64,000 nucleotides of DNA, taken from NCBI GenBank assembly GCA_032718475.1, contig JAUCBJ010003673.1, positions 1 to 64,000 of the forward strand, in the 5' to 3' direction. The notes beneath the pieces are model-generated. The model saw only the letters and a list, made by a program, of their open reading frames with translations. It had not been told where the DNA came from and ran no database searches. Position 1 is the first letter of the stretch. Every line of letters starts with the position of its first letter. The translations under genes were made by a program, and so were the position numbers. The stretch is from Nemertoderma westbladi. Lineage: Eukaryota; Animalia; Xenacoelomorpha. This document shows positions 1 to 64,000 of this stretch, one piece after another.

Positions 1-34
1 GTAACTTTCAAAAATATTGGAACTTTTTATCTAG

Positions 35-240
35 TAAGCAAAAGCAAAGAGCAAACAGTCGGCCGAGGCCGGATGCGACCCGAAGACTCCTCTTCGACAG
101 CTGCTACTCGAGGGGTTATTTAACTGGTACTAATTTTATCGACCCCAGTGAATGAAAGGCTGTGTGGACCCGGGCGAGGCTGAAACTATAACCAATAGAT
201 TGCAGGCCCGCTGCTTAACCTACTGAGCTACCCCGCCGCC
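35..240 (-). mobile_element. tRNA-derived SINE with Deu/Nin-like central domain
   Basis: Minus strand: A-box GGTAGCTCAGTAGG and a degenerate B-box, then CAGCCTTTCATTCACTGGGGTCGATAAAATTAGTACC (resembles the Deu/Nin core), ending in a (TTTGC)n-like tail. Confidence 0.65.
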
Positions 241-856
241 TAAGTATGCCCATACAAAATTTGGTTGAAAATTGTTAAAATCTTGAAAAGTTATTTACGA
301 ATGAATTTTTCATTACAGAATGACATGATATTTTGCCCTATTTACTAATTATAATTGTACGCTATGGCTCGCCCTGACTGCGTGGCTCGCCCCACAGTAC
401 ATTTGTGTAGCTTAGAGCTTATCATAACTCGTTGTGTTTGGAATGGACCAGGATCAGCGCCGCAGCTGTAATTATGTTATGGGGATGAAAATATTTATTG
501 CACACGATGTGGACACCGTTTTCAACATTTGTTCCCAGTGTCTTCACTTCCTGTAGTTGATCTTTACGACAACGACGACGTCTACGAGTAATCACAATTT
601 TGGTCGTTAGTTGGCCCTAATGGCAATGGATCTGTCGGACAGTTATAATTTACAAATACTCTAAACATTAAAAGGCCAAGGCATCCAAGACAAAAGCTTA
701 TAGAGGAATTGGATGCGACATTTGCTCGTTATGGTAGTGGAAGATCTACTGGTGGATAGTCAGAACATATCTGTGGTCTACAAGACTACTCCTCCGTTAT
801 ATCCCATTTTCATTTTTCGATACCGCATTTTTGGAACCAGCTTGTTAAATTACATC

Positions 857-1023
857 ATATTCTTCGGCCACTTTTTTTATTTTCATATTCCATTTCTGAT
901 AATTGGCAATTTTGTAAAAAAACTAAGTTTTTTGAAAATTGAAAAAATCCACGTTTTATGTTTTTTTCTTAAAAAATTGCATGCGGAAATATTCTGAAAT
1001 AAAAAAAAGTGGCCGAAGAATAT
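857..1023. repeat. Inverted repeat, probable MITE remnant
   Basis: ATATTCTTCGGCCACTTTTTTTATTT at about 857 pairs with AAATAAAAAAAAGTGGCCGAAGAATAT ending at 1023. An outer pair is ACTACTCCTCCG (about 785) / CGGAGGAGTAGT (about 1084). Confidence 0.5.
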
Positions 1024-1277
1024 TAAAACTTATTAAATTTCCTTTCATAAAAATTAAAAATCACAAAAAAGGTAAAGAAATGGCGGAGGAGTAGTGTTTT
1101 TTGTGTAATAAATGTAATTCCGAAATAATTGCCTTTGAAGTTTGAACCTTCCCGCGAAAAAACTGTCTGTTTAGGGGTTTTCAGGGTCGCCGAATCCATT
1201 TCGAGTGTCAGTATTAACATTTGATGACTTTCAAATTGTCTGTTTGGTTTGCAGGCTGTCGGTTATATTTTGATATA

Positions 1278-4200
1278 TTATATCACTATTTATCCACCCG
1301 AATACTCACTTATATCACTATTTATCCACACTAATACTCACTTATATCACTATTTATCCACACTAATACTCACTTATATCACTATTTATCCACACCAATA
1401 CTCACTTATATCACTATTTATCCACACTAATACTCACTTATATCACTATTTATCCACACTAATACTCACTTATATCACTATTTATCCACACTAATACTCA
1501 CTTATATCACTATTTATCCACACTAATACTCACTTATATCACTATTTATCCACACTAATACTCACTTATATCACTATTTATCCACACCAATACTCACTTA
1601 TATCACTATTTATCCACACTAATACTCACTTATATCACTATTTATCCACACTAATACTCACTTATTATCACTATTTATCCACACTAATACTCACTTATAT
1701 CACTATTTATCCACACTAATACTCACTTATATCACTATTTATCTACACCAATACTCTCTTATATCACTATTTATCCACACTAATACTCACTTATTATCAC
1801 TATTTATCCACACTAATACTCACTTATATCACTATTTATCCACACCAATACTCACTTATATCACTATTTATCCACACTAATACTCACTTATATCACTATT
1901 TATCCACACTAATACTCTCTTATATCACTATTTATCCACACTAATACTCACTTATATCACTATTTATCCACACCATACTCACTTATATCACTATTTATCC
2001 ACACTAATACTCACTTATATCACTATTTATCCACACTAATACTCACTTATATCACCATTTATCCACACTAATACTCACTTATATCACTATTTATCCACAC
2101 TAATACTCACTTATATCACTATTTATCCACACTAATACTCACTTATATCACTATTTATCCACACTAATACTCACTTATATCACTATTTATCCACACCAAT
2201 ACTCACTTATATCACTATTTATCTACACCAATACTCTCTTATATCACTATTTATCCACACTAATACTCACTTATTATCACTATTTATCCACACTAATACT
2301 CACTTATTATCACTATTTATCCACACTAATACTCACTTATATCACTATTTATCCACACTAATACTCACTTATATCACTATTTATCCACACTAATACTCAC
2401 TTATATCACTATTTATCCACACTAATACTCACTTATATCACTATTTATCTACACCAATACTCACTTATATCACTATTTATCCACACTAATACTCACTTAT
2501 ATCACTATTTATCCACACTAATACTCACTTATTATCACTATTTATCCACACTAATACTCACTTATATCACTATTTATCCACACTAATACTCACTTATATC
2601 ACTATTTATCCACACCTACTCACTTATATCACTATTTATCCACACTAATACTCACTTATATCACTATTTATCCACACTAATACTCACTTATATCACTATT
2701 TATCCACACTAATACTCACTTATATCACTATTTATCCACACCACTCACTTATATCACTATTTATCCACACTAATACTCACTTAATCACTATTTATCCACA
2801 CTAATACTCACTTATATCACCATTTATCCACACTAATACTCACTTATATCACTATTAATCCACACTAATACTCACTTATATCACTATTTATCCACACTAA
2901 TACTCACTTATATCACTATTTATCCACACTAATACTCACTTATATCACTATTTATCCACACTAATACTCACTTATATCACTATTTATCCACACTAATACT
3001 CACTTATATCACTATTTATCCACACTAATACTCACTTATATCACTATTTATCCACACTAATACTCACTTATATCACTATTTATCCACACTAATACTCACT
3101 TATATCACTATTTATCCACACTAATACTCACTTATATCACTATTTATCCACACTAATACTCACTTATATCACTATTTATCCACACTAATACTCACTTATA
3201 TCACTATTTATCCACACTAATACTCACTTATATCACTATTTATCCACACTAATACTCACTTATATCACTATTTATCCACACTAATACTCACTTATATCAC
3301 TATTTATCCACACTAATACTCACTTATATCACTATTTATCCACACTAATACTCACTTATATCACTATTTATCCACACTAATACTCACTTATATCACTATT
3401 TATCCACACCAATACTCACTTATATCACTATTTATCTACACCAATACTCTCTTATATCACTATTTATCCACACTAATACTCACTTATTATCACTATTTAT
3501 CCACACTAATACTCACTTATATCACTATTTATCCACACTAATACTCACTTATATCACTATTTATCCACACTAATACTCACTTATATCACTATTTATCCAC
3601 ACTAATACTCACTTATATCACTATTTATCCACACTAATACTCACTTATATCACTATTTATCCACACTAATACTCACTTATATCACTATTTATCCACACTA
3701 ATACTCACTTATATCACTATTTATCCACACTAATACTCACTTATATCACTATTTATCCACACTAATACTCACTTATATCACTATTTATCCACACTAATAC
3801 TCACTTATATCACTATTTATCCACACTAATACTCACTTATATCACTATTTATCCACACCAATACTCACTTATATCACTATTTATCCACACTAATACTCAC
3901 TTATATCACTATTTATCCACACCACTCACTTATATCACTATTTATCCACACTAATACTCACTTATATCACTATTTATCCACACTAATACTCTCTTATATC
4001 ACTATTTATCCACACTAATACTCACTTATATCACTATTTATCCACACCACTCACTTATATCACTATTTATCCACACTAATACTCACTTAATCACTATTTA
4101 TCCACACTAATACTCACTTATATCACTATTTATCCACACTAATACTCACTTATATCACTATTTATCCACACTAATACTCACTTATTATCACTATTTATCC

Positions 4201-7200
4201 ACACTAATACTCACTTATTATCACTATTTATCCACACTAATACTCACTTATATCACTATTTATCCACACTAATACTCACTTATATCACTATTTATCCACA
4301 CCAATACTCACTTATATCACTATTTATCTACACCAATACTCTCTTATATCACTATTTATCCACACTAATACTCACTTATTATCACTATTTATCCACACTA
4401 ATACTCACTTATTATCACTATTTATCCACACTAATACTCACTTATATCACTATTTATCCACACTAATACTCACTTATTATCACTATTTATCCACACTAAT
4501 ACTCACTTATATCACTATTTATCCACACTAATACTCACTTATATCACTATTTATCCACACTAATACTCACTTATATCACTATTTATCCACACCACTCACT
4601 TATATCACTATTTATCCACACTAATACTCACTTATATCACTATTTATCCACACTAATACTCACTTATATCACTATTTATCCACACTAATACTCACTTATA
4701 TCACTATTTATCCACACTAATACTCACTTATATCACTATTTATCCACACTAATACTCACTTATATCACTATTTATCCACACTAATACTCACTTATATCAC
4801 TATTTATCCACACTAATACTCACTTATATCACTATTTATCCACACTAATACTCACTTATATCACTATTTATCTACACCAATACTCTCTTATATCACTATT
4901 TATCCACACTAATACTCACTTATTATCACTATTTATCCACACTAATACTCACTTATATCACTATTTATCCACACCACTCACTTATATCACTATTTATCCA
5001 CACCACTCACTTATATCACTATTTATCCACACTAATACTCACTTATATCACTATTTATCCACACTAATACTCACTTATATCACTATTTATCCACACTAAT
5101 ACTCACTTATATCACTATTTATCCACACAAATACTCACTTATATCACTATTTATCCACACTAATACTCACTTATATCACTATTTATCCACACAAATACTC
5201 ACTTAATCACTATTTATCCACACTAATACTCACTTATATCACTATTTATCCACACTAATACTCACTTATATCACCATTTATCCACACCACTCACTTATAT
5301 CACTATTTATCCACACAAATACTCACTTAATCACTATTTATCCACACTAATACTCACTTATATCACTATTTATCCACACAAATACTCACTTATATCACTA
5401 TTTATCCACACAAATACTCACTTATATCACTATTTATCCACACTAATACTCACTTATATCACTATTTATCCACACAAATACTCACTTATATCACTATTTA
5501 TCCACACTAATACTCACTTATATCACTATTTATCCACACTAATACTCACTTATATCACTATTTATCCACACTAATACTCACTTATATCACTATTTATCCA
5601 CACCACTCACTTATATCACTATTTATCCACACTAATACTCACTTATATCACTATTTATCCACACTAATACTCACTTATATCACTATTTATCCACACTAAT
5701 ACTCACTTATATCACTATTTATCCACACCACTCACTTATATCACTATTTATCCACACTAATACTCACTTATATCACTATTTATCCACACTAATACTCACT
5801 TATATCACTATTTATCCACACTAATACTCACTTATATCACTATTTATCCACACAAATACTCACTTAATCACTATTTATCCACACAAATACTCACTTAATC
5901 ACTATTTATCCACACTAATACTCACTTATATCACTATTTATCCACACCACTCACTTATATCACTATTTATCCACACTAATACTCACTTATATCACTATTT
6001 ATCCACACTAATACTCACTTATATCACTATTTATCCACACTAATACTCACTCATATCACTATTTATCCACACAAATACTCACTTAATCACTATTTATCCA
6101 CACTAATACTCACTTATATCACTATTTATCTACACCAATACTCTCTTATATCACTATTTATCCACACGAATACTCACTTATTATCACTATTTATCCACAC
6201 TAATACTCACTTATATCACTATTTATCCACACCACTCACTTATATCACTATTTATCCACACCACTCACTTATATCACTATTTATCCACACTAATACTCAC
6301 TTATATCACTATTTATCCACACCACTCACTTATATCACTATTTATCCACACTAATACTCACTTATATCACTATTTATCCACACTAATACTCACTTATATC
6401 ACTATTTATCCACACTAATACTCACTTATATCACTATTTATCCACACAAATACTCACTTAATCACTATTTATCCACACTAATACTCACTTATATCACCAT
6501 TTATCCACACTAATACTCACTTATATCACCATTTATCCACACTAATACTCACTTATATCACTATTAATCCACACTAATACTCACATATATCTCTATTTAT
6601 CCACACTAATACTCACTTATATCACTATTTATCCACACCAATACTCACTTATATCACTATTTATCTACACCAATACTCTCTTATATCACTATTTATCCAC
6701 ACTAATACTCACTTATTATCACTATTTATCCACACTAATACTCACTTATATCACTATTTATCCACACCACTCACTTATATCACTATTTATCCACACTAAT
6801 ACTCACTTATATCACTATTTATCCACACTAATACTCACTTATATCACTATTTATCCACACTAATACTCACTTATATCACTATTTATCCACACAAATACTC
6901 ACTTAAGCACTATTTATCCACACTAATACTCACTTATATCACTATTTATCCACACTAATACTCACTTATATCACTATTTATCCACACTAATACTCACTTA
7001 TATCACTATTTATCCACACTAATACTCACTTATATCACTATTTATCCACACTAATACTCACTTATATCACTATTTATCCACACAAATACTCACTTAATCA
7101 CTATTTATCCACACTAATACTCACTTATATCACTATTTATCCACACTAATACTCACTTATATCACTATTTATCCACACAAATACTCACTTAATCACTATT

Positions 7201-8020
7201 TATCCACACTAATACTCACTTATATCACTATTTATCCACACTAATACTCACTTATATCACTATTTATCCACACAAATACTCACTTAAGCACTATTTATCC
7301 ACACTAATACTCACTTATATCACTATTTATCCACACTAATACTCACTTATATCACTATTTATCCACACTAATACTCACTTATATCACTATTTATCCACAC
7401 TAATACTCTCTTATATCACTATTTATCCACACAAATACTCACTTAATCACTATTTATCCACACTAATACTCACTTATATCACTATTGATCCACACTAATA
7501 CTCACTTATATCACTATTTATCCACACTAATACTCACCTATATCACTATTTATCCACACCAATACTCACTTATATCACTATTTATCCACACTAATACTCT
7601 CTTATATCACTATTTATCCACACTAATACTCACTTATATCACTATTTATCCACACTAATACTCTCTTATATCACTATTTATCCACACTAATACTCACTTA
7701 TTATCACTATTTATCCACACTAATACTCACTTATATCACTATTTATCCACACCACTCACTTATATCACTATTTATCCACACTAATACTCACTTATATCAC
7801 TATTTATCCACACTAATACTCACTTATATCACTATTTATCCACACTAATACTCACTTATATCACTATTTATCCACACTAATACTCACTTATATCACCATT
7901 TATCCACACTAATACTCACGCATATCACTATTTATCCACACTAATACTCACTTATATCACTATTTATCCACACTAATACTCACTTACATCACTATTTATC
8001 CGCACTAATACTCACTTATA
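1278..8020. repeat. 32-bp tandem satellite (about 210 units)
   Basis: Unit TATATCACTATTTATCCACACTAATACTCACT with recurrent variants such as ...CACCACTC, ...CACAAATAC and TTATTATC. Confidence 0.98.
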
Positions 8021-9784
8021 TACTTATAACTGTATATTTACTTACCGTATTAATATCTTCCCATACTCAAACTGTACCTACGCAAATTTAAGTCACTTAC
8101 TCTTGTAACGGGATCCAGGAGTTGGCTGATGGATCCCGACCGGTGGTGTGTTGTTGGTTTGGGCTATACGCGTCGCCGCGTCCGTAGGCTGCTGAAAGGC
8201 TGTGGTGTCTGAACGTTAAGGCCGAAGGCCGTTGGAATAACTGAGTTTTAGTGTCAGTCGTTATAATGTCAGGACGTAATAATAGCACAATCAGAATATA
8301 ATAGCACGGTAGTGACGACAGTTAAAAACCGTTCTGGTCTCACAACTCTACAGATACCAACTGAATCACAATCAATAAGCACAACGGTTTTATTACCGAC
8401 ACATATTGGTTACTCCTACTGTTCTAAGCGGCCTGGCCAATGGATGCATTCCAATCACCTGTTTTCCCCTCCCATCGTTGGCTAATTGGTAAACCATAAT
8501 TGGTAAAAAGCCACTTTGCCCATTTTCCGCTGGGTAGTGCAGGGAATTGAATCCGCTTACAACTCTACTATATACAATTCCACACACAACAGACATTAAC
8601 AAAATCCAATAAGTTATTTCTCAATGTGCAGTTGCGGAAAATCTGAAAAGGGCCATGGGATCATATTCTGTATCATTACCGTACCGGCTTAAAGGACCCC
8701 GTAAGGGACCAGAAATAATGCAAAAAAAACCTGTATTTGTAATTTCAGTTTTCAGCTTAATTTCAGTTTCAAAGTTATTTTCAGTGTTCAGCACAAAAGC
8801 AAAAATATGTGATAATAATAAGTTACTGTTGTATAGCAATTAGCAATAGCAATAATAATAATAATAATTTTTTTATAAAGCGCACTATACATGATGATCT
8901 AGGCGCTAATACAATAGCAATGTGCATGATAACTAAATTAGTTCCTACTGTATATATGTAATAGCTACCGGTACAGTATATAAATAATTTACATTTGAAG
9001 TAAAGGGGACTAAAATATCGTTATTGGGAAATAATGTTACCGAAACTAAATAAATTTAAGTTGTAATGAGCAAATACATGGAAAAGCCGACGTACAGTAG
9101 TAGATAGCACAAAACCAGTTATAATTGTAGTGACGCAATGCACGGTAAAGCTGCGCAGTTGTCACTGTGTAAGCACAATAGTGGTTAATTCATTTGCATT
9201 TTAATGTATATTTCAGATAAACTAAAATGGTTAGCTAAATATACTGTGCTAAAAATAACTATTTAGTGTAAAGGTTACAAAAAAAGCTAATTTGTGCCAC
9301 CATTATGGTTTTACTAATTGAAAGTCACATAAAAACATAAATATCAACCATCGAAAAGATTCCTCCATTGTAAAATAATTAAATCGAAATAGTAAATCAA
9401 GTAATGCAGCTCCTATATATTATAATATGATAGAATATTAAATAAACTATTTGGCACATTTTTTAGACAAAAAAATGACTTTCAACAAATAAAGTCCATA
9501 CTAAAACTAGAGATTGTCTTCTTGTCAAGGGTCCAGATAAATCAATATCACATTCGTTGTAGTTTATGCTTTCCATTATCGTTTATAACTAAAGTCCTGC
9601 CTCCCCTTAGGTCTAGTTGATTTACATAGTGGTTGATAAGAGAAATTAAGCGCCATTGTATATGGCATTGATAGCAGGGGTTAGTGGTTACCCAAAATAA
9701 TTGTCAATGCAGTGATTTCTATATTTTGGACACAGGACAGCGCAGCCCTTTATGAATCACCAGCAAGGTAAAGCAAGGTTGCCG

Positions 9785-12752
9785 TGGATACAATAACAAA
9801 TGTATATAATAACAAATGGATCCAATAACAAATATATATAATAACTAATCATCTAGAACTAAGGGATCCAAAGGCTAATGGATCCAATAGCCAATGGATC
9901 CAATAACCAATGGATCCATTAACTAATGGAACCAATAACCAATGGATCCAATACCAATGGATCCAATAACCAATGATTCCAATAACCAATGGATCCAATA
10001 ACTAATGGATCCAATAACCAATGAACCCAATAACAAATATGGATCCAATAACAAATCGACCAAATAATCAATGGATCCAAAAACCCCAATTACAAATATA
10101 ACCAATGGATCCAATAACCAATGGATCCAATAAGCAATCGATCCAATAACCAATGTATCCCATAACCAATGGCTCCAATAACCAATGGATCCAATAACCA
10201 ACGGATACAATAACTAATAGATCCAATAACCAATGGATCCAACAACCAATGGATCCCATAACCATTGGATCCAATAACCAATGGATCCAATAACCAATGG
10301 ATCCAATAACCAATGGATTCAATAACCAATGGATCCAATAACCAATGGATCCAATAACCAATGGATCCAATAACCATTGGATCCAATAACCAATGGATCT
10401 AATAACCTATGGATCCAATAACCAATGGATCCAATAACCAATGGATCCAATAACCAATGGATCCAATAACCAATGGATCCAATAAACAATGGATCCAATA
10501 ACCAATGGATCCAATAACCAATGTATCCAATAACCAATGGATCCAATAACCAATGGATCTCATAACCAATGGCTCCAATAACCAATGGATCCAAAATCCC
10601 AATGGATCCAATAACAAATGGATCCAATAACCAATAGATCCAATAACCAACAGATACAATAATTAATGGATCCAACAACCAATGGATCCAATAACAAATG
10701 GATCCAACAACCAATGGATCCAATGAACAATGGATCCAATAACAAATGGATCCAATAACCAATGGATCCAATAACCAATTGATCCAATAACCAACGGATA
10801 CAATAATTAATGGATCCCAATGGATCCAATAACAAATGGATCCAATAACCAATAGATCCAATAACCAACAGATACAATAATTAATGGATCCAACAACCAA
10901 TGGATCCAATAACAAATGGATCCAACAACCAATGGATCCAATGAACAATGGATCCAATAACAAATGGATCCAATAACCAATGGATCCAATAACCAATTGA
11001 TCCAATAACCAACGGATACAATAATTAATGGATCCAACAACCAATGGATCCAATAACAAATGGATCCAACAACCAATGGATCCAATTAACAATGGATCCA
11101 ATAACCAATGGATCCAATAACCAATGGATCCAATAACCCATGGATCCAATAACCAATGGATACAATAACCAATGGATCCAATAACCAATGGATCCACTAA
11201 CCAATGGACCCATAACCAATGGCTCCAATAACCAATGGATCCAAAAACCAATTGATCCAATAACCAATGGATCCAATAATCAACGGATACAATAATTAAT
11301 GGATCCAACAACCAATGGATTCAATAACCAATGGATCCAACAACCAATGGATCCAACAACCAATGGATCCAATAACCAATGGATCCAATAACCAATGGAT
11401 CCAATTACCAATGGATCCAATAACCAATGGATCCAATAACCAATGGATCCAATAACCAATGGATCCAATAACCAATGGATCCAATAACCAATGGATCCAA
11501 TAACCAATGGATCCAATAACCAATGGCTCCAATAACCAATGGATCCAATAACCAATGGATCCAATAACCAATGGATCCAATAACCAATGGATCCCATAAC
11601 CAATGGCTCCAATAACCAATGGATCCAAAAACCAATTGATCATATAACCAATGGATACAATAACCAATGGATCCAATAACCAACGGATACAATAATTAAT
11701 GGATCCAACAACCAATGGATCCAACAACAAATGGATCCAACAACCAATGGATCCAATAAACAATGGATCCAACAACCAATGGATCCAGCAACCAATGGAT
11801 CCAATAACCAATGGACCCAATACCCAATATTAATCCAATAACTAATCGACCAAATAATCAATGGATCCAATAACCCCAATTACAAATAAAACCACCAATA
11901 ACCAATGGATCCAATAACCAATGGATCCCATAACCAATGGCTCCAATAACCAATGGATCCAAAAACCAATTGATCATATAACCAATGGATACAATAACCA
12001 ATGGATCCAATAACCAACGGATACAATAATTAATGGATCCAACAACCAATGGATCCAACAACAAATGGATCCAACAACCAATGGATCCAATAAACAATGG
12101 ATCCAACAACCAATGGATCCAATAACCAATGGATCCAATAACAAATGGATCCCATAACCAATGGCTCCAATAACCAATGGATCCAAAAACCAATTGATCA
12201 TATAACCAATGGATACAATAACCAATGGATCCAACAAGCAATGGATCCAACAACAAATGGATCCAACAACCAATGGATCCAATAAACAATGGATCCAACA
12301 ACCAATGGATCCAACAACCAATGGATCCAACAACCAATGGATCCAATAACCAATGGACCCAATAACCAATATTAATCCAATAACTAATCGACCAAATAAT
12401 CAATGGATCCAATAACCCCAATTACAAATAAAACCAATGGATTCAATAACCAATGGATGCCATAACCAATGGATGCCATAACCAATGGCTCCAATAACCA
12501 ATGGATTCAAAAACCAATTGATCCTATAACCAATGGATCCAATAACCAATGGATCCAATAACCAACGGATACAATAATTAATGGATCCAACTACCAATGG
12601 ATCCAATAACAAATGGATCCAACAACCAATGGATCCAATAACCAATGGATCCAATAACCAATGGATCCAATAACCAATGGATCCAATAACCAATGGATCC
12701 AATAACCAATGGATCCACTAACCAATGGATCCAATAACTAATGGATCCAATA
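9785..12752. repeat. 16-bp tandem satellite with higher-order variants
   Basis: Unit CCAATGGATCCAATAA, with a BamHI site per unit. The variant block ACCAAATAATCAATGGATCC...CCCAATTACAAAT recurs at about 10060, 11850 and 12391. Confidence 0.97.
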
Positions 12753-14116
12753 AATATAATTAGTAATACCAATAGATATAATTATGATCAATTGATCCTT
12801 GTGGAAGTTAAAATGGGGTAAAAAGCGGCTCATAAAGTAGCATATTATAGCACACTATCACAATTAGCGTTGCCTAGGTTAATTTCCGGATATTACTCTT
12901 ATACCTAGTAGAACAATAGGAATAGTAAATTAAATATTACATGTTATAACACCCACAATATTCACTTCACAATATTGCTTCTATTTCATTTTCAGAATAG
13001 TTTCTATTTAACATTCTGCTGCTTTAATGGTTGTAAAGCAATTGATAGGTTAAAGTCATTGAGCTAGGGTTATAGTTGTCGCACAGCTATCGTAGCATGG
13101 ATTGGCCAACCGCTAAACAATCATACAATAAAAATATCCTGACAGTGTTATAAGGTGCTACTTTTTACTCGTGATATGTAGGATACTATATAATAATTAC
13201 TACATTAGACATACAATGATTAATTGTTGAATGTAACACCGAAATACAAAATAATTGTCCTACTGTAAAAGCTAAAAATACTAAACAAACATATCGCCAA
13301 ACATTCGAATGAATAAGATTAATATATTAAAAGAATTGACATTTAATTATCCTGATCACTGATTAGTTTTTAGAAACTCAAGACAAAGTTCTTACGGTAA
13401 TAATATTTGTTTGTTTGTCGTCATTCGGGTTTGAGCCCCCCCCCCCCCCCCCCCTGGTATTCTAATTAAGCCCAATTAATTAGATTTATAATATTATTTA
13501 ATCTTACAATTTACAGAAACAACCTGTTTTGAAAAACGAATCGATGGTATCTCGAATGCGATTGGTTCCAAAAGATTTTGGGTACAGACTGGCTAATATA
13601 ATAAGATGGCGGGCGTAGTTAATAGTTAATGTAATAGATATAAAATATATTAATATATACTAAAATATATTGTGCAATTATTAGAGTTAGTGATTACATT
13701 ATATAGAGGAGTGGTTAGCGACATAAAACGGTGAAATTGTGACAAAAGTGACAAACAATTTTTTTTAAAGGACCTTTGAGTATAGATAGATGAAGAAAAT
13801 AATGCCATTCCTAAAAAGCAATCGAATGCAAAATTTAGGGCAGATTATCTGAATTTCGGTTAAATTAAATTAGTGACAAGCAGTACTTTCCTACAACGTT
13901 TATTTTATATCGAATACACTATTTTATCTGAAAAATGTAACGAGTTATCAGTAATAAATAATTTTACATTTAATTTACATTAGGTACCGGTATCGGGTAT
14001 AGCACTACCAGCTGACGCTTAATTATAAATTTATCTATGCATTCATTGTCGACTGTAGTACCATTGACGTAATTTCCAAGTTATAATTAATAATTGGCAA
14101 AGATCAGATGTTTTTA

Positions 14117-14176
14117 GGTCGGGTCTCGAACCCAGTAAAGAATAACACAGCTGTAGCGATCTGACGACTGAGCTAA
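14117..14176 (-). mobile_element. Degenerate tRNA-like/SINE head fragment
   Basis: TAGCTCAGTCG A-box and GGTTCGAGACCC B-box on the minus strand; no intact cloverleaf. Confidence 0.35.
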
Positions 14177-14895
14177 AATTTCCAATTTTCTATCACTACA
14201 ATAGTGATAGAAACACTTTATGCCTAATGCCACTACTTTATTTTAGTGAAAAAAAGTTAAGAATAGTGAGCCGAAAGCAGTATTTTCTTCCACTGTTTTC
14301 TACCAATTTTAGTGAAAAAAAATGAAGTTTTCAGATAAAAAAACTTTAGTCAAATGGCTAACAATAAATTGTATTCCCTTCACATCGAATCGCAGTTTAT
14401 TGCAAAATTAATTAAATTATTCTGGGTTGTATTTATGTCAATTTCTTTAGAATTTCCAGCAATAAATATAAAATATATGTTCCACAGATCCACACAAATA
14501 CATTTCTTTGGAGCTCCAATAGTTACCAATAGTTACCTTTGGAGCCCCATCCATAGTTACTAAGTTACTCACAAAAAACTTTTGTCACACTCCACTAATG
14601 ATTCACTGATCGCTATCTTAATTAATCAATAATCATAAAATGTTGTGCAACATATTTCTGGAATAAATCAACATAACTGACTTTACAAAAATCACATAAC
14701 TGTACAAATCTGTACATTGATTGTGTTATTGGTTGATGTATGTTCGAATATTTAGTTTATATTTTATTTGTGTTTCCGGTACTATCTCCACAAACACACC
14801 AAGTCTCGTATACAAAACAATAAGTATTGTGCCTCAGTAAATAATATTGTTTGTCTTAAATATATAATAAATGATTGATTACAATATTCTGATAG

Positions 14896-17800
14896 TTAAT
14901 TTGAATGAATGTTATTTTCGAACTGCAACCACCAAGTTTTTAACTGTGTTTTTCGAGATGATCTTATAGTAATATGGTCGGTTCCTCCCTGACTTCCAGT
15001 CACTACAAACACATTGTTTGGTACGGCGCGATTGATGCTTCCAATGAGACTAAACGGTTGGTCTTCTATGGAAGAGTCGAGACAGTCCACAGGCTGAGGA
15101 GACAAGGTCTCCAACGTGTTTACTGTTGGTGATTTACCTTTCTTTATTTTGGCCTTTTGTTTTAGAGCTTGAAAGCCCCCAGAAAGAGTCCATTTCCTTT
15201 TGTTTTGTGATTTTCCCGTGGGGGTCTCGCTATCTGTAGAAACGGTGAAGACGGGTGACTGAGGTTGGTTCCTATCATCTAGTGTTTCAATCGCTTTAGA
15301 GTTTGTTACTAAATCGTACGCAAATTCGGGACCTTCTTCACGCCCGTGGTCCTCCTCTTCTGGCCTCAGATCGGGGGCCTGGCATGCTGATGTAGAAATA
15401 TTAACCGATTGTATAAAATTAATCGGTCCACTGTGATCGAACGTAGCCATGATCACTAATCTCTCAAATATTGGTATCCCCCCTTGGTTGGGCAGGTGCA
15501 TTCTAACAAGAACCCCTTTATTGGTTCCCAACCAGACATCAGAAAGAATCCTCCTACACGCTGACACATATATGTCGCTGTTGGATCCAATCTTTCCAAG
15601 TTTCTTCCCTTTACTCGATTCAACTTTTAACGCCGCCTGGACTTGATCAACAATACTCATCTCATGAATAAAAACTTTGGATTCTCTGTGATAGAAGCAG
15701 ATCATTGGACTTTTGTGATACGTTATGAGGAACACAGAACCGCAAATGGCAATGTTAGTAACTGAATGGTTCTTCTTCGTTGTCACTTCGCAGTGGGCCG
15801 TCAATGCCATGGTCTTTAGGTTGTAAACGAATAATTGGTGTCCGCATGGTACCCATATCTCTCCTGAAGCTTCTTCAGCACACGTGACAGCGGTGTTCCC
15901 CAGCACTCGTGGTCTTGGGTCAGGGTCTGTAAATGCCCATGCACTGCCAGTATGTCGCTCATATGTAAGTAACGACCCGTCTGCAAACCCAACCAATAAC
16001 CTATCACAAACATAACGCAAAAGCGTTATAGTCTTTCCAAAATTAAACTGATGCAGCATCTTTTCTGACGGTATATCAAACACCAATATTTTTCCACAAA
16101 CTGTGCCTATCAATACTACTGTATCAAAATGCGATGAAGCATATTCAATGCAATGCGGCTGCATTCTATCTGAGATTTTAAATGTTTTCCGCTTGGTGTT
16201 GGGTGAAGAGTTAAATGATAATACACATATACAATAATTATGTTTTCCTTTATGGCAAACAGTCCATAGATCCGATAAAGGTCCGATTGCGTTCACAATA
16301 TTAGGAAATGTGTCCACGGAGTCGCTTTTAACTGGAATTTTATTTGTTTGTACTTCTACACCACACATTGGCATGCCATCCTTTTCAGAATCCATTGAAA
16401 ACTCGTTGATCAAAATAGCAGAACACAGGAGGGAGGTTGGTATGGAAGAATCAATATCTGTCACACAGATCCAATACGGATTCTGCAAATAAGTATGCTT
16501 CAATTGCGCTTTGCATAATTCCTGGCACCAGTGGAGTTTTTTACGGTTGTTTTCGAATTCGAACAAAGGGAAAAATTGATCAGAATCTGGTGTACCGATT
16601 CTGAGCCTCAATCGTTTCCTTGTCGTTTTAGAAATATCTGAAGTGTAGGATTTCAGTGTGTTTCTGATACTCCTTTGAATTGTATCTACAGGTAAATTCA
16701 AATCACCATAAGACCCTCTAAGTGTCTTGACCTTTGACGATATTTCAAATAAAACATTAAAATCATGAATTAAGTCAACACATTCACTCTCATTTGATGT
16801 AGACAGTGAAGATGTGTTAATCTTAACAAGAGAGATATGTGATATTGGAGAATCCCATTTAACTCTGAAACGTGTTTCTTTTTTGTCTTTGATGGAATCA
16901 TCATCAACTTCTTGCACACACATTACTCTATCATTGAATATAATTAATTCTCTAGGGTTTCCCTGCACCACTTCCCCTTTGTCTCCCATTATCAAGTCAG
17001 TTACACTTGATTTATAACAATATTTGCCTGGAAGATCTTTATATTTATCATTAATCAACGGAGTTGTGAAATGCTGGGCCAAACATTTCACTTCATGCAT
17101 TTGTTTCATGCGGCAGCAACTGGCATTCAACTGTTCTGTAAATATTTCTATAACAGTAAGAGAGCGTTGAATGTTTATGTAGTCAGGGTGACCGTTATCA
17201 GTTTGAGATAGCAGCTCCAACACAAATCTAATGTACTCCTGATATCTATGCAATGGTTTAGCTAAGAATAAGGGCAGTTCTGCGTTTTCTGTTTGAGTGC
17301 GTTTTGTCATTAGGGATCCACACAAAGGTTTTTCAGACAATGATTCTAGACCATTTATTAATACAAAAGCCAACCCCATCTTGGCAATGTAATCTTTGTA
17401 GACATTTAATGGAGTGACATTGGCAAACAATAAATGCAAAGCATCACCTATAGATTGACTAGTATCCCACTGAGAGATATGTGTCTGCAAAGTTGAACGA
17501 AGATATTGGTGCCAGGCAATGATAGGGGTCAATTTATCAACAACTGTTTTTATATCATTTAAATTCAACTTATCAGAAATGTGAATATCAAATTTTTTAA
17601 TTTTTTCTAAGGCTTGGACGTAAACATTCTCATCATTTATAAACCGCCTGACTATTTCTCGACGTTTGGCTTCATTTTGTGATATTTTTACCGGCAATGG
17701 AGGTAATTCCAGAATTACATCCATAATAGACTCCACACTTTCATAAGGGGTTTCTAAAACCGATTCTTGGGTAACAAGACTTCCAAAACTAGACAGCTGG

Positions 17801-18921
17801 GGTTCTATTGGATAATTGTAAATGGGAGCTAACTCATCTCCTTGCCAGCGTGGTGATTCTTTATCTTTACAAACAGCAATTTTATATTTCGCAGAAACAA
17901 TGTCTGATCTCTCTAAGTTCTTTATCAACGATGCCGATAATGTTTTACGAACATCATTAGAGACTCCAGCCTTGCATTGTGCAATAATTTCATTTACTTT
18001 CTTTGCATTTTCAAACGGATCATTAGATATATCACTGTGCTGCGCATTAAGAAGATTGTTTAATCTTGGGGGTTTCATTGGTGGTGTTCCTTTCAAAGCC
18101 TTGCTGACTGGGACTTGACTTCCAACTTCTATTTCTTCATAAAAATCCTCAGTGTTGTCCTGAATTTTATAATTATCTGGTTTTTGAAATTGTCGTGTTG
18201 GTAAAGATGGTAATGGCAGCGATCGCCTAAGTGGATCTTTAGATATAAATGCATTAGCCTGCAGTCCACCTTGGAGTGGTGGTTGGATGCTTAGTTCATC
18301 ATCAGTGTGCACTTCCAGAGTTTGGTAATTCTCGCTAACTGGTCGAGTAGCATCACGGTTTGATCGATCCTCATCACTTTCGATAGAATCGTAATCCTGT
18401 AACATAAAACGTTGGATTTGCTCGTTAGTATTGATTTCTTTTCCAGATTCACTCATTGTTAAACTATTTAATACTGGACAACTTGTTCGATTTAAGGTAG
18501 TAGAGAGTGAATTACTGTCTCCCTCTAGACTAGGAAAATATAAAAATCCCGGCATGTTCTCGTCTTCAATGCTTCTCTGTATGTTTATCGCATCCATGAG
18601 CGCTGCTGTCGGTTGTGAACTTTTGTCTGTATTTGAGTTACAAAAATACACATTGAATTCATTATTGTTTGATGTTAATAATAAGTCATCATTTTGTTTA
18701 TTCGCCATTGAAATCACAACAAAATCATCCATCGTTGAACACAACAAATCAGTTTCTGTCGAGTCAACCTGGTCACTGAAATAAGCATGTTGACTGCTGC
18801 GATTCGTATTACCCACTTCAGGGTCATTAAATACAACAACAAACCCATCCTCTTCTGCAGTTTGCAGCAATCCACGTAGACCATTATAACTTACACCGGC
18901 CTGGTGAAGATCAAAAGCCAT
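14896..18921 (-). CDS. Rho guanine nucleotide exchange factor, ARHGEF10/ARHGEF17-like (DH-PH plus C-terminal beta-propeller), single-exon ORF
   Basis: 1341-aa ORF. DH motifs KRREIVRRFINDENVYVQALEKI and LAKPLHRYQEYIRFVLELLSQTDNGHPDY, a PH-like RELIIFNDRVMC, and WD-like strands LLVGFADGSL and VWLGTNKG. Confidence 0.85.
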   Translation of the reverse strand: MAFDLHQAGVSYNGLRGLLQTAEEDGFVVVFNDPEVGNTNRSSQHAYFSDQVDSTETDLLCSTMDDFVVISMANKQNDDLLLTSNNNEFNVYFCNSNTDKSSQPTAALMDAINIQRSIEDENMPGFLYFPSLEGDSNSLSTTLNRTSCPVLNSLTMSESGKEINTNEQIQRFMLQDYDSIESDEDRSNRDATRPVSENYQTLEVHTDDELSIQPPLQGGLQANAFISKDPLRRSLPLPSLPTRQFQKPDNYKIQDNTEDFYEEIEVGSQVPVSKALKGTPPMKPPRLNNLLNAQHSDISNDPFENAKKVNEIIAQCKAGVSNDVRKTLSASLIKNLERSDIVSAKYKIAVCKDKESPRWQGDELAPIYNYPIEPQLSSFGSLVTQESVLETPYESVESIMDVILELPPLPVKISQNEAKRREIVRRFINDENVYVQALEKIKKFDIHISDKLNLNDIKTVVDKLTPIIAWHQYLRSTLQTHISQWDTSQSIGDALHLLFANVTPLNVYKDYIAKMGLAFVLINGLESLSEKPLCGSLMTKRTQTENAELPLFLAKPLHRYQEYIRFVLELLSQTDNGHPDYINIQRSLTVIEIFTEQLNASCCRMKQMHEVKCLAQHFTTPLINDKYKDLPGKYCYKSSVTDLIMGDKGEVVQGNPRELIIFNDRVMCVQEVDDDSIKDKKETRFRVKWDSPISHISLVKINTSSLSTSNESECVDLIHDFNVLFEISSKVKTLRGSYGDLNLPVDTIQRSIRNTLKSYTSDISKTTRKRLRLRIGTPDSDQFFPLFEFENNRKKLHWCQELCKAQLKHTYLQNPYWICVTDIDSSIPTSLLCSAILINEFSMDSEKDGMPMCGVEVQTNKIPVKSDSVDTFPNIVNAIGPLSDLWTVCHKGKHNYCICVLSFNSSPNTKRKTFKISDRMQPHCIEYASSHFDTVVLIGTVCGKILVFDIPSEKMLHQFNFGKTITLLRYVCDRLLVGFADGSLLTYERHTGSAWAFTDPDPRPRVLGNTAVTCAEEASGEIWVPCGHQLFVYNLKTMALTAHCEVTTKKNHSVTNIAICGSVFLITYHKSPMICFYHRESKVFIHEMSIVDQVQAALKVESSKGKKLGKIGSNSDIYVSACRRILSDVWLGTNKGVLVRMHLPNQGGIPIFERLVIMATFDHSGPINFIQSVNISTSACQAPDLRPEEEDHGREEGPEFAYDLVTNSKAIETLDDRNQPQSPVFTVSTDSETPTGKSQNKRKWTLSGGFQALKQKAKIKKGKSPTVNTLETLSPQPVDCLDSSIEDQPFSLIGSINRAVPNNVFVVTGSQGGTDHITIRSSRKTQLKTWWLQFENNIHSN

Positions 18922-19353
18922 TTTTCAATTAGTAATAGTAGATCATTTATGTAGACAAATACAGTATATAGATATAACAGTTACCGGTACATACTACTAC
19001 TTCACAATTAAAAATTTATTTATTAATTAAATTAAATACATACCGGTGCATCCTAGAGTGCAATTAATTTTAATTAATTTTTAATTAATTTTAATTAATT
19101 TTAATTAATTAAAAGAGTTGCACTTTTTTCCCTAGGGAAAAAAGTAACCCATAGGATTGCATTGATTTTTACTTTTTTTTCCCCGAGAAAAAAGTAAAAT
19201 AATAATAATAAATATTGGTGGAAAATATGAAAATAGGAAGTAAAAAGGAAAAATATGGAGGTGGAATTTCTTCAATATTATTATATAAATTATAAGTAAT
19301 TAAACAGGACTAAGGATGATCCAACTCTATAGCAAATGGAGCGGAAAAAATGA

Positions 19354-19425
19354 CGCCACCAGCGGGGATCGAACCCGCGTCTCCCGATAAACGTTCGGGT
19401 ATGCTAACAACTACACCACGGAGGC
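19354..19425 (-). ncRNA. tRNA-like element, copy 1 (pseudo-tRNA or SINE head)
   Basis: Same cloverleaf as copy 2, with D-loop changes; followed by TTTTTT. Confidence 0.5.
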
Positions 19426-19665
19426 TCCTGCATCTTTCCGATTGATTTGCTATAGGTGGTAAGCTACCTTACGGTTGCTATTGAATACAGTCCTCCTTAC
19501 AGATGGATTTAATCTGTATTCTAATACAGTAGCAGTTATGACCTGTACTGCAAACGAATGTTATTGTATATGTGTTTAACATCCATAGATTGTATAAATT
19601 ATAATTAATTAAACAGGACTAAGGATGATCCAACTCTATAGCAAATGGAGCGGAAAAAATGAATT

Positions 19666-19737
19666 CGCCACCAGCGGGGATCGAACCCGCGTCTCCCGAT
19701 AAACGTTCGGGTATGCTAACCGCTACACCACGGAGGC
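19666..19737 (-). ncRNA. tRNA-like element, copy 2 (GTT at anticodon position, atypical loop)
   Basis: GCCTCCG/TGGTGGC acceptor stem, CCCGA-ACGTTTA-TCGGG anticodon arm, GCGGG-TTCGATC-CCCGC T arm, and a T6 run 6 nt downstream. Confidence 0.55.
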
Positions 19738-20344
19738 TCCTGCATCTTTCCGATTGATTTGCTATAGGTGGTAAGCTACCTTGCGGTTGCTATTGAATAC
19801 AGTCCTCCTTACGGATGGATTTAATCTGAATTCTAATACAGTAGCAGTTATGACCTGTACTGCAAACGAATGTTATTGTATATGTGTTTAACATCCATAG
19901 ATTGTATAAATTATAAGTAATTAAACAGGACTAAGGATGATCCAACTCTATAGCAAATGGAGCGGAAAAAATGAATTCGCCACCAGCGGGGATCGAACCC
20001 GCGTCTCCCGATATATTCATTTATTATATAAATGTGTTGAAAGAACATCGACGTAGAAAAGCTTTGCACGTAGTTTGAGAAAAATCCATTCACACACTCA
20101 AAAGTTATGGTAAATTTAGTGTCTGCTCGGCGTACTCCAAAACGGAACTCAATATTCAATATTAGTTTATATTGTTAAGCGGCTCTCTTGTTACGTAATA
20201 AATATTCGAGAACATATAAATGACTTAACATTGAGATTGAGTAAGGCAGCATCAGGAGTTGAAGGGTACAGTAATTTAAATTGTAGTAACTATGGAAGCA
20301 ATAAAGTAAAATAATTATAGTTCAATTTATTTTATAACACTATA

Positions 20345-20495
20345 ACGCTGTACGTTTTATTAAAGAATTAAGCAACAAAAATGTACCAATTTAAGAAAAA
20401 AATTACGTATTATATGGGAAAAAACGTATAACAATTTTGTTTCAATATTCTCTTGACCCTTAACCTCGCTGACGCTCGGTAAATAAAATGCCTCG
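20345..20495 (+). mobile_element. Dispersed repeat fragment, same family as 50870-51030 (inverted)
   Basis: AATATTCTCTTGACCCTTAACCTCGCTGACGCTCGGTAAATAAAAT matches the reverse complement of the sequence near 50875-50925. Confidence 0.6.
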
Positions 20496-22134
20496 TAAAT
20501 AATGATTTAAATAATATGAAACTGATTGAATGCATATGCTAACATTTCTAATTCAACCTTCTTCAACGTTGAACTATTTGGAAATAATCACTTCAGCACT
20601 TTACTAAATGACTAATGCAGTGTATTGTACATTAAATTATAAATTATTCAGCCTATATGGAATAGTATTAATTCTAATTGCAAATCCAAACAATTTTATA
20701 TTTGAACCAATGTATGTGGCCAACTGCAAACTGCAGTTGTTGCACAGGCCAACATAATGTACCCCTCTCACTCCCTCAACCAGCTGATATAGTTGTAACA
20801 AGCTATTTATAGTAGCCAATGGAAGTGCAATTCGACGCAAGTAATTCTCCTTCCTTCCTTTATTGGTTGCTAAACATTCAGTAATAATCCTTCTTGCCTT
20901 GCTGCTGGCCTGGCACCTGCCATAATTAAATCAGATAGGTACCTAGTAGGCCTACGGTAACTGAGTAACACTTTTTATTATTTTTGCTCTGTTTATCATT
21001 CAGGTTACAGGCTTAAGACTACAGGACTAACTGACAAGGTTTTCCACACCAGTTTATTTTGACTTTTTGCTGTTTTGCATTTTGAGCAAGTTCTGAAGTT
21101 CAGAAGTTAGCCAGCAGCCAGGCCAGCTGCATAGCATGTATCAGTGTATTGCTGTATTTAGGTATTGCCTGATTGCAGTATTGTGTATTGTTTGACTGTT
21201 GTTTGTCAGCATGTACAGATGTCAGGATGTACAGATGTAGTACTGCAGTACTAGTACTGATCAAGCTCTGACTGTCTGAAGCTGATGTAGCTGTATGACT
21301 CGTACGCCCACTCTACACTCCCACCCGCACCCACTCCTGCACCCGGCTGCCCGGGCGCCACGCCTCACTGCCTCACGCCACGCCACACCCCACCCAGCCT
21401 CAATCAGTCAATTGCTGAATTGAATTTAATGACATATAGGCCTAACAACCAGACAACAATCAGACAATTATCGGTAAAATGGTATGACTGCAAATTTAAA
21501 AAAGAGCCTGCCCAGCCATGTCAGCATGTTGTACAGTCAGACAGTTGTATCACCACTGGGATCCTGACTGTAATACTTACAGGTTTGAGTGCAGGTCTGC
21601 GGCGCGCTCTTGCACAGTCAGAAATGCGGCGCGGCGCGATTTTACGCAAATAGCTGAATAGATCGTGGCGCGACAAATTACAACAAAAAGGGGGCGGTGC
21701 AGCATTGATGTCAGATGTAGCAGTCTGGCAGTAGCACCGCAGCGCTGTACCAGCTGACCACAACCACACAACATCACCACAGCACACAGGCACAGCGCTA
21801 TCCAGCCATAATGGCCTGGCCGTCCATGTGAAGATTACCAGGTTTTCACTTTTTGATCTAGCGGTAATTTGTAATTGTTATGGAAATTATTGAAATTTTT
21901 TAAATTTCTTCTTATTACTGTATTAAGTAGGCCTATTTTATAGCACATATTTCTATCTTATATTGTATCATGTAAATAAACAGATACCGGTACTAATTCA
22001 TTCATTGTTTTGGTTAGATAAAGCCCTTCTGTCTGTCTGTATCGTTAACATTCAAACATTCATTCAGCCCTTCCCTTCCACATCCTTCCACATTGTAAGG
22101 AAAATATATTATTTACAGAAAATGTATATTCCAC

Positions 22135-22432
22135 CTTGGTGCTTGGTGTAGTGGTTGCATTTAATTCACATCTACTGTAGGTCGTGGGTTCGATCCTCAC
22201 ATGGGCCAGGGCAGTTTTCGTTTCGGCACGAATGATTTAAAACGGACCAGCCCAGCAGACCAGCCAGGGGCATCTTTCTGCCTTGCATCCTTTAGTGGTA
22301 GCTAAATGAGTACTAGAGTTTCCTCTGGGGAGTAAAGTTCTGGGGGGACCGCACTGGAAATAAGTCGTCAGACTTTGTGCGTAATGTAATCCCTGGCCTA
22401 GCGCAGCGGCCGAAGAAAATTTACTTTACTTT
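22135..22432 (+). mobile_element. tRNA-derived SINE with Deu/Nin-like core
   Basis: TGGTGTAGTGG A-box, GGTTCGATCC B-box, GCCTTGCATCCTTTAGTGGTAGCTAAATGAGTAC core and (TTTAC)n tail. A second copy lies inverted at about 60153-60315. Confidence 0.8.
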
Positions 22433-22567
22433 GTTAGAAAAAGTTTCGATTTTCAAACAAAATTAAATAATACCTACTGTATTATTTGCAATTTGAATGT
22501 GTAACTCCTTTGACTCTAATATCACCACATTCTCCATTCTGCCATTCAGAAGGGGGGGGGGGGGGGG

Positions 22568-23668
22568 GTTCACCCCCAGTCTTTTTTTCATCATATTTTT
22601 TTTTAATGTGTTTTCCGATGTGAAATTTTATGGTAATTCCGAATCAGAAATCAGTTTTTCGATAAGGTATTTTGTTCTCGAGTTATGGCAACTTTTGTAA
22701 TTTTCACACAAAATTTCAAATTTTTAAATTTTGGTGCAGCACCACATTTGACACCAAAAAAGACCATCAAACACCCATAAATGTGCAAATATTTTGCCAT
22801 TTTCGGGATCAGCGCCTAAATTTAGCCTATAGGTATCAAAACCACAAAAGTAGATTATATTTGAAAAAATTTTCACTTTTGGTGCATGTTTGGTCAGTTG
22901 TTATCAGGATGAGATTTAAATGTCATTTTTCTCGCATTGGCTTTTTTGGGACACTTTCTCTATCTACTTTTTAACTACTCAACGGATTTTCGTTCTGTTT
23001 GCAGAATTATGTAGAGGAATGTTCCCCGCAAAAATTGTATAGACAGAATTTTGAAATTTTGCTTCAAAAAAAAAGTTATAGCATTTTTCGTTTAAAAAGT
23101 ACCGAAAAGTCGAAAAAATCCAAAATTTAGCGATTTTTTACACAAAAAATGCTATAACTTTTTTTTTAAAAAAAATTTCAAAATTCTGTCTATTCAATTT
23201 TTGTGGCGAATATTCCTCTACATAATTCTGCAAACAGAACGAAAATCCGCTGAGTAGTTAAAAAGTAGATAGAGAAAAGGTCCTAAAAAAAGCCAATGCG
23301 AGAAAAATGACATTTAAATTTCATCTTTATTACAACCTGTTGACCAAACATGCACCAAAAGTGAAAATTTTTTCAAATTTTTCAAATATAATCTACTTTT
23401 GTGGTTGTGATAATTTTCAGCGCTGATTCCGAAAATGGCAAAATATTTTCACATTTATGGGTGTTTCATGGTCTTTTTTGGTGTCAAATGTGGTGCTGCA
23501 CCATAATTAATAAATTTCAAATTTTGTGTGACAATTACAAAAGTTGCCATAACTCGAGAACAAAATACCTTATCGAAAAACTGATTTCAGATTCGGAATC
23601 ACCATAAAATTTTACATCGGAAAACACATTAAAAAAAATAAGATGAAAAAAAAAGACTGGGGGTGAAC
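22568..23668. mobile_element. 1.1-kb palindromic foldback/MITE
   Basis: GTTCACCCCCAGTCTTTT ... AAAAGACTGGGGGTGAAC. Arms of about 540 bp are alignable throughout, with a short spacer near 23100-23130. No TSD seen. Confidence 0.85.
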
Positions 23669-23986
23669 TGCTCAGTAGCTGCCTAGTTCATCTACACAGC
23701 AGCACAGGCCAGGAATAGAGTACTACATCTAGGCCTACAATCTAAATCCACTTATATTATAAATTCTGAAATTTATTCAAAAATAAATTCGTAATTCTAA
23801 TTATTTTAAAATTTAGTTTATATAAATTGCGCCCCGTACCGTATACAACTTAGAACTTACCATCCACCATCCAGAGCACTCTTGTAGTTACTGGTGGTCA
23901 CTGATTGAAAGCTGAAGTTACATTTTCATTGTATCAAATTGTATTACTCACCTAATCGGATCAATAATAATCGAAATAATTTAGAT

Positions 23987-24970
23987 ATGACTACCGGAGG
24001 GAGCCCATCGCCTTCTATCGCGACAAAAGATTTATCAACAAACTCCGTCGCCACGGAAACAGACTCGCAAACATCCAACGATTACATACAGGATTTGCAA
24101 CAATGGCTAAGTAAATATTACCAATGGAGCACAATGTGGTACCTACCACCCCCACAGCCGTACCCCATGCCGTACGCCGCCGTCATCCCCCCGGGTGCAT
24201 GGGGTGCCCCTCCCTACGCCCAGGCCGCCGCTCCACCACCAGGCCAACCCTACGCCCAGGGTGCGTGGCCAGCGCCCCCTACAACCCCACAGACCCGAGC
24301 TACGCAGCACACGGCCAACCTACCGCTAACACTTACCGGAATAAGTCGAGATTCTTTAGAGTACAAAGTCCCCTCGATATGGAAACGAGTTGGCGCCGAA
24401 GTTATAGATTGTTTGATTTTATTTATACTCAAGTCTACGTTTACTATAATAGTGATGGGATGGTGGTTGGGGTTCGAGGCTGCATCCAGTCAATCCTGGG
24501 CCGACATTTTGGAGAAAGCCTTCAACGTCATCAACGATGACGTCAAAGGGACGGAGGATTTGAGCGATGTTGATGTGAGCGAGTTAGAATTTATAACCTT
24601 TATGGTTCTTGCGTACAGACTGGTTGTCTGCTTCTACGAGGTTTGTTTCCTCGCGCAGGGCATCTGCTACATGGGGGGCGCCACACCGGGCAAGTGGTTG
24701 TTCGGTCTACGTGTCGTCCAGTGTGCCCGAGTTCAGCCCTTGGGCGGGGACAGAGTGGCTGTGTTCGACGGGGCGGATATAGGATTCGCTAACTCTATGA
24801 TTCGTTCGCTCATTAAGAACGTTAGTTTCGCCTTTATGATTCCGATAGCTTTCACCGCTGTTATTAACCCCAACCATCGCGCCACCTACGATATCGCCAG
24901 CCATTCTATAGTTGTTTGTGGCCGCGAATATCGGAAGGACGACGTCCGTAGACTCCGACTGGCAGCGTAA
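23987..24970 (+). CDS. FAM8A1: FAM8A1-like RDD-domain membrane protein (ERAD-associated), single-exon ORF
   Basis: YIQDLQQWL N-terminal motif, YKVPSIWKRVGAEVIDCLILFILK, GGATPGKWLFGLRVV and RATYDIASHSIVV. The first ATG in the 23939 ORF frame is at 23987. Confidence 0.88.
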   Translation: MTTGGSPSPSIATKDLSTNSVATETDSQTSNDYIQDLQQWLSKYYQWSTMWYLPPPQPYPMPYAAVIPPGAWGAPPYAQAAAPPPGQPYAQGAWPAPPTTPQTRATQHTANLPLTLTGISRDSLEYKVPSIWKRVGAEVIDCLILFILKSTFTIIVMGWWLGFEAASSQSWADILEKAFNVINDDVKGTEDLSDVDVSELEFITFMVLAYRLVVCFYEVCFLAQGICYMGGATPGKWLFGLRVVQCARVQPLGGDRVAVFDGADIGFANSMIRSLIKNVSFAFMIPIAFTAVINPNHRATYDIASHSIVVCGREYRKDDVRRLRLAA

Positions 24971-27254
24971 CTGTTTGCAGTAAGTTGAGTCCTGCTGGAC
25001 TCATTGGACATTCTTGAATTTATGTTTTACATATTTATTATGTTGCGAGGAATTTGTGCATATATCTAATTATATATAATCGCTTAAAAAGCAATTAATT
25101 ATTTTTCAGATTTCAAATATGTCCTGTGATTTAGTGTTAAGGAACCTCATAAAGCGAGTGAAGGCGAAACATCGGTTACACAACGAATTAGTCGCGTGTA
25201 CTTATATTTGTTTCCCAATAATAAACTTAGCAGAAGTTGATAGCTAAATAAGTGAACTATTAATAACGTGGAGATTAAAGTGGCTTTATTTCCCGATGAC
25301 CACGAGATACAATTTCGAGCGGTTTTGAATGTACTCCATAAGGGTATCGTTACCGAAGAAGGTTACCGTAGTGTAACGGATCGTTACCGTAGTGTTTTAT
25401 ACAACAGAGTTTCCTACGCCGTTGCACCCAGTAAACCCACCCAGTATCCAGTGCACCCAGTATCGGTAGGTGTATTCCCTATCCTTACAATACTAGGAAC
25501 CCCTCTTGATTTAGCGGCTTTGATTGGTTATTGAGGTGCACGTTGTTTAGACTTTGAAATCATCATGATGAGAGACAAACTCTACTTCCAGGTAGTGCAG
25601 TACCGGTGGACCTTGGATATGTGAGGGTTCTCATGATACAAATATGTCTAAATACCTGAAATACAACAAATTATGTTTACTGACAGTTGATGTGGCTAGA
25701 AGGCATTATTAGTACACAGAACAGGAAATTAAGTGAGCTGTTGTTGTTTTGTCTGTAATGGATGGATGAATCATGTTCTCGCATAACCTAATGTTGTCCC
25801 AAAACCTAATGTTGGAAAAGTTAGTCTAAAATTCCTAAAGAAGAGTTGTCGGTTTTATATTGAATTGTATAAACTCCAGCGATTTAAAAGCATAGGCCTG
25901 TATCCATAGATTTTTTAACCTGTAGACTCCTTTCCTTATTCAGAGTAAATACTACTACTATCGGAATGCTGCATTGCAGCTGCATTAATATATTACATAT
26001 ATGAATACTGCTGTGCCGGAATGTCAGAGTAAATGGTCACGTATAATGTGATTATTATGACTATTACATGACATTAATTCCTTGATTAATACCATTTAAT
26101 ATTAACACCACATAATAACATACTATTTATCTGTCGCCAATTATTTACTTCTTAATATTTGTGTATAAATTCTAAATTGTTCTTTTTGGTGGAGTGAATT
26201 GTGAATTTTGTATATATTGGTGCCGAGAAGACCTAATAAATGTGTTTGTATCATAATGATATAATTATTTGCAATCAAATTTCGCCATTTTTATAATAAC
26301 TAAACTATTTACATCATTGTGTGTAGGGATGTCCCGGAATCGATATTTTGATTCCGGCCGGAACCGGAATTCAACATGCCGGAATATTCCGGCCGGAACC
26401 GGAATTTTCTATAATTAGTGAAATACACTAAATGACCCAAGAAACTTTATAATTTTTTGTGAAACAAATGAATTTTTTTAATTTCTAAAGCTAAGTTTGA
26501 TAATGAGAGGAATCAAAACCTTGGGGGGAATTAAAGTGGGTGGAGTGTAGAGTGGCCTGGGCCGTAATGGGACGGGATGGTACTTCGGCATTGAACGACA
26601 GGGAATTCAATAAAAAATTTTTCTAAAATCTATAACTTTGGCCAAAAGTTAGGTTATTAGCATTTAGACTCATACCTAAAAACCTACGTTAAACAAAAAC
26701 CTATGGTTTCGCGTCATTAGGTCCTTTGGTGCAATATCCTGGTGTCTTTAAGGGAAAGGAGCATGTTACAGTGACATGTTATTCGAACCAAAACAATAAA
26801 CGAGGCCAATAGTACAGTTTAATTATTGCTGGGAATAAATAGATTTATGGTAAGAAATAGCTTTGCTGTAAATAAATTATACTATATTATGCAGCACCTT
26901 CGACGCAGAACTGAACTAAAGACCACTCGCAGGACCTGTACGTATTGTAATAACGTTTATATTAGATTTAGGTTAGAGTAGTAATTGTAATTGTGTAATA
27001 TTGTATTTGTAACCAAGTAACATAAAGGACCCCCATGGAAATAAGCTGCAAATCTTTAGGGGTCATCCTATATGTTACGTTGGACAATACCAAACATAAT
27101 ATTATCATATTATTTAATAATAAATTCAAAGTAAAATAATATAAAATCAATGTAAAATAATGTAAAAATCAATGTAAAATATTGTAAGATCAATCTAAAA
27201 AACGTCATTTTATAAGCAAATTGTAAAAAGCAAATTGGAAAAACCACTATTTAA

Positions 27255-27567
27255 GGCCCGTGCTCCACTGGTAAGTCTTATGTAGGTAGTCTTAGTCAGA
27301 ATAAATTATGGAACACATTGGTTTCAATGTTAGCGTCTCCAATGGTAAATCGTAAGTTACGACTGTGATTATGTCCCATGTTCCATCTTTTGACACATGA
27401 CTCATGTGTTATATCCGGCAAGATGCCTGTGATTGGTTACTTTGCGTATAAATATGCAGTAAATGTGAGATGCATCTTATATTTTTTATCAAATGACTTA
27501 TGACTTGTGTTACCAATGGAGCAATGAGGCATTCATTTTGACATTCTGACCAGTGGGGCACGGGCCT
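27255..27567. mobile_element. PIF/Harbinger-like MITE nested in the hAT element
   Basis: TIRs GGCCCGTGCTCCACTGG and CCAGTGGGGCACGGGCC, flanked by TAA and TAT. Confidence 0.65.
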
Positions 27568-27960
27568 ATTGATGCATTTCATTAGTTAATGTAAATTACG
27601 ATGGCGATGGTTACTTTGCATATAAATATGCAGTAAATGTGAGATGCATCTTATATTTTTTATCAAATGACTTATGACTTGTGTTACCAATGGAGCAATG
27701 AGGCATTCATTTTGACATTCTGACCAGTGGGGCACGGGCCTATTGATGCATTTCATTAGTTAATGTAAATTACGATGGCGATGGTTACTTTGCATATAAA
27801 TATGCAGTAAATGTGAGATGCATCTTATATTTTTTATCAAATGACTTATGACTTGTGTTACCAATGGAGCAATGAGGCATTCATTTTGACATTCTGACCA
27901 GTGGGGCACGGGCCTATTGATGCATTTCATTAGTTAATGTAAATTACGATGGCGATGGTT
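27434..27960. repeat. 174-bp tandem triplication including the MITE right end
   Basis: TGGTTA recurs at 27434, 27608, 27782 and 27956; units are almost identical. Confidence 0.93.
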
Positions 27961-28390
27961 ATTGTGAATTGTATATGAATACTACAGTAGGTGGTGTAAC
28001 ATATGGTGGGACCATTTTATTTTGATTACCAGGTGAAATGTTTTTGGAAATGTGTTAGATATCAAACGTGCAACTGCAAAGCACTGCGTGCCAACGTGCA
28101 AAATGTGCAACTATCAAACTAGTTAGGAACCTGGCAATTCCGGTAAAATTCCGGCCGGAATTGACCCCATTCCGGCAATTCCGGCCGGAATCGGGCAAAA
28201 ACCGCCGGAATTCCGGCCGGAACGGAATTCCGGGACATCCCTAATTGTGTGCAAAGTAGCACTTTGCGAGATTATTATGTACCGAGCGCAGCGAGGGAGG
28301 TTTACATACATAAACAAGGGTCTTTAACGTTGAAAAGTGACCTTTGCAAGCAATGATGTATGTAATTTTGTTACATTAAATTTTGTACTT

Positions 28391-31025
28391 CATTTTGTTC
28401 TTATAGTTCCGCCCGTGGCTACATTTTGTTCATATAGTTCCGCCCGTGGCTACATTTTGTTGTTATAGTTGCGCCCGTGGCTACATTTTGTTCTTATAGT
28501 TCCGCCCGTGGCTACATTTTGTTCATATAGTTCCGCCCGTGGCTACATTTTGTTCTTATAGTTCCGCCCGTGGCTACATTTTCTTCTTATAGTTCCGCCC
28601 GTGGCTACATTTTGTTCTTATAGTTCCGCCCGTGGCTACATTTTGTTCATATAGTTCCGCCCGTGGCTACATTTTGTTCTTATAGTTCCGCCCGTGGCTA
28701 CATTTTGTTCTTATAGTTCCGCCTGTGGCTACATTTTGTTCTTATAGTTCCGCCCGTGGCTACATTTTGTTCTTATAGTTCCGCCCGTGGCTACATTTTG
28801 TTCATATAGTTCCGCCCGTGGCTACATTTTGTTCTTATATTTCCGCCCGTGGCTACATTTTGTTTTTATAGTTCCGCCCGTGGCTACATTTTGTTCTTAT
28901 AGTTCCGCCCGTGGCTACATTTTGTTCATATAGTTCCGCCCGTGGCTACATTTTGTTCTTATAGTTCCGCCCGTGGCTACATTTTGTTCTTATAGTTCCG
29001 CCCGTGGCTACATTATATCCTTATAGTTCCGCCCGTGGCTACATTTTGTTCTTATAGTTCCGCCCGTGGCTACATTTTGTTCTTATAGTTGCTCCCGTGG
29101 CTACATTTTGTTCTTATAGTTCCGCCCGTCGCTACATTTTGTTCCTATAGTTCCGCCCGTGGCTACATTTTGTTCTTATAGTTCCGCCCGTCGCTACATT
29201 TTGTTCTTATAGTTCCGCCCGTGGCTACATTTTGTTCTTAAAGTTTCGCCCGTGGCTACATTATGTCCTTATATAGTTCCGCCCGTGGCTACATTTTGTT
29301 CTTATAGTTCCGCCCGTGGCTACATTTTGTTCTTATAGTTCCACTCGTGGCTACATATTGTTCTTATAGTTCCGCCCGTGGCTATATTTTGTTCTTATAG
29401 TTGCGCCCGTGGCTACATTAACTTCTTATAGTTCCACCCGTGGCTACATTTTGTTCTTATTGTTCCGCCCGTGGCTACATTTTGTTTTTATAGTTGCGCC
29501 CGTGGCTACATTTTGTTCTTATAGTTCCGCCCGTGGCCCTATATTTTGTTCTTATAGTTCCGCCTGTGGCTCTACATTATGTCCTTATAGTTCCGCCCGT
29601 GGCTACATTTTGTTCTTATAGTTCCGCCCGTGGCCCTATATTTTGTTCTTATAGTTCCGCCTGTGGCTCTACATTATGTCCTTATAGTTCCGCCCGTGGC
29701 TACATTTTGTTCTTATAGTTCCGCCCGTCGCTACATTTTGTTCTTATAGTTCCGCCCGTCGCTACATTTTGTTCTTATAGTTCCGCCCGTCGCTACATTT
29801 TGTTCTTATAGTTCCCCCCGTGCTGCCGTGGCTACATTTTGTTCTTATAGTTTCGCCCGTGGCTACATATTGTTCTTATAGTTCCGCCCGTGGCTACATT
29901 TTGTTCTTATAGTTGCGCCCGTGGCTACATTAACTTCTTATAGTTCCGCCCGTGGCTACATTTTATTCTTATAGTTCCACCCGTGGCTACATTTTGTTCT
30001 TATAGTTCCGCCCGTGGCTACATCTTCTTCTTATAGTTCCACCTGTGGCTACATTTTGTTCTTATAGTTCCGCCCGTAGCTATATCGTGGTCTTAGAGTT
30101 CCACCCGTGGCCCAACATTAACTTCTTATAGTTCCGCCCGGGGCTACATGTTGTTCTTATAGTTCCGCCCGTGGCTACATTTTGTTCTTATAGTTCCGCC
30201 CGTAGCTATATCGTGGTCTTAGAGTTCCACCCGTGGCCCAACATTAACTTCTTATAGTTCCGCCCGTGGCTACATTTTATTCTTATAGTTCCACCCGTGG
30301 CTACATTTTGTTCTTATAGTTCCGCCCGTGGCTACATCTTCTTCTTATAGTTCCACCTGTGGCTACATTTTGTTCTTATAGTTCCGCCCGTAGCTATATC
30401 GTGGTCTTAGAGTTCCACCCGTGGCCCAACATTAACTTCTTATAGTTCCGCCCGTGGCTACATTTTGTTCTTATAGTTCCGCCCGTGGCTACATTTTGAT
30501 CTTATAGTTCCGCCCGTGGCTACATTTTGTTCTCATAGTTCCACCTGTGGCTACATTTTGTTCTTATAGTTCCGCCCGTGGCTACATTTTGTTCTTATAG
30601 TTCCGCCCGTGGCTACATTTTGTTCTCATAGTTCCACCTGTGGCTACATTTTGTTCTTATAGTTCCGCCCGTGGCTACATTTTGTTCGTATAGTTCCGCC
30701 CGTGGCTACATTTTGTTCTCATAGTTCCACCTGTGGCTACATTTTGTTCTTATAGTTCCGCCCGTGGCTACATTTTGTTCTTATAGTTCCGCCCGTGGCT
30801 ACATTTTGTTCTCATAGTTCCACCTGTGGCTACATTTTGTTCTTATAGTTCCGCCCGTGGCTACATTTTGTTCGTATAGTTCCGCCCGTGGCTACATTTT
30901 GTTCTTATAGTTCCACTCGTGGCTACATTTTGTTCTTATAGTTCCGCCCGTGGCTACATCTTGTTCTTATAGTTCCACCTGTGGCTACATTTTGTTCTTA
31001 TAGTTCCGCCCTGGCTACATCTTGT
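28391..31025. repeat. 31-bp tandem satellite (about 85 units)
   Basis: Unit CATTTTGTTCTTATAGTTCCGCCCGTGGCTA. Confidence 0.98.
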
Positions 31026-31900
31026 TTAATGATGCCGCTTCTGTGCTACCAGGGTCTGGTGGCAATAGCAACAGAAATATGAGCTATACTCTTCCAGGTT
31101 GGAATGAGTACGTACGACCATTCAAAGAAGATGCTATATTCTGGCATAGTTTATGGTTATCCGCAGGAAAACCTAATGCGAGTTCGGGTAATTTATTCCA
31201 CATGAGACGTACTTCTAGAGCACAGTATAAGTTTGCTGTGCGTAGACTGACAAGAAAAGTAGACTTCATAAATAAGGATAAGTTACTAAATGCCTGTTTA
31301 ACAAATTCTAGTATTAATATATTTTCAGAAATACGTAATTTAAGAGGCAATAGCTCCACTGGTTGTAGTTCTACTGCAGACGGTGCAACTGATGATATTT
31401 CTATTGCTAATGAGTTCGCTTCTATATATAGGGATTTATTTAATAGAGGGTACGACTCTGATTTATCATTTATTGAAAGTAGTATTAATGAACAAATTTC
31501 TAGTTTAAATTCATCGGTTTGTGATTTAATTACACCGGAATTAGTTACTTGTGCACTAAATAAGTTGAAATCTGCTAAGTCAGATGTCGATAATATTCTT
31601 AATTCAGACTGTTTAAAGAACGCTAACGTTGATTTAGCTGAACATCTTTCTAACCTATTCAATGCATTTGTAGTACAGGGATATGTACCATTATTTTTAT
31701 TGCGTTTTGCTCTTGTACCAATAATTAAAGATAAACTTGGGAGTATGACATCTTCTACTAATTATAGGGCTATTGCGATTTCATCATTAATTATTAAAGT
31801 GTTTGAATGGGTTATACTAATTTCTCATGAAGATAACTTTAAATTAGATGAACTACAGTTTGGTTTCCAGCGCAACTCTAGTACCACTATGTGTAGCTGG
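31026..31900 (+). mobile_element. LINE A (RTEX-like, clade tentative), 5' portion of pol
   Basis: LPGWNEYV...FWHSLW linker, then RT N-terminal motifs LVPIIKDK, NYRAIAISSLIIKVFE and QFGFQRNSSTTMCSW. The frame continues after the insertion at 49301. Confidence 0.88.
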
Positions 31901-32177
31901 TGTAAACACCCTAACACTCGGGTCCCCAATGCGACAAGGTGAGCTGACTGCCTTGGCAGATAAGCTTTCTCTTAGCGCAGTGGGTGTTCAAGAGTTCCGA
32001 ATGCAGACTGGACAGACTGATGAGGTTCTGATTAAGGACATGGGGGGCGGTTGGCGACTCGCCCTCGCGTCAGCAGAAGATAGTGGCAATGGTGGAATTG
32101 GTCTATTGATGAATCCAACTGCACATGCAGCATTGGACAAAATAGACCAAATCTCTAACCGCATCATCCGTTCATCA
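31901..32177 (+). mobile_element. RTE-like LINE B, APE endonuclease N-terminal fragment
   Basis: VNTL...AVGVQEFR...GNGGIGLLM...ISNRII are APE-type endonuclease motifs. The fragment begins right after the TSD GTAGCTGG (31893-31900). Confidence 0.8.
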
Positions 32178-33746
32178 TGTTCAGTAAAACATATTCCTAC
32201 TAAATGAAGAGACAGTAACAAATACACGAATCCTGCAATATCATACTATAAAGTTTGTGAATCAAATCATAAATCCGACCTTCTCACCAAAACAGTAAAC
32301 TCCAAGTAGGCGAATATATTGCAGTATCGGTCTCTTATAACCGGTGAGGCAGAAAACAGTCTACGAACGGACAAACTTCGATAAAACAAAATCCCGCGCA
32401 GCGAATCCTAAAATCAGGCTGACTCACTGACGGACTAAGGGGCTTGTATACTTTGCCGCGGTGTGATTTATATGGTTGGGCGAAAAGGACGCTAGCTAGG
32501 TGCAGAGATCTGGAGATGTCTAACTAGCGGGCAAAGTGCAGTACGGACAAAAGTTAATTTTATATATTTTGAGGTGTAAATAATTTCTAACGCGCGTGTG
32601 TTAATTCTGAACCGTCAAGATCAGTTTTGCTCCTTCATATATATAATTACTGGGTACGGTGTGCATTTTACGAATATTCTAATTTTGTAACTTGTAGGTC
32701 CAATACTCACGAATGATAAGGCTCCTTCCCCTCTTGCGTATTTCCCCTACAAGTTCTAATGCAATGGACACCGTTGTACTACAAATAGTCACAGACGCAC
32801 CTGTACTTAGCAAGAGTTAGGCGTACAGTTTGCTGCACCCTACCAATGTGTATGCTTTGTACCGGTGTGCCTACGTCCTATCTGCGTACTAGTATCTCTG
32901 CCTGCTTCCCCCGTAGGAATATGAAGGTCTACTGCGGTTTTTTCCTGAATTAAAACAGTACAGTCCCTAGATGTAATTTTAGGCGTACAGCGTGTCACTA
33001 CCTCTACCTTCGATCTGGGCGAATAACTAAGAGTGATATTGCGGGTTGTCTCCTGTCTACATTCCTTAGATGTTCCCGTTCATTGCTGTGGCCCGATGTT
33101 TAGCCAGCCATCCTGTCCCTCAGTTGAGTTCACCGTGGTGAAGCATAGTAAAACAGATAGAAAAAGGGCAGATTAGCGATAATTCTGACTTTATTACAGA
33201 AGATATACATAAACGTAACAAGAAACTAATAGATAACTAATAAAGATAATCTAAAGCACGAATGATTGAGATATAGACTGAGGTTTAGATATAACTAATG
33301 AACGAAATCGCACCTTTTATACCAAATTTGTGCCGCAATCAATCGAGAAAATTCTCGATTGTTCTATGAGTTCTAACAGGTTTTTAAAGATAGCTATTGG
33401 TCCAACGAATATATAACTTGTACGACATTGGTTACAATCTAATAACTACAATCTCATTGGTTAATCTTACTTCGAGCAAATGCAATTAATTTGTAGCGGT
33501 CAATTTAAATGAGTTGAAATTCTGCACGCACAAAAAATAATTCGCACCTACTAGGATTCGAACTCAATACACACTACATATAATTTCCAACGCTCTACCG
33601 ACTGAGCTACTGAACCACTTGAATAATCATCGTACAAATAGATATAGCAAATACAAATGAGGACTTAATGTAATCTTTTAACAAAGTTAATTCGAATAAA
33701 ATAAAAATTTTGAAAATCCACGGCATTTAGAGAATATAATTCTATA
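32178..33746 (-). repeat. 3' LTR (about 1.57 kb)
   Basis: Near-identical to 46434-48374 apart from two larger indels. Sense termini are TATAGA...CTGAACA, preceded by the short purine-rich GGAGCGG. Confidence 0.93.
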
Positions 33747-34387
33747 CCGCTCCATGAAAACAGGATATTATCGTGCATAAAATATACGGTTTTCACCAAT
33801 AATCAATCAAATTATAGAATACTTAGGGCGTACTTACATATTTACAAATTAAATTTCAAACAATACTTCCTTTCTACATAATGATTCGATACAAAATAAT
33901 TACAAATTCAAACTTTACATATTTAAAGCTTTACTAAGTAAGTACAATATAAATCTAAATTAAATTCACCAAAATAAATCTATTTCATCTCGATATTGCG
34001 AAATTCAAATAATTACAAATACAAATAAATGAAAATCATAAGAAAGGCTCGCGAGTCTTCCATCTACTATTGCATCTCAAATATTGCACTTAGACTTAAA
34101 TTCAAGTAATTACAAATACCTTGTGCCTAAATGTAGATTGCATAAGTTCGGAATAATTACAAATATGAGTCTTTCTAAGTACAAAACTTTCTAACTATAA
34201 AACCTTCTAAATACAAAATATAACACTTTACAAATGAAACTATAAGAAAGGCCCATGAGTCTTCCATTACAAACTCCGTTACAAACCGTACCGTTACAAA
34301 CTTACTAAATATAAAATATATAACTCAAATAAATCACAAATTCACAAGAAAGGCTCACGAGTCTTCCGTCCACCCTTGCCCTCCCTT

Positions 34388-37300
34388 TTATCGCTTAGTA
34401 GATCGAGCCCTGCCGCGTCCTCGAAAACTGCGCACAGGTGACTTTGCTCGCGATATGGGACTCGTGGGGCGAGTCACTGGTTTTGCTTGTACATTGGGAG
34501 ACGGTGCGACCGTTTCCTCACAAATTCGTCTATTTGGTATCCCAAAACCTCGACCGATTCCTCGTGACCGATCAGTTGTCACTACAGTTGGTAAAACGTC
34601 TGGGAACGCGCGGGAAGCGGACGACGCAGACCCAAGAGTAGCTTGCGCCCCCTTTTGATCAGCTGGTGTATGTCCCGATCCTCCTGTTGGTTCTCTAGGA
34701 AGCGATACCGTATCCCGAGTAATTCGAATGGTCGGCTCAACTCCCTTGCGTTCTTCTATATTAATAGACTTCTTTAATTGTTGGCTCACTTTCTGGACCC
34801 TTATGATCCTACCCTGCCCGTCCTCCCGAGGGTGACGTGCAGACGGCGCAACCGGAGTGGCTGGTATATTTGTCGCCTCTAGGATCTCCTCTTCCTCGAA
34901 TACGCTCGCTCGTATACGTTTGTGGTAAAACGCGGCTCGGTATGCCCACGCGACGGTTAACCAAGCTCCCTTATTCCGCCTTTCAGTTCGGAAACGATCA
35001 AATTCACCATACGTGATACGATTCACAACTTTCTGAAAATTCCACGTATTTTTATTGTCCGGGTGAATCTGTAACAGATACTCGCGCACCACTCTAAATC
35101 CACTATCGTGAGGCAAAATATCGACTACCTCGATAAGTTCGTCATATTGGGGCATAGCGGAGATGTATCCTTCCGACATCATCGTTTGGGGATTTACCGC
35201 CCAAAATCCAAGATGCGCTCTCATCGGAAATCGTCTTCTATGTGCCGATACATGTTCGTCGGCTAAATCTTCCCACTCATCGAATAGTTTTCTCACGAGT
35301 TTTACAGATTCGTGTTCATAAGGTATGTCTCTTAGTTGGCATTCAGATGCTCGATGCCCTTTTATATTGCAATAAGTACATTGAGCCATAAATCTCCAGC
35401 AAGTATAAAAGGTATGAGACCCTTGATCTCCACACCATCCACAGATTAGTTGAGTCGTAGTAATGTGCTTTCCACTGCACTTGGTCAAATGATGTCCAGC
35501 GACGCCACATTTACTACACATCGTATTGGCAGGGTACCACACTCGTTCGTATATAAGATCTCCAATTGGTCGAGCGCTTCCTCCCACACTATAATCATAA
35601 TCATCTGGATCTATGGGTTGGTATGTTTCTGAAGGTTGTATACAAACTACAGCATCTGTTGCTTCAAGTTGTCGAATCTCCGTCTGAGATTTCTTCGGGA
35701 GGTTCCTTTCTATCTCAAGAAGTTCCTCTAAAGGATCGTCAGTGATCGTTGTCGTTACTTCGAAATCACCACCAAGGTGACCGATAGGCGCGCGCGTCTG
35801 CCGTGATTCATCCATAACCTCCACGATACGTTCTCCTTCATAGGGTAACAATGTAAACATAGATGGTCTTTCGATAAGAGATCCCGCACAGCGAAGATAC
35901 ACGTCTCGAAATATACTAAATCCTGCTCGAGTAAAGGCATTACACTGAGCGTCGGAGTTGTAGAAGGGTTCAAGAAATCGTCTAAACACGTCGGTATGAA
36001 TTCTCCCTTCCATGTAGAACATATGATCTTCTCCGAGACAAAGTGGATGTCTTTTAAGAGTCCGAGACACAATGTCGGCGATTAAGCAAACATTCACTGA
36101 CGACTCTATTGCTAAATAATATTGTAAGACCGCTCTTGGAGGTGACGTAATAGCCCAATACACGCATCCTCTCCATTTGAGCTGTGATTCAAACTCACTC
36201 ATATCTGGAGTATCACCTTCTCCATAAGTCTCAATATACTTAGCTCTCTTACTTTCCTTATAATCCCAATTGAATAACAGGTAGGAAATGTAACCAGCTC
36301 CAGTCTTCTGAGTAATATTCTCACGAAAATATCCCTGTTCTATAGACCACAAAATAAGAGGTCGAGTGTCGACGTACGGTGTCGGTAGTCGGTCATCGCT
36401 GTCCGTCATGCCGGCAAAGTCGCTAATTAAGTCCTCTCTTACTCCTGATCCAATCTTTACGACAGTTTTATCTAAAATCATATTTCTTACCATCTTCGGT
36501 AGCATTCTAGCATCGATATTACAAGCTTGGTCCATCTTCTTTACTATGTCAGTGATGAGATGGTGTCGCTTTGTATTTGCTGGAGGTATCGGCATTCGTT
36601 TGTCGCTCCTCTGTCTACTGAAAACGTGCAAGACTCCGTCCGCCGCTCTAATTTGTATAGTCTTAGAAGTCAAACTCTGTTGATGACTGCCGCCCTCGTT
36701 ATCGTAAAACATGTAACCATTTTCCTGAAACGATCTAAACGTTCTATTCCATTCGTCCAACAATTCTTCCGAAGGTTGCCAAATCTTCTCTATGTCCTTA
36801 TCATCTTCGAAACGAATAACCTTACCTCGCCAATCCATGGCAATATCTGTATCCGACTCGAAGGTTCCAGTTCCAATCCATAAACGAATTGTTCTGGTTA
36901 AATATCCTTTCAAATTACTCGGAGCTATATCAGCACCAGCTCTATCCAGTTCCCTAAAGTCTTGAATATGAGGTGGAACGTTATACACGACCTTTTGAGT
37001 AATATGTCTACGTAAATCATATATCTTACTCATATCGCTAAAAACAACTGCAGGAAGGAACTCCAAGTTTGAAATGATTTCTGGATGATCCACGATGGGT
37101 ATTTCGTACGTCGTATCCTGTCGGACTGGTATACTAATAGGAAAATTGAGTGTCGTACTCAATGGTTTCGTAGTCGAAGTACTATATGGTTGCATTTCTC
37201 TTGTCCTCTCCGGGGATGCAATCTGTAGTCTCTGAATAACGTTTTGAGCAAAGTTTATGCTCTCGAAAACTTCCGGTGTCATCTCCTTAGCTGGAGTTTG

Positions 37301-38221
37301 ATCGTGTGACGTCCAATGGTAAGGTAGGCTCGCGAGTCTTCCGCCCCATTCTACCATCTCACCTTTCTCGAAAGCCTTGTAGGCTCTGTATAGGCTAAGA
37401 GCTTCTTTCTTTTCGCGGGTTGACTGATTCGCCTCGTCCAGCATAAGTTCAAATGCATCGGGTTCAACAACCTTAGGTGGGTAAACGACAGTTTCTCCCG
37501 CCTTTGGTCCAGTCATAGCAAACGAATGATATGGATTTGATAAAGGATACCCTCCTTCCTGGTAGCGTAGTTGTTGATGGTTCGAACACCTCGCCAATAT
37601 CGGTTCGGGATTTTCCTTATTCAAACGCATTGGAATCGCATTTCGTTGTTCGCGCATACAAGAACCGCATTGATAATAAAGTTTATAAACTGAAAATGCT
37701 TCCTTGGTTTCTCTATCATCCCCTCGAGTTCGTCTGTAAAGGTGCATTCCATCGAATTCATCGCGTACCGCAGGCATAGGTTCGTGCGCCTTTAGGTATT
37801 GCATGGTATGATACAAACGACTAATTTCAGTATCGGGGTCTTCGCTAATGTCTCCCGTATCACACAAAGCGTCGTACGGGTAAAGTTCATTGAAGGTTTT
37901 GCACAAACTTTCGATTCTTTCATTTAATGCGTTTTGCCTTCTCTTTAATACATTCGAGTCATATTTAGTTCTCGCGAGTTTCGCAGTACTTTCTGATAAT
38001 TCCTTTATACCAAATATAGTGTAGTCTTTGGCTCCAAATCTCTCGAATCGCGCTGCTGCTTCCTCTTGGATATCATATCCCCATCTCGGCTCTCCATGTA
38101 TCTCCTTCTCCATAATTAGAGGTGTAGTTACATAATCATTACTACTAGAGGGAATACAACAGAGTTTGTAGTTAGTTGTGAGGAGACGTGAGAGTTTTCG
38201 TCTGCCCTTTTGGCTCGACAA
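34388..38221 (-). CDS. Retrotransposon extra ORF: DnaQ-like (WRN/EXD2-type) 3'-5' exonuclease domain plus three CCHC zinc knuckles
   Basis: ExoI YMFYDNEG, then TIQIRA, LPKMVRNMILDKTVVKIGSGVREDL (ExoII), YVDT and ExoIII-like QYYLAIES. Knuckles are CSKCGVAGHHLTKC, CGWCGDQGSHTFYTC and CTYCNIKGHRASEC. The called start is TTG; the first ATG is at 38113. Confidence 0.78.
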   Translation of the reverse strand: MSSQKGRRKLSRLLTTNYKLCCIPSSSNDYVTTPLIMEKEIHGEPRWGYDIQEEAAARFERFGAKDYTIFGIKELSESTAKLARTKYDSNVLKRRQNALNERIESLCKTFNELYPYDALCDTGDISEDPDTEISRLYHTMQYLKAHEPMPAVRDEFDGMHLYRRTRGDDRETKEAFSVYKLYYQCGSCMREQRNAIPMRLNKENPEPILARCSNHQQLRYQEGGYPLSNPYHSFAMTGPKAGETVVYPPKVVEPDAFELMLDEANQSTREKKEALSLYRAYKAFEKGEMVEWGGRLASLPYHWTSHDQTPAKEMTPEVFESINFAQNVIQRLQIASPERTREMQPYSTSTTKPLSTTLNFPISIPVRQDTTYEIPIVDHPEIISNLEFLPAVVFSDMSKIYDLRRHITQKVVYNVPPHIQDFRELDRAGADIAPSNLKGYLTRTIRLWIGTGTFESDTDIAMDWRGKVIRFEDDKDIEKIWQPSEELLDEWNRTFRSFQENGYMFYDNEGGSHQQSLTSKTIQIRAADGVLHVFSRQRSDKRMPIPPANTKRHHLITDIVKKMDQACNIDARMLPKMVRNMILDKTVVKIGSGVREDLISDFAGMTDSDDRLPTPYVDTRPLILWSIEQGYFRENITQKTGAGYISYLLFNWDYKESKRAKYIETYGEGDTPDMSEFESQLKWRGCVYWAITSPPRAVLQYYLAIESSVNVCLIADIVSRTLKRHPLCLGEDHMFYMEGRIHTDVFRRFLEPFYNSDAQCNAFTRAGFSIFRDVYLRCAGSLIERPSMFTLLPYEGERIVEVMDESRQTRAPIGHLGGDFEVTTTITDDPLEELLEIERNLPKKSQTEIRQLEATDAVVCIQPSETYQPIDPDDYDYSVGGSARPIGDLIYERVWYPANTMCSKCGVAGHHLTKCSGKHITTTQLICGWCGDQGSHTFYTCWRFMAQCTYCNIKGHRASECQLRDIPYEHESVKLVRKLFDEWEDLADEHVSAHRRRFPMRAHLGFWAVNPQTMMSEGYISAMPQYDELIEVVDILPHDSGFRVVREYLLQIHPDNKNTWNFQKVVNRITYGEFDRFRTERRNKGAWLTVAWAYRAAFYHKRIRASVFEEEEILEATNIPATPVAPSARHPREDGQGRIIRVQKVSQQLKKSINIEERKGVEPTIRITRDTVSLPREPTGGSGHTPADQKGAQATLGSASSASRAFPDVLPTVVTTDRSRGIGRGFGIPNRRICEETVAPSPNVQAKPVTRPTSPISRAKSPVRSFRGRGRARSTKR

Positions 38222-38774
38222 CGCTCTAACCTCCTACCCATAGCCTAAGATCTAGGGTTTCTTTAATGACACGCTGCTTCTTATCTAAAATTTTTTGCCG
38301 AAATAAAAACGAATTTAGGCTAAACTGGCTGTGAGTCTAAAATACTCACCTTTTGATCCCAAACTATTATCAGAAAATAAGCAGTCAAGAATTAGTAATA
38401 AATATAGGGAAGTCTATTTTGACGTAACTTATTGAAACAAGACCGTGTAAAATTTAATTAAAATTTTTAAGAAAGGCTCGCAAGTCTTCCTCTCTTGTTT
38501 CTCTAATTTTAAGTTCCACCCCACTGTACCCTGAAATCTATTCACTGGAGAAAATTTTAAAAATTTTTCAAATCCAAATGGATTGTCTAAAATTTCGAAA
38601 ATGTCTCAATATTGTGAGTTCCAAGTAGAATTCCATTTCTTATACCTACAAATCCCGCTCCTATGTGACACATAAGGGTACTACCCTCAATGTTCACATA
38701 TAAAGACAATGGAATTCTACCGCTGTCCTTACTACAGTGTACAGGTACGTGGAAATCTATTTGTAAACTCCTAA

Positions 38775-41447
38775 TTATTTACTAACATTTGTTGGAGATT
38801 TGTAGTCTCCAGACTCGTTTCGAGTCTCTTCAAGAAGTACGAGACGTTGAGTCGGTCTGTCTACTGTACGACCGTCAATTGTCCGTACCGTCACAGTTCT
38901 TGTTACTCCATCCATAGATGGATGTGTGTCTAAAATTACACCTGTTATCCAGAAGCGTCTTTTTAGATTCACTTCTGCTAACAGCACGTGATCTCCCGGC
39001 TTTAATGCGCGGGTGTTATTGTACCATGTTGTTCTGGCAGAAATAGAGGGCAAATAATGGTTTTGCCATATTTCCCAGAATTTGTTAGCTAGTAGTTGCG
39101 TGATTTTCCACGCTTTTCTACCGTAGCTATCGCCTTCCATTGGAAAAGAAATAGGCGTCAAAGTAGTCGGTGCCTGCATAAGCAGGTGTGCCGGTGTCAA
39201 AGCAAACTGGGATTGTTTGTCATCGGGTACTAATACTATTGGTCTAGTATTTAGTATTGCCTCGATTTCAACAAATAGTGTTGTCAGTTGGTCGTCTGTC
39301 AATATGTGGTTTACTGGAATGACCTTTGCCATGGCTGTTTTTATAGATCTAATCAATCTCTCCCAGACTCCGCCTCTCCATGGACTATCTGGAGGATTAA
39401 ACTTCCAAACAATCTTGTAAGGACGTAGTTCGTTTGAGATTTGATCATGATCTAATTTCTTAAAGGCTCTAGCAATTTCATTTCGGGCACCAACAAAGTT
39501 TGTCCCTTGGTCTGAGTACAAGCATTTCACTAGTCCGCGTCTAGCGATAAATCGCCGCAATGCTAGTATAAACGCGTTGGTGGAAAGATCCATCACACGT
39601 TCAATATGAACTGCCCTACTGGACATACATGTGAAAATCAGTCCCCAGCGTTTTACTAGTATACGTCCACGTTTCGTATGTATGGGACCAAAGCAATCAA
39701 TTCCAGTCTCTGTAAAAGGTGGTCTGAATGCTTGAAGTCGTGCTTGTGGAAGTTCACTCATTTCTTGAGTACCTATTCTAGAGTGTACCTTTTTACAAAT
39801 AATACACGTACGTGTCACTGAACTTAACGCTTTACTGGGTCTAATTAATACAAATCTTGTACGTAAGTAGGAAAGACAGTGGTGTCTTCCAGCGTGTTTC
39901 AGATGTAAATGTGCGTCCAGTATCATTGCATGTTGTAATTCGTGATGCTGCGGTATTATTATTGGGTATCTAAAGTTTGTGTTAAAGTCAATGTTTTGAA
40001 GCCGAGATTTATGACAAATTAAGCCATTATAAATTATCGGACTCCAACTCAATATTGGTGACGACTTGATTGGTTGACCTTGATTTATAGATGTGAATTC
40101 GCGTGCGAAATATCGCAGTTGGTAATGGCGAATTAATTTAATTTCACACCTGTCAATCTCAGTCAATGTAAGTCGACGTGTAAAGTCGCGTTTGCCTTTA
40201 ACGTATTGTACAAAACGTACAATCCACGCTAATTTTCGGCAAGCGTTTGTCCAAGAGTCTGTTAGGTTTACAATACGGTCGACGTAAGTATTTGTGACGT
40301 CATCAGGTAAGTCAATGGAGAATTTGGAAGGTTTTGATTTACTAGAAGGGCCCACGGGTCCGCCGGTAGGTATTCCCTTGTTGACTGTTAATCCGTCCGG
40401 GTCTACAAGTAATTTGTCCTTCTTTGTTTTCTTACCTTGATTGTCAGTACTTTGTAAGTCGATCGTTAATGGTGGTTTGAACTCTATGGGGTCACTGGGT
40501 TTCGGTAAACTTATTTTTCTGCCGATATTAATCCCAGGTCTCACCATAGGTTGCAAGTTTGGTATGTCTCTTGAGCGCAAAGTAACACCTGTATTTACAT
40601 TAGCGTAGGTACTACCCACATCTGTAATACATGAGGTTTCACTGTGCTTATGGTTACTCAAGTGTGTCAAATTTGGTAGTTTGTCAATACAAGGCCGCTC
40701 CAATAGAGAAACTGCGGCTTTACTATTTGTCAATATGTTACTAGTGTCTGGTAGAACATTTTGTGACATGTCTGGTAGAATGTTTCGCGGAACATCCGGC
40801 GAAATATCTAGTGACGTGTCTGGCAAAACGTCTGGTTGACCGTCTAGTAACGCGTCTGGCGATACGTCTGGTAACGTGTCTGGTTGTTTGTCAATAGAAG
40901 GCCGCTCCAATAGAGAAACTGCGGCTTTACTATTTGTCAATATGTTACTAGTGTCTGGTAGAACATTTTGTGACGTGTCTGGTAGAATGTTTCGCGGAAC
41001 ATCCGGCGAAATATCTAGTGACGTGTCTGGCAAAACGTCTGGTTGACCGTCTAGTAACGCGTCTGGCGATACGTCTGGTAACGTGTCTGGTTGTTTGTCA
41101 ATAGAAGGCCGCTCCAATAGAGAAACTGCGGCTTTACTATATGTCAATAGGTTACTAGTGTCTGGTAGAACATTTTGTGACGTGTCTGGTAGAATGTTTC
41201 GCGGAACATCCGGCGAAATATCTAGTGACGTGTCTTGCAAAACGTCTGGTTGACCGTCTAGTAACGCGTCTGGTTGACCATCTAGCGATATGTCTGGTGT
41301 AGAAAGGCTCGCAAGTCTTCCGGCGTTATCATCTGTCATCGATGGAATCTCTGGCTGACTCGCCTTCTCCCCAAGTTCTAAACTCACCTGGTGGATTAGC
41401 TGCTCCTTGTGACTTATCGTATTAGCTACACACGTCGTACTTGTCAT
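38775..41447 (-). CDS. BEL/Pao integrase preceded by a low-complexity repeat region
   Basis: HHCC (HLHLKH...CIIC), DDE triad (TGIDCFGP, YSDQGTNF, GGVWERLIRSIK) and BEL C-terminal FWEIWQNHYL. No RT or RNase H motifs. Confidence 0.92.
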   Translation of the reverse strand: MTSTTCVANTISHKEQLIHQVSLELGEKASQPEIPSMTDDNAGRLASLSTPDISLDGQPDALLDGQPDVLQDTSLDISPDVPRNILPDTSQNVLPDTSNLLTYSKAAVSLLERPSIDKQPDTLPDVSPDALLDGQPDVLPDTSLDISPDVPRNILPDTSQNVLPDTSNILTNSKAAVSLLERPSIDKQPDTLPDVSPDALLDGQPDVLPDTSLDISPDVPRNILPDMSQNVLPDTSNILTNSKAAVSLLERPCIDKLPNLTHLSNHKHSETSCITDVGSTYANVNTGVTLRSRDIPNLQPMVRPGINIGRKISLPKPSDPIEFKPPLTIDLQSTDNQGKKTKKDKLLVDPDGLTVNKGIPTGGPVGPSSKSKPSKFSIDLPDDVTNTYVDRIVNLTDSWTNACRKLAWIVRFVQYVKGKRDFTRRLTLTEIDRCEIKLIRHYQLRYFAREFTSINQGQPIKSSPILSWSPIIYNGLICHKSRLQNIDFNTNFRYPIIIPQHHELQHAMILDAHLHLKHAGRHHCLSYLRTRFVLIRPSKALSSVTRTCIICKKVHSRIGTQEMSELPQARLQAFRPPFTETGIDCFGPIHTKRGRILVKRWGLIFTCMSSRAVHIERVMDLSTNAFILALRRFIARRGLVKCLYSDQGTNFVGARNEIARAFKKLDHDQISNELRPYKIVWKFNPPDSPWRGGVWERLIRSIKTAMAKVIPVNHILTDDQLTTLFVEIEAILNTRPIVLVPDDKQSQFALTPAHLLMQAPTTLTPISFPMEGDSYGRKAWKITQLLANKFWEIWQNHYLPSISARTTWYNNTRALKPGDHVLLAEVNLKRRFWITGVILDTHPSMDGVTRTVTVRTIDGRTVDRPTQRLVLLEETRNESGDYKSPTNVSK
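40681..41298 (-). repeat. 207-bp (69-aa) coding tandem repeat, about 3 copies, built from 12-bp subunits
   Basis: AAGGCCGCTCCAATAGAG recurs at 40691, 40898 and 41105; the peptide has PDxx periodicity. Confidence 0.92.
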
Positions 41448-41507
41448 GTTGTCGTGTTTTATCGACGCTTGTGTAGTATAGTCTCGGTCGTGTGAAAGGG
41501 AATGAGT

Positions 41508-42848
41508 CTAAGTTGTAGTTAATAAACTACATGTACTTTGTATATCGTCTTCCTCGTCACTTATATCCAGTGTGCGCACAGGCGCTCGAGTATACCACCC
41601 TATCGGCGTTCTACAGGCGTATGTGTTTCCCGCTACGACTGCCGATGGTCTGGTTTCCCACACTTGATGTAGGTTGAATTGATCTGTCCCGATCAGCATT
41701 GCTACCGACCTATAGTTGACAGGACATTCAGGTACACCAAGGTGTCTGAAGTACTTACGGTCCTCCAAGGATTGTTCTGGGACAGGACCTAGTAGGTTAC
41801 TAAAGTCCTTTGTGGCCGGAAAGGTTAAATCTTTAAAGGGTAACAAAGACCTCTCCTTTTCGCTATGTTGCGATTTCGGAAGAAGAGTGTCTAAGTTCAA
41901 CTTAACTCGTGTCACTGGTATTGCACGTTGTCCATGCATACTACTTACGGTGTAACTGACGTTCTTACCTTGTCGGAGATCCGTCACAACATCAGCTACT
42001 TTCTCATCCACGTAGCTATGAGATGAGGCTGAATCCAGGATAGCGTAGATCCTTTTGCTCCCTTTGGTGCCAGTAATCTTGACAGGAATTATACTAAACC
42101 CCTTTAGTTGATCAGGCGTCAGAAGCGCAATCGATGGTTGTTCGTCTCCAGTATCAAAGTAAACGTCTTCGTCTTCCGACTCTTCATCCGACGATCCTGA
42201 TTGTTCCGAGAAGCAATCTCTAATGTATGTCACGAAAGTCGGTGTTGTTTTTGACTCTCGACCCTTATATGCTGTGTTGCATCTTGCTGCCGCTTCCGGG
42301 TGTTCCCTGGTGAAGCGTTTGGTCGGCGTATGACTGTCTGTGTGGAGCAAACCGTCATGGTTGCGTCCACAGGAAGGACAGATGTCTGTATTTGGGCAGT
42401 CTTTACGGACATGTCCATGTAGCGTACACCGCCAACAAGAGTCCAATGGCCGTATTTGCAGTCGTTGTTCCTCCGAGTTCAATTCGCGGAATAGTCGACA
42501 ACCTCTCAGTTTATGGCTAGTATGTCGTTTACCTAGCCGTTCGCAATATTGGCAACTGCTAAAGTCTGTGCTCAGTTGCTGTCGGATCTGTTTGGTTCCA
42601 ATTGGTGCGGATACCTTATTACTGTCCGAAAATTGTCGGGTGTCGGTCGATGTTGCGTAGGTAACCGTCTTTGTGGATGTCATCGGTGGTTTTTGTCTGT
42701 TGGAGGATGGTAAGGTTATTCCTTCTGCCACAATATGTTGGTCCGTGTAGTTCGAACGCGTCTCGACTACTGCCTCTCTGGATATCATTAAGTAGACGTC
42801 TTCCAACTTCAAGAATCCGCCCCTCTCTTCTCGCTGATATTCTATCTT
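41508..42848 (-). CDS. BEL gag C-terminus (three zinc knuckles) and aspartic protease
   Basis: CQYC..H..C, CWRCTLHGHVRKDC, CPSCGRNHDGLLH, protease YAILDSASSHSYV, MLIGTD and RTPIGW. In frame with both neighbouring ORFs across single stop codons. Confidence 0.9.
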   Translation of the reverse strand, partial: KIEYQREERGGFLKLEDVYLMISREAVVETRSNYTDQHIVAEGITLPSSNRQKPPMTSTKTVTYATSTDTRQFSDSNKVSAPIGTKQIRQQLSTDFSSCQYCERLGKRHTSHKLRGCRLFRELNSEEQRLQIRPLDSCWRCTLHGHVRKDCPNTDICPSCGRNHDGLLHTDSHTPTKRFTREHPEAAARCNTAYKGRESKTTPTFVTYIRDCFSEQSGSSDEESEDEDVYFDTGDEQPSIALLTPDQLKGFSIIPVKITGTKGSKRIYAILDSASSHSYVDEKVADVVTDLRQGKNVSYTVSSMHGQRAIPVTRVKLNLDTLLPKSQHSEKERSLLPFKDLTFPATKDFSNLLGPVPEQSLEDRKYFRHLGVPECPVNYRSVAMLIGTDQFNLHQVWETRPSAVVAGNTYACRTPIGWYTRAPVRTLDISDEEDDIQSTCSLLTTT

Positions 42849-45644
42849 TCACCACTCCCGACGAAGTCGATGGTGTAATCTTCCTATTATTTTCAATAGG
42901 ACTGTCGGAGTGTTCGCGTAGTCAAGTTGTCCAATCGAGCGTAGTGTAGTAATGGCGTTTTTAATCTCGTCAGCTAATTTCAGTAAGTCAACGGGTTTTG
43001 TTATAGCCCCCCCCTTACAGAGTTCTTCTATCACTGACTTAGCCATGCTTACAGTGCCTCCGTAAATCGAAGTTAAGCGATCGTACGCTAGTTCGAAGGC
43101 GTCTGGTACACCGACAAAGGTCTCCGCTAGACGTTTCGGTTCTCCCGTCAGCGTTTGTAGCAGGTAGTTGAATTTCTCCCTCGATGTAAAGGCGCACGTT
43201 GCTATTTGGGTTTCGATGTAGTCCACAAAGGTGTGCCAATGTTTCGAGTTACCGGAAAACTTAGGTGGTTGTTGCACCGGTAATCCTTGTCTGGCTGCGA
43301 ATTTCGCTATCTCCTCGGCCACGTTCAAAGTTTCGCGTCCTTGGTTGGCAATCGAGTTGATGTTCTCTCGTCTTGGCGCTTTTCCTTGATACGAGGTGTT
43401 TCTCGAGGGTTGTTTTCTTTGCTGCTTCGGGTGTCTAGAGTGTTCGAACTCGTTACCTCGCGAACTATCAGTTTGAGTTTCTTCTAAACGTTCTTCTATC
43501 TGGGCCAACTTGTCTACAACTGGTCGCATTAGATCGGCGAATTGTTGCGTACTAATCGCGTCTGTTGGTTGTAACGCTTTCTGTGTTGGTGTATTGTGTG
43601 GAGGATTATCGATAAAGGAGTTATCTGAACGCTCACGTTTATATTCGTCGGCCGCTCCTGTTCTAAATACCTCGCGTTCCGGGTAATCCGACTCGCTTGA
43701 AGTACTACTGTCACCTGGATACGGTGGTCGACGTGCTCGCGTCCGTTGTGTCGTTCGAATTCTAACATTCCGTTTCGGAACATCATCCACTGTTCTCCGT
43801 TGTTTGGTAGGCTCACAAGTCTTCCTCGAAGTTGTAGATTGCGATGTAAACTGATTAAACGGTGGTCGAATGACAGCGTTTGAATCTAAAGGCCTTGTAG
43901 GCCTAAACGTCATTGGGTACGTGTAATGCATAACGGGTTTTGGTGTCGAAGGTGGACTCACCTGTTTTGTCGTCAGTGGTGCAGGTCCGGTCAACAAACT
44001 ACTACGATCTGTAATCGGTGGGTTACTTACCTTGACTTTCAGAATGGGCGACGACGTTGCTCTTGGCGGTGTAAACTTGTCCGGAATAACAAACCTGTGT
44101 TCCGTCGCACCATGGATAGGAGAAATATTACTACTACCAGCAATCGAAACAGGTTCCTTAGTCGTAATCGGTGCAAACATAGGAGTTACTTGAGGGAATC
44201 TTTGACATAAGTCTTTTACCAATTGTCTTTCTCGCCCAGGTGCCCCTACACTTCCTTCCTTCATTCGTTCCTGAATTTGGCGGTGCCTTACCTCTATCTG
44301 GTCCAAATCATGTCCGTCACGAGATCTCATCGATCGATCGCAGGCTTGTAGATCCAGATCTTCCTTCGCGTTGGCTAATTCTCTCGCCTTCTTCTCGAGT
44401 TCGAAATGAAGTTTAACTTCTTTCTCGCGTTGTTCCGTCTGTTGTTGTTGCGCCTCGAACTCCGCTTGTCGTATAGCTGATTGAGCCTTTATTTGCCGTT
44501 TTTTCATCTCAGCTCTTACTTCCGAAATACGCTTGTGTTCTTCCAACGCTGCTGCTCGTCGCTCTAAATCAGCCGCTGCCGCTTGTCGTTCCAACTCAGC
44601 TGCTGCCGCTTGTTGCACTAACTCAGCTGCCGCTGTTCGCTGTGCTATTTCTAGCTCCAACCTTTCCATCTCACCCGCTTCCAACTCGGCTTGTTCTTGC
44701 AGCTGAGAGATTCTCGCAACATTTGCAACGCGTAGTTTTTCTTCTTCTACCGCCGCTTGTGCCGTCAACAGTTGAGTTTGTTCCTCAATTTCCCGTTGTT
44801 GTCTATAGTGCTGTTGTTGCTGTCTGGAAATTTCTGACGTCACTATACTTACCTCGCCAATTTCGCTGCGAATACTCACTAACGATTGGTCCAGTATTCC
44901 CGGTGCCGATTCGATTTGTACGGGTGAAGTTTCCCTCGTATATTCCGGCACGGTTTCCAAATCGCCGACGTCTTCGCCGCACATACGTAAGTGGTCCGTC
45001 AGATGTTTCAATTGTCCATCCAGTCGGTACAGTTCCTGTTCTTCCTCGGGCTGCAATAATTCGTCCGAAACTGACTCACCTAACAACTGGTCCGCTTGTT
45101 CCTGTTGTATCTGCCTAATCGTCGACTTAAACTGAATCAGTTTCTCTCTAGCGATCATTAGTTTCTCGAGGATTCTAAGTTGAGTATCCACGTCCTGTCT
45201 CTGTCTAGCTAGATCTTGTAGACCAATTAGATTATCTACGGACTTATGTACTCTACTTTGTACTCTAACCTGGAGGGTGTAGAACTCAAACCGAGACATC
45301 GGAGCGGTTAACTCGTCTAATATGCGTTGGCCTTCCCCAATACTCCTGGTAATATGCGCCATGTAGCCTCCGACGCTTCTAACCACACTCTCCTGGCTTC
45401 CTACTGAACTTACCATGTCCGTTTCCCTGTATCTAGGTTGCGGAACAGTTAGAAAGTCCTCGGTCCTGCCGTCGCCTCGTACTACGGCATCCGGTACTCC
45501 CGTTGGATGTACTGGTGACGCACACGGTGTAGGTTCGGTAGGCTCGCGAGTCTTCCCCTGTAGTTCTTCCGCTGCTGACTTATCTCCGTCGCATGAGTCA
45601 TAGTCGGTAGGTGTATTCTTCGTATAGTCTTGTTTGTCACTCAT
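42849..45644 (-). CDS. BEL gag N-terminal part (coiled coil plus DUF1759-like capsid region)
   Basis: PPKFSGNSKHWHTF...EKFNYLLQTLTGEPKRL...AYDRLTSIYG is the BEL gag signature. Ends at an in-frame TGA within gag. Confidence 0.88.
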   Translation of the reverse strand: MSDKQDYTKNTPTDYDSCDGDKSAAEELQGKTREPTEPTPCASPVHPTGVPDAVVRGDGRTEDFLTVPQPRYRETDMVSSVGSQESVVRSVGGYMAHITRSIGEGQRILDELTAPMSRFEFYTLQVRVQSRVHKSVDNLIGLQDLARQRQDVDTQLRILEKLMIAREKLIQFKSTIRQIQQEQADQLLGESVSDELLQPEEEQELYRLDGQLKHLTDHLRMCGEDVGDLETVPEYTRETSPVQIESAPGILDQSLVSIRSEIGEVSIVTSEISRQQQQHYRQQREIEEQTQLLTAQAAVEEEKLRVANVARISQLQEQAELEAGEMERLELEIAQRTAAAELVQQAAAAELERQAAAADLERRAAALEEHKRISEVRAEMKKRQIKAQSAIRQAEFEAQQQQTEQREKEVKLHFELEKKARELANAKEDLDLQACDRSMRSRDGHDLDQIEVRHRQIQERMKEGSVGAPGRERQLVKDLCQRFPQVTPMFAPITTKEPVSIAGSSNISPIHGATEHRFVIPDKFTPPRATSSPILKVKVSNPPITDRSSLLTGPAPLTTKQVSPPSTPKPVMHYTYPMTFRPTRPLDSNAVIRPPFNQFTSQSTTSRKTCEPTKQRRTVDDVPKRNVRIRTTQRTRARRPPYPGDSSTSSESDYPEREVFRTGAADEYKRERSDNSFIDNPPHNTPTQKALQPTDAISTQQFADLMRPVVDKLAQIEERLEETQTDSSRGNEFEHSRHPKQQRKQPSRNTSYQGKAPRRENINSIANQGRETLNVAEEIAKFAARQGLPVQQPPKFSGNSKHWHTFVDYIETQIATCAFTSREKFNYLLQTLTGEPKRLAETFVGVPDAFELAYDRLTSIYGGTVSMAKSVIEELCKGGAITKPVDLLKLADEIKNAITTLRSIGQLDYANTPTVLLKIIGRLHHRLRREW

Positions 45645-46433
45645 TTCGGTAGTTGTAAGTCAAGTAAAATGTGAGTGTCAAAGTATCAAATTTACCGTAT
45701 TTATATTTAAACGGTACTAATTACAGTCATATAAAATTAGCCTACCGGCCGATTTTATAGCAGATGGATAAAATTAGCCTAAGCGGCCAATTTTACAGCA
45801 AATAAATGTCACGGAATAAGTATATAATAAAATTAGCCTAGCAGCCAATTTTATAACAAATAAATCGGATAACGATATGCGTTATCAAAAGGTAAATTAA
45901 ATACAATAATACGGACTAATTCAGCAATGAACAAAGAAATCGTACAGAATGCATAAATACTTGAGACAGTGGAACCCACAATAATTTTAACTAATACGGT
46001 AATGCCTAACTTATTTATGCAACTTTTCAAACTCACCCACTCCAATGATTCTCCAGAAAAACAGATTCCCAGATACAAACCGGACGTGAACCTTTCCGTT
46101 TCCAGCGTTGCGGACGAAGTGCGATTTTCCCAACCAAAGTTGTTGGGTTATCTATCTCCCAAACTTGCTAAACACGGTCTTGCTCTCGTTACAGTCTAGA
46201 AATGAGTTCTGAATCCTGAAAAAACAAAAGAGTTAGGTTTTACTTTTACGAAAATTTTGTACCGGTACAATATGGTATTTAAACCCTTTTAAACACCGGT
46301 ATTCAATTCCAAAATATTTTACACGCGGTTCAAATCAAATTTTATTTCAAAAAATTAGCACTTAGCTAATCAAATATAAATTTTACCTCAAAATACAAAA
46401 ATTTTCAAATAACTTTAGTCCTACCGAACCGTA

Positions 46434-48374
46434 GTTCAGTAAAACATATTCCTACTAAATGAAGAGACAGTAACAAATACACGAATCCTGCAATATCATA
46501 CTATAAAGTTTGTGAATCAAATCATAAATCCGACCTTCTCACCAAAACAGTAAACTCCAAGTAGGCGAATATATTGCAGTATCGGTCTCTTATAACCGGT
46601 GAGGCAGAAAACAGTCTACGAATGGACAAACTTCGATAAAACAAAATCCCGCGCAGCGAATCCTAAAATCAGGCTGACTCACTGACGGACTAAGGGGCTC
46701 GTATACTTTGCCGCGGTGTGATTTATATGGTTGGGCGAAAAGGACGCTAGCTAGGTGCAGAGATCTGGAGATGTCTAACTAGCGGGCAAAGTGCAGTACG
46801 GACAAAAGTTAATTTTATATATTTTGAGGTGTAAATAATTTCTAACGTGCGTGTGTTAATTCTGAACCATCAAGATCAGTTTTGCTCCTTGATATATATA
46901 ATTACTGGGTACGGTGTGCATTTTACGAATATTCTAATTTTGTAACTTGTAGGTCCAATACTCACGAATGATAAGGCTCCTTCCCCTCTTGCGTATTTCC
47001 AGGACTCAAATTCAGGCATAAGATTAATGCTACGCCCAGAATTCGGCAATTTTAATTTACCAGGTCCCTAATACTAAGAAGAAATGTGTTAGTTTACTAC
47101 AGTAGGCGTACGGTTACTAATAGCTAGCCTGGCGTCCTATCTAGAATTTTGGTTACCTAGGTGGGCTTGGTAACTTCCTATCAGGATGTCGGCGGGGACA
47201 CGGTAGATGTTAGTATCCCTAAACAGCCTCAATTTATTTGCGCCTAGTCGTAAACTGCCCTACCGCCTGAACGGTACAATCCTAATTCAGGTGAAACACA
47301 GTAACCCTCCTGGCCTACAAGTTATAATGCAATGGACACCGTTGTACTACAAATAGTCACAGACGCACCTGCACTTAGCAAGAGTTAGGCGTACAGTTTG
47401 CTGCACCCTACCAATGTGTATGCTTTGTACCGGTGTGCCTATGTCCTATCTGCGTACTAGTATCTCTGCCTGCTCTCCCCCGTAGGAATATGAAGGTCTA
47501 CTGCGGTTTTTTCCTGAATTAAAACAGTACAGTCCCTAGATGTAATTTTAGGCGTACAGCGTGTCACTACCTCTACCTTCGATCTTTGGTCTTATACTTA
47601 GGTAGCAAGGCATCGAACGCTGTCTAACCTTTCAGGCGATGGGCGAATAACTAAGAGTGATATTGCGGGTTGTCTCCTGTCTACATTCCTTAGATGTTCC
47701 CGTTCATTGCTGTGGCCCGATGTTTAGCCAGCCATCCTGTCCCTCAGTTGAGTTCACCGTGGTGAAGCATAGTAAAACAGATAGAAAAAGGGCAGATTAG
47801 CGATAATTCTGACTTTATTAAAGAAGATATACATAAACGTAACAAGAAACTAATAGATAACTAATAAAGATAATCTAAAGCACGAATGATTGAGATATAG
47901 ACTGAGGTTTAGATATGTATAACTAATGAACGAAATCGCACCTTTTATACCAAATTTGTGCCGCAATCAATCGAGAAAATTCTCGATTGTTCTATGAGTT
48001 CTAACAGGTTTTTAAAGATAGCTATTGGTCCAACGAATATATAACTTGTACGACATTGGTTACAATCTAATAACTACAATCTCATTGGTTAATCTTACTT
48101 CGAGCAAATGCAATTAATTTGTAGCGGTCAATTTAAATGAGTTGAAATTCTGCACGCACAAAAAATAATTCGCACCTACTAGGATTCGAACTCAATACAC
48201 ACTACATATAATTTCCAACGCTCTACCGACTGAGCTACTGGACCACTTGAATAATCATCGTACAAATAGATATAGCAAATACAAATGAGGACTTAATGTA
48301 ATCTTTTAACAAAGTTAATTCGAATAAAATAAAAATTTTGAAAATCCACGGCATTTAGAGAATATAATTCTATA
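46434..48374 (-). repeat. 5' LTR (about 1.94 kb)
   Basis: Direct repeat of 32178-33746, with extra segments at about 47001-47313 and 47586-47640. Confidence 0.93.
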
Positions 48375-49300
48375 TCCTTAGATCATCATAATGATGATGG
48401 GGTGATGATAACTCCACCTACTGGCTCCAGAAGTCGAGGAAATAATGCCAAGTACCTATCTGATCTAGACTTTGCTGATGACTTAGGAGTACTCTCAGAA
48501 TCATTAGAGGGAGCCCAACGGCTCCTCAGCTCATTAGAACATGCTGCTTCTAGTGTTGGTCTTTTTATTAACTCCAGAAAGACCAAAATTTTGACAGTTA
48601 ACTTTGAAATTCCTCAGCAAGTCTCTGATCGGATGAGCATAAGCTCAAAGGATGGTATGCTTGAGCATGTGGACGACTTCTGTTACCTGGGATCATGGCT
48701 CCGGAAGTCAGGTGAGGACCTTCGAATACGTAAGGGAAAGGCATGGGCAGCCTTGAATAGGATTTCCAGGATTTGGAAGTCACCGAGAATTAATCGGAAA
48801 CTTAAGGTCCGATTATTTAGAGCAGCAGTAGTTCCAGTACTCCTCTACGGGAGTCCATGCTGGGCTCTAACTGCTGAGGACACCAAATCTCTGGATGGCA
48901 CATTCACAAGAATGCTACGCCGGGTTCATTGTGTCAAGTACAATGCACACATCTCCAACCAGACACTATATAACATTGGAGGTGTCTCATTGGTTCCCCC
49001 AAGCTTGACACTAGAACAAAATCGCCTCCGCTTTGCAGGACATTGCTTTCGCCGTGAGGACCAGCCAGTGCATAATCTTGTACTTTGGCAGCCTCATGGA
49101 GTGAATAAGCATGGTGGACAGCCCATGACTTTCTTGAGACGCATCTTAAAGGACACTGGCCTTGAAGATGCGGATGATCTAGCAAATGTCATGGGTGATA
49201 GGGAGTTGTGGCGGTGCAATTTTGTTGACAAGCCGGCACAGCATTCTTAAAAATGCAGCTGCAATGCAGCATGCCGATCCTAGTAGTAGTAGTAGTAGTA
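48375..49300 (+). mobile_element. RTE-like LINE B, RT C-terminus and (TAG)n tail
   Basis: LDFADD, GLFINSRKTK, FCYLGS, VLLYGSPCW and RLRFAGHCFR, stop at 49250, (TAG)n tail at 49281-49300, and TSD GTAGCTGG at 49301-49308. Confidence 0.9.
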
Positions 49301-50716
49301 GTAGCTGGGCGGCTAAGGAAACAATTTCTTTTTATAAGAGGTTTTCAACACCCGTGTTTGGGAGTTTTCTAGACTTAACTAAGGCCTTCGATATGATCGA
49401 ATGGAAGTCTTTATTTAAGAAGGGGTTTTCACCGTTATTTCTTAGGGTTCTTATTTGGATGTATAAAGGTCAATCATGCTGTGTAAGATGGGGATCAGCT
49501 TTTTCAAATTCTTTTAGTATTTCTAATGGTGTTAAGCAGGGTGCGATCTCATCACCTATTCTATTTTGTCTGGTAATTAACAAATTAATAACCCGTTTAC
49601 GGGAAAGTAATTTGGGATGCCATATAGGTCTACGGTTTTTAGGTTGTTTTGTTTACGCCGATGATATTTTATTATTATGCCCATCCATTTTAGGATTACA
49701 GCGCATGCTTTCTATTTGTGTTCAAATTTAATATGAGTTTTACAGTAGTACTAACGTAGATCCAGGTAAAAGTAAATCTAAATGTGTTCCATTTGGTTTT
49801 AAGTTTAACCCCCCTTCCGTTATGATTTCATTAAACGAAGTTGTTTTGCCGTGGTGAAAGAGGCAATGCATCTCGGTTATTCATTTGATTTTTCGTGTTT
49901 ATTTAATACTGATATTAATTGTAAACGTGCTAAATTTATAGGTAAATTAATTTCACTATCTCAGGAATTTATTTCTCCCATCCCAATAGTATTTTACAAA
50001 TTCAGCGAATTTACGCAACTACTTTCTACGGTAGTAATCTCTGGAACCTTTTTGGTGATATTTTTACTAAATTAATTACAAGTTGGAATATTAACGTTCG
50101 TTTAGTATGTGCTTTACCGTACAACACACATAGATATTTCATCGAAGGTTTATTCGATTTTCCTTATCCACATTCAATGTTATGCTCACGTTTTATTAAA
50201 TTTGCCAGTACAGTTTTGTATTCAGACAAACCCACTATAAGATTTCTAGCCAATATTACCTTGTTTGATTGTAGATCCACTAGCGGATATAATATTAAGA
50301 ATATTTCGAATAAATGTAAAGTACCTATCTCTAAGCTTTTTCCTAAATTATGTAACGATATTCGATGGTTTGTAAAGGATTACCATTTTTCGTATATTAA
50401 TATGTGTAGATAATTAATTGACTGTAAACATTCGATCCTTCAGGTACCTGGTTTTAATGTAAATGAGCTAACTGAAATATTGAATTATATTTGTTCTAGT
50501 TAGTGTGTTGTGTAATAATATTTTTTTTTCTTTGCAATTATTTATTCATATTGTTTATTAATACGTATTACATTACTTGTGTTTATTACATTCACGTACG
50601 TTTTTCATTATTAATCGCTGTATTGTGCTTTATTATTATCTCTAAATTTGTTACTTATGCTGTGCTAATGTGTAATTTACATCTATTATGCACGAAATTA
50701 TCGTTAAATAAATAAA
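49301..50716 (+). mobile_element. LINE A, 3' portion (decayed RT and 3' UTR)
   Basis: SWAAKET...FLDLTKAFD, NGVKQGAISSPILF and YADDILLL, then frameshifts and stops; ends in TAAATAAATAAA. Confidence 0.88.
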
Positions 50717-50869
50717 ACATAAATGGTTTAGTATGATACCCGTGAAGTTCGCCAAGATTTTAATGACCATTTTTTTAGTGAACAAGGAGTTGTCATTGTG
50801 ATACAAAAAAGTGAAGTAGGCTTATTATTTATTATATGGGAAAAAAGTAGAACTTTTTTTCACTATTCT

Positions 50870-51030
50870 CAAGGTATTTTATTTACCGGGCGTCAGCGAG
50901 GTTAATAAAGAGTCAAGAGAATATTAAATAAAAATGTTCTACATTTCTTTCCCATGTAATACGTAATATTATTCATAAATTGGTACAGTACTGTACTGTT
51001 TTGTTGCTCAATTCCTTAATAAAAGATAGA
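50870..51030 (-). mobile_element. Dispersed repeat fragment (family shared with 20345-20495)
   Basis: Reverse-complement similarity including CCTCGCTGACGC(C/T)CGGTAAATAAAAT. Confidence 0.55.
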
Positions 51031-52570
51031 GCGATCTACAGTAGTGTAACAAGCATTTAACAAGTCAAATCAAACAAGTATTTCATTCCAAAATTGTAAC
51101 ATTACTCAACGCCGTTAGTATTAAGAGCGAGTTGTTAATTAGCACTTTACAACTTTAGAGGATATTACAGAGGCTCATTGTATTGGCCTGTACATGTAGT
51201 ATTGTAGAGGGTGTTGTAATGCCCCTTGTTTATGTGGTAACCAATGACGGCGAGCTGTAAAGTTGCGGCGTCATTGGTTACCACGTAAACATTAGGTGGA
51301 AATTTGCCTGACAGCCAGATAGGCCTACTGCAAAAAACCTACCGGTAGGCGGGGTATAGCTATTAATAACCAGTAGGGCCTAGCTATATTATTATAACAT
51401 GGCTCCAAACGCCACCATAAATATAAGCTAACTTATTTATAGCATAATTTAATTCATTTTTACAATTATTTATACAGCAACTAATTTAATTTGTGCAGTT
51501 TCTATCATTTATAATATATCTACAATCATTTCGTAATGTTACAATTTTGGAATAAAACTACATACATACTTGTTGCAAAGTACTTTACAGTGTTCTAATC
51601 CTCGTGGCTTTATTTTCACTCACTCACTAACGCTCGATCGTGTAACAAAGCCACTCGGATCATCACACTGTAAAGTGCTACTTTACACACAAGTATGTAA
51701 ATAGTTATTACGATTCAGATATTATAAAGTTGCTACGCAACCAGAGCATATCATTGGCTAATGTCCGAATGCTTTGATATTAAATTGCTTGTTTGCCCAA
51801 AGCGGTAATTGTGTGCGATAAGAAGGGTTCTAGAATTTGAGTAATAACGTAGGGCCTATGTATTTGTCCGTTTTATTATCTAGTTTAACTGACACCTTTC
51901 TTAGAATTTGGTATACTTTAGCCTTGCTAACATTAACCTCCCGTGACTAATTGAAATTGCCCGTAGCATAGAAACGTAGTGCAGTTAGGTCGCGGGGTCC
52001 AGATCGCTCTCTAACTTTGCACTGATCGACAAAATTGCTCAGCGGTTAAATGGAAACCTCTGGTACAGTACAAAACGTCGTCGTTTCATACTGTAGATTT
52101 TATTGATTAATAATATTCCGAAAAACGCGCGCTCTCTTTCCGAGTCGCCTTACTGACTCCATCCGACGCCACATTCTAAGATCCGTTACTGTACGCCCAG
52201 GAGGATTAATACGAATTCTAATGGACGCCTCTGTTTAATTACTTCAAAATTTACGATAACGTAAGCATTCTTAAACTCTACGACAACTTTATGAAACCGC
52301 GCCATTAAATTTAATATGTTATATTTTCAAGCACTACTGTAGTTTTAAATATATGGTCAGCTATTGTAATGGAAAAAATATTGGTTTGGGCAACCTTGCT
52401 TCTCATTGGTTGTGAAGAGGGGGCTTTGGTGCCTCCCATTGGTTGAAACTGGCATTTGGCAGCCCCATTGGTTATGACCGGTCTGTGTGCTTATGGCTTA
52501 CTTTTTATATTTAATGGGTTAGAGGGTCGCTTTATGGCTTAGACCTACTTTTTTTATGTGAAAGGGTCAT

Positions 52571-53539
52571 TCATTGCAATCCCAAACATGTGCGTTTTTT
52601 ATCACGTTCGTTAGAAATGTTCGTTTTGGATTGTTTTTTAATGGCGCGGCCCTGGTTCTTAGGGGAGGCGCTCCTACTGGAACTGCGAACGTCTTCGTTA
52701 TCTCGATCGTCCACCAACCAGACATGGTCCCGAATATCCGCTATCGAGACTCGCAGGTCTACCGATGGCCTCAGTATCCGTCGGATTAATTGTTTCACCT
52801 CGGCCGACAAATCGACCTGTGGCGAGAAACGGATTGAATCGTTAACCTGTTTGCGTAATATCGCCTTTGCGGTGGCTGTTGCATCGTACGGCATCGTGCC
52901 GTGGACGACCACATAGAGTACGACACCGCAGGACCACGCATCGGCAGCCACTGGGTCGTAAGGTTTCCCAGACAACACTTCCGGTGCAGCGTATGCGCAG
53001 GACCCACAGAAAGTAAAACATTTATCGCCATCCCGAAACGCCTTCGCGAAACCAAAATCTGTTAGTTTCACGGTGTTTTCTGGTCCATTTAGTAGGATAT
53101 TTTCACATTTTACGTCTCTGTGGCAGATATTCTGTTTGTGAAGGTATTGCACGGCCTCAATTAATTGACTGAATAACCTTTTTGCGAGTTTTTCATCCGC
53201 TCTTTTTACACGCTTTATATATTCCAATAAATCTCCGTTATTAGCTAATTCCATAATCACGTAAACTTTGAAATTTAATCGGAAATGCTCTAAAGTCTCT
53301 ATTATGTTAACGTGTTTCACCGTTTTCACCAATTCAAGTTCCCTTGGAAGGAACTTTGTCTTGTACGATATGGATGCCTTCTTGGTGTCTATGATTTTTA
53401 TCGCCACTTTCATATCTGTGTTCTTTTGTTTCCCCTCTCGAACTTTAGCGTACGTCCCGATTCCCAATGTGGCCGGTAGGAGCGTGTAGCCTTTCTCTTC
53501 CAACGCCTTACAGTCCGGCTTCCCTACATCCGCCATCAT
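52571..53539 (-). CDS. Testis-specific serine/threonine kinase-like (TSSK family, CAMK group)
   Basis: LGIGTYAKV, VAIKIID, KFLPREL, HRDVKCENILL, DFGFAK and TFCGSCAYAAPEVL. Confidence 0.9.
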   Translation of the reverse strand: MMADVGKPDCKALEEKGYTLLPATLGIGTYAKVREGKQKNTDMKVAIKIIDTKKASISYKTKFLPRELELVKTVKHVNIIETLEHFRLNFKVYVIMELANNGDLLEYIKRVKRADEKLAKRLFSQLIEAVQYLHKQNICHRDVKCENILLNGPENTVKLTDFGFAKAFRDGDKCFTFCGSCAYAAPEVLSGKPYDPVAADAWSCGVVLYVVVHGTMPYDATATAKAILRKQVNDSIRFSPQVDLSAEVKQLIRRILRPSVDLRVSIADIRDHVWLVDDRDNEDVRSSSRSASPKNQGRAIKKQSKTNISNERDKKRTCLGLQ

Positions 53540-54635
53540 TAACTACTTATAATCTGATATTTCGTCTCCCATTGGATATTTCGGCTCCTCACAAGCAAAA
53601 GCATAATTATTAAACTGAAATAAGTATTTGTGGCGGTTCAAGTGGATAATAAACCCTTTGGACCACAAAATAATTACTTGTATCTTGCAAGAGTTGGATT
53701 TTACAATTTAAGAAATACGAAACGTGGTTTTTTACTAAAGACAAACTAAATTCCTATTTGAGCCGCGATATTTATCTTAATTACTAAAAAAACCTAAAAT
53801 ACATACATATTGTACTTAGCTACTTAAAATGTACGTGGTGCATTATTATAAATCCTTGGTTACGCTGAAACTATTCCAGAATTATTATCAAGGGATCAAA
53901 GAGAAAGAATTGCGTTTTGTTGGTACAATTACCTGATCCGATGTATTAGGCTGGCCACGCAATGCAAATTTAGTCGCGACGGCTTATTTTATCGACATGT
54001 TGCAGGCCTCATCCTACTAAATTCGATAAGTAAATCGTAATATTCCTAAAATATGTTGGCCTTCACGCATAATTCTGGGTAAGTTTATAAAAACGCGATC
54101 AAGGGAAAAATTTCTGAATTTTGAAACAATTCTTTATTGCTCAAGGATAAACTGTTGTGGTTAATTTCGATGCACTGATTCCAAATATAATATTTAACGT
54201 TAACAAGTATTGGTCGCTGCTCCAACATTGACCGCTGGACGCAATAATAGGGGAGATGAAGGAGCGTTGGATTTCCTGGTGTTTCGTTTTCACCTCCAAC
54301 GATATCTTTATTTTATATCAATGTCTGTCTTCCACATTATTATAATAATTTATAATGAATATAATAATTCACTTTATTACATAACACCATATTCCAGGAC
54401 ATGGTCTAGAATTATTTCCCACTAAATTGCATAAAGTTTTAAGTCATAAGTAACCGACAATGAATTGCACTATAAACTGTAAGTTAATAGAGATAAGTTT
54501 TTATAAAACTGCTTAAGAAAACTAAATTAACTTTCTTTTTCCTACATCCCCGAACTAAACATGATGTTTGTTATCAATCAGAAGCATTTATTAATAATAT
54601 AAGCCAATTCCTTTAACAGATAACGGATGTAACGG

Positions 54636-56324
54636 CTACATGATGTTACAAGGTTCCTCTCGGGGTTTCTTTGCCCCGAGAGCATCGTCGTGTTCGTTTT
54701 CTTCCTCGAAGACGACGCACAGACTCCGGGTAGCAACCTCGGTTCCGCTCCCGTCCTGCAACGCAACATCAACGGAATCGGCGACGCCCCAGTTGGCTGC
54801 GTGTTTCCAGACTATGTCGCCAGGAGGAGCGTGAACCGCCCCACTCACATCGCAACCCCAGACCCTCACGGAACATCCGCCGCCTAGAACGACCTTGGAA
54901 GGGAACTTGTAGACGATATCTGGTCTCCCGGGAATGCTTCGTTTAATCTTATAGCCACCGAGGCTGCGATCGTCTGAAGAATCGTTGCTGATAGCGACGT
55001 AATGGCCCTGAGAGTGAACCTCGGATATACTGAGGGACCCAGAGGCCTCAGCTGTTTGCTCGAGGCGCGATCTGCGAGCGGCTCTCTTCCGCGATCGGCG
55101 TCCCGCCGAAGTAAAGGACCGCGGCTGGCGTGCCGGCGACGGCGTTATATTCAATCTGTGCTCTTCGCTCTCCAACAGCTTCCTGTAGGCGACCAACTCG
55201 GTGTCCAACCCCATCTTAATATCCAACAACTCCTGATACTCCATAAACTGACTGTGAAGTTCTTCCTTTAAGCTGCGGACCTCCGCCTCCCAGACAGGCA
55301 AGGCTTTCTGGTAACGGTTCCGTTCCTCCTCAACCTCCTTCATTAAGGTTCGAACTCGGCCCTCGTAATCGACATTCTGACTCTTCAACGTGCTGATCTG
55401 ACATGACAAACTATCCATCCTTTTCTTCGTATCTATCAGCTCATCGCGAACCACAGCCATTTCCTTAAACTTCTTGTTGTGACTATCTTCCATGTCTTTG
55501 ATTCTCTGTAAGAAACTCTCTTCGGTATCCCTTCTGTAATTCATGATAGCTTCTTCCTGTTGTTCTCTCATCTCCTGCAATGCCTCAGATAACTGAGACT
55601 CGAATTCGGCTTTGACTTCCCCCTCTACCTCTTCGATTTCTATGGATCTCTGACGTCGCGATTCCTGCAGACGTTTCTCGTACATCCCAACTCTAAAAGT
55701 GTAATCTTCTTTGAGACTCTTCAATTGATTCTCGAAGTCAACTCGTAAGAATGTTTCCTCCTCCAGCTGAGCCTTGGCAGAGGCCACTTGATTCTGAATC
55801 ATCGCCAATTCTTCCTTAAGTCTGTCGCGCTCTCTGACAGCAGCCTCCAAAGATTTCTCGCGATCGGGCAACAACTTCTCCAGTACATTAAGACGTTTCT
55901 CGGCGGATAAGAACTCGCGCTCTTTCTTATTAAAACGAACCCTGTAGTCGTCTGCTTCGGCTTTCCATTTACTTGCGTCAATCTGAAGTTTCGACTTCTC
56001 TCGGGCCACGTTATCTATCATTTGACGAGCTGCTTTAAGCTCTGACTCGTACGAGGTTCGCAATTCAGTTGATTCGGTGAGAGAAACTTCCTCGAACGAC
56101 GAAATTCGTGCCGTCAGTTGACGATTTTCATTCTCTAAATGCCGCATACGGTCAATGTAAACAGCTAATCGATCGTTGAGTTGTCCCAATTCCTCTTTCT
56201 CGTTGTACCGAGATATTCTGGTCGGACTCAGTGGAGAGGAACGAGTTGTTTGTACTTCGCTTCGCTTTTCCGAACGAGATGATCGCGATCGCGATACGTG
56301 TTGTAGTGGAGTTGCCTGAGACAT
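54636..56324 (-). CDS. B-type nuclear lamin, single-exon ORF
   Basis: CDK1 site SPLSPTRISR, EKEELGQLNDRLAVYIDR, YRKLLESEE, basic NLS RRSRKR, lamin tail Ig-fold (YKFPSK, VRVWG) and terminal CaaX CNIM. Confidence 0.96.
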   Translation of the reverse strand: MSQATPLQHVSRSRSSRSEKRSEVQTTRSSPLSPTRISRYNEKEELGQLNDRLAVYIDRMRHLENENRQLTARISSFEEVSLTESTELRTSYESELKAARQMIDNVAREKSKLQIDASKWKAEADDYRVRFNKKEREFLSAEKRLNVLEKLLPDREKSLEAAVRERDRLKEELAMIQNQVASAKAQLEEETFLRVDFENQLKSLKEDYTFRVGMYEKRLQESRRQRSIEIEEVEGEVKAEFESQLSEALQEMREQQEEAIMNYRRDTEESFLQRIKDMEDSHNKKFKEMAVVRDELIDTKKRMDSLSCQISTLKSQNVDYEGRVRTLMKEVEEERNRYQKALPVWEAEVRSLKEELHSQFMEYQELLDIKMGLDTELVAYRKLLESEEHRLNITPSPARQPRSFTSAGRRSRKRAARRSRLEQTAEASGSLSISEVHSQGHYVAISNDSSDDRSLGGYKIKRSIPGRPDIVYKFPSKVVLGGGCSVRVWGCDVSGAVHAPPGDIVWKHAANWGVADSVDVALQDGSGTEVATRSLCVVFEEENEHDDALGAKKPREEPCNIM

Positions 56325-57729
56325 ACTGGTGGGTGGAGTTGTTCTGTACTTTATATAATTCAGACTTGGACCAATTCACTATTTGACTTATATCTGTATA
56401 TTACAGTATTATATGCTCTACAACTCTGCAATTGTAAGTACGTGTTAGGCTGTTAGGTGTTAAGTGCTACACCATACAGCCATAGGAGGTAGAATAAAAC
56501 GTCTGTCCTTATCTGATCTGATCTGATCTGACAGCATCTGATTCTATAACCAATCAGGAGAAAGAGATATAATATTTACCTAACTGTCTGTTAGGTAAAT
56601 AGCCAATAGTTGAATAGGGGATCACGTTTCAGGTTGCCTGTTACGTATCAGTATCATCATATGAAGTAGCAGTACAGGCATATCGGTATGCATCTAAATT
56701 CACAAAGGCATGTTATTATATATTAAAAATGCGATATACAGTAGGATGAAGGATGGTGGGTATGAAAGTTGTGTGATTGTCCCAGCAAGATGGATAGTTT
56801 CAGATGTAAACAACTTTTGTAGATTTAGTCTGTTAGTTGGTGTTGAAACATTAAACTTTTATTAAAAACAATACAGCATTTGCTGCAATATTTTTTTCGT
56901 AAATCTTTCTTATTAAAAACAATACAGCATTTGCTGCAATATTTTTTTCGTAAATCTTTCTTGTTAATAGTTATCATTATTAATAGTTAAAGTTAATTAT
57001 AATTATAATAATTTATAATTAATATTATTAATTAAGTACGGTAATGATACTTATTAATATATTACATTTAAAATATTTATGAAATTTAAGAATTTTATTA
57101 ATTTTACTATTTATTAAAGAATATGGGAAGGTGGATGGGAATGTGGGAATTTATAAACACTTATTACCTTCCAATTGAAGGAAAAGAGCAGGTTACAGCG
57201 GCTGTAATTTCTAACCAAAAATAATAAACGATTTTGTTACCTACCAATTGAGGGAAAGGAGAATATGTTACCGTGGCGGCTTGTTTACACCCACCTTCTT
57301 ACTAACCGTCCGACTGACTGATCAATAGATCATCCCCCTCAAAAAATATAGGACATCGCGCACGTGCATAAAACACTTAATAAAGATAAATTTAATAAAA
57401 ATTATCGACCAATAAAAAATCGACCGAAAAATGAAATCCTGGTATTCTTCACATTGGTGAAGAATACCAGACTTTATGCCGTTATATTTCACTTTGCAGT
57501 TACCCCCATGTAAAGAATACCAGGTTTTCACACCAAAAACACAGGTTACAGAAGGGCTGAATATAACCAAAACAATAAACGAATTAGTATATTTACAGGT
57601 TTTAAGACATAAATAAGCTCTATAATACACTCAATAAAGATAAATTAAAAAATAATTAAAATCTTCAAATATAAAATTCCAATAAAAGTCGACCGAAAAG
57701 TGAAATCCTGGTATTCTTCACATGGGCGG

Positions 57730-59950
57730 TGTTACGGTATATGGCGCTGTACACATTATTAGCCATTGTACAGTATAATATATTGGTTCATTATACAGTA
57801 TAATATATTAGTCCGTTATACTGTACGCAATATTAGTCCGTTATGCAGTATAATATTTTAGATAAGACATAATAGCGAGGTGATATTTAGATAAGGAAAC
57901 TGAAACGCCCATATATTTTGAACTCATCCATTTTGTATAGTACGTAGCCCTACCTACGTAATTTTGTATTAGGATATAAGTAGATAGTTCCAGGGTAGCA
58001 AGTTCAGTTGGACCCTGGATATGTGCTTGCTGTTATTAGCTTCGATAGGGCCAGCATCTAGGGACGCAATCCTAACCATTCAGCAGCCAGAGACATGATC
58101 CATTACCATATATGGTAATAATTCGTGGTTTGGAAGCCCTGAGGTTCACAATCCGGCTTTCTTATTGGACTAACTGTTTCCAGGTTGGTCTAATGCTAGC
58201 GCGGACTGGAGAGCCAATAGGAGAGCGATTGCATCACCCTTATTGCATCACCCTTCTCGGATCACCTATAAATTGGCGGTTTGCCGGTAGAGCTGTATCA
58301 ACCCCCTACTCCTCTACAACACCAACCCCATCTCATTATTCTGTGATAAGTTTAGGAGTACAATTTGTGCGTATTTTCTGCATTTCTACCTTTTGATCAA
58401 TTTTCTTGGAATGATTCGTTAGTGCTATTATTCTTAACTGTGTTTCTCAATCAATCCTATTGATTACTGCTAATTACAACCGGAACTATGATTTCTACCT
58501 CTTTCGTTAATGGTTCTATGTAATTCATTTCGACGCAATAATCCTATGGGATTTCTGAGACTGTCAGACTTGTGATTTGCATGCGCCGCTACGGTAGCCA
58601 TTCAATAAATGGAGGGCTAAGGTGCCAGTAGGCGGTGGGCGCATCGGGGGGTTAGCGACGAAGGGAGTGCGGAGGATTCAAAGGCGGGCAACGCTGGTGG
58701 GGGTCAACGTTGTGGTCGGGCAATTTGAACTGTAGGTAGAGACCGCTCGCTGGTACGGTAACTAGGGGGCTGATGATCCAGGTTTTGTCTCTATTTAGTA
58801 TTAGGGGGACAGGAATTGGGTTAGTTAGGAAGCCTAGATGTACCCGGGAGGGGCCTGCATACCCTACAGTAAATTGCGAATTAGTCAATTGCGAATTATT
58901 ACGTTGCGAATTATATAATTGCGGATTGTATAATTGCAAGTTATGCTATTGTGATCTGTGATTGCTGACGCTGATTGGTGTGTTACTGAAGTGTGCCTAT
59001 GATTACGAATGCTTAGGTAGGCGCCCCTTTCTCTTTGATTGATTTATATTTCTTAGTTACAACAAATAATTACTGATTAGGTCAAAGTAATACGGCATTT
59101 TAGGCTATTACTAGCGAAACCTGTTGTGTAATAAATTAGAATTACGCATTCTGGAACTCTTAGTAATTAGTGCGCTGTTACATATTTGTGACTGTAATTG
59201 ATTAGTAAAATTAAGAATTAGTACGCAGCATAGCGGAGAGTAGCTAAGGTAATAATTTAGAGTACCGTAAACTATTCACGCTGAGCGGTTATTTGCATTA
59301 GCGGGCAATAAGCTAGATCGCAGTAGTCAGTACGCAAGACACTAGTAGTTTGCTGGCCTAAAGCCAGCTGCAGGCAAGTTTAGACCCAGAGCGGTATTAC
59401 CCACGAAAGACAGTGTACTGTACCAATTTTTTGATTATTTTAAATATTCTCGCATTCACACATTCCGTTAGGGAACCCCCAGTATTCGCGATTAGTAAGG
59501 ACGTAGGCAATAGCGTGCTTCAATAGTGATAAAATTAGGCGTAAGAATACTCTGAGTGTAAAGCCTCTCGCACTCGTCTTAAGTAAGCTTAGGGAGCCGA
59601 CTCGGGTTTATTGTTTTGGTTATTCCCGCGTGGCTCATAGATTCGAACAGTTAGCTCTCTATCGAGCGATCGGTAGAGAAAGGAACAAGCGATTTTGCAG
59701 GAGCCGTGTAAATTTAGTAAAATATATTAGCGGACGGCAGATTAGCGCCATCCAACGGTAAGTAGCGGTTTTGTATTTAGCAGCCTTTACAATTTAGTAA
59801 TAGCACGCTCCTGATCCCCTTTACTTAACAGTAGAGCAGTCTTTGTGTCTTATTGGTTAGGCGAGAACTCATTAGGTTGGCAGAGAAGTATACGGGTATT
59901 TGTCTGTTCAACAGTTCTGCTGTCAGTATAGGGGTCGCGCCAGTTTAACA
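57730..59950. mobile_element. Solo LTR (2221 bp)
   Basis: Termini TGTTA...TAACA, 5-bp TSD GGCGG (57725-57729 and 59951-59955), no long ORF. Confidence 0.8.
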
Positions 59951-60152
59951 GGCGGTATTCTTCACACGGACCGACACCAAAATTTGGCACCAGCCGCTAA
60001 AAACAAATTTAAAATTTCTAGCTTATTTTATTTGAATTCCTTTTAGTTCGTTTCAGTTAGTCTTTTAGTTAGTATCGTTAGTTTCAGAGCGGGAAGTATT
60101 ATATTGACCCCCCCCCCCCGGGTTTAAGGGGAATACCGGGGAAACTTCACAT

Positions 60153-60315
60153 GGTCCAGTACTCATTTAGCTACCATTTAAGGATGCAAGGCAGAGATGC
60201 CTCGCTAAACCCTTCAAAACATTCGTGCCGAAAAGAAAACTACCTTGGCCCCATGCCGGGGTTGAACCCACAACCTCCGAGAGATGTGAATTGAATATAA
60301 CCACTACACCAAGGT
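60153..60315 (-). mobile_element. Truncated tRNA-derived SINE (family of 22135-22432)
   Basis: The reverse complement aligns with 22135-22315, including CTTGGTGTAGTGGTT, TTTCGGCACGAATG and GCCTTGCATCCTT...GGTAGCTAAATGAGTAC. Confidence 0.8.
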
Positions 60316-62178
60316 GCGCTCTGAACCAAGGTGGAACAAGTGTCAGATACCGTCAGATCAGATCAGATCAGATAAGGACAGACGTTTTAGCCATCCTACA
60401 GCCATAGGCGATAGGCATGCTAAGCTCTGATGCTGCTACCGGACGCCAGTACTGCAGTATGCAGTACGCTGTGTACACTGTACAGTGTACACACTACATA
60501 CTGACATATAGTACTGTAATAGACAAGTAGCGCAGTTTGGAATAATGGTTAATAAAGTTAATTACAATTTATTTATTATCAGATGAGTGCAGGTGCAGCG
60601 AGCTGTTAATCCCCCCCCCCCCCCCCCCTGGGTTTGGGTTATTGATTAGCCAATACTGCAATAGGAAGCAGGAAGAAGGTATTGGGAGGTGATTATATCA
60701 GCTTGCTGTCTTGCACTGATAGATTTCCAGTGATTGATTAAATAATGTCTGTTGAGCAATATTAAGAGGAAAGTAAATGGTTGTTGAGCATATATCATCT
60801 ATACAGTAGATTACGTAGTTTACACAAATTATTTTTCTATTTGTGTTGACTTAATTTCGCACTAATATCGCGCAGTGCCACATATTTACAAACTTTCTTA
60901 CTTAATATTTAGTATGTCACTACGCCATGCATTTGCGATTATATCCAGTATGTCTATGTCACCACGACAAATCTAAATAAAATTAATATAACAACTTTTT
61001 GGAGCCCCCTCCCCCTATTGTTTTCAATTTTCAATTTTATTTCAATCATATGCTACGAAATTTGGTGGTGTGATGATAGTTCGATACCTTTTCGTATTGC
61101 TTGGCTGGTCCGATTTTTCAGTTTACAAGGTATTTAGCTACAAGCCTTTATGTATTTAGCAATATTTAACCACCTCTGTCGGCTTGATTCTTCGAATTTG
61201 GAATTTAGAACCACTTTCGTCTGGAGATTCCGATTCTGAAAACAGTTTTCAATTTCACAAATAACTTTCGGAGATATTGTCATGGCCATCTATAGTACTA
61301 TAGTATGCAACAATAAAAGCTGCGGAGCAATTTTATAAAATTTTTGCTACCGAAGATAGTTCTTTACATTTTAGTCCTGTCAAAAAGGGGGAATAACCCG
61401 AAATTAATCGGAATTGGCATGGATTTCACATAGCAACAAGGTGGTTCTTTTGTTTGGTTAGTGTAGCAAATTTAGGTAGAATTTCTATGAATAAATATAT
61501 GATCCGCAAAATAAATTTTTATAGACTTTTTGGGCATTTAAAAGGTAATATATAATGTAAAAAATGTGTTTCGGATTGATTGGTAATTACTTTTGGGTTT
61601 TATGCTAGATTGACTCGACTAGTTTACAAATTTCGCAAACCATATATTTTAATTTTCATGAAAAGTTGTAAGATCCCTAGAAGAGATAGAACATTTAAAT
61701 TTTCTTCAAGTCATTTTGTTAAATAGCATATTTTTGTATTCAGGGCAAGTTTATCGAAACATGTAGAGCGTATTTATGTGGAACGATAATCCATTTGATT
61801 TAGATCCCGTAAAGCCAAAATTTATTTAAATCGTTAAGGTGCTGATAATAATAACAGTTTTATACAGGTTTTCAGGGTCGCTGAAACGAAACGAATCACT
61901 TTGAAAATATCTACATTCTACAGGGGTGTGACGTAATACTGGAGCTATTATTTTTATGGTGACACATTGTGGAAATGGTTGAGAGGCGTTTTGGCGCTGA
62001 AGAATTGAATATGAACTTTGAAATTTACATTAGTAATAAAACATTGTATATAATGTTGACATAAAAGTCCTTTTAGGTTTTGAGGCAATATTCTGAATCA
62101 GTTCATAAAATCACAACGATGTCAAAATGTTTAAACGATCATCGTTAATAAAGTTTAATTAATTAAATAACCGTTTTT

Positions 62179-63225
62179 CTATTTAGTTTTATTCCGTTTA
62201 GATCCGGGTACAGGGGGACGGGCGAGAGTAAAGGGGCCGGAGCTTTGGGGGGGAGAAAAAGCAACGTTGGGAGCACCGAGGGAGGGGAGCGCAGAGAGGG
62301 GAGCTGCTCGAGGGGCAGTGGGGGGAATCATGGAGGGGGCGGCGCCGTGGAGGGTGTAGGGGGCCGGGAGGAAGGTGCGGTCGACGGGTTGGGGGGCGGT
62401 GTCCAGGGTGGTTGGGAACGGTGTCGGACCCACCTGGGGGTTGGGGAGTCGCGGTCGACTCACCCGGGACTCGCCGGTGAAACAATCCCGCCCGTCCCGG
62501 TAAACGCGTCGACGGAAGTCCCGGTAGGCGTCCCGCACGCCGTCCGCTGATTGGTGGGTCTCTTGGAGTCTACTCGCCGTCGCCAGGAAGCTCGCGTGGA
62601 GTTTCCGCATGGCGACGGCCAGATCGTCCGGCCGCATCTCGTGGTTCGAATCCCCGGTGCCCAGATGCTTCTCGAGCACGGCGACTTGCCGGGAATATTC
62701 TTCGACTTTCTGCTCGAACTGCTGCAGCAAGGCGGCGAAGTATTCCGCTGATTCCGGCACGTCCCGGGAGTGGGAACACAACTCGGCGTAGCGGAGCTCC
62801 GAAAGGAGACGATTCCGCGCCGAAGTAACCGCGAGTTTATTCCGTTGTATAAGCGTGCCGAGTCCGACCAGCTGTTGCCGCAATGCGTCGCATTCGCCGC
62901 TGACGCTGTTTAACTCTTTACGCGAGGAGCGTCGCAAGTCGTCGCAGTTCGATTTCTGCTGTTTAATAAAGCCGTTAGTTTCGTTCACAACTGCGAGAAG
63001 TTCTGCCGGTACGGCTGTGTCCTTCACCGCTGGCGCAGCTGTGCCGGACTGACTGCTACCGGTGCCGGAAGTTGTCGCAGCAACGTCGGTTCCGCCCAGA
63101 CCCCGGAACGCTGTTGGTTGTTGCTGAGCAACCGATGTGGATAAGTTGATGGAAGTCGACGATGGTTGCTGGGATACAGAAGTTCCGAAGATTCCACTCG
63201 ATGGATTCACAAATGTTAGCGACAT
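62179..63225 (-). CDS. NUP58: Nucleoporin NUP58/NUPL1-like, short and FG-poor
   Basis: GLGG...VKDTAVPAELLAVV...FIKQQK, EYFAALLQQFEQKVEEY, MRKLHASFLATASRLQETH and C-terminal FTLARPPVPGSKRNK resemble metazoan Nup58. Confidence 0.8.
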   Translation of the reverse strand: MSLTFVNPSSGIFGTSVSQQPSSTSINLSTSVAQQQPTAFRGLGGTDVAATTSGTGSSQSGTAAPAVKDTAVPAELLAVVNETNGFIKQQKSNCDDLRRSSRKELNSVSGECDALRQQLVGLGTLIQRNKLAVTSARNRLLSELRYAELCSHSRDVPESAEYFAALLQQFEQKVEEYSRQVAVLEKHLGTGDSNHEMRPDDLAVAMRKLHASFLATASRLQETHQSADGVRDAYRDFRRRVYRDGRDCFTGESRVSRPRLPNPQVGPTPFPTTLDTAPQPVDRTFLPAPYTLHGAAPSMIPPTAPRAAPLSALPSLGAPNVAFSPPQSSGPFTLARPPVPGSKRNKTK

Positions 63226-63294
63226 ATTTCAGTATTTATACAGTTAAGTTCAGAAGTTAGGCTATATACAGATATATCTGATATCACGTACCGG

Positions 63295-63792
63295 CCAGGC
63301 TGCAAACCACCACTGAACGTGAACCGCGCACAACGCCTGCGCACAATTTTTCAGCCGCGCAATATGTGAATATTGGACAATATACCGCACATGCACCGAA
63401 AAAAACGCGCACACCCCATTTAAAAAAAAAAAAGTAAAAACATACACGAGCGAAGCGAGCAAAATTTTTTCAGTAACAATGCTGCAATGCAAAATGAAAA
63501 AGAAACTCGAGTAAAACTCATGAAGTGAATGAAATTTAGACATTTGAGCAATCTGACAATGCAAAATGAAAAGAAACGCGAGCGAAGCGAGCGAAATTTT
63601 TTGTGGCAAATTATTTTTCTCACTTTGCATGCATGTGAACTTTTTTACACCTCATCCGCCTGTCCGCGCACTTTATATGTTATACTTTTGATATTTTGCA
63701 CATATTACTGCGCACTTTTATTGTCTCTCACATACTGACAGTCAAATACGCGCACAACGCGTTGCGATTTTTGCACTTCATTTGCAGCCTGG
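63295..63792. mobile_element. hAT-type MITE
   Basis: TIRs CCAGGCTGCAAA and TTTGCAGCCTGG, with an 8-bp TSD CGTACCGG (63287-63294 and 63793-63800). Confidence 0.85.
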
Positions 63793-64000
63793 CGTACCGG
63801 TATCCTGTATCAGCAGGCAGGCAGGCCTATGCTAGGCTAGAGTCTACACGAATGTACCGAGAAAAGTAAGACTAGAGAACCTGTGTTGGTCTGCAGTCTG
63901 TTGGTAACCACGCAATAACATAATAATTTGCACTCCAGCCTACCGCAGAGCTGTATGATAATATTTATGAATAGTACATTTTCATTGGACACTTAGGTAA

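Follow-up and report, generated by a model that had tools for sequence, protein, structure and literature searches.

A repeated 20-nt near-palindrome as a candidate dispersed RNA pairing site in a BEL/Pao retrotransposon without reverse transcriptase

The sense (minus) strand of a retrotransposon in Nemertoderma westbladi carries ten copies of one 20-nt near-palindrome, which adds two copies to the eight already known. It is tentatively proposed, on the basis of modelled folding energies, that these ten copies are dispersed, DIS-like RNA pairing sites with a predicted function in dimerisation and packaging. The pairing reading is supported by the copy number, the single orientation, the compensatory changes and the placement of the copies outside conserved protein cores.

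Judged from its sequence, the carrier is a high-copy BEL/Pao LTR retrotransposon, present here as a copy without reverse transcriptase (RT) and RNase H. All of its features described below lie on the minus strand. Two LTRs flank gag-pol; the aligned blocks of the 3' LTR (32179..33746) are ~99% identical to the 5' LTR (46434..48374), which is longer by 313 nt and 55 nt at two internal places. The gag ORF (42849..45644) has a DUF1759 capsid region at its end and an in-frame stop at 42849-42851. The same frame continues with the gag zinc knuckles and an aspartic protease-like part (41508..42848; in-frame stop at 41508-41510), and then with a linker followed by a BEL/Pao integrase (H2C2, DUF5641; 38775..41507). 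The integrase homology begins at 40283 and shows 34-42% identity to animal BEL integrases. In its LTRs, DUF1759 gag, knuckles, protease and H2C2 plus DUF5641 integrase, the element agrees with BEL/Pao elements (Belpaoviridae). Unlike typical members, it has a spliced extra ORF and, where RT and RNase H are expected, a repeat-rich linker of low complexity that includes three repeats of 207 nt (40674-41294). Residues 577-1203 of the RT-bearing protein P0127 found no match anywhere in the element, whereas this RT region was matched in 70 of the 79 BEL loci of a comparison panel. The similarity between the LTRs begins at TA, their ends differ by one base and show no clear TG...CA, and no matching target duplication is present in the 5-nt flanks. 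The leader does not start with TGG, no tRNA 3'-end primer site is evident in this copy, and an ARAGORN tRNA search found nothing in the element. Just after the 5' LTR, at the expected primer-site position, 11 nt (46420..46430) are a perfect complement of 45532-45542, a stretch shared in part with the 3' arm of the first motif copy.

The extra ORF (34388..38113; ~1240 aa) starts at the first in-frame ATG past a splice acceptor and contains a putative DEDDy-like exonuclease (~36640-36071) and three CCHC knuckles (~35533-35078). The splice donor lies in the leader (46031..46040, exon end 46037), and a CTAAC branch-point-like site, a pyrimidine tract and the AG acceptor lie at 38141..38175 (exon start 38144). 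The joint 38144-46037 was found in run X4, the type of which was taken as DNA by guess, so that the joint may stem from a transcript or from a retro-copied transcript. In an alignment read by eye, the D-x-E and D motifs of the exonuclease are present, and the last acidic residue is E (Exo III Y-x-x-x-D); a Pfam search of the ORF gave no exonuclease match. The closest look-alike of the protein has an RNase D plus CCHC architecture: the top Atlas match was exo1 plus CCHC at 0.86, which serves as a lead only, and a representative-set search returned five weak matches, three of them of the same architecture. No match was found among proteins of near length, only one of the 79 panel loci matched (knuckle part only), and an AlphaFold model was unusable (pLDDT 34). 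Read cover reached at least 29 of 30 bins in three runs and 26 of 30 in a fourth. The earlier suggestion that the element has carried the extra ORF for a long time finds support in two motif copies inside this ORF, in the canonical splice that leads from the leader into it and in the cover in these four runs.

The eight copies listed in the preliminary description were all recovered, with the same coordinates, the same minus (element sense) orientation, the same loops and the same U-A to U-G stem change; its total, however, rises to ten, plus a possible eleventh. Copy 1 (45537..45556; loop CGCG) lies in N-terminal gag and copy 2 (43806..43825; loop TGTG) in a low-complexity part of gag. Copy 3 (41302..41321; loop TGCG) had been placed in the integrase ORF; it does lie in that ORF, but within the protease-integrase linker, of low complexity and upstream of the integrase homology. 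Copy 4 (40345..40364; loop CGTG) is new and diverged, copy 5 (38471..38490; loop TGCG) falls in the spacer between integrase and extra ORF, and copy 6 (37323..37342; loop CGCG) in the N-terminal extension of the extra ORF. Copy 7 (35783..35802), likewise new and diverged, lies in the extra ORF, after the exonuclease and ahead of the CCHC part, and copies 8 (34348..34367; loop CGTG), 9 (34246..34265; loop CATG, pair 8-13 U-G) and 10 (34042..34061; loop CGCG) lie in the 3' UTR. The possible eleventh copy (39871..39890), in the integrase zinc finger, is weak (13.2 bits, E 0.48); its stem is fully paired and its loop, CCAC, is not self-complementary.

A search of the window, i.e., the whole 64-kb stretch of DNA analysed, at up to three mismatches gave 13 matches (eight exact, four reverse-strand reads of the same near-palindromes, and one new copy), all within the element, as had been claimed. 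At this threshold 0.05 matches are expected by chance, and 13 were reached in none of 100 shuffles. Neither LTR holds a copy, nor do the ~51 kb of the window beyond the internal region, host genes included. Copies 4 and 7 were chosen by a sequence-only profile, with which 400 shuffles produced no match at 21.4 bits; at 13.8 bits, there were 0.025 matches per shuffle, 0.005 of them with all six pairs kept. The motif is spread over 11.5 kb, with 1-2.5 kb between copies; copy 1 lies ~880 nt after the LTR and the other nine up to 12.4 kb downstream. Six copies are within ORFs and none is upstream of the gag start. Conserved protein cores make up 40% of the coding length, yet hold none of the six coding copies (p ~0.05). 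With respect to the spliced RNA, half of the ten copies lie in the intron and half in the retained exon. The copies have sharp borders at 20 nt, and their flanks are unrelated to each other; copies 8 to 10, however, are not independent, being part of a longer, degenerate duplication in the 3' UTR (81% over 54 nt).

Constraint on the motif is supported at the nucleotide level, on one strand and via base pairing, in agreement with the preliminary description. The motif translates as KTREPT or KTCEPT in gag and as GRLASL in the other two ORFs, as had been noted, and neither GRLASL nor KT(R/C)EP was present in 127 fetched proteins. Three double (compensatory) changes are carried by the two new copies, namely, 8-13 U-A to C-G and 4-17 A-U to G-C in copy 4, and 8-13 U-A to G-C in copy 7. 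The observed number of compensatory cells together with the covariation score (3 cells, 2 pairs) was reached in 2 of 500 shuffles; the alignment consists of eight distinct, related rows, and such counts are thus not probabilities. Pairs 1, 2, 4, 5, 7 and 8, as well as the loop-to-loop pairs 9-12 and 10-11, are kept in all ten sense copies (G-U allowed). The central 8 nt are self-complementary in every sense copy, whereas antisense cores are broken in six of the ten. Ten bases (G1, G2, G5, A6, C7, G12, G14, C15, C16 and C20) are invariant. Loop variation, which had been offered as a sign of structure, is weak evidence on its own: seven C-to-U changes stand against one G-to-A (two-sided p 0.07, the copies not being independent). 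Decay of methyl-CpG as the origin of this variation is unsupported, since CpG is depleted neither in the window (observed/expected 0.96) nor in the element (1.17).

The predicted energies favour pairing between copies over pairing within them. On its own, the hairpin has little stability (-0.4 to -3.4 kcal/mol); it is predicted in its sequence context for one of the ten copies (probability below 0.2 in the other nine), and RNAalifold gave no consensus structure for the ten 20-mers. The hairpin proposed earlier is thus borne out in part only. The predicted self-duplex of two copies reaches -8.2 to -23.7 kcal/mol, copy 2 being the weakest (-8.2), and copies 8 and 9 of the 3' UTR are predicted to pair with each other with a probability of ~0.75. 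Because the hairpin is marginal and the self-duplex strong, RNA-RNA pairing fits the energies best among the three functions that had been put forward, i.e., packaging, kissing-loop dimerisation and binding by a zinc-knuckle protein. Stem extension from the flanks was rejected (p 0.31-0.57). Rfam covariance models gave three weak, unrelated matches, none over a motif copy, and hammerhead, histone stem-loop, Roquin CDE and Smaug SRE were rejected on register or for a missing core, in addition to having no Rfam match.

Under the pairing reading, a weak basal stem of 5 bp would display the 8-nt palindrome with an unpaired A and C beside it, and two copies would convert into a 20-bp duplex with symmetric A-C mismatches. 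The Gag knuckles, or the spliced DEDDy-CCHC protein, may chaperone these contacts and recognise them. An element that has to borrow RT from a helper would gain an advantage in packaging from a large number of sites; tandem duplication and template switching would generate new copies, which would persist where the protein permits. Several observations count against this reading. Any near-palindrome self-pairs; the antisense self-duplex is more stable than the sense one in seven of the ten copies, and an antisense hairpin is predicted more often than a sense hairpin. The compensatory changes at 4-17 and 8-13 suit a hairpin and an in-register dimer alike, and the loop pair 10-11, which alone separates the two, does so through one A-U case. 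The five copies kept in spliced RNA are unneeded for a genome-selective signal, an objection that is softened by the packaging of a spliced RNA alongside the genome in MLV.

The main rival reading, less likely than RNA-RNA pairing, is that each copy forms a small hairpin that contains an A-C mismatch and is capped by a Y-R-Y-G tetraloop, the hairpin being stabilised by a protein reader, either the Gag nucleocapsid or the spliced DEDDy-CCHC protein. The ten invariant bases and the fixed A-C mismatch exceed what pairing needs and would point to a protein reader, which suggests sequence reading; the covariation suits a hairpin equally, and the possible eleventh copy retains the stem without the palindromic loop. 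Such hairpins could serve as dispersed packaging signals if read by Gag or, by analogy with Cer1 CERV and Egalitarian, in RNA export, transport or protection if read by the DEDDy-CCHC protein. The extra ORF is spliced, as are cerv and the bdelloid ORF3s, its look-alike is of RNase D plus CCHC architecture, and in the available account the exonuclease-like domain of Egalitarian binds retrotransposon stem-loops (PMC13186709). Dispersed signals in coding inter-domain regions are likewise described for coronaviruses and other RNA viruses. Against the hairpin stand its near instability, its rarity in predicted context and the lack of a supporting stem from the flanks; moreover, a Rev/CERV-type export element would be expected only in the intron, whereas half of the copies fall within the exon that is retained. 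It is improbable that the motif is the target of a host RNA-binding protein or of an editing enzyme (germ-cell localisation, stability, A-C mismatch editing) and unrelated to particle assembly: copies occur in spliced and unspliced RNA with three clustered in the 3' UTR, and retrotransposon RNAs can exploit host localisation machinery (I-factor ILS), but host genes in the window hold no copy, Rfam gave no match at motif sites, and the known localisation signals, in the available text, are longer bulged helices (PMC13186709).

A double-stranded DNA dyad site for a dimeric factor (enhancer, insulator, or an element-encoded anti-silencing protein, as in VANDAL/VANC) is very improbable. The near-dyad symmetry with its CG-rich centre, the kilobase-scale spacing along the element and the putative nucleic-acid-binding domains of the extra protein would suit such a site; however, the ten copies are all oriented alike, paired positions co-vary, the changes that are tolerated are the ones compatible with G-U pairing on one strand, and no copy lies in an LTR, where DNA control sites are expected. 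Least probable of all is a lack of function, the copies being traces that template switching or local duplication left at a palindrome prone to recombination. The 3' UTR duplication and the gain and loss of motifs in family copies would fit this view; against it speak the sharp borders and unrelated flanks, the occupation of two frames of open ORFs, the pairing maintained through double changes in diverged copies and the absence of any dispersed 16-mer from 73 of the 79 other BEL loci.

Family copies vary in motif number through duplication and deletion around the motif, and some duplicate a 70-78 nt stretch that holds copy 2 (joints 43863-43786 and 43854-43785). Invariance of the motif across family copies is suggestive: none of ten variant sites fell within it (60 of 371 nt; p ~0.17 by hand, with contigs from other motif copies cross-mapping). 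The motif is absent from the 79 distant BEL loci. In viral_contigs, there were no exact motif matches, and neither the integrase nor the exonuclease alignment turned up relatives.

Palindromic dimer sites are known from HIV-1 (DIS/SL1), MLV (palindromes and GACG loops), Ty1 (PAL1/PAL2) and Ty3 (PAL6) (PMC516450, PMC6844567, PMC11381356). As far as these accounts go, the motif resembles them as a short self-complementary stretch of sense RNA whose palindrome is bordered by one or more unpaired bases and which, by prediction, caps a stem and rearranges into an extended duplex. The known sites, as described there, are one to few, near the 5' end and mutually different in sequence, unlike one 20-mer repeated ten times over many kilobases and inside ORFs, for which the function is predicted. 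Dispersed packaging signals of MS2 and HBV (PMC6281560) and the repetitive structural motifs of coronaviruses (PMC8206606) likewise present, in the available descriptions, a single motif many times over, both in UTRs and in coding sequence between domains. Those, however, are loop motifs on stable, variable stems, unlike a nearly wholly conserved 20-mer with a marginal hairpin in an LTR retrotransposon. The bdelloid LTR retrotransposons Juno and Vesta carry a DEDDy-exonuclease ORF3, which resembles the present ORF in being a post-pol, exonuclease-like extra ORF with a spliced message; they have a complete pol with RT, and the available text mentions no repeated RNA motif (PMC5408684). The present carrier, in contrast, is BEL/Pao without RT, and its longer ORF has three CCHC knuckles. 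Cer1 CERV is also a spliced accessory protein that acts on element RNA, a role proposed here by analogy; it is set apart by its description with G and M domains and a C4-type loop rather than exonuclease and CCHC (PMC10309623), and by the persistence of half of the motif copies in spliced RNA. Egalitarian, in the text available, uses its exonuclease-like domain in stem-loop binding, but belongs to the host and recognises bent helices of greater length (PMC13186709).

The literature search turned up neither a cis-acting RNA motif in BEL/Pao elements nor a published ten-copy layout of this kind. RNA selection and pairing sites have been mapped near the 5' end in Ty1, Ty3 and retroviruses. With ten natural variants and compensatory pairs within 20 nt, the motif lends itself, as a compact system, to tests of packaging, dimerisation and helper parasitism, and it is the first candidate RNA target for retroelement DEDDy-CCHC accessory proteins, the role of which is left open in the available text of PMC5408684. 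In its fullest form, the proposal is a speculative one: an RT-less BEL/Pao family may zip its RNAs together, or onto helper RNA, by ten interchangeable palindromes read by its own spliced DEDDy-CCHC protein. If true, this would be a genome-length RNA zipper by which a retrotransposon parasite wins packaging, and one that perhaps recurs among pol-deleted LTR elements.

The 20-nt near-palindrome carried by the BEL/Pao element is a real motif under pairing constraint, with a putative function. All eight copies of the preliminary description (34042, 34246, 34348, 37323, 38471, 41302, 43806 and 45537) were recovered on the minus strand and in the reading frames reported there. The claim that none lies outside the element also held in the window, as all 13 matches at ≤3 mismatches fell inside it: the eight known copies, four of these near-palindromes read again on the reverse strand, and one new copy (shuffled sequence gave a mean of 0.05 matches, and 13 was reached by 0/100 shuffles). 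Conservation is lost sharply at the edges of the 20 nt. A sequence-only profile built from the eight copies added one copy at 35783-35802, with 21.4 bits, and another at 40345-40364, with 13.8 bits. When the internal region was block-shuffled 400 times, the former score was never reached and at least 13.8 bits occurred 0.025 times per shuffle, or 0.005 times with all six pairs kept. A possible eleventh copy (39871-39890) scores weakly and has a complete stem and a non-palindromic loop. No conserved protein core contains any of the six coding copies, though 40% of the coding length falls in such cores (p about 0.05).

The pairing constraint is visible in the two new copies, where U-A at pair 8-13 is replaced by G-C and by C-G, and A-U at pair 4-17 by G-C; both retain the A6-C15 mismatch. 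Two-sided (compensatory) changes were present in three cells over eight distinct rows, a level found in 2/500 shuffles, which is not to be read as a probability since the rows are related. Slid registers were 36-58% paired vs 81% in the true register. With G-U allowed, the central 8 nt are self-complementary in 10/10 sense copies; antisense cores are broken in 6/10. Loop substitutions comprise seven C-to-U vs one G-to-A (two-sided p 0.07), the latter pairing with U, and CpG is not depleted in the window.

The RNA hairpin originally proposed survives as a pairing constraint, but a lone hairpin is weak and rarely predicted in context. Isolated sense hairpins have energies of -0.4 to -3.4 kcal/mol, in-context hairpin probability is below 0.2 for 9/10 copies, RNAalifold predicted no structure, and native flanks extended the stem no better than swapped ones (p 0.31-0.57). 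As a near-palindrome, the 20-mer is instead predicted to form self-duplexes of -8.2 to -23.7 kcal/mol. Copies 8 and 9 (34348 and 34246) pair together in the folded 3' UTR with a probability of about 0.75, and the whole 3' UTR folds no better than shuffled sequence (z 0.42). Two results argue against restricting the reading to the sense strand: in 7/10 copies the antisense self-duplex is the more stable, and the antisense hairpin is predicted more often than the sense hairpin, because its fixed defect is G-U where that of the sense strand is A-C.

For comparison, 79 distant BEL loci were taken from metagenome contigs (median 6.7 kb, 54/79 at least 6 kb, integrase identity 32-41%). The motif was found in 0/79 (best score 16.2 bits, E 0.57), a result of limited power given that 6.6-kb sub-windows of this element contain 2-4 separated copies (median 3). 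A generic finder of dispersed 16-mers (at least three copies, two mismatches) returned seven clusters in this element and nothing in 73/79 panel loci; of its six panel matches, five were due to long direct repeats or to contigs duplicated in tandem, and the sixth consisted of three loose 16-mers. In two panel contigs the whole BEL unit is repeated head to tail (L011, period 6138 nt; L062, 7294 nt), as tandem arrays or circular forms. In the open-licence literature, no report was found of a single palindromic motif recurring through LTR-retrotransposon ORFs, or of a BEL/Pao RNA motif of any sort.

The family is highly variable in the sequencing runs; X1 shows some 950 sites substituted at 10% share. 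Two contigs (about 90% alike) continue differently beyond the protease region, a hint of further forms in the family. Around the three 3' UTR copies, four runs gave seven substitutions and three indels at ≥5% share over 371 nt, and the 60 nt belonging to the motif had none; this is weak evidence of invariance across the family, because the chance of such an absence is about 0.17 (by hand) and contigs from other copies cross-map. Motif copy number is fluid, since joints in some family members remove one or other 3' UTR copy and others have the region of gag copy 2 (43806) duplicated by a net length that preserves the frame (81 and 84 nt).

The LTRs (46434-48374 and 32179-33746) are about 99% identical in aligned blocks and differ by three internal blocks of 313, 55 and 4 nt. 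No target-site duplication or clean TG...CA ends were found at 32170-32185 and 48370-48385, and this copy may have arisen by recombination between two insertions. Each LTR includes a tRNA-like stretch (33543-33616 and about 48171-48244), parts of which resemble an A-box and a B-box. It is uncalled by ARAGORN and Rfam and is reminiscent of the LTR sequence of tRNA origin in Helenus elements, which are described as short and non-coding, unlike this element (PMC10886601). One frame, interrupted by stops at 42849-42851 and 41508-41510, runs through gag (DUF1759), the knuckles, the protease-like part and the BEL/Pao integrase (H2C2, DUF5641). The best 120 relatives of this integrase are 34-42% identical and animal where named. 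The RT and RNase H region of an RT-bearing relative has no match in the element; its position is occupied by a low-complexity linker that includes three repeats of 207 nt, each containing a different GC-rich near-palindromic 20-mer (5' ends 41010, 41217 and 40803, minus strand). Runs X1, X3 and X4 all cover the linker, which is therefore not peculiar to this copy. At the expected primer-site position, 11 nt (46420-46430) are exactly complementary to 45532-45542, the 3' arm and flank of copy 1 (45537). This is narrowly the best leader duplex in the internal region (-23.0 vs -20.1) and may serve as a leader switch or in self-priming, or have arisen by chance.

For the extra ORF (34388-38113, minus strand), the search matched three unnamed proteins (E 6e-6 to 3e-4) in which an exonuclease-like domain precedes three CCHC knuckles. 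A profile combining the ORF with these three proteins matches PDB 7c42, a "CCHC-type domain-containing protein" that we take to be trypanosome RNase D; the top Atlas match, a euglenozoan exo1 plus CCHC cluster (0.86), is a lead only. In run X4, 46037 is joined to 38144, and the depth of this joint is similar to that of its neighbours. The sense strand has a GT donor, an AG acceptor and a branch-like CTAAC there, which indicates that the extra ORF is made from spliced RNA. Among bdelloid LTR elements, DEDDy ORF3s expressed from spliced messages are known (PMC5408684). Other family copies lack about 2 kb of this ORF (35829-37954, 35941-37974), with end points near copy 7 (35783) and near a partial motif core at 37971-37979.

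Elsewhere in the window, RhoGEF, kinase, lamin-like, nucleoporin-like and RDD host genes form long uninterrupted ORFs (14896-18924, 52571-53542, 54636-56375, 62179-63228, 23909-24970), which suggests an intron-poor animal genome. Two near-identical tRNA genes, Asn (GTT) according to ARAGORN, lie 312 nt apart (19354-19425 and 19666-19737). Large tandem arrays of 32-, 16- and 31-nt units (about 1150-8000, 9770-12750 and 28300-31030) and a fold-back element whose inverted arms are 243 nt long (22582-23653) are also present.

Our preferred reading, to which we give a little less than an even chance, is that the motif copies are repeated RNA-RNA contact sites for dimerisation and packaging. The whole mechanism, as we infer it, would begin with a weak basal stem displaying the 8-nt palindrome, which would then convert into an extended duplex in the manner reported for sites in retroviruses and Ty elements (PMC516450, PMC6844567, PMC11381356); the invariant bases and the mismatch would be recognised by the Gag knuckles or the accessory protein of the extra ORF. 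The closest rival, a hairpin stabilised by protein, is rather unlikely; it has parallels in dispersed viral packaging signals (PMC6281560, PMC8206606) and Egalitarian-type recognition (PMC13186709). A CERV/Rev-type export element (PMC10309623) fits less well because 5/10 copies remain in spliced RNA; spliced RNA is co-packaged by MLV (PMC2925334). Readings of the motif as a DNA site or as neutral are weakened by the uniform orientation and the covariation of paired positions. Under the dimerisation and packaging reading, an element without RT would rely on a helper, and many contact sites would therefore be advantageous to it.

Follow-up and report, generated by a model that had tools for sequence, protein, structure and literature searches.

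What does a long open reading frame in the envelope position of a BEL/Pao retrotransposon of Nemertoderma westbladi encode, and what might the element gain from it? The window analysed (64,000 nucleotides of contig JAUCBJ010003673.1) holds a BEL/Pao element of 16.2 kb on the minus strand, on which all features described below lie. The element is bounded by a 5′ LTR of about 1.94 kb (46434–48374; TATA box at 47949), which starts with TA and not TG, and a 3′ LTR of about 1.57 kb (32178–33746; AATAAA at 33195), which has a CA end; both exceed the 0.2–1.2 kb given for BEL/Pao in the accessible part of PMC3118150. The LTRs are direct repeats with 10 mismatches in 1568 aligned bases (99.4% identity), the 5′ LTR segments 47640–47586 and 47313–47001 being missing from the 3′ LTR, and a purine-rich tract, the likely PPT, adjoins the latter (33747–33757). 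The U3 region contains a tRNA-like stretch (33545–33620; A box at 33609, within a hairpin that resembles a D arm; B box at 33563), called by neither ARAGORN nor Rfam, with a twin in the 5′ LTR at about 48173–48248.

The N-terminal part of gag, carrying DUF1759 (42849–45644), ends at the in-frame TGA 42851–42849 and is continued in the same frame by gag knuckles and an aspartic protease (41508–42848; LDSAS at 42038) up to an in-frame TAG; the gag is of BEL type (PF03564, E 1.3e-10), with a triple knuckle at 42554, 42437 and 42380. A low-complexity linker of about 414 aa (three 207-nt repeats) and a BEL-type integrase follow (38775–41507). The integrase is the last domain of pol and displays H2C2, GIDCFGP, SDQGTNF, GGVWER and DUF5641 (PF18701, E 3e-21; PF17921, E 5e-4); its sequence search against PDB added nothing, and four element proteins had no exact-sequence match in the protein collection. 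Neither Pfam nor motif analysis in six frames revealed RT/RNase H between protease and integrase. Because RT/RNase H is missing and two in-frame stops (42849 and 41508) are present, the window copy is a defective derivative of a BEL/Pao element, which would need a helper to move, and RT-based phylogenetic placement is impossible from it. No TSD of 4–6 bp was found at the element ends and the flanks are different repeats; since they do not match, dating by LTR divergence was rejected. A TGG-type primer-binding site was not seen by eye after the 5′ LTR, and an 11-nt stretch after the LTR that is complementary to gag was set aside as near chance.

Between the integrase stop (38775) and the 3′ LTR (33746–32178), the env position to which the frame had been assigned, the minus strand is stop-free from 38233 to 34388 (1281 codons stop to stop; probability by chance about 1e-34 from base composition). 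The first-pass annotation had described an uninterrupted sense frame of 1277 codons; the frame is real and uninterrupted, and its length has to be corrected, as the 1277 codons start at TTG 38221 and the protein counted from the first ATG (38113), hereafter ORF3, comprises 1241 aa (34388–38113). The stretch upstream of this ATG is probably non-coding, because it contains a splice acceptor (38145/38144) and a segregating 1-nt indel (38195). The protein has no evident signal peptide or TM helix (best 19-residue hydropathy 1.38, hydrophilic N-terminus), which agrees with the earlier reading and leads us to reject an env fusogen in favour of a non-env accessory gene.

All motifs initially noticed were located in ORF3. 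A CxxC-x23-CxxH motif (37669–37577) lies near the N-terminus within a region of 400 aa for which the searches gave no homolog; YMFYDNEG (36715–36692), KIGSGVRED (36457–36431) and QYYLAIES (36124–36101) fall into a predicted DEDDy-type 3′–5′ exonuclease (36050–36760), its predicted catalytic residues being D471/E473 (ExoI), D561 (ExoII) and Y666/E670 (ExoIII). Three CCHC knuckles (CX2CX4HX4C, CX2CX5HX4C and CX2CX4HX4C at 35518–35339) and a conserved downstream block, E..A....R...GF..Y..L, occupy 34920–35518, and a basic Pro/Ser/Thr/Gly-rich tail with a terminal Arg/Gly/Ser-rich stretch completes the protein (34388–34915).

The proposed DnaQ/DEDDy homology of the middle domain is borne out by profile comparison and by Atlas, other searches giving weak signals. 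With hhalign, a four-member exonuclease profile matched 11 RNase D/PolA-type domains with 82% probability (E 9.9e-6); its score was 41.7, and the highest of 200 column shuffles was 20.9. In this alignment ExoI and ExoII were in register, ExoIII was left unaligned, and the window's ORF3 sequence alone gave 0.4%. In Atlas, 24 of 30 matches belonged to the PF01612 set (score 0.93, 171 features in common), the maximum for aa 850–1080 being 0.78 with generic knuckles. Weak matches were obtained with DnaQ epsilon (E 0.037, falling on ExoI), with EXD2 (family profile, E 0.51) and with TbRND (family profile, E 0.005, mostly via the knuckles), the latter two aligning on ExoII, weakly so in TbRND; E. 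coli RNase D reached 6.6 bits, and one shuffled control scored higher (8.0 bits). Pfam detected no exonuclease in ORF3, the domain lying below its cut-off, and no HRDC domain, an absence that does not count in so divergent a protein; a PDB sequence search with the exonuclease domain alone added nothing, and PHROGs gave no useful match. Both AlphaFold2 models (pLDDT 32 and 42) were too poor for use, and Foldseek and VIA-align returned helical look-alikes alone for the second, which says nothing either way on the fold. Like the WRN-exo/EXD2/Mut-7-Nibbler/PolA group (PF01612), ORF3 combines ExoI DxE, ExoII K-x-G-x4-D and a putative ExoIII Y-x3-[DE]; the K-x-G signature is typical of WRN, EXD2 and Mut-7, and its context in ORF3 resembles PolA. 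The family differs from that group in lying below Pfam detection, in a longer ExoII–ExoIII spacing and in the ExoIII Glu of 3 of its 4 members. Judged from its sequence, ORF3 is thus very probably an accessory gene for a predicted 3′–5′ exonuclease with zinc knuckles.

The distant members of this family came from a phmmer search among 1.84 billion proteins, in which three of the five matches (P0002, P0003 and P0004, from ENA assemblies) belong to it; P0001 and P0005 were dropped, as they match through the knuckles only. The three homologs (558–715 aa) are 20–25% identical to ORF3, retain D, E, D, Y and the knuckles, and agree with it in domain order, the exonuclease being followed by an acidic linker, three knuckles and the downstream block (E..A....R...GF..Y..L), without the N-terminal region and tail of ORF3. 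With these three as the sole homologs found, capture of the nuclease from the host is left unsupported. Word-based homolog searches with ORF3 residues 400–960, with residues 340–720 among shorter proteins and with alignment A1 were empty, P0002 matched PDB sequences through knuckles only, and no related locus was found in metagenome contigs, viral contigs or phages. At the suspected Asp-to-Glu replacement in ExoIII, the motif is Y-x3-E in ORF3, P0003 and P0004 and Y-x3-D in the aligned column of P0002. As two of the three distant homologs carry it, Glu appears from the alignment to be a subfamily trait; decay was rejected on account of this sharing and of purifying selection in the exonuclease.

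That selection is evident among copies of the element. The linkage of ORF3 to a multicopy BEL element is borne out by contigs: the frame is intronless, is covered, as is the rest of the element, by high-depth contigs and is not confined to one copy. Contigs about 83% alike cover 330–550 nt of the exonuclease domain with 0–2 gaps. Of the 40 exonuclease variants listed, 30 are synonymous where 12.6 would be expected (p 2e-8; pN/pS about 0.15), the excess holding (p 5e-4) with all 16 unlisted ones counted as non-synonymous, and the variants listed include no amino-acid change at the five catalytic-motif residues. The exonuclease is thus under purifying selection and does not evolve neutrally. In the 12 best-supported ORF3 differences 10 are non-synonymous; therefore private changes have accumulated in the window copy of ORF3. 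Some copies have 2-kb deletions that remove the exonuclease.

How ORF3 could be expressed is suggested by two likely introns with canonical GT-AG sites. The first (46216–47628) starts within the 5′ LTR and reaches the leader; the second (38145–46036; donor GTGAGT, pyrimidine-rich acceptor) removes gag-pol and joins the leader to a point 31 nt before the ORF3 ATG. The corresponding joints, 47628–46215 and 46037–38144, were each represented by one contig of run X4 (type given as a guess, ‘DNA?’), with 25–30 letters on the short side aligned at 85% likeness; among the joints listed they are absent for X1, X2 and X5. Such joints, which in one run connect the 5′ leader to ORF3, point to an env-style spliced mRNA, from which ORF3 is likely translated.

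A quasi-palindromic motif of 21 nt, GGAAGACTYRYGAGCCTTTCT, occurs eight times in the element (34041–45556), its copies starting at 45556, 43825, 41321, 38490, 37342, 34367, 34265 and 34061. Every copy lies on the sense strand and within the element, some in either of two reading frames and others in non-coding DNA, and the motif can fold into a weak hairpin (−2 to −6 kcal/mol); any match occurred in 0 of 100 shuffles. These data bear on whether ORF3 is a passenger useless to the element, for instance a host gene of recent capture or a chimeric neighbour. The missing TSD, the dissimilar flanking repeats and the defects of the copy would fit such an origin; the intronless frame with contig depth as high as elsewhere in the element, its joining to the element's own leader in run X4, its share of the 21-nt motif and the purifying selection among copies speak against it, so that this explanation is largely refuted and very improbable.

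Another possibility, to which we give perhaps one chance in a few, is that ORF3 regulates the element's own RNA (its export, localisation or stability) in a Rev/CERV- or Egalitarian-like manner, with an active site that is possibly weak or dead and the 21-nt motif as a sequence that it may recognise. According to the accessible text of PMC10309623, CERV of the Caenorhabditis elegans element Cer1 resembles ORF3 as a non-fusogen protein in the env position, with a Cys-rich region and a spliced mRNA (a likely one in the case of ORF3), and is required for genomic RNA export; it differs in belonging to a gypsy element and in sharing exons with gag. Strong splice sites flank gag-pol here, so the element would need a route to export unspliced RNA, and the repeated sense-strand motif with its weak hairpin, the ExoIII Glu and the basic tail are consistent with such regulation. 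The conservation of three of four acidic positions at 20–25% identity, the fourth being still acidic, would rather argue for catalysis, and Gag or a host factor could bind the motif instead.

ORF3 might also be a replication helper, acting in reverse transcription or integration by trimming a primer, the 3′ ends of RNA or the ends of cDNA, which we regard as improbable. The TA start of the LTR, the lack of a TGG-type primer-binding site after the 5′ LTR and the PolA-like K-x-G context of ExoII are compatible with this role, and 3′-end processing is proposed, in the parts of the papers available, both for the ORF3s of rotifers (PMC5408684) and, as the task of their DEDDy domain, for Dada transposases (PMC3706591). 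Against it, a protein that has its own spliced mRNA and is linked neither to a membrane nor to Gag would have no evident route into the particle, and, as far as the accessible text of PMC3118150 goes, replication of most BEL elements does not involve a gene of this kind.

Our preferred reading, still a tentative one, is that ORF3 is a selected BEL/Pao accessory gene, expressed from a spliced mRNA, whose knuckled exonuclease trims or destroys silencing small RNAs. Transcription from the 5′ LTR would give genomic RNA and a spliced RNA devoid of gag-pol, so that ORF3 would be translated separately from Gag-Pol and yield a soluble protein. Single-stranded RNA may be held by the knuckles and threaded 3′ end first into the D-E-D-E site, on the model of trypanosome TbRND, and the basic tail may direct the protein to the nucleus or RNA granules; the least certain step is the substrate, here taken to be small RNAs aimed at the element. 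Counter-silencing as the job of ORF3 is our best guess, with confidence equal to or slightly below that in the reading as a whole. Small RNAs are trimmed by Mut-7 and Nibbler, an analogy in its favour; further analogies are TbRND, which trims guide RNAs (PMC7797062), and the arenavirus ExoN, which in the portion available of 10.1101/2021.02.01.429129 suppresses innate signalling. Trimming nucleases of this class often aid silencing and do not block it, which counts against such a job. So does PMC5408684, which in its accessible part raises for rotifer ORF3s only a pro-silencing role or 3′-end processing. A more specific variant is distinctly unlikely, namely a self-targeted system in which the spliced exonuclease-knuckle protein docks on the eight 21-nt motifs spread over the element's own genome or RNA and degrades piRNA/siRNA guides or silencing tails at these sites. 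If true, ORF3 would be the equivalent, armed with a nuclease, of Rev/RRE or VANC, and the founding member of an exonuclease-triple-knuckle family travelling with mobile elements.

The rotifer LTR lineages Juno, Vesta, TelKA and Mag are gypsy-like. The claim that the architecture is undescribed does not stand, since the accessible parts of the sources already report a DEDDy exonuclease as the env-position ORF3 of the bdelloid LTR elements Juno1/2 and Vesta2/5, with Athena/Terminon as further carriers (PMC5408684; PMC6431247), and a 2019 opinion paper counts the DEDDy domain among well-known accessory domains (PMC6338049). From the descriptions in the available part of PMC5408684, by which the relation is judged, the bdelloid ORF3s likewise follow pol, have no TM or coiled-coil segment and have one acidic position changed to Glu; their motif is DEED against D-E-D-E here, they bear a Cys-His-Cys motif in place of three CCHC knuckles, and no selection is shown for them there, in contrast to the exonuclease of the window family. 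The exonuclease-then-CCHC array order also occurs in Trypanosoma brucei RNase D, TbRND (PDB 7c42), which trims guide RNAs; by the accessible text of PMC7797062 it is a cellular enzyme of kinetoplastids, 351 aa long, in which four fingers accompany a canonical DEDD site. ORF3 differs in the number of its knuckles (three), in the greater length of its acidic linker and in possessing an N-terminal region of 400 aa as well as a basic tail; the likeness is probably convergent. Our literature searches found a DEDDy exonuclease ORF3 neither for BEL/Pao nor with the triple-knuckle arrangement. ORF3 is therefore not new in kind; new, as far as these searches go, are its BEL/Pao host element and its knuckle arrangement.

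The function of nuclease ORF3s in retrotransposons has been a question since 2017, when neither activity nor selection could be demonstrated. The window family makes this question directly testable, since its exonuclease is under selection, its ORF3 mRNA is likely spliced and a candidate motif in cis is at hand. To the gypsy-like and Penelope-like elements that carry an exonuclease it adds BEL/Pao, and with it another domain architecture, which suggests repeated and independent recruitment. Were a small-RNA target proven, ORF3 would be one of the rare cases of a transposon encoding a suppressor of animal piRNA/siRNA silencing.

The minus-strand ORF3 occupies a stop-free frame at 38233-34388, between the integrase and the 3' LTR of the BEL/Pao element, and is a real feature; a chance origin of such a frame is untenable at a probability of about 1e-34. 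The first-pass annotation had described an uninterrupted sense ORF of 1277 codons; the uninterrupted frame stands, the count does not, since it begins at a TTG, and the product from the first ATG (38113) comprises 1241 aa. Each motif named there was found where it had been placed, and the predicted lack of a signal peptide or transmembrane helix agrees with the top 19-residue hydropathy of 1.38 and the hydrophilic N-terminus.

Pfam gave no exonuclease match in ORF3, and phmmer against 1.84 billion representatives gave five matches, three of which (P0002-P0004, distant homologs from ENA assemblies, 20-25% identity) display the same order of exonuclease, acidic linker, three CCHC knuckles and downstream block; the other two, similar in the knuckles alone, were rejected as family members. 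The ExoI Asp and Glu (D471/E473 in ORF3), the ExoII Asp (D561) and the ExoIII Tyr (Y666) are invariant in all four proteins, and the suspected Glu in place of the ExoIII Asp is indeed present in ORF3 (E670), P0003 and P0004, with Asp in P0002. Comparison by hhalign of the four-member family profile with one built from 11 domains of the RNase D and PolA types reached 82% probability (E 1e-5; score 41.7, the best of 200 column shuffles being 20.9), with ExoI and ExoII in register and ExoIII outside the alignment; with the window sequence alone the value was 0.4%. In the Atlas, 24 of 30 matches fell in the PF01612 set with a score of 0.93, although 4-10% of shuffled proteins also reach 0.9. DnaQ epsilon (E 0.037), EXD2 (E 0.51) and TbRND matched weakly on the correct motifs, RNase D scored 6.6 bits versus 8.0 bits for one shuffled control, and structure prediction of the domain gave pLDDT 32 and 42 in two models. 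At the level of homology, the hhalign and Atlas results uphold the DnaQ/DEDDy affinity proposed earlier, and on sequence grounds the relation of the ORF3 domain to DEDDy exonucleases is well supported, the protein being a predicted enzyme.

Most likely, the ORF3 product would be a soluble accessory protein translated apart from Gag-Pol, its knuckles holding single-stranded RNA for the 3'-5' active site by analogy with TbRND, a guide-RNA-trimming exonuclease described as having four CCHC fingers (PMC7797062), whereas ORF3 has three knuckles. Small silencing RNAs are its predicted substrate, at somewhat less than even probability; trimming of primer or cDNA ends appears improbable.

Five of the seven listed sequencing runs contain the window stretch or part of it, contigs from four runs span the element end to end, and summed contig depth over it is at least 1e4 in runs X1 and X2, a figure that is not a copy number. 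Variant rows for the exonuclease (35960-36800) came from four runs and three samples, with 40 of 56 listed; 30 of these 40 are synonymous, whereas the same base changes would be expected to yield 12.6 (p 2e-8; pN/pS about 0.15), three rows that share one codon being classified singly, and the excess persists (p 5e-4) when all 16 unlisted rows are taken as non-synonymous. No change at D471, E473, D561, Y666 or E670 occurs among the 40 listed rows. The copies thus depart from the neutral evolution that the first-pass annotation had set against its captured nuclease, the evidence being confined to the exonuclease, and it is very improbable that ORF3 is a passenger. In the whole-element comparison, non-synonymous changes make up 10 of the 12 best-supported differences in ORF3 and 11 of 12 in gag-pol; at most best-supported sites the window copy deviates where nearly all other copies agree, and therefore these changes are read as its private decay. 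Within 35829-37974, about 2.0-2.1 kb of ORF3, the exonuclease included, is missing from contigs of X1, X2 and X4; derivatives deleted for this domain exist in the family.

Among the 15 of 273 joints listed, run X4 displays two, 46037 to 38144 and 47628 to 46215, which are absent there for X1, X2 and X5. Both are cut at GT-AG, with donors GTGAGT or GTTAGA and pyrimidine-rich acceptors, and the former arrives 31 nt upstream of the ORF3 ATG; each is carried by a single contig whose shorter arm has 25-30 letters, aligned at 85% likeness. X4 contig depth is high over 36171-33252 and drops beyond an AATAAA at 33195. The type of this run, labelled 'DNA?', is a guess, and a processed DNA copy would give identical joints; in either case these are most simply traced to a spliced leader-ORF3 RNA. 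This RNA would include four of the eight copies of a 21-nt quasi-palindrome (34041-45556, minus strand), all lying in the internal region of the element on the sense strand only, in two reading frames and in non-coding DNA, with no match in any of 100 shuffles. Judged by its sequence distribution, the motif is a nucleic-acid signal, not a protein repeat. Its RNA fold is only weak, and a dyad DNA site is just as possible. The three 3' copies, spaced by 102 and 204 nt, are likely one old tandem array, and the central four bases vary in the pattern expected of CpG decay of CGCG. Regulation of the element's own RNA by ORF3, in the manner of CERV (PMC10309623, seen in part), is possible but rather unlikely.

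The LTRs (48374-46434 and 33746-32178) differ by 10 mismatches in 1568 aligned bases, the 5' copy having two additional segments; the U3 of both (33545-33620 and 48173-48248, minus strand) contains a tRNA-like A box and B box. Such LTRs are known from Helenus elements (PMC10886601, in part), which are small, whereas the present element is 16-kb and coding. A single minus-strand frame between the LTRs comprises gag, including DUF1759, then a TGA (42849), the gag knuckles and protease, a TAG (41508), a low-complexity linker of 414 aa in which a 207-nt repeat occurs three times, and a BEL-type integrase. Pfam and motif searches revealed neither an RT nor an RNase H domain or motif in any frame of the element. 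Because of this gap, the two in-frame stops, the LTR beginning with TA, no evident TGG primer site, no target-site duplication and unlike flanks, the copy is defective; at 16.2 kb it also exceeds the 4.2-10 kb stated for BEL/Pao elements in the available part of PMC3118150. The RT-RNase H gap falls at the protease-linker junction (41508-41513), and one X5 contig departs from the window at 41513, leaving 32 letters unaligned, which hints at a different continuation in relatives; since, in addition, the repeated motif of the element itself is present in the linker, we infer deletion of RT-RNase H from a longer master element. The flanks are different repeats, on the right the 3' part of one LINE RT (31079-32177, plus) and on the left 270 bp from another repeat followed by a different LINE RT, represented by its 5' part (48375-49250, plus); with the missing duplication, recombination between copies is possible.

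Elsewhere in the window, uninterrupted long ORFs at 14896-18924, 23909-24970, 52571-53542, 54636-56375 and 62179-63228 encode a RhoGEF-PH-WD40 protein (1342 aa), an RDD protein, a kinase, a lamin and an FG nucleoporin, and the host genes are apparently intron-poor. In two of three tandem units of about 310 bp (19280-19974), ARAGORN calls a tRNA-Asn whose sequence is unusual, at 19354-19425 and at 19666-19737. Large satellite arrays with units of 32, 16 and 31 nt occupy about 1100-8000 (plus strand nearly without G), 9800-12500 and 28266-31000, and nested inverted repeats at 22582-23653 (arms 243 nt at 91%) are MITE- or foldback-like.

The architecture had been thought undescribed, which does not hold: exonuclease ORF3s of DEDDy type with a DEED motif were published for Juno and Vesta LTR elements and Terminons (Rodriguez et al., 2017; PMC5408684), the Terminon ones again in PMC6431247. 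The accessible part of the former shows no activity for the ORF3s and reports no deviation from neutral evolution in the sequenced env and GDSL ORF3s. Dada transposases also carry the domain (PMC3706591), termed a well-known accessory in PMC6338049 (both in part). No BEL/Pao exonuclease ORF3 appeared in titles or abstract starts of the literature surveyed, subscription papers lying mostly outside it. What appears new, as predicted from sequence, is an exonuclease ORF3 in BEL/Pao with a triple-knuckle architecture, together with the evidence of selection, the likely spliced mRNA and the repeated candidate cis-motif.
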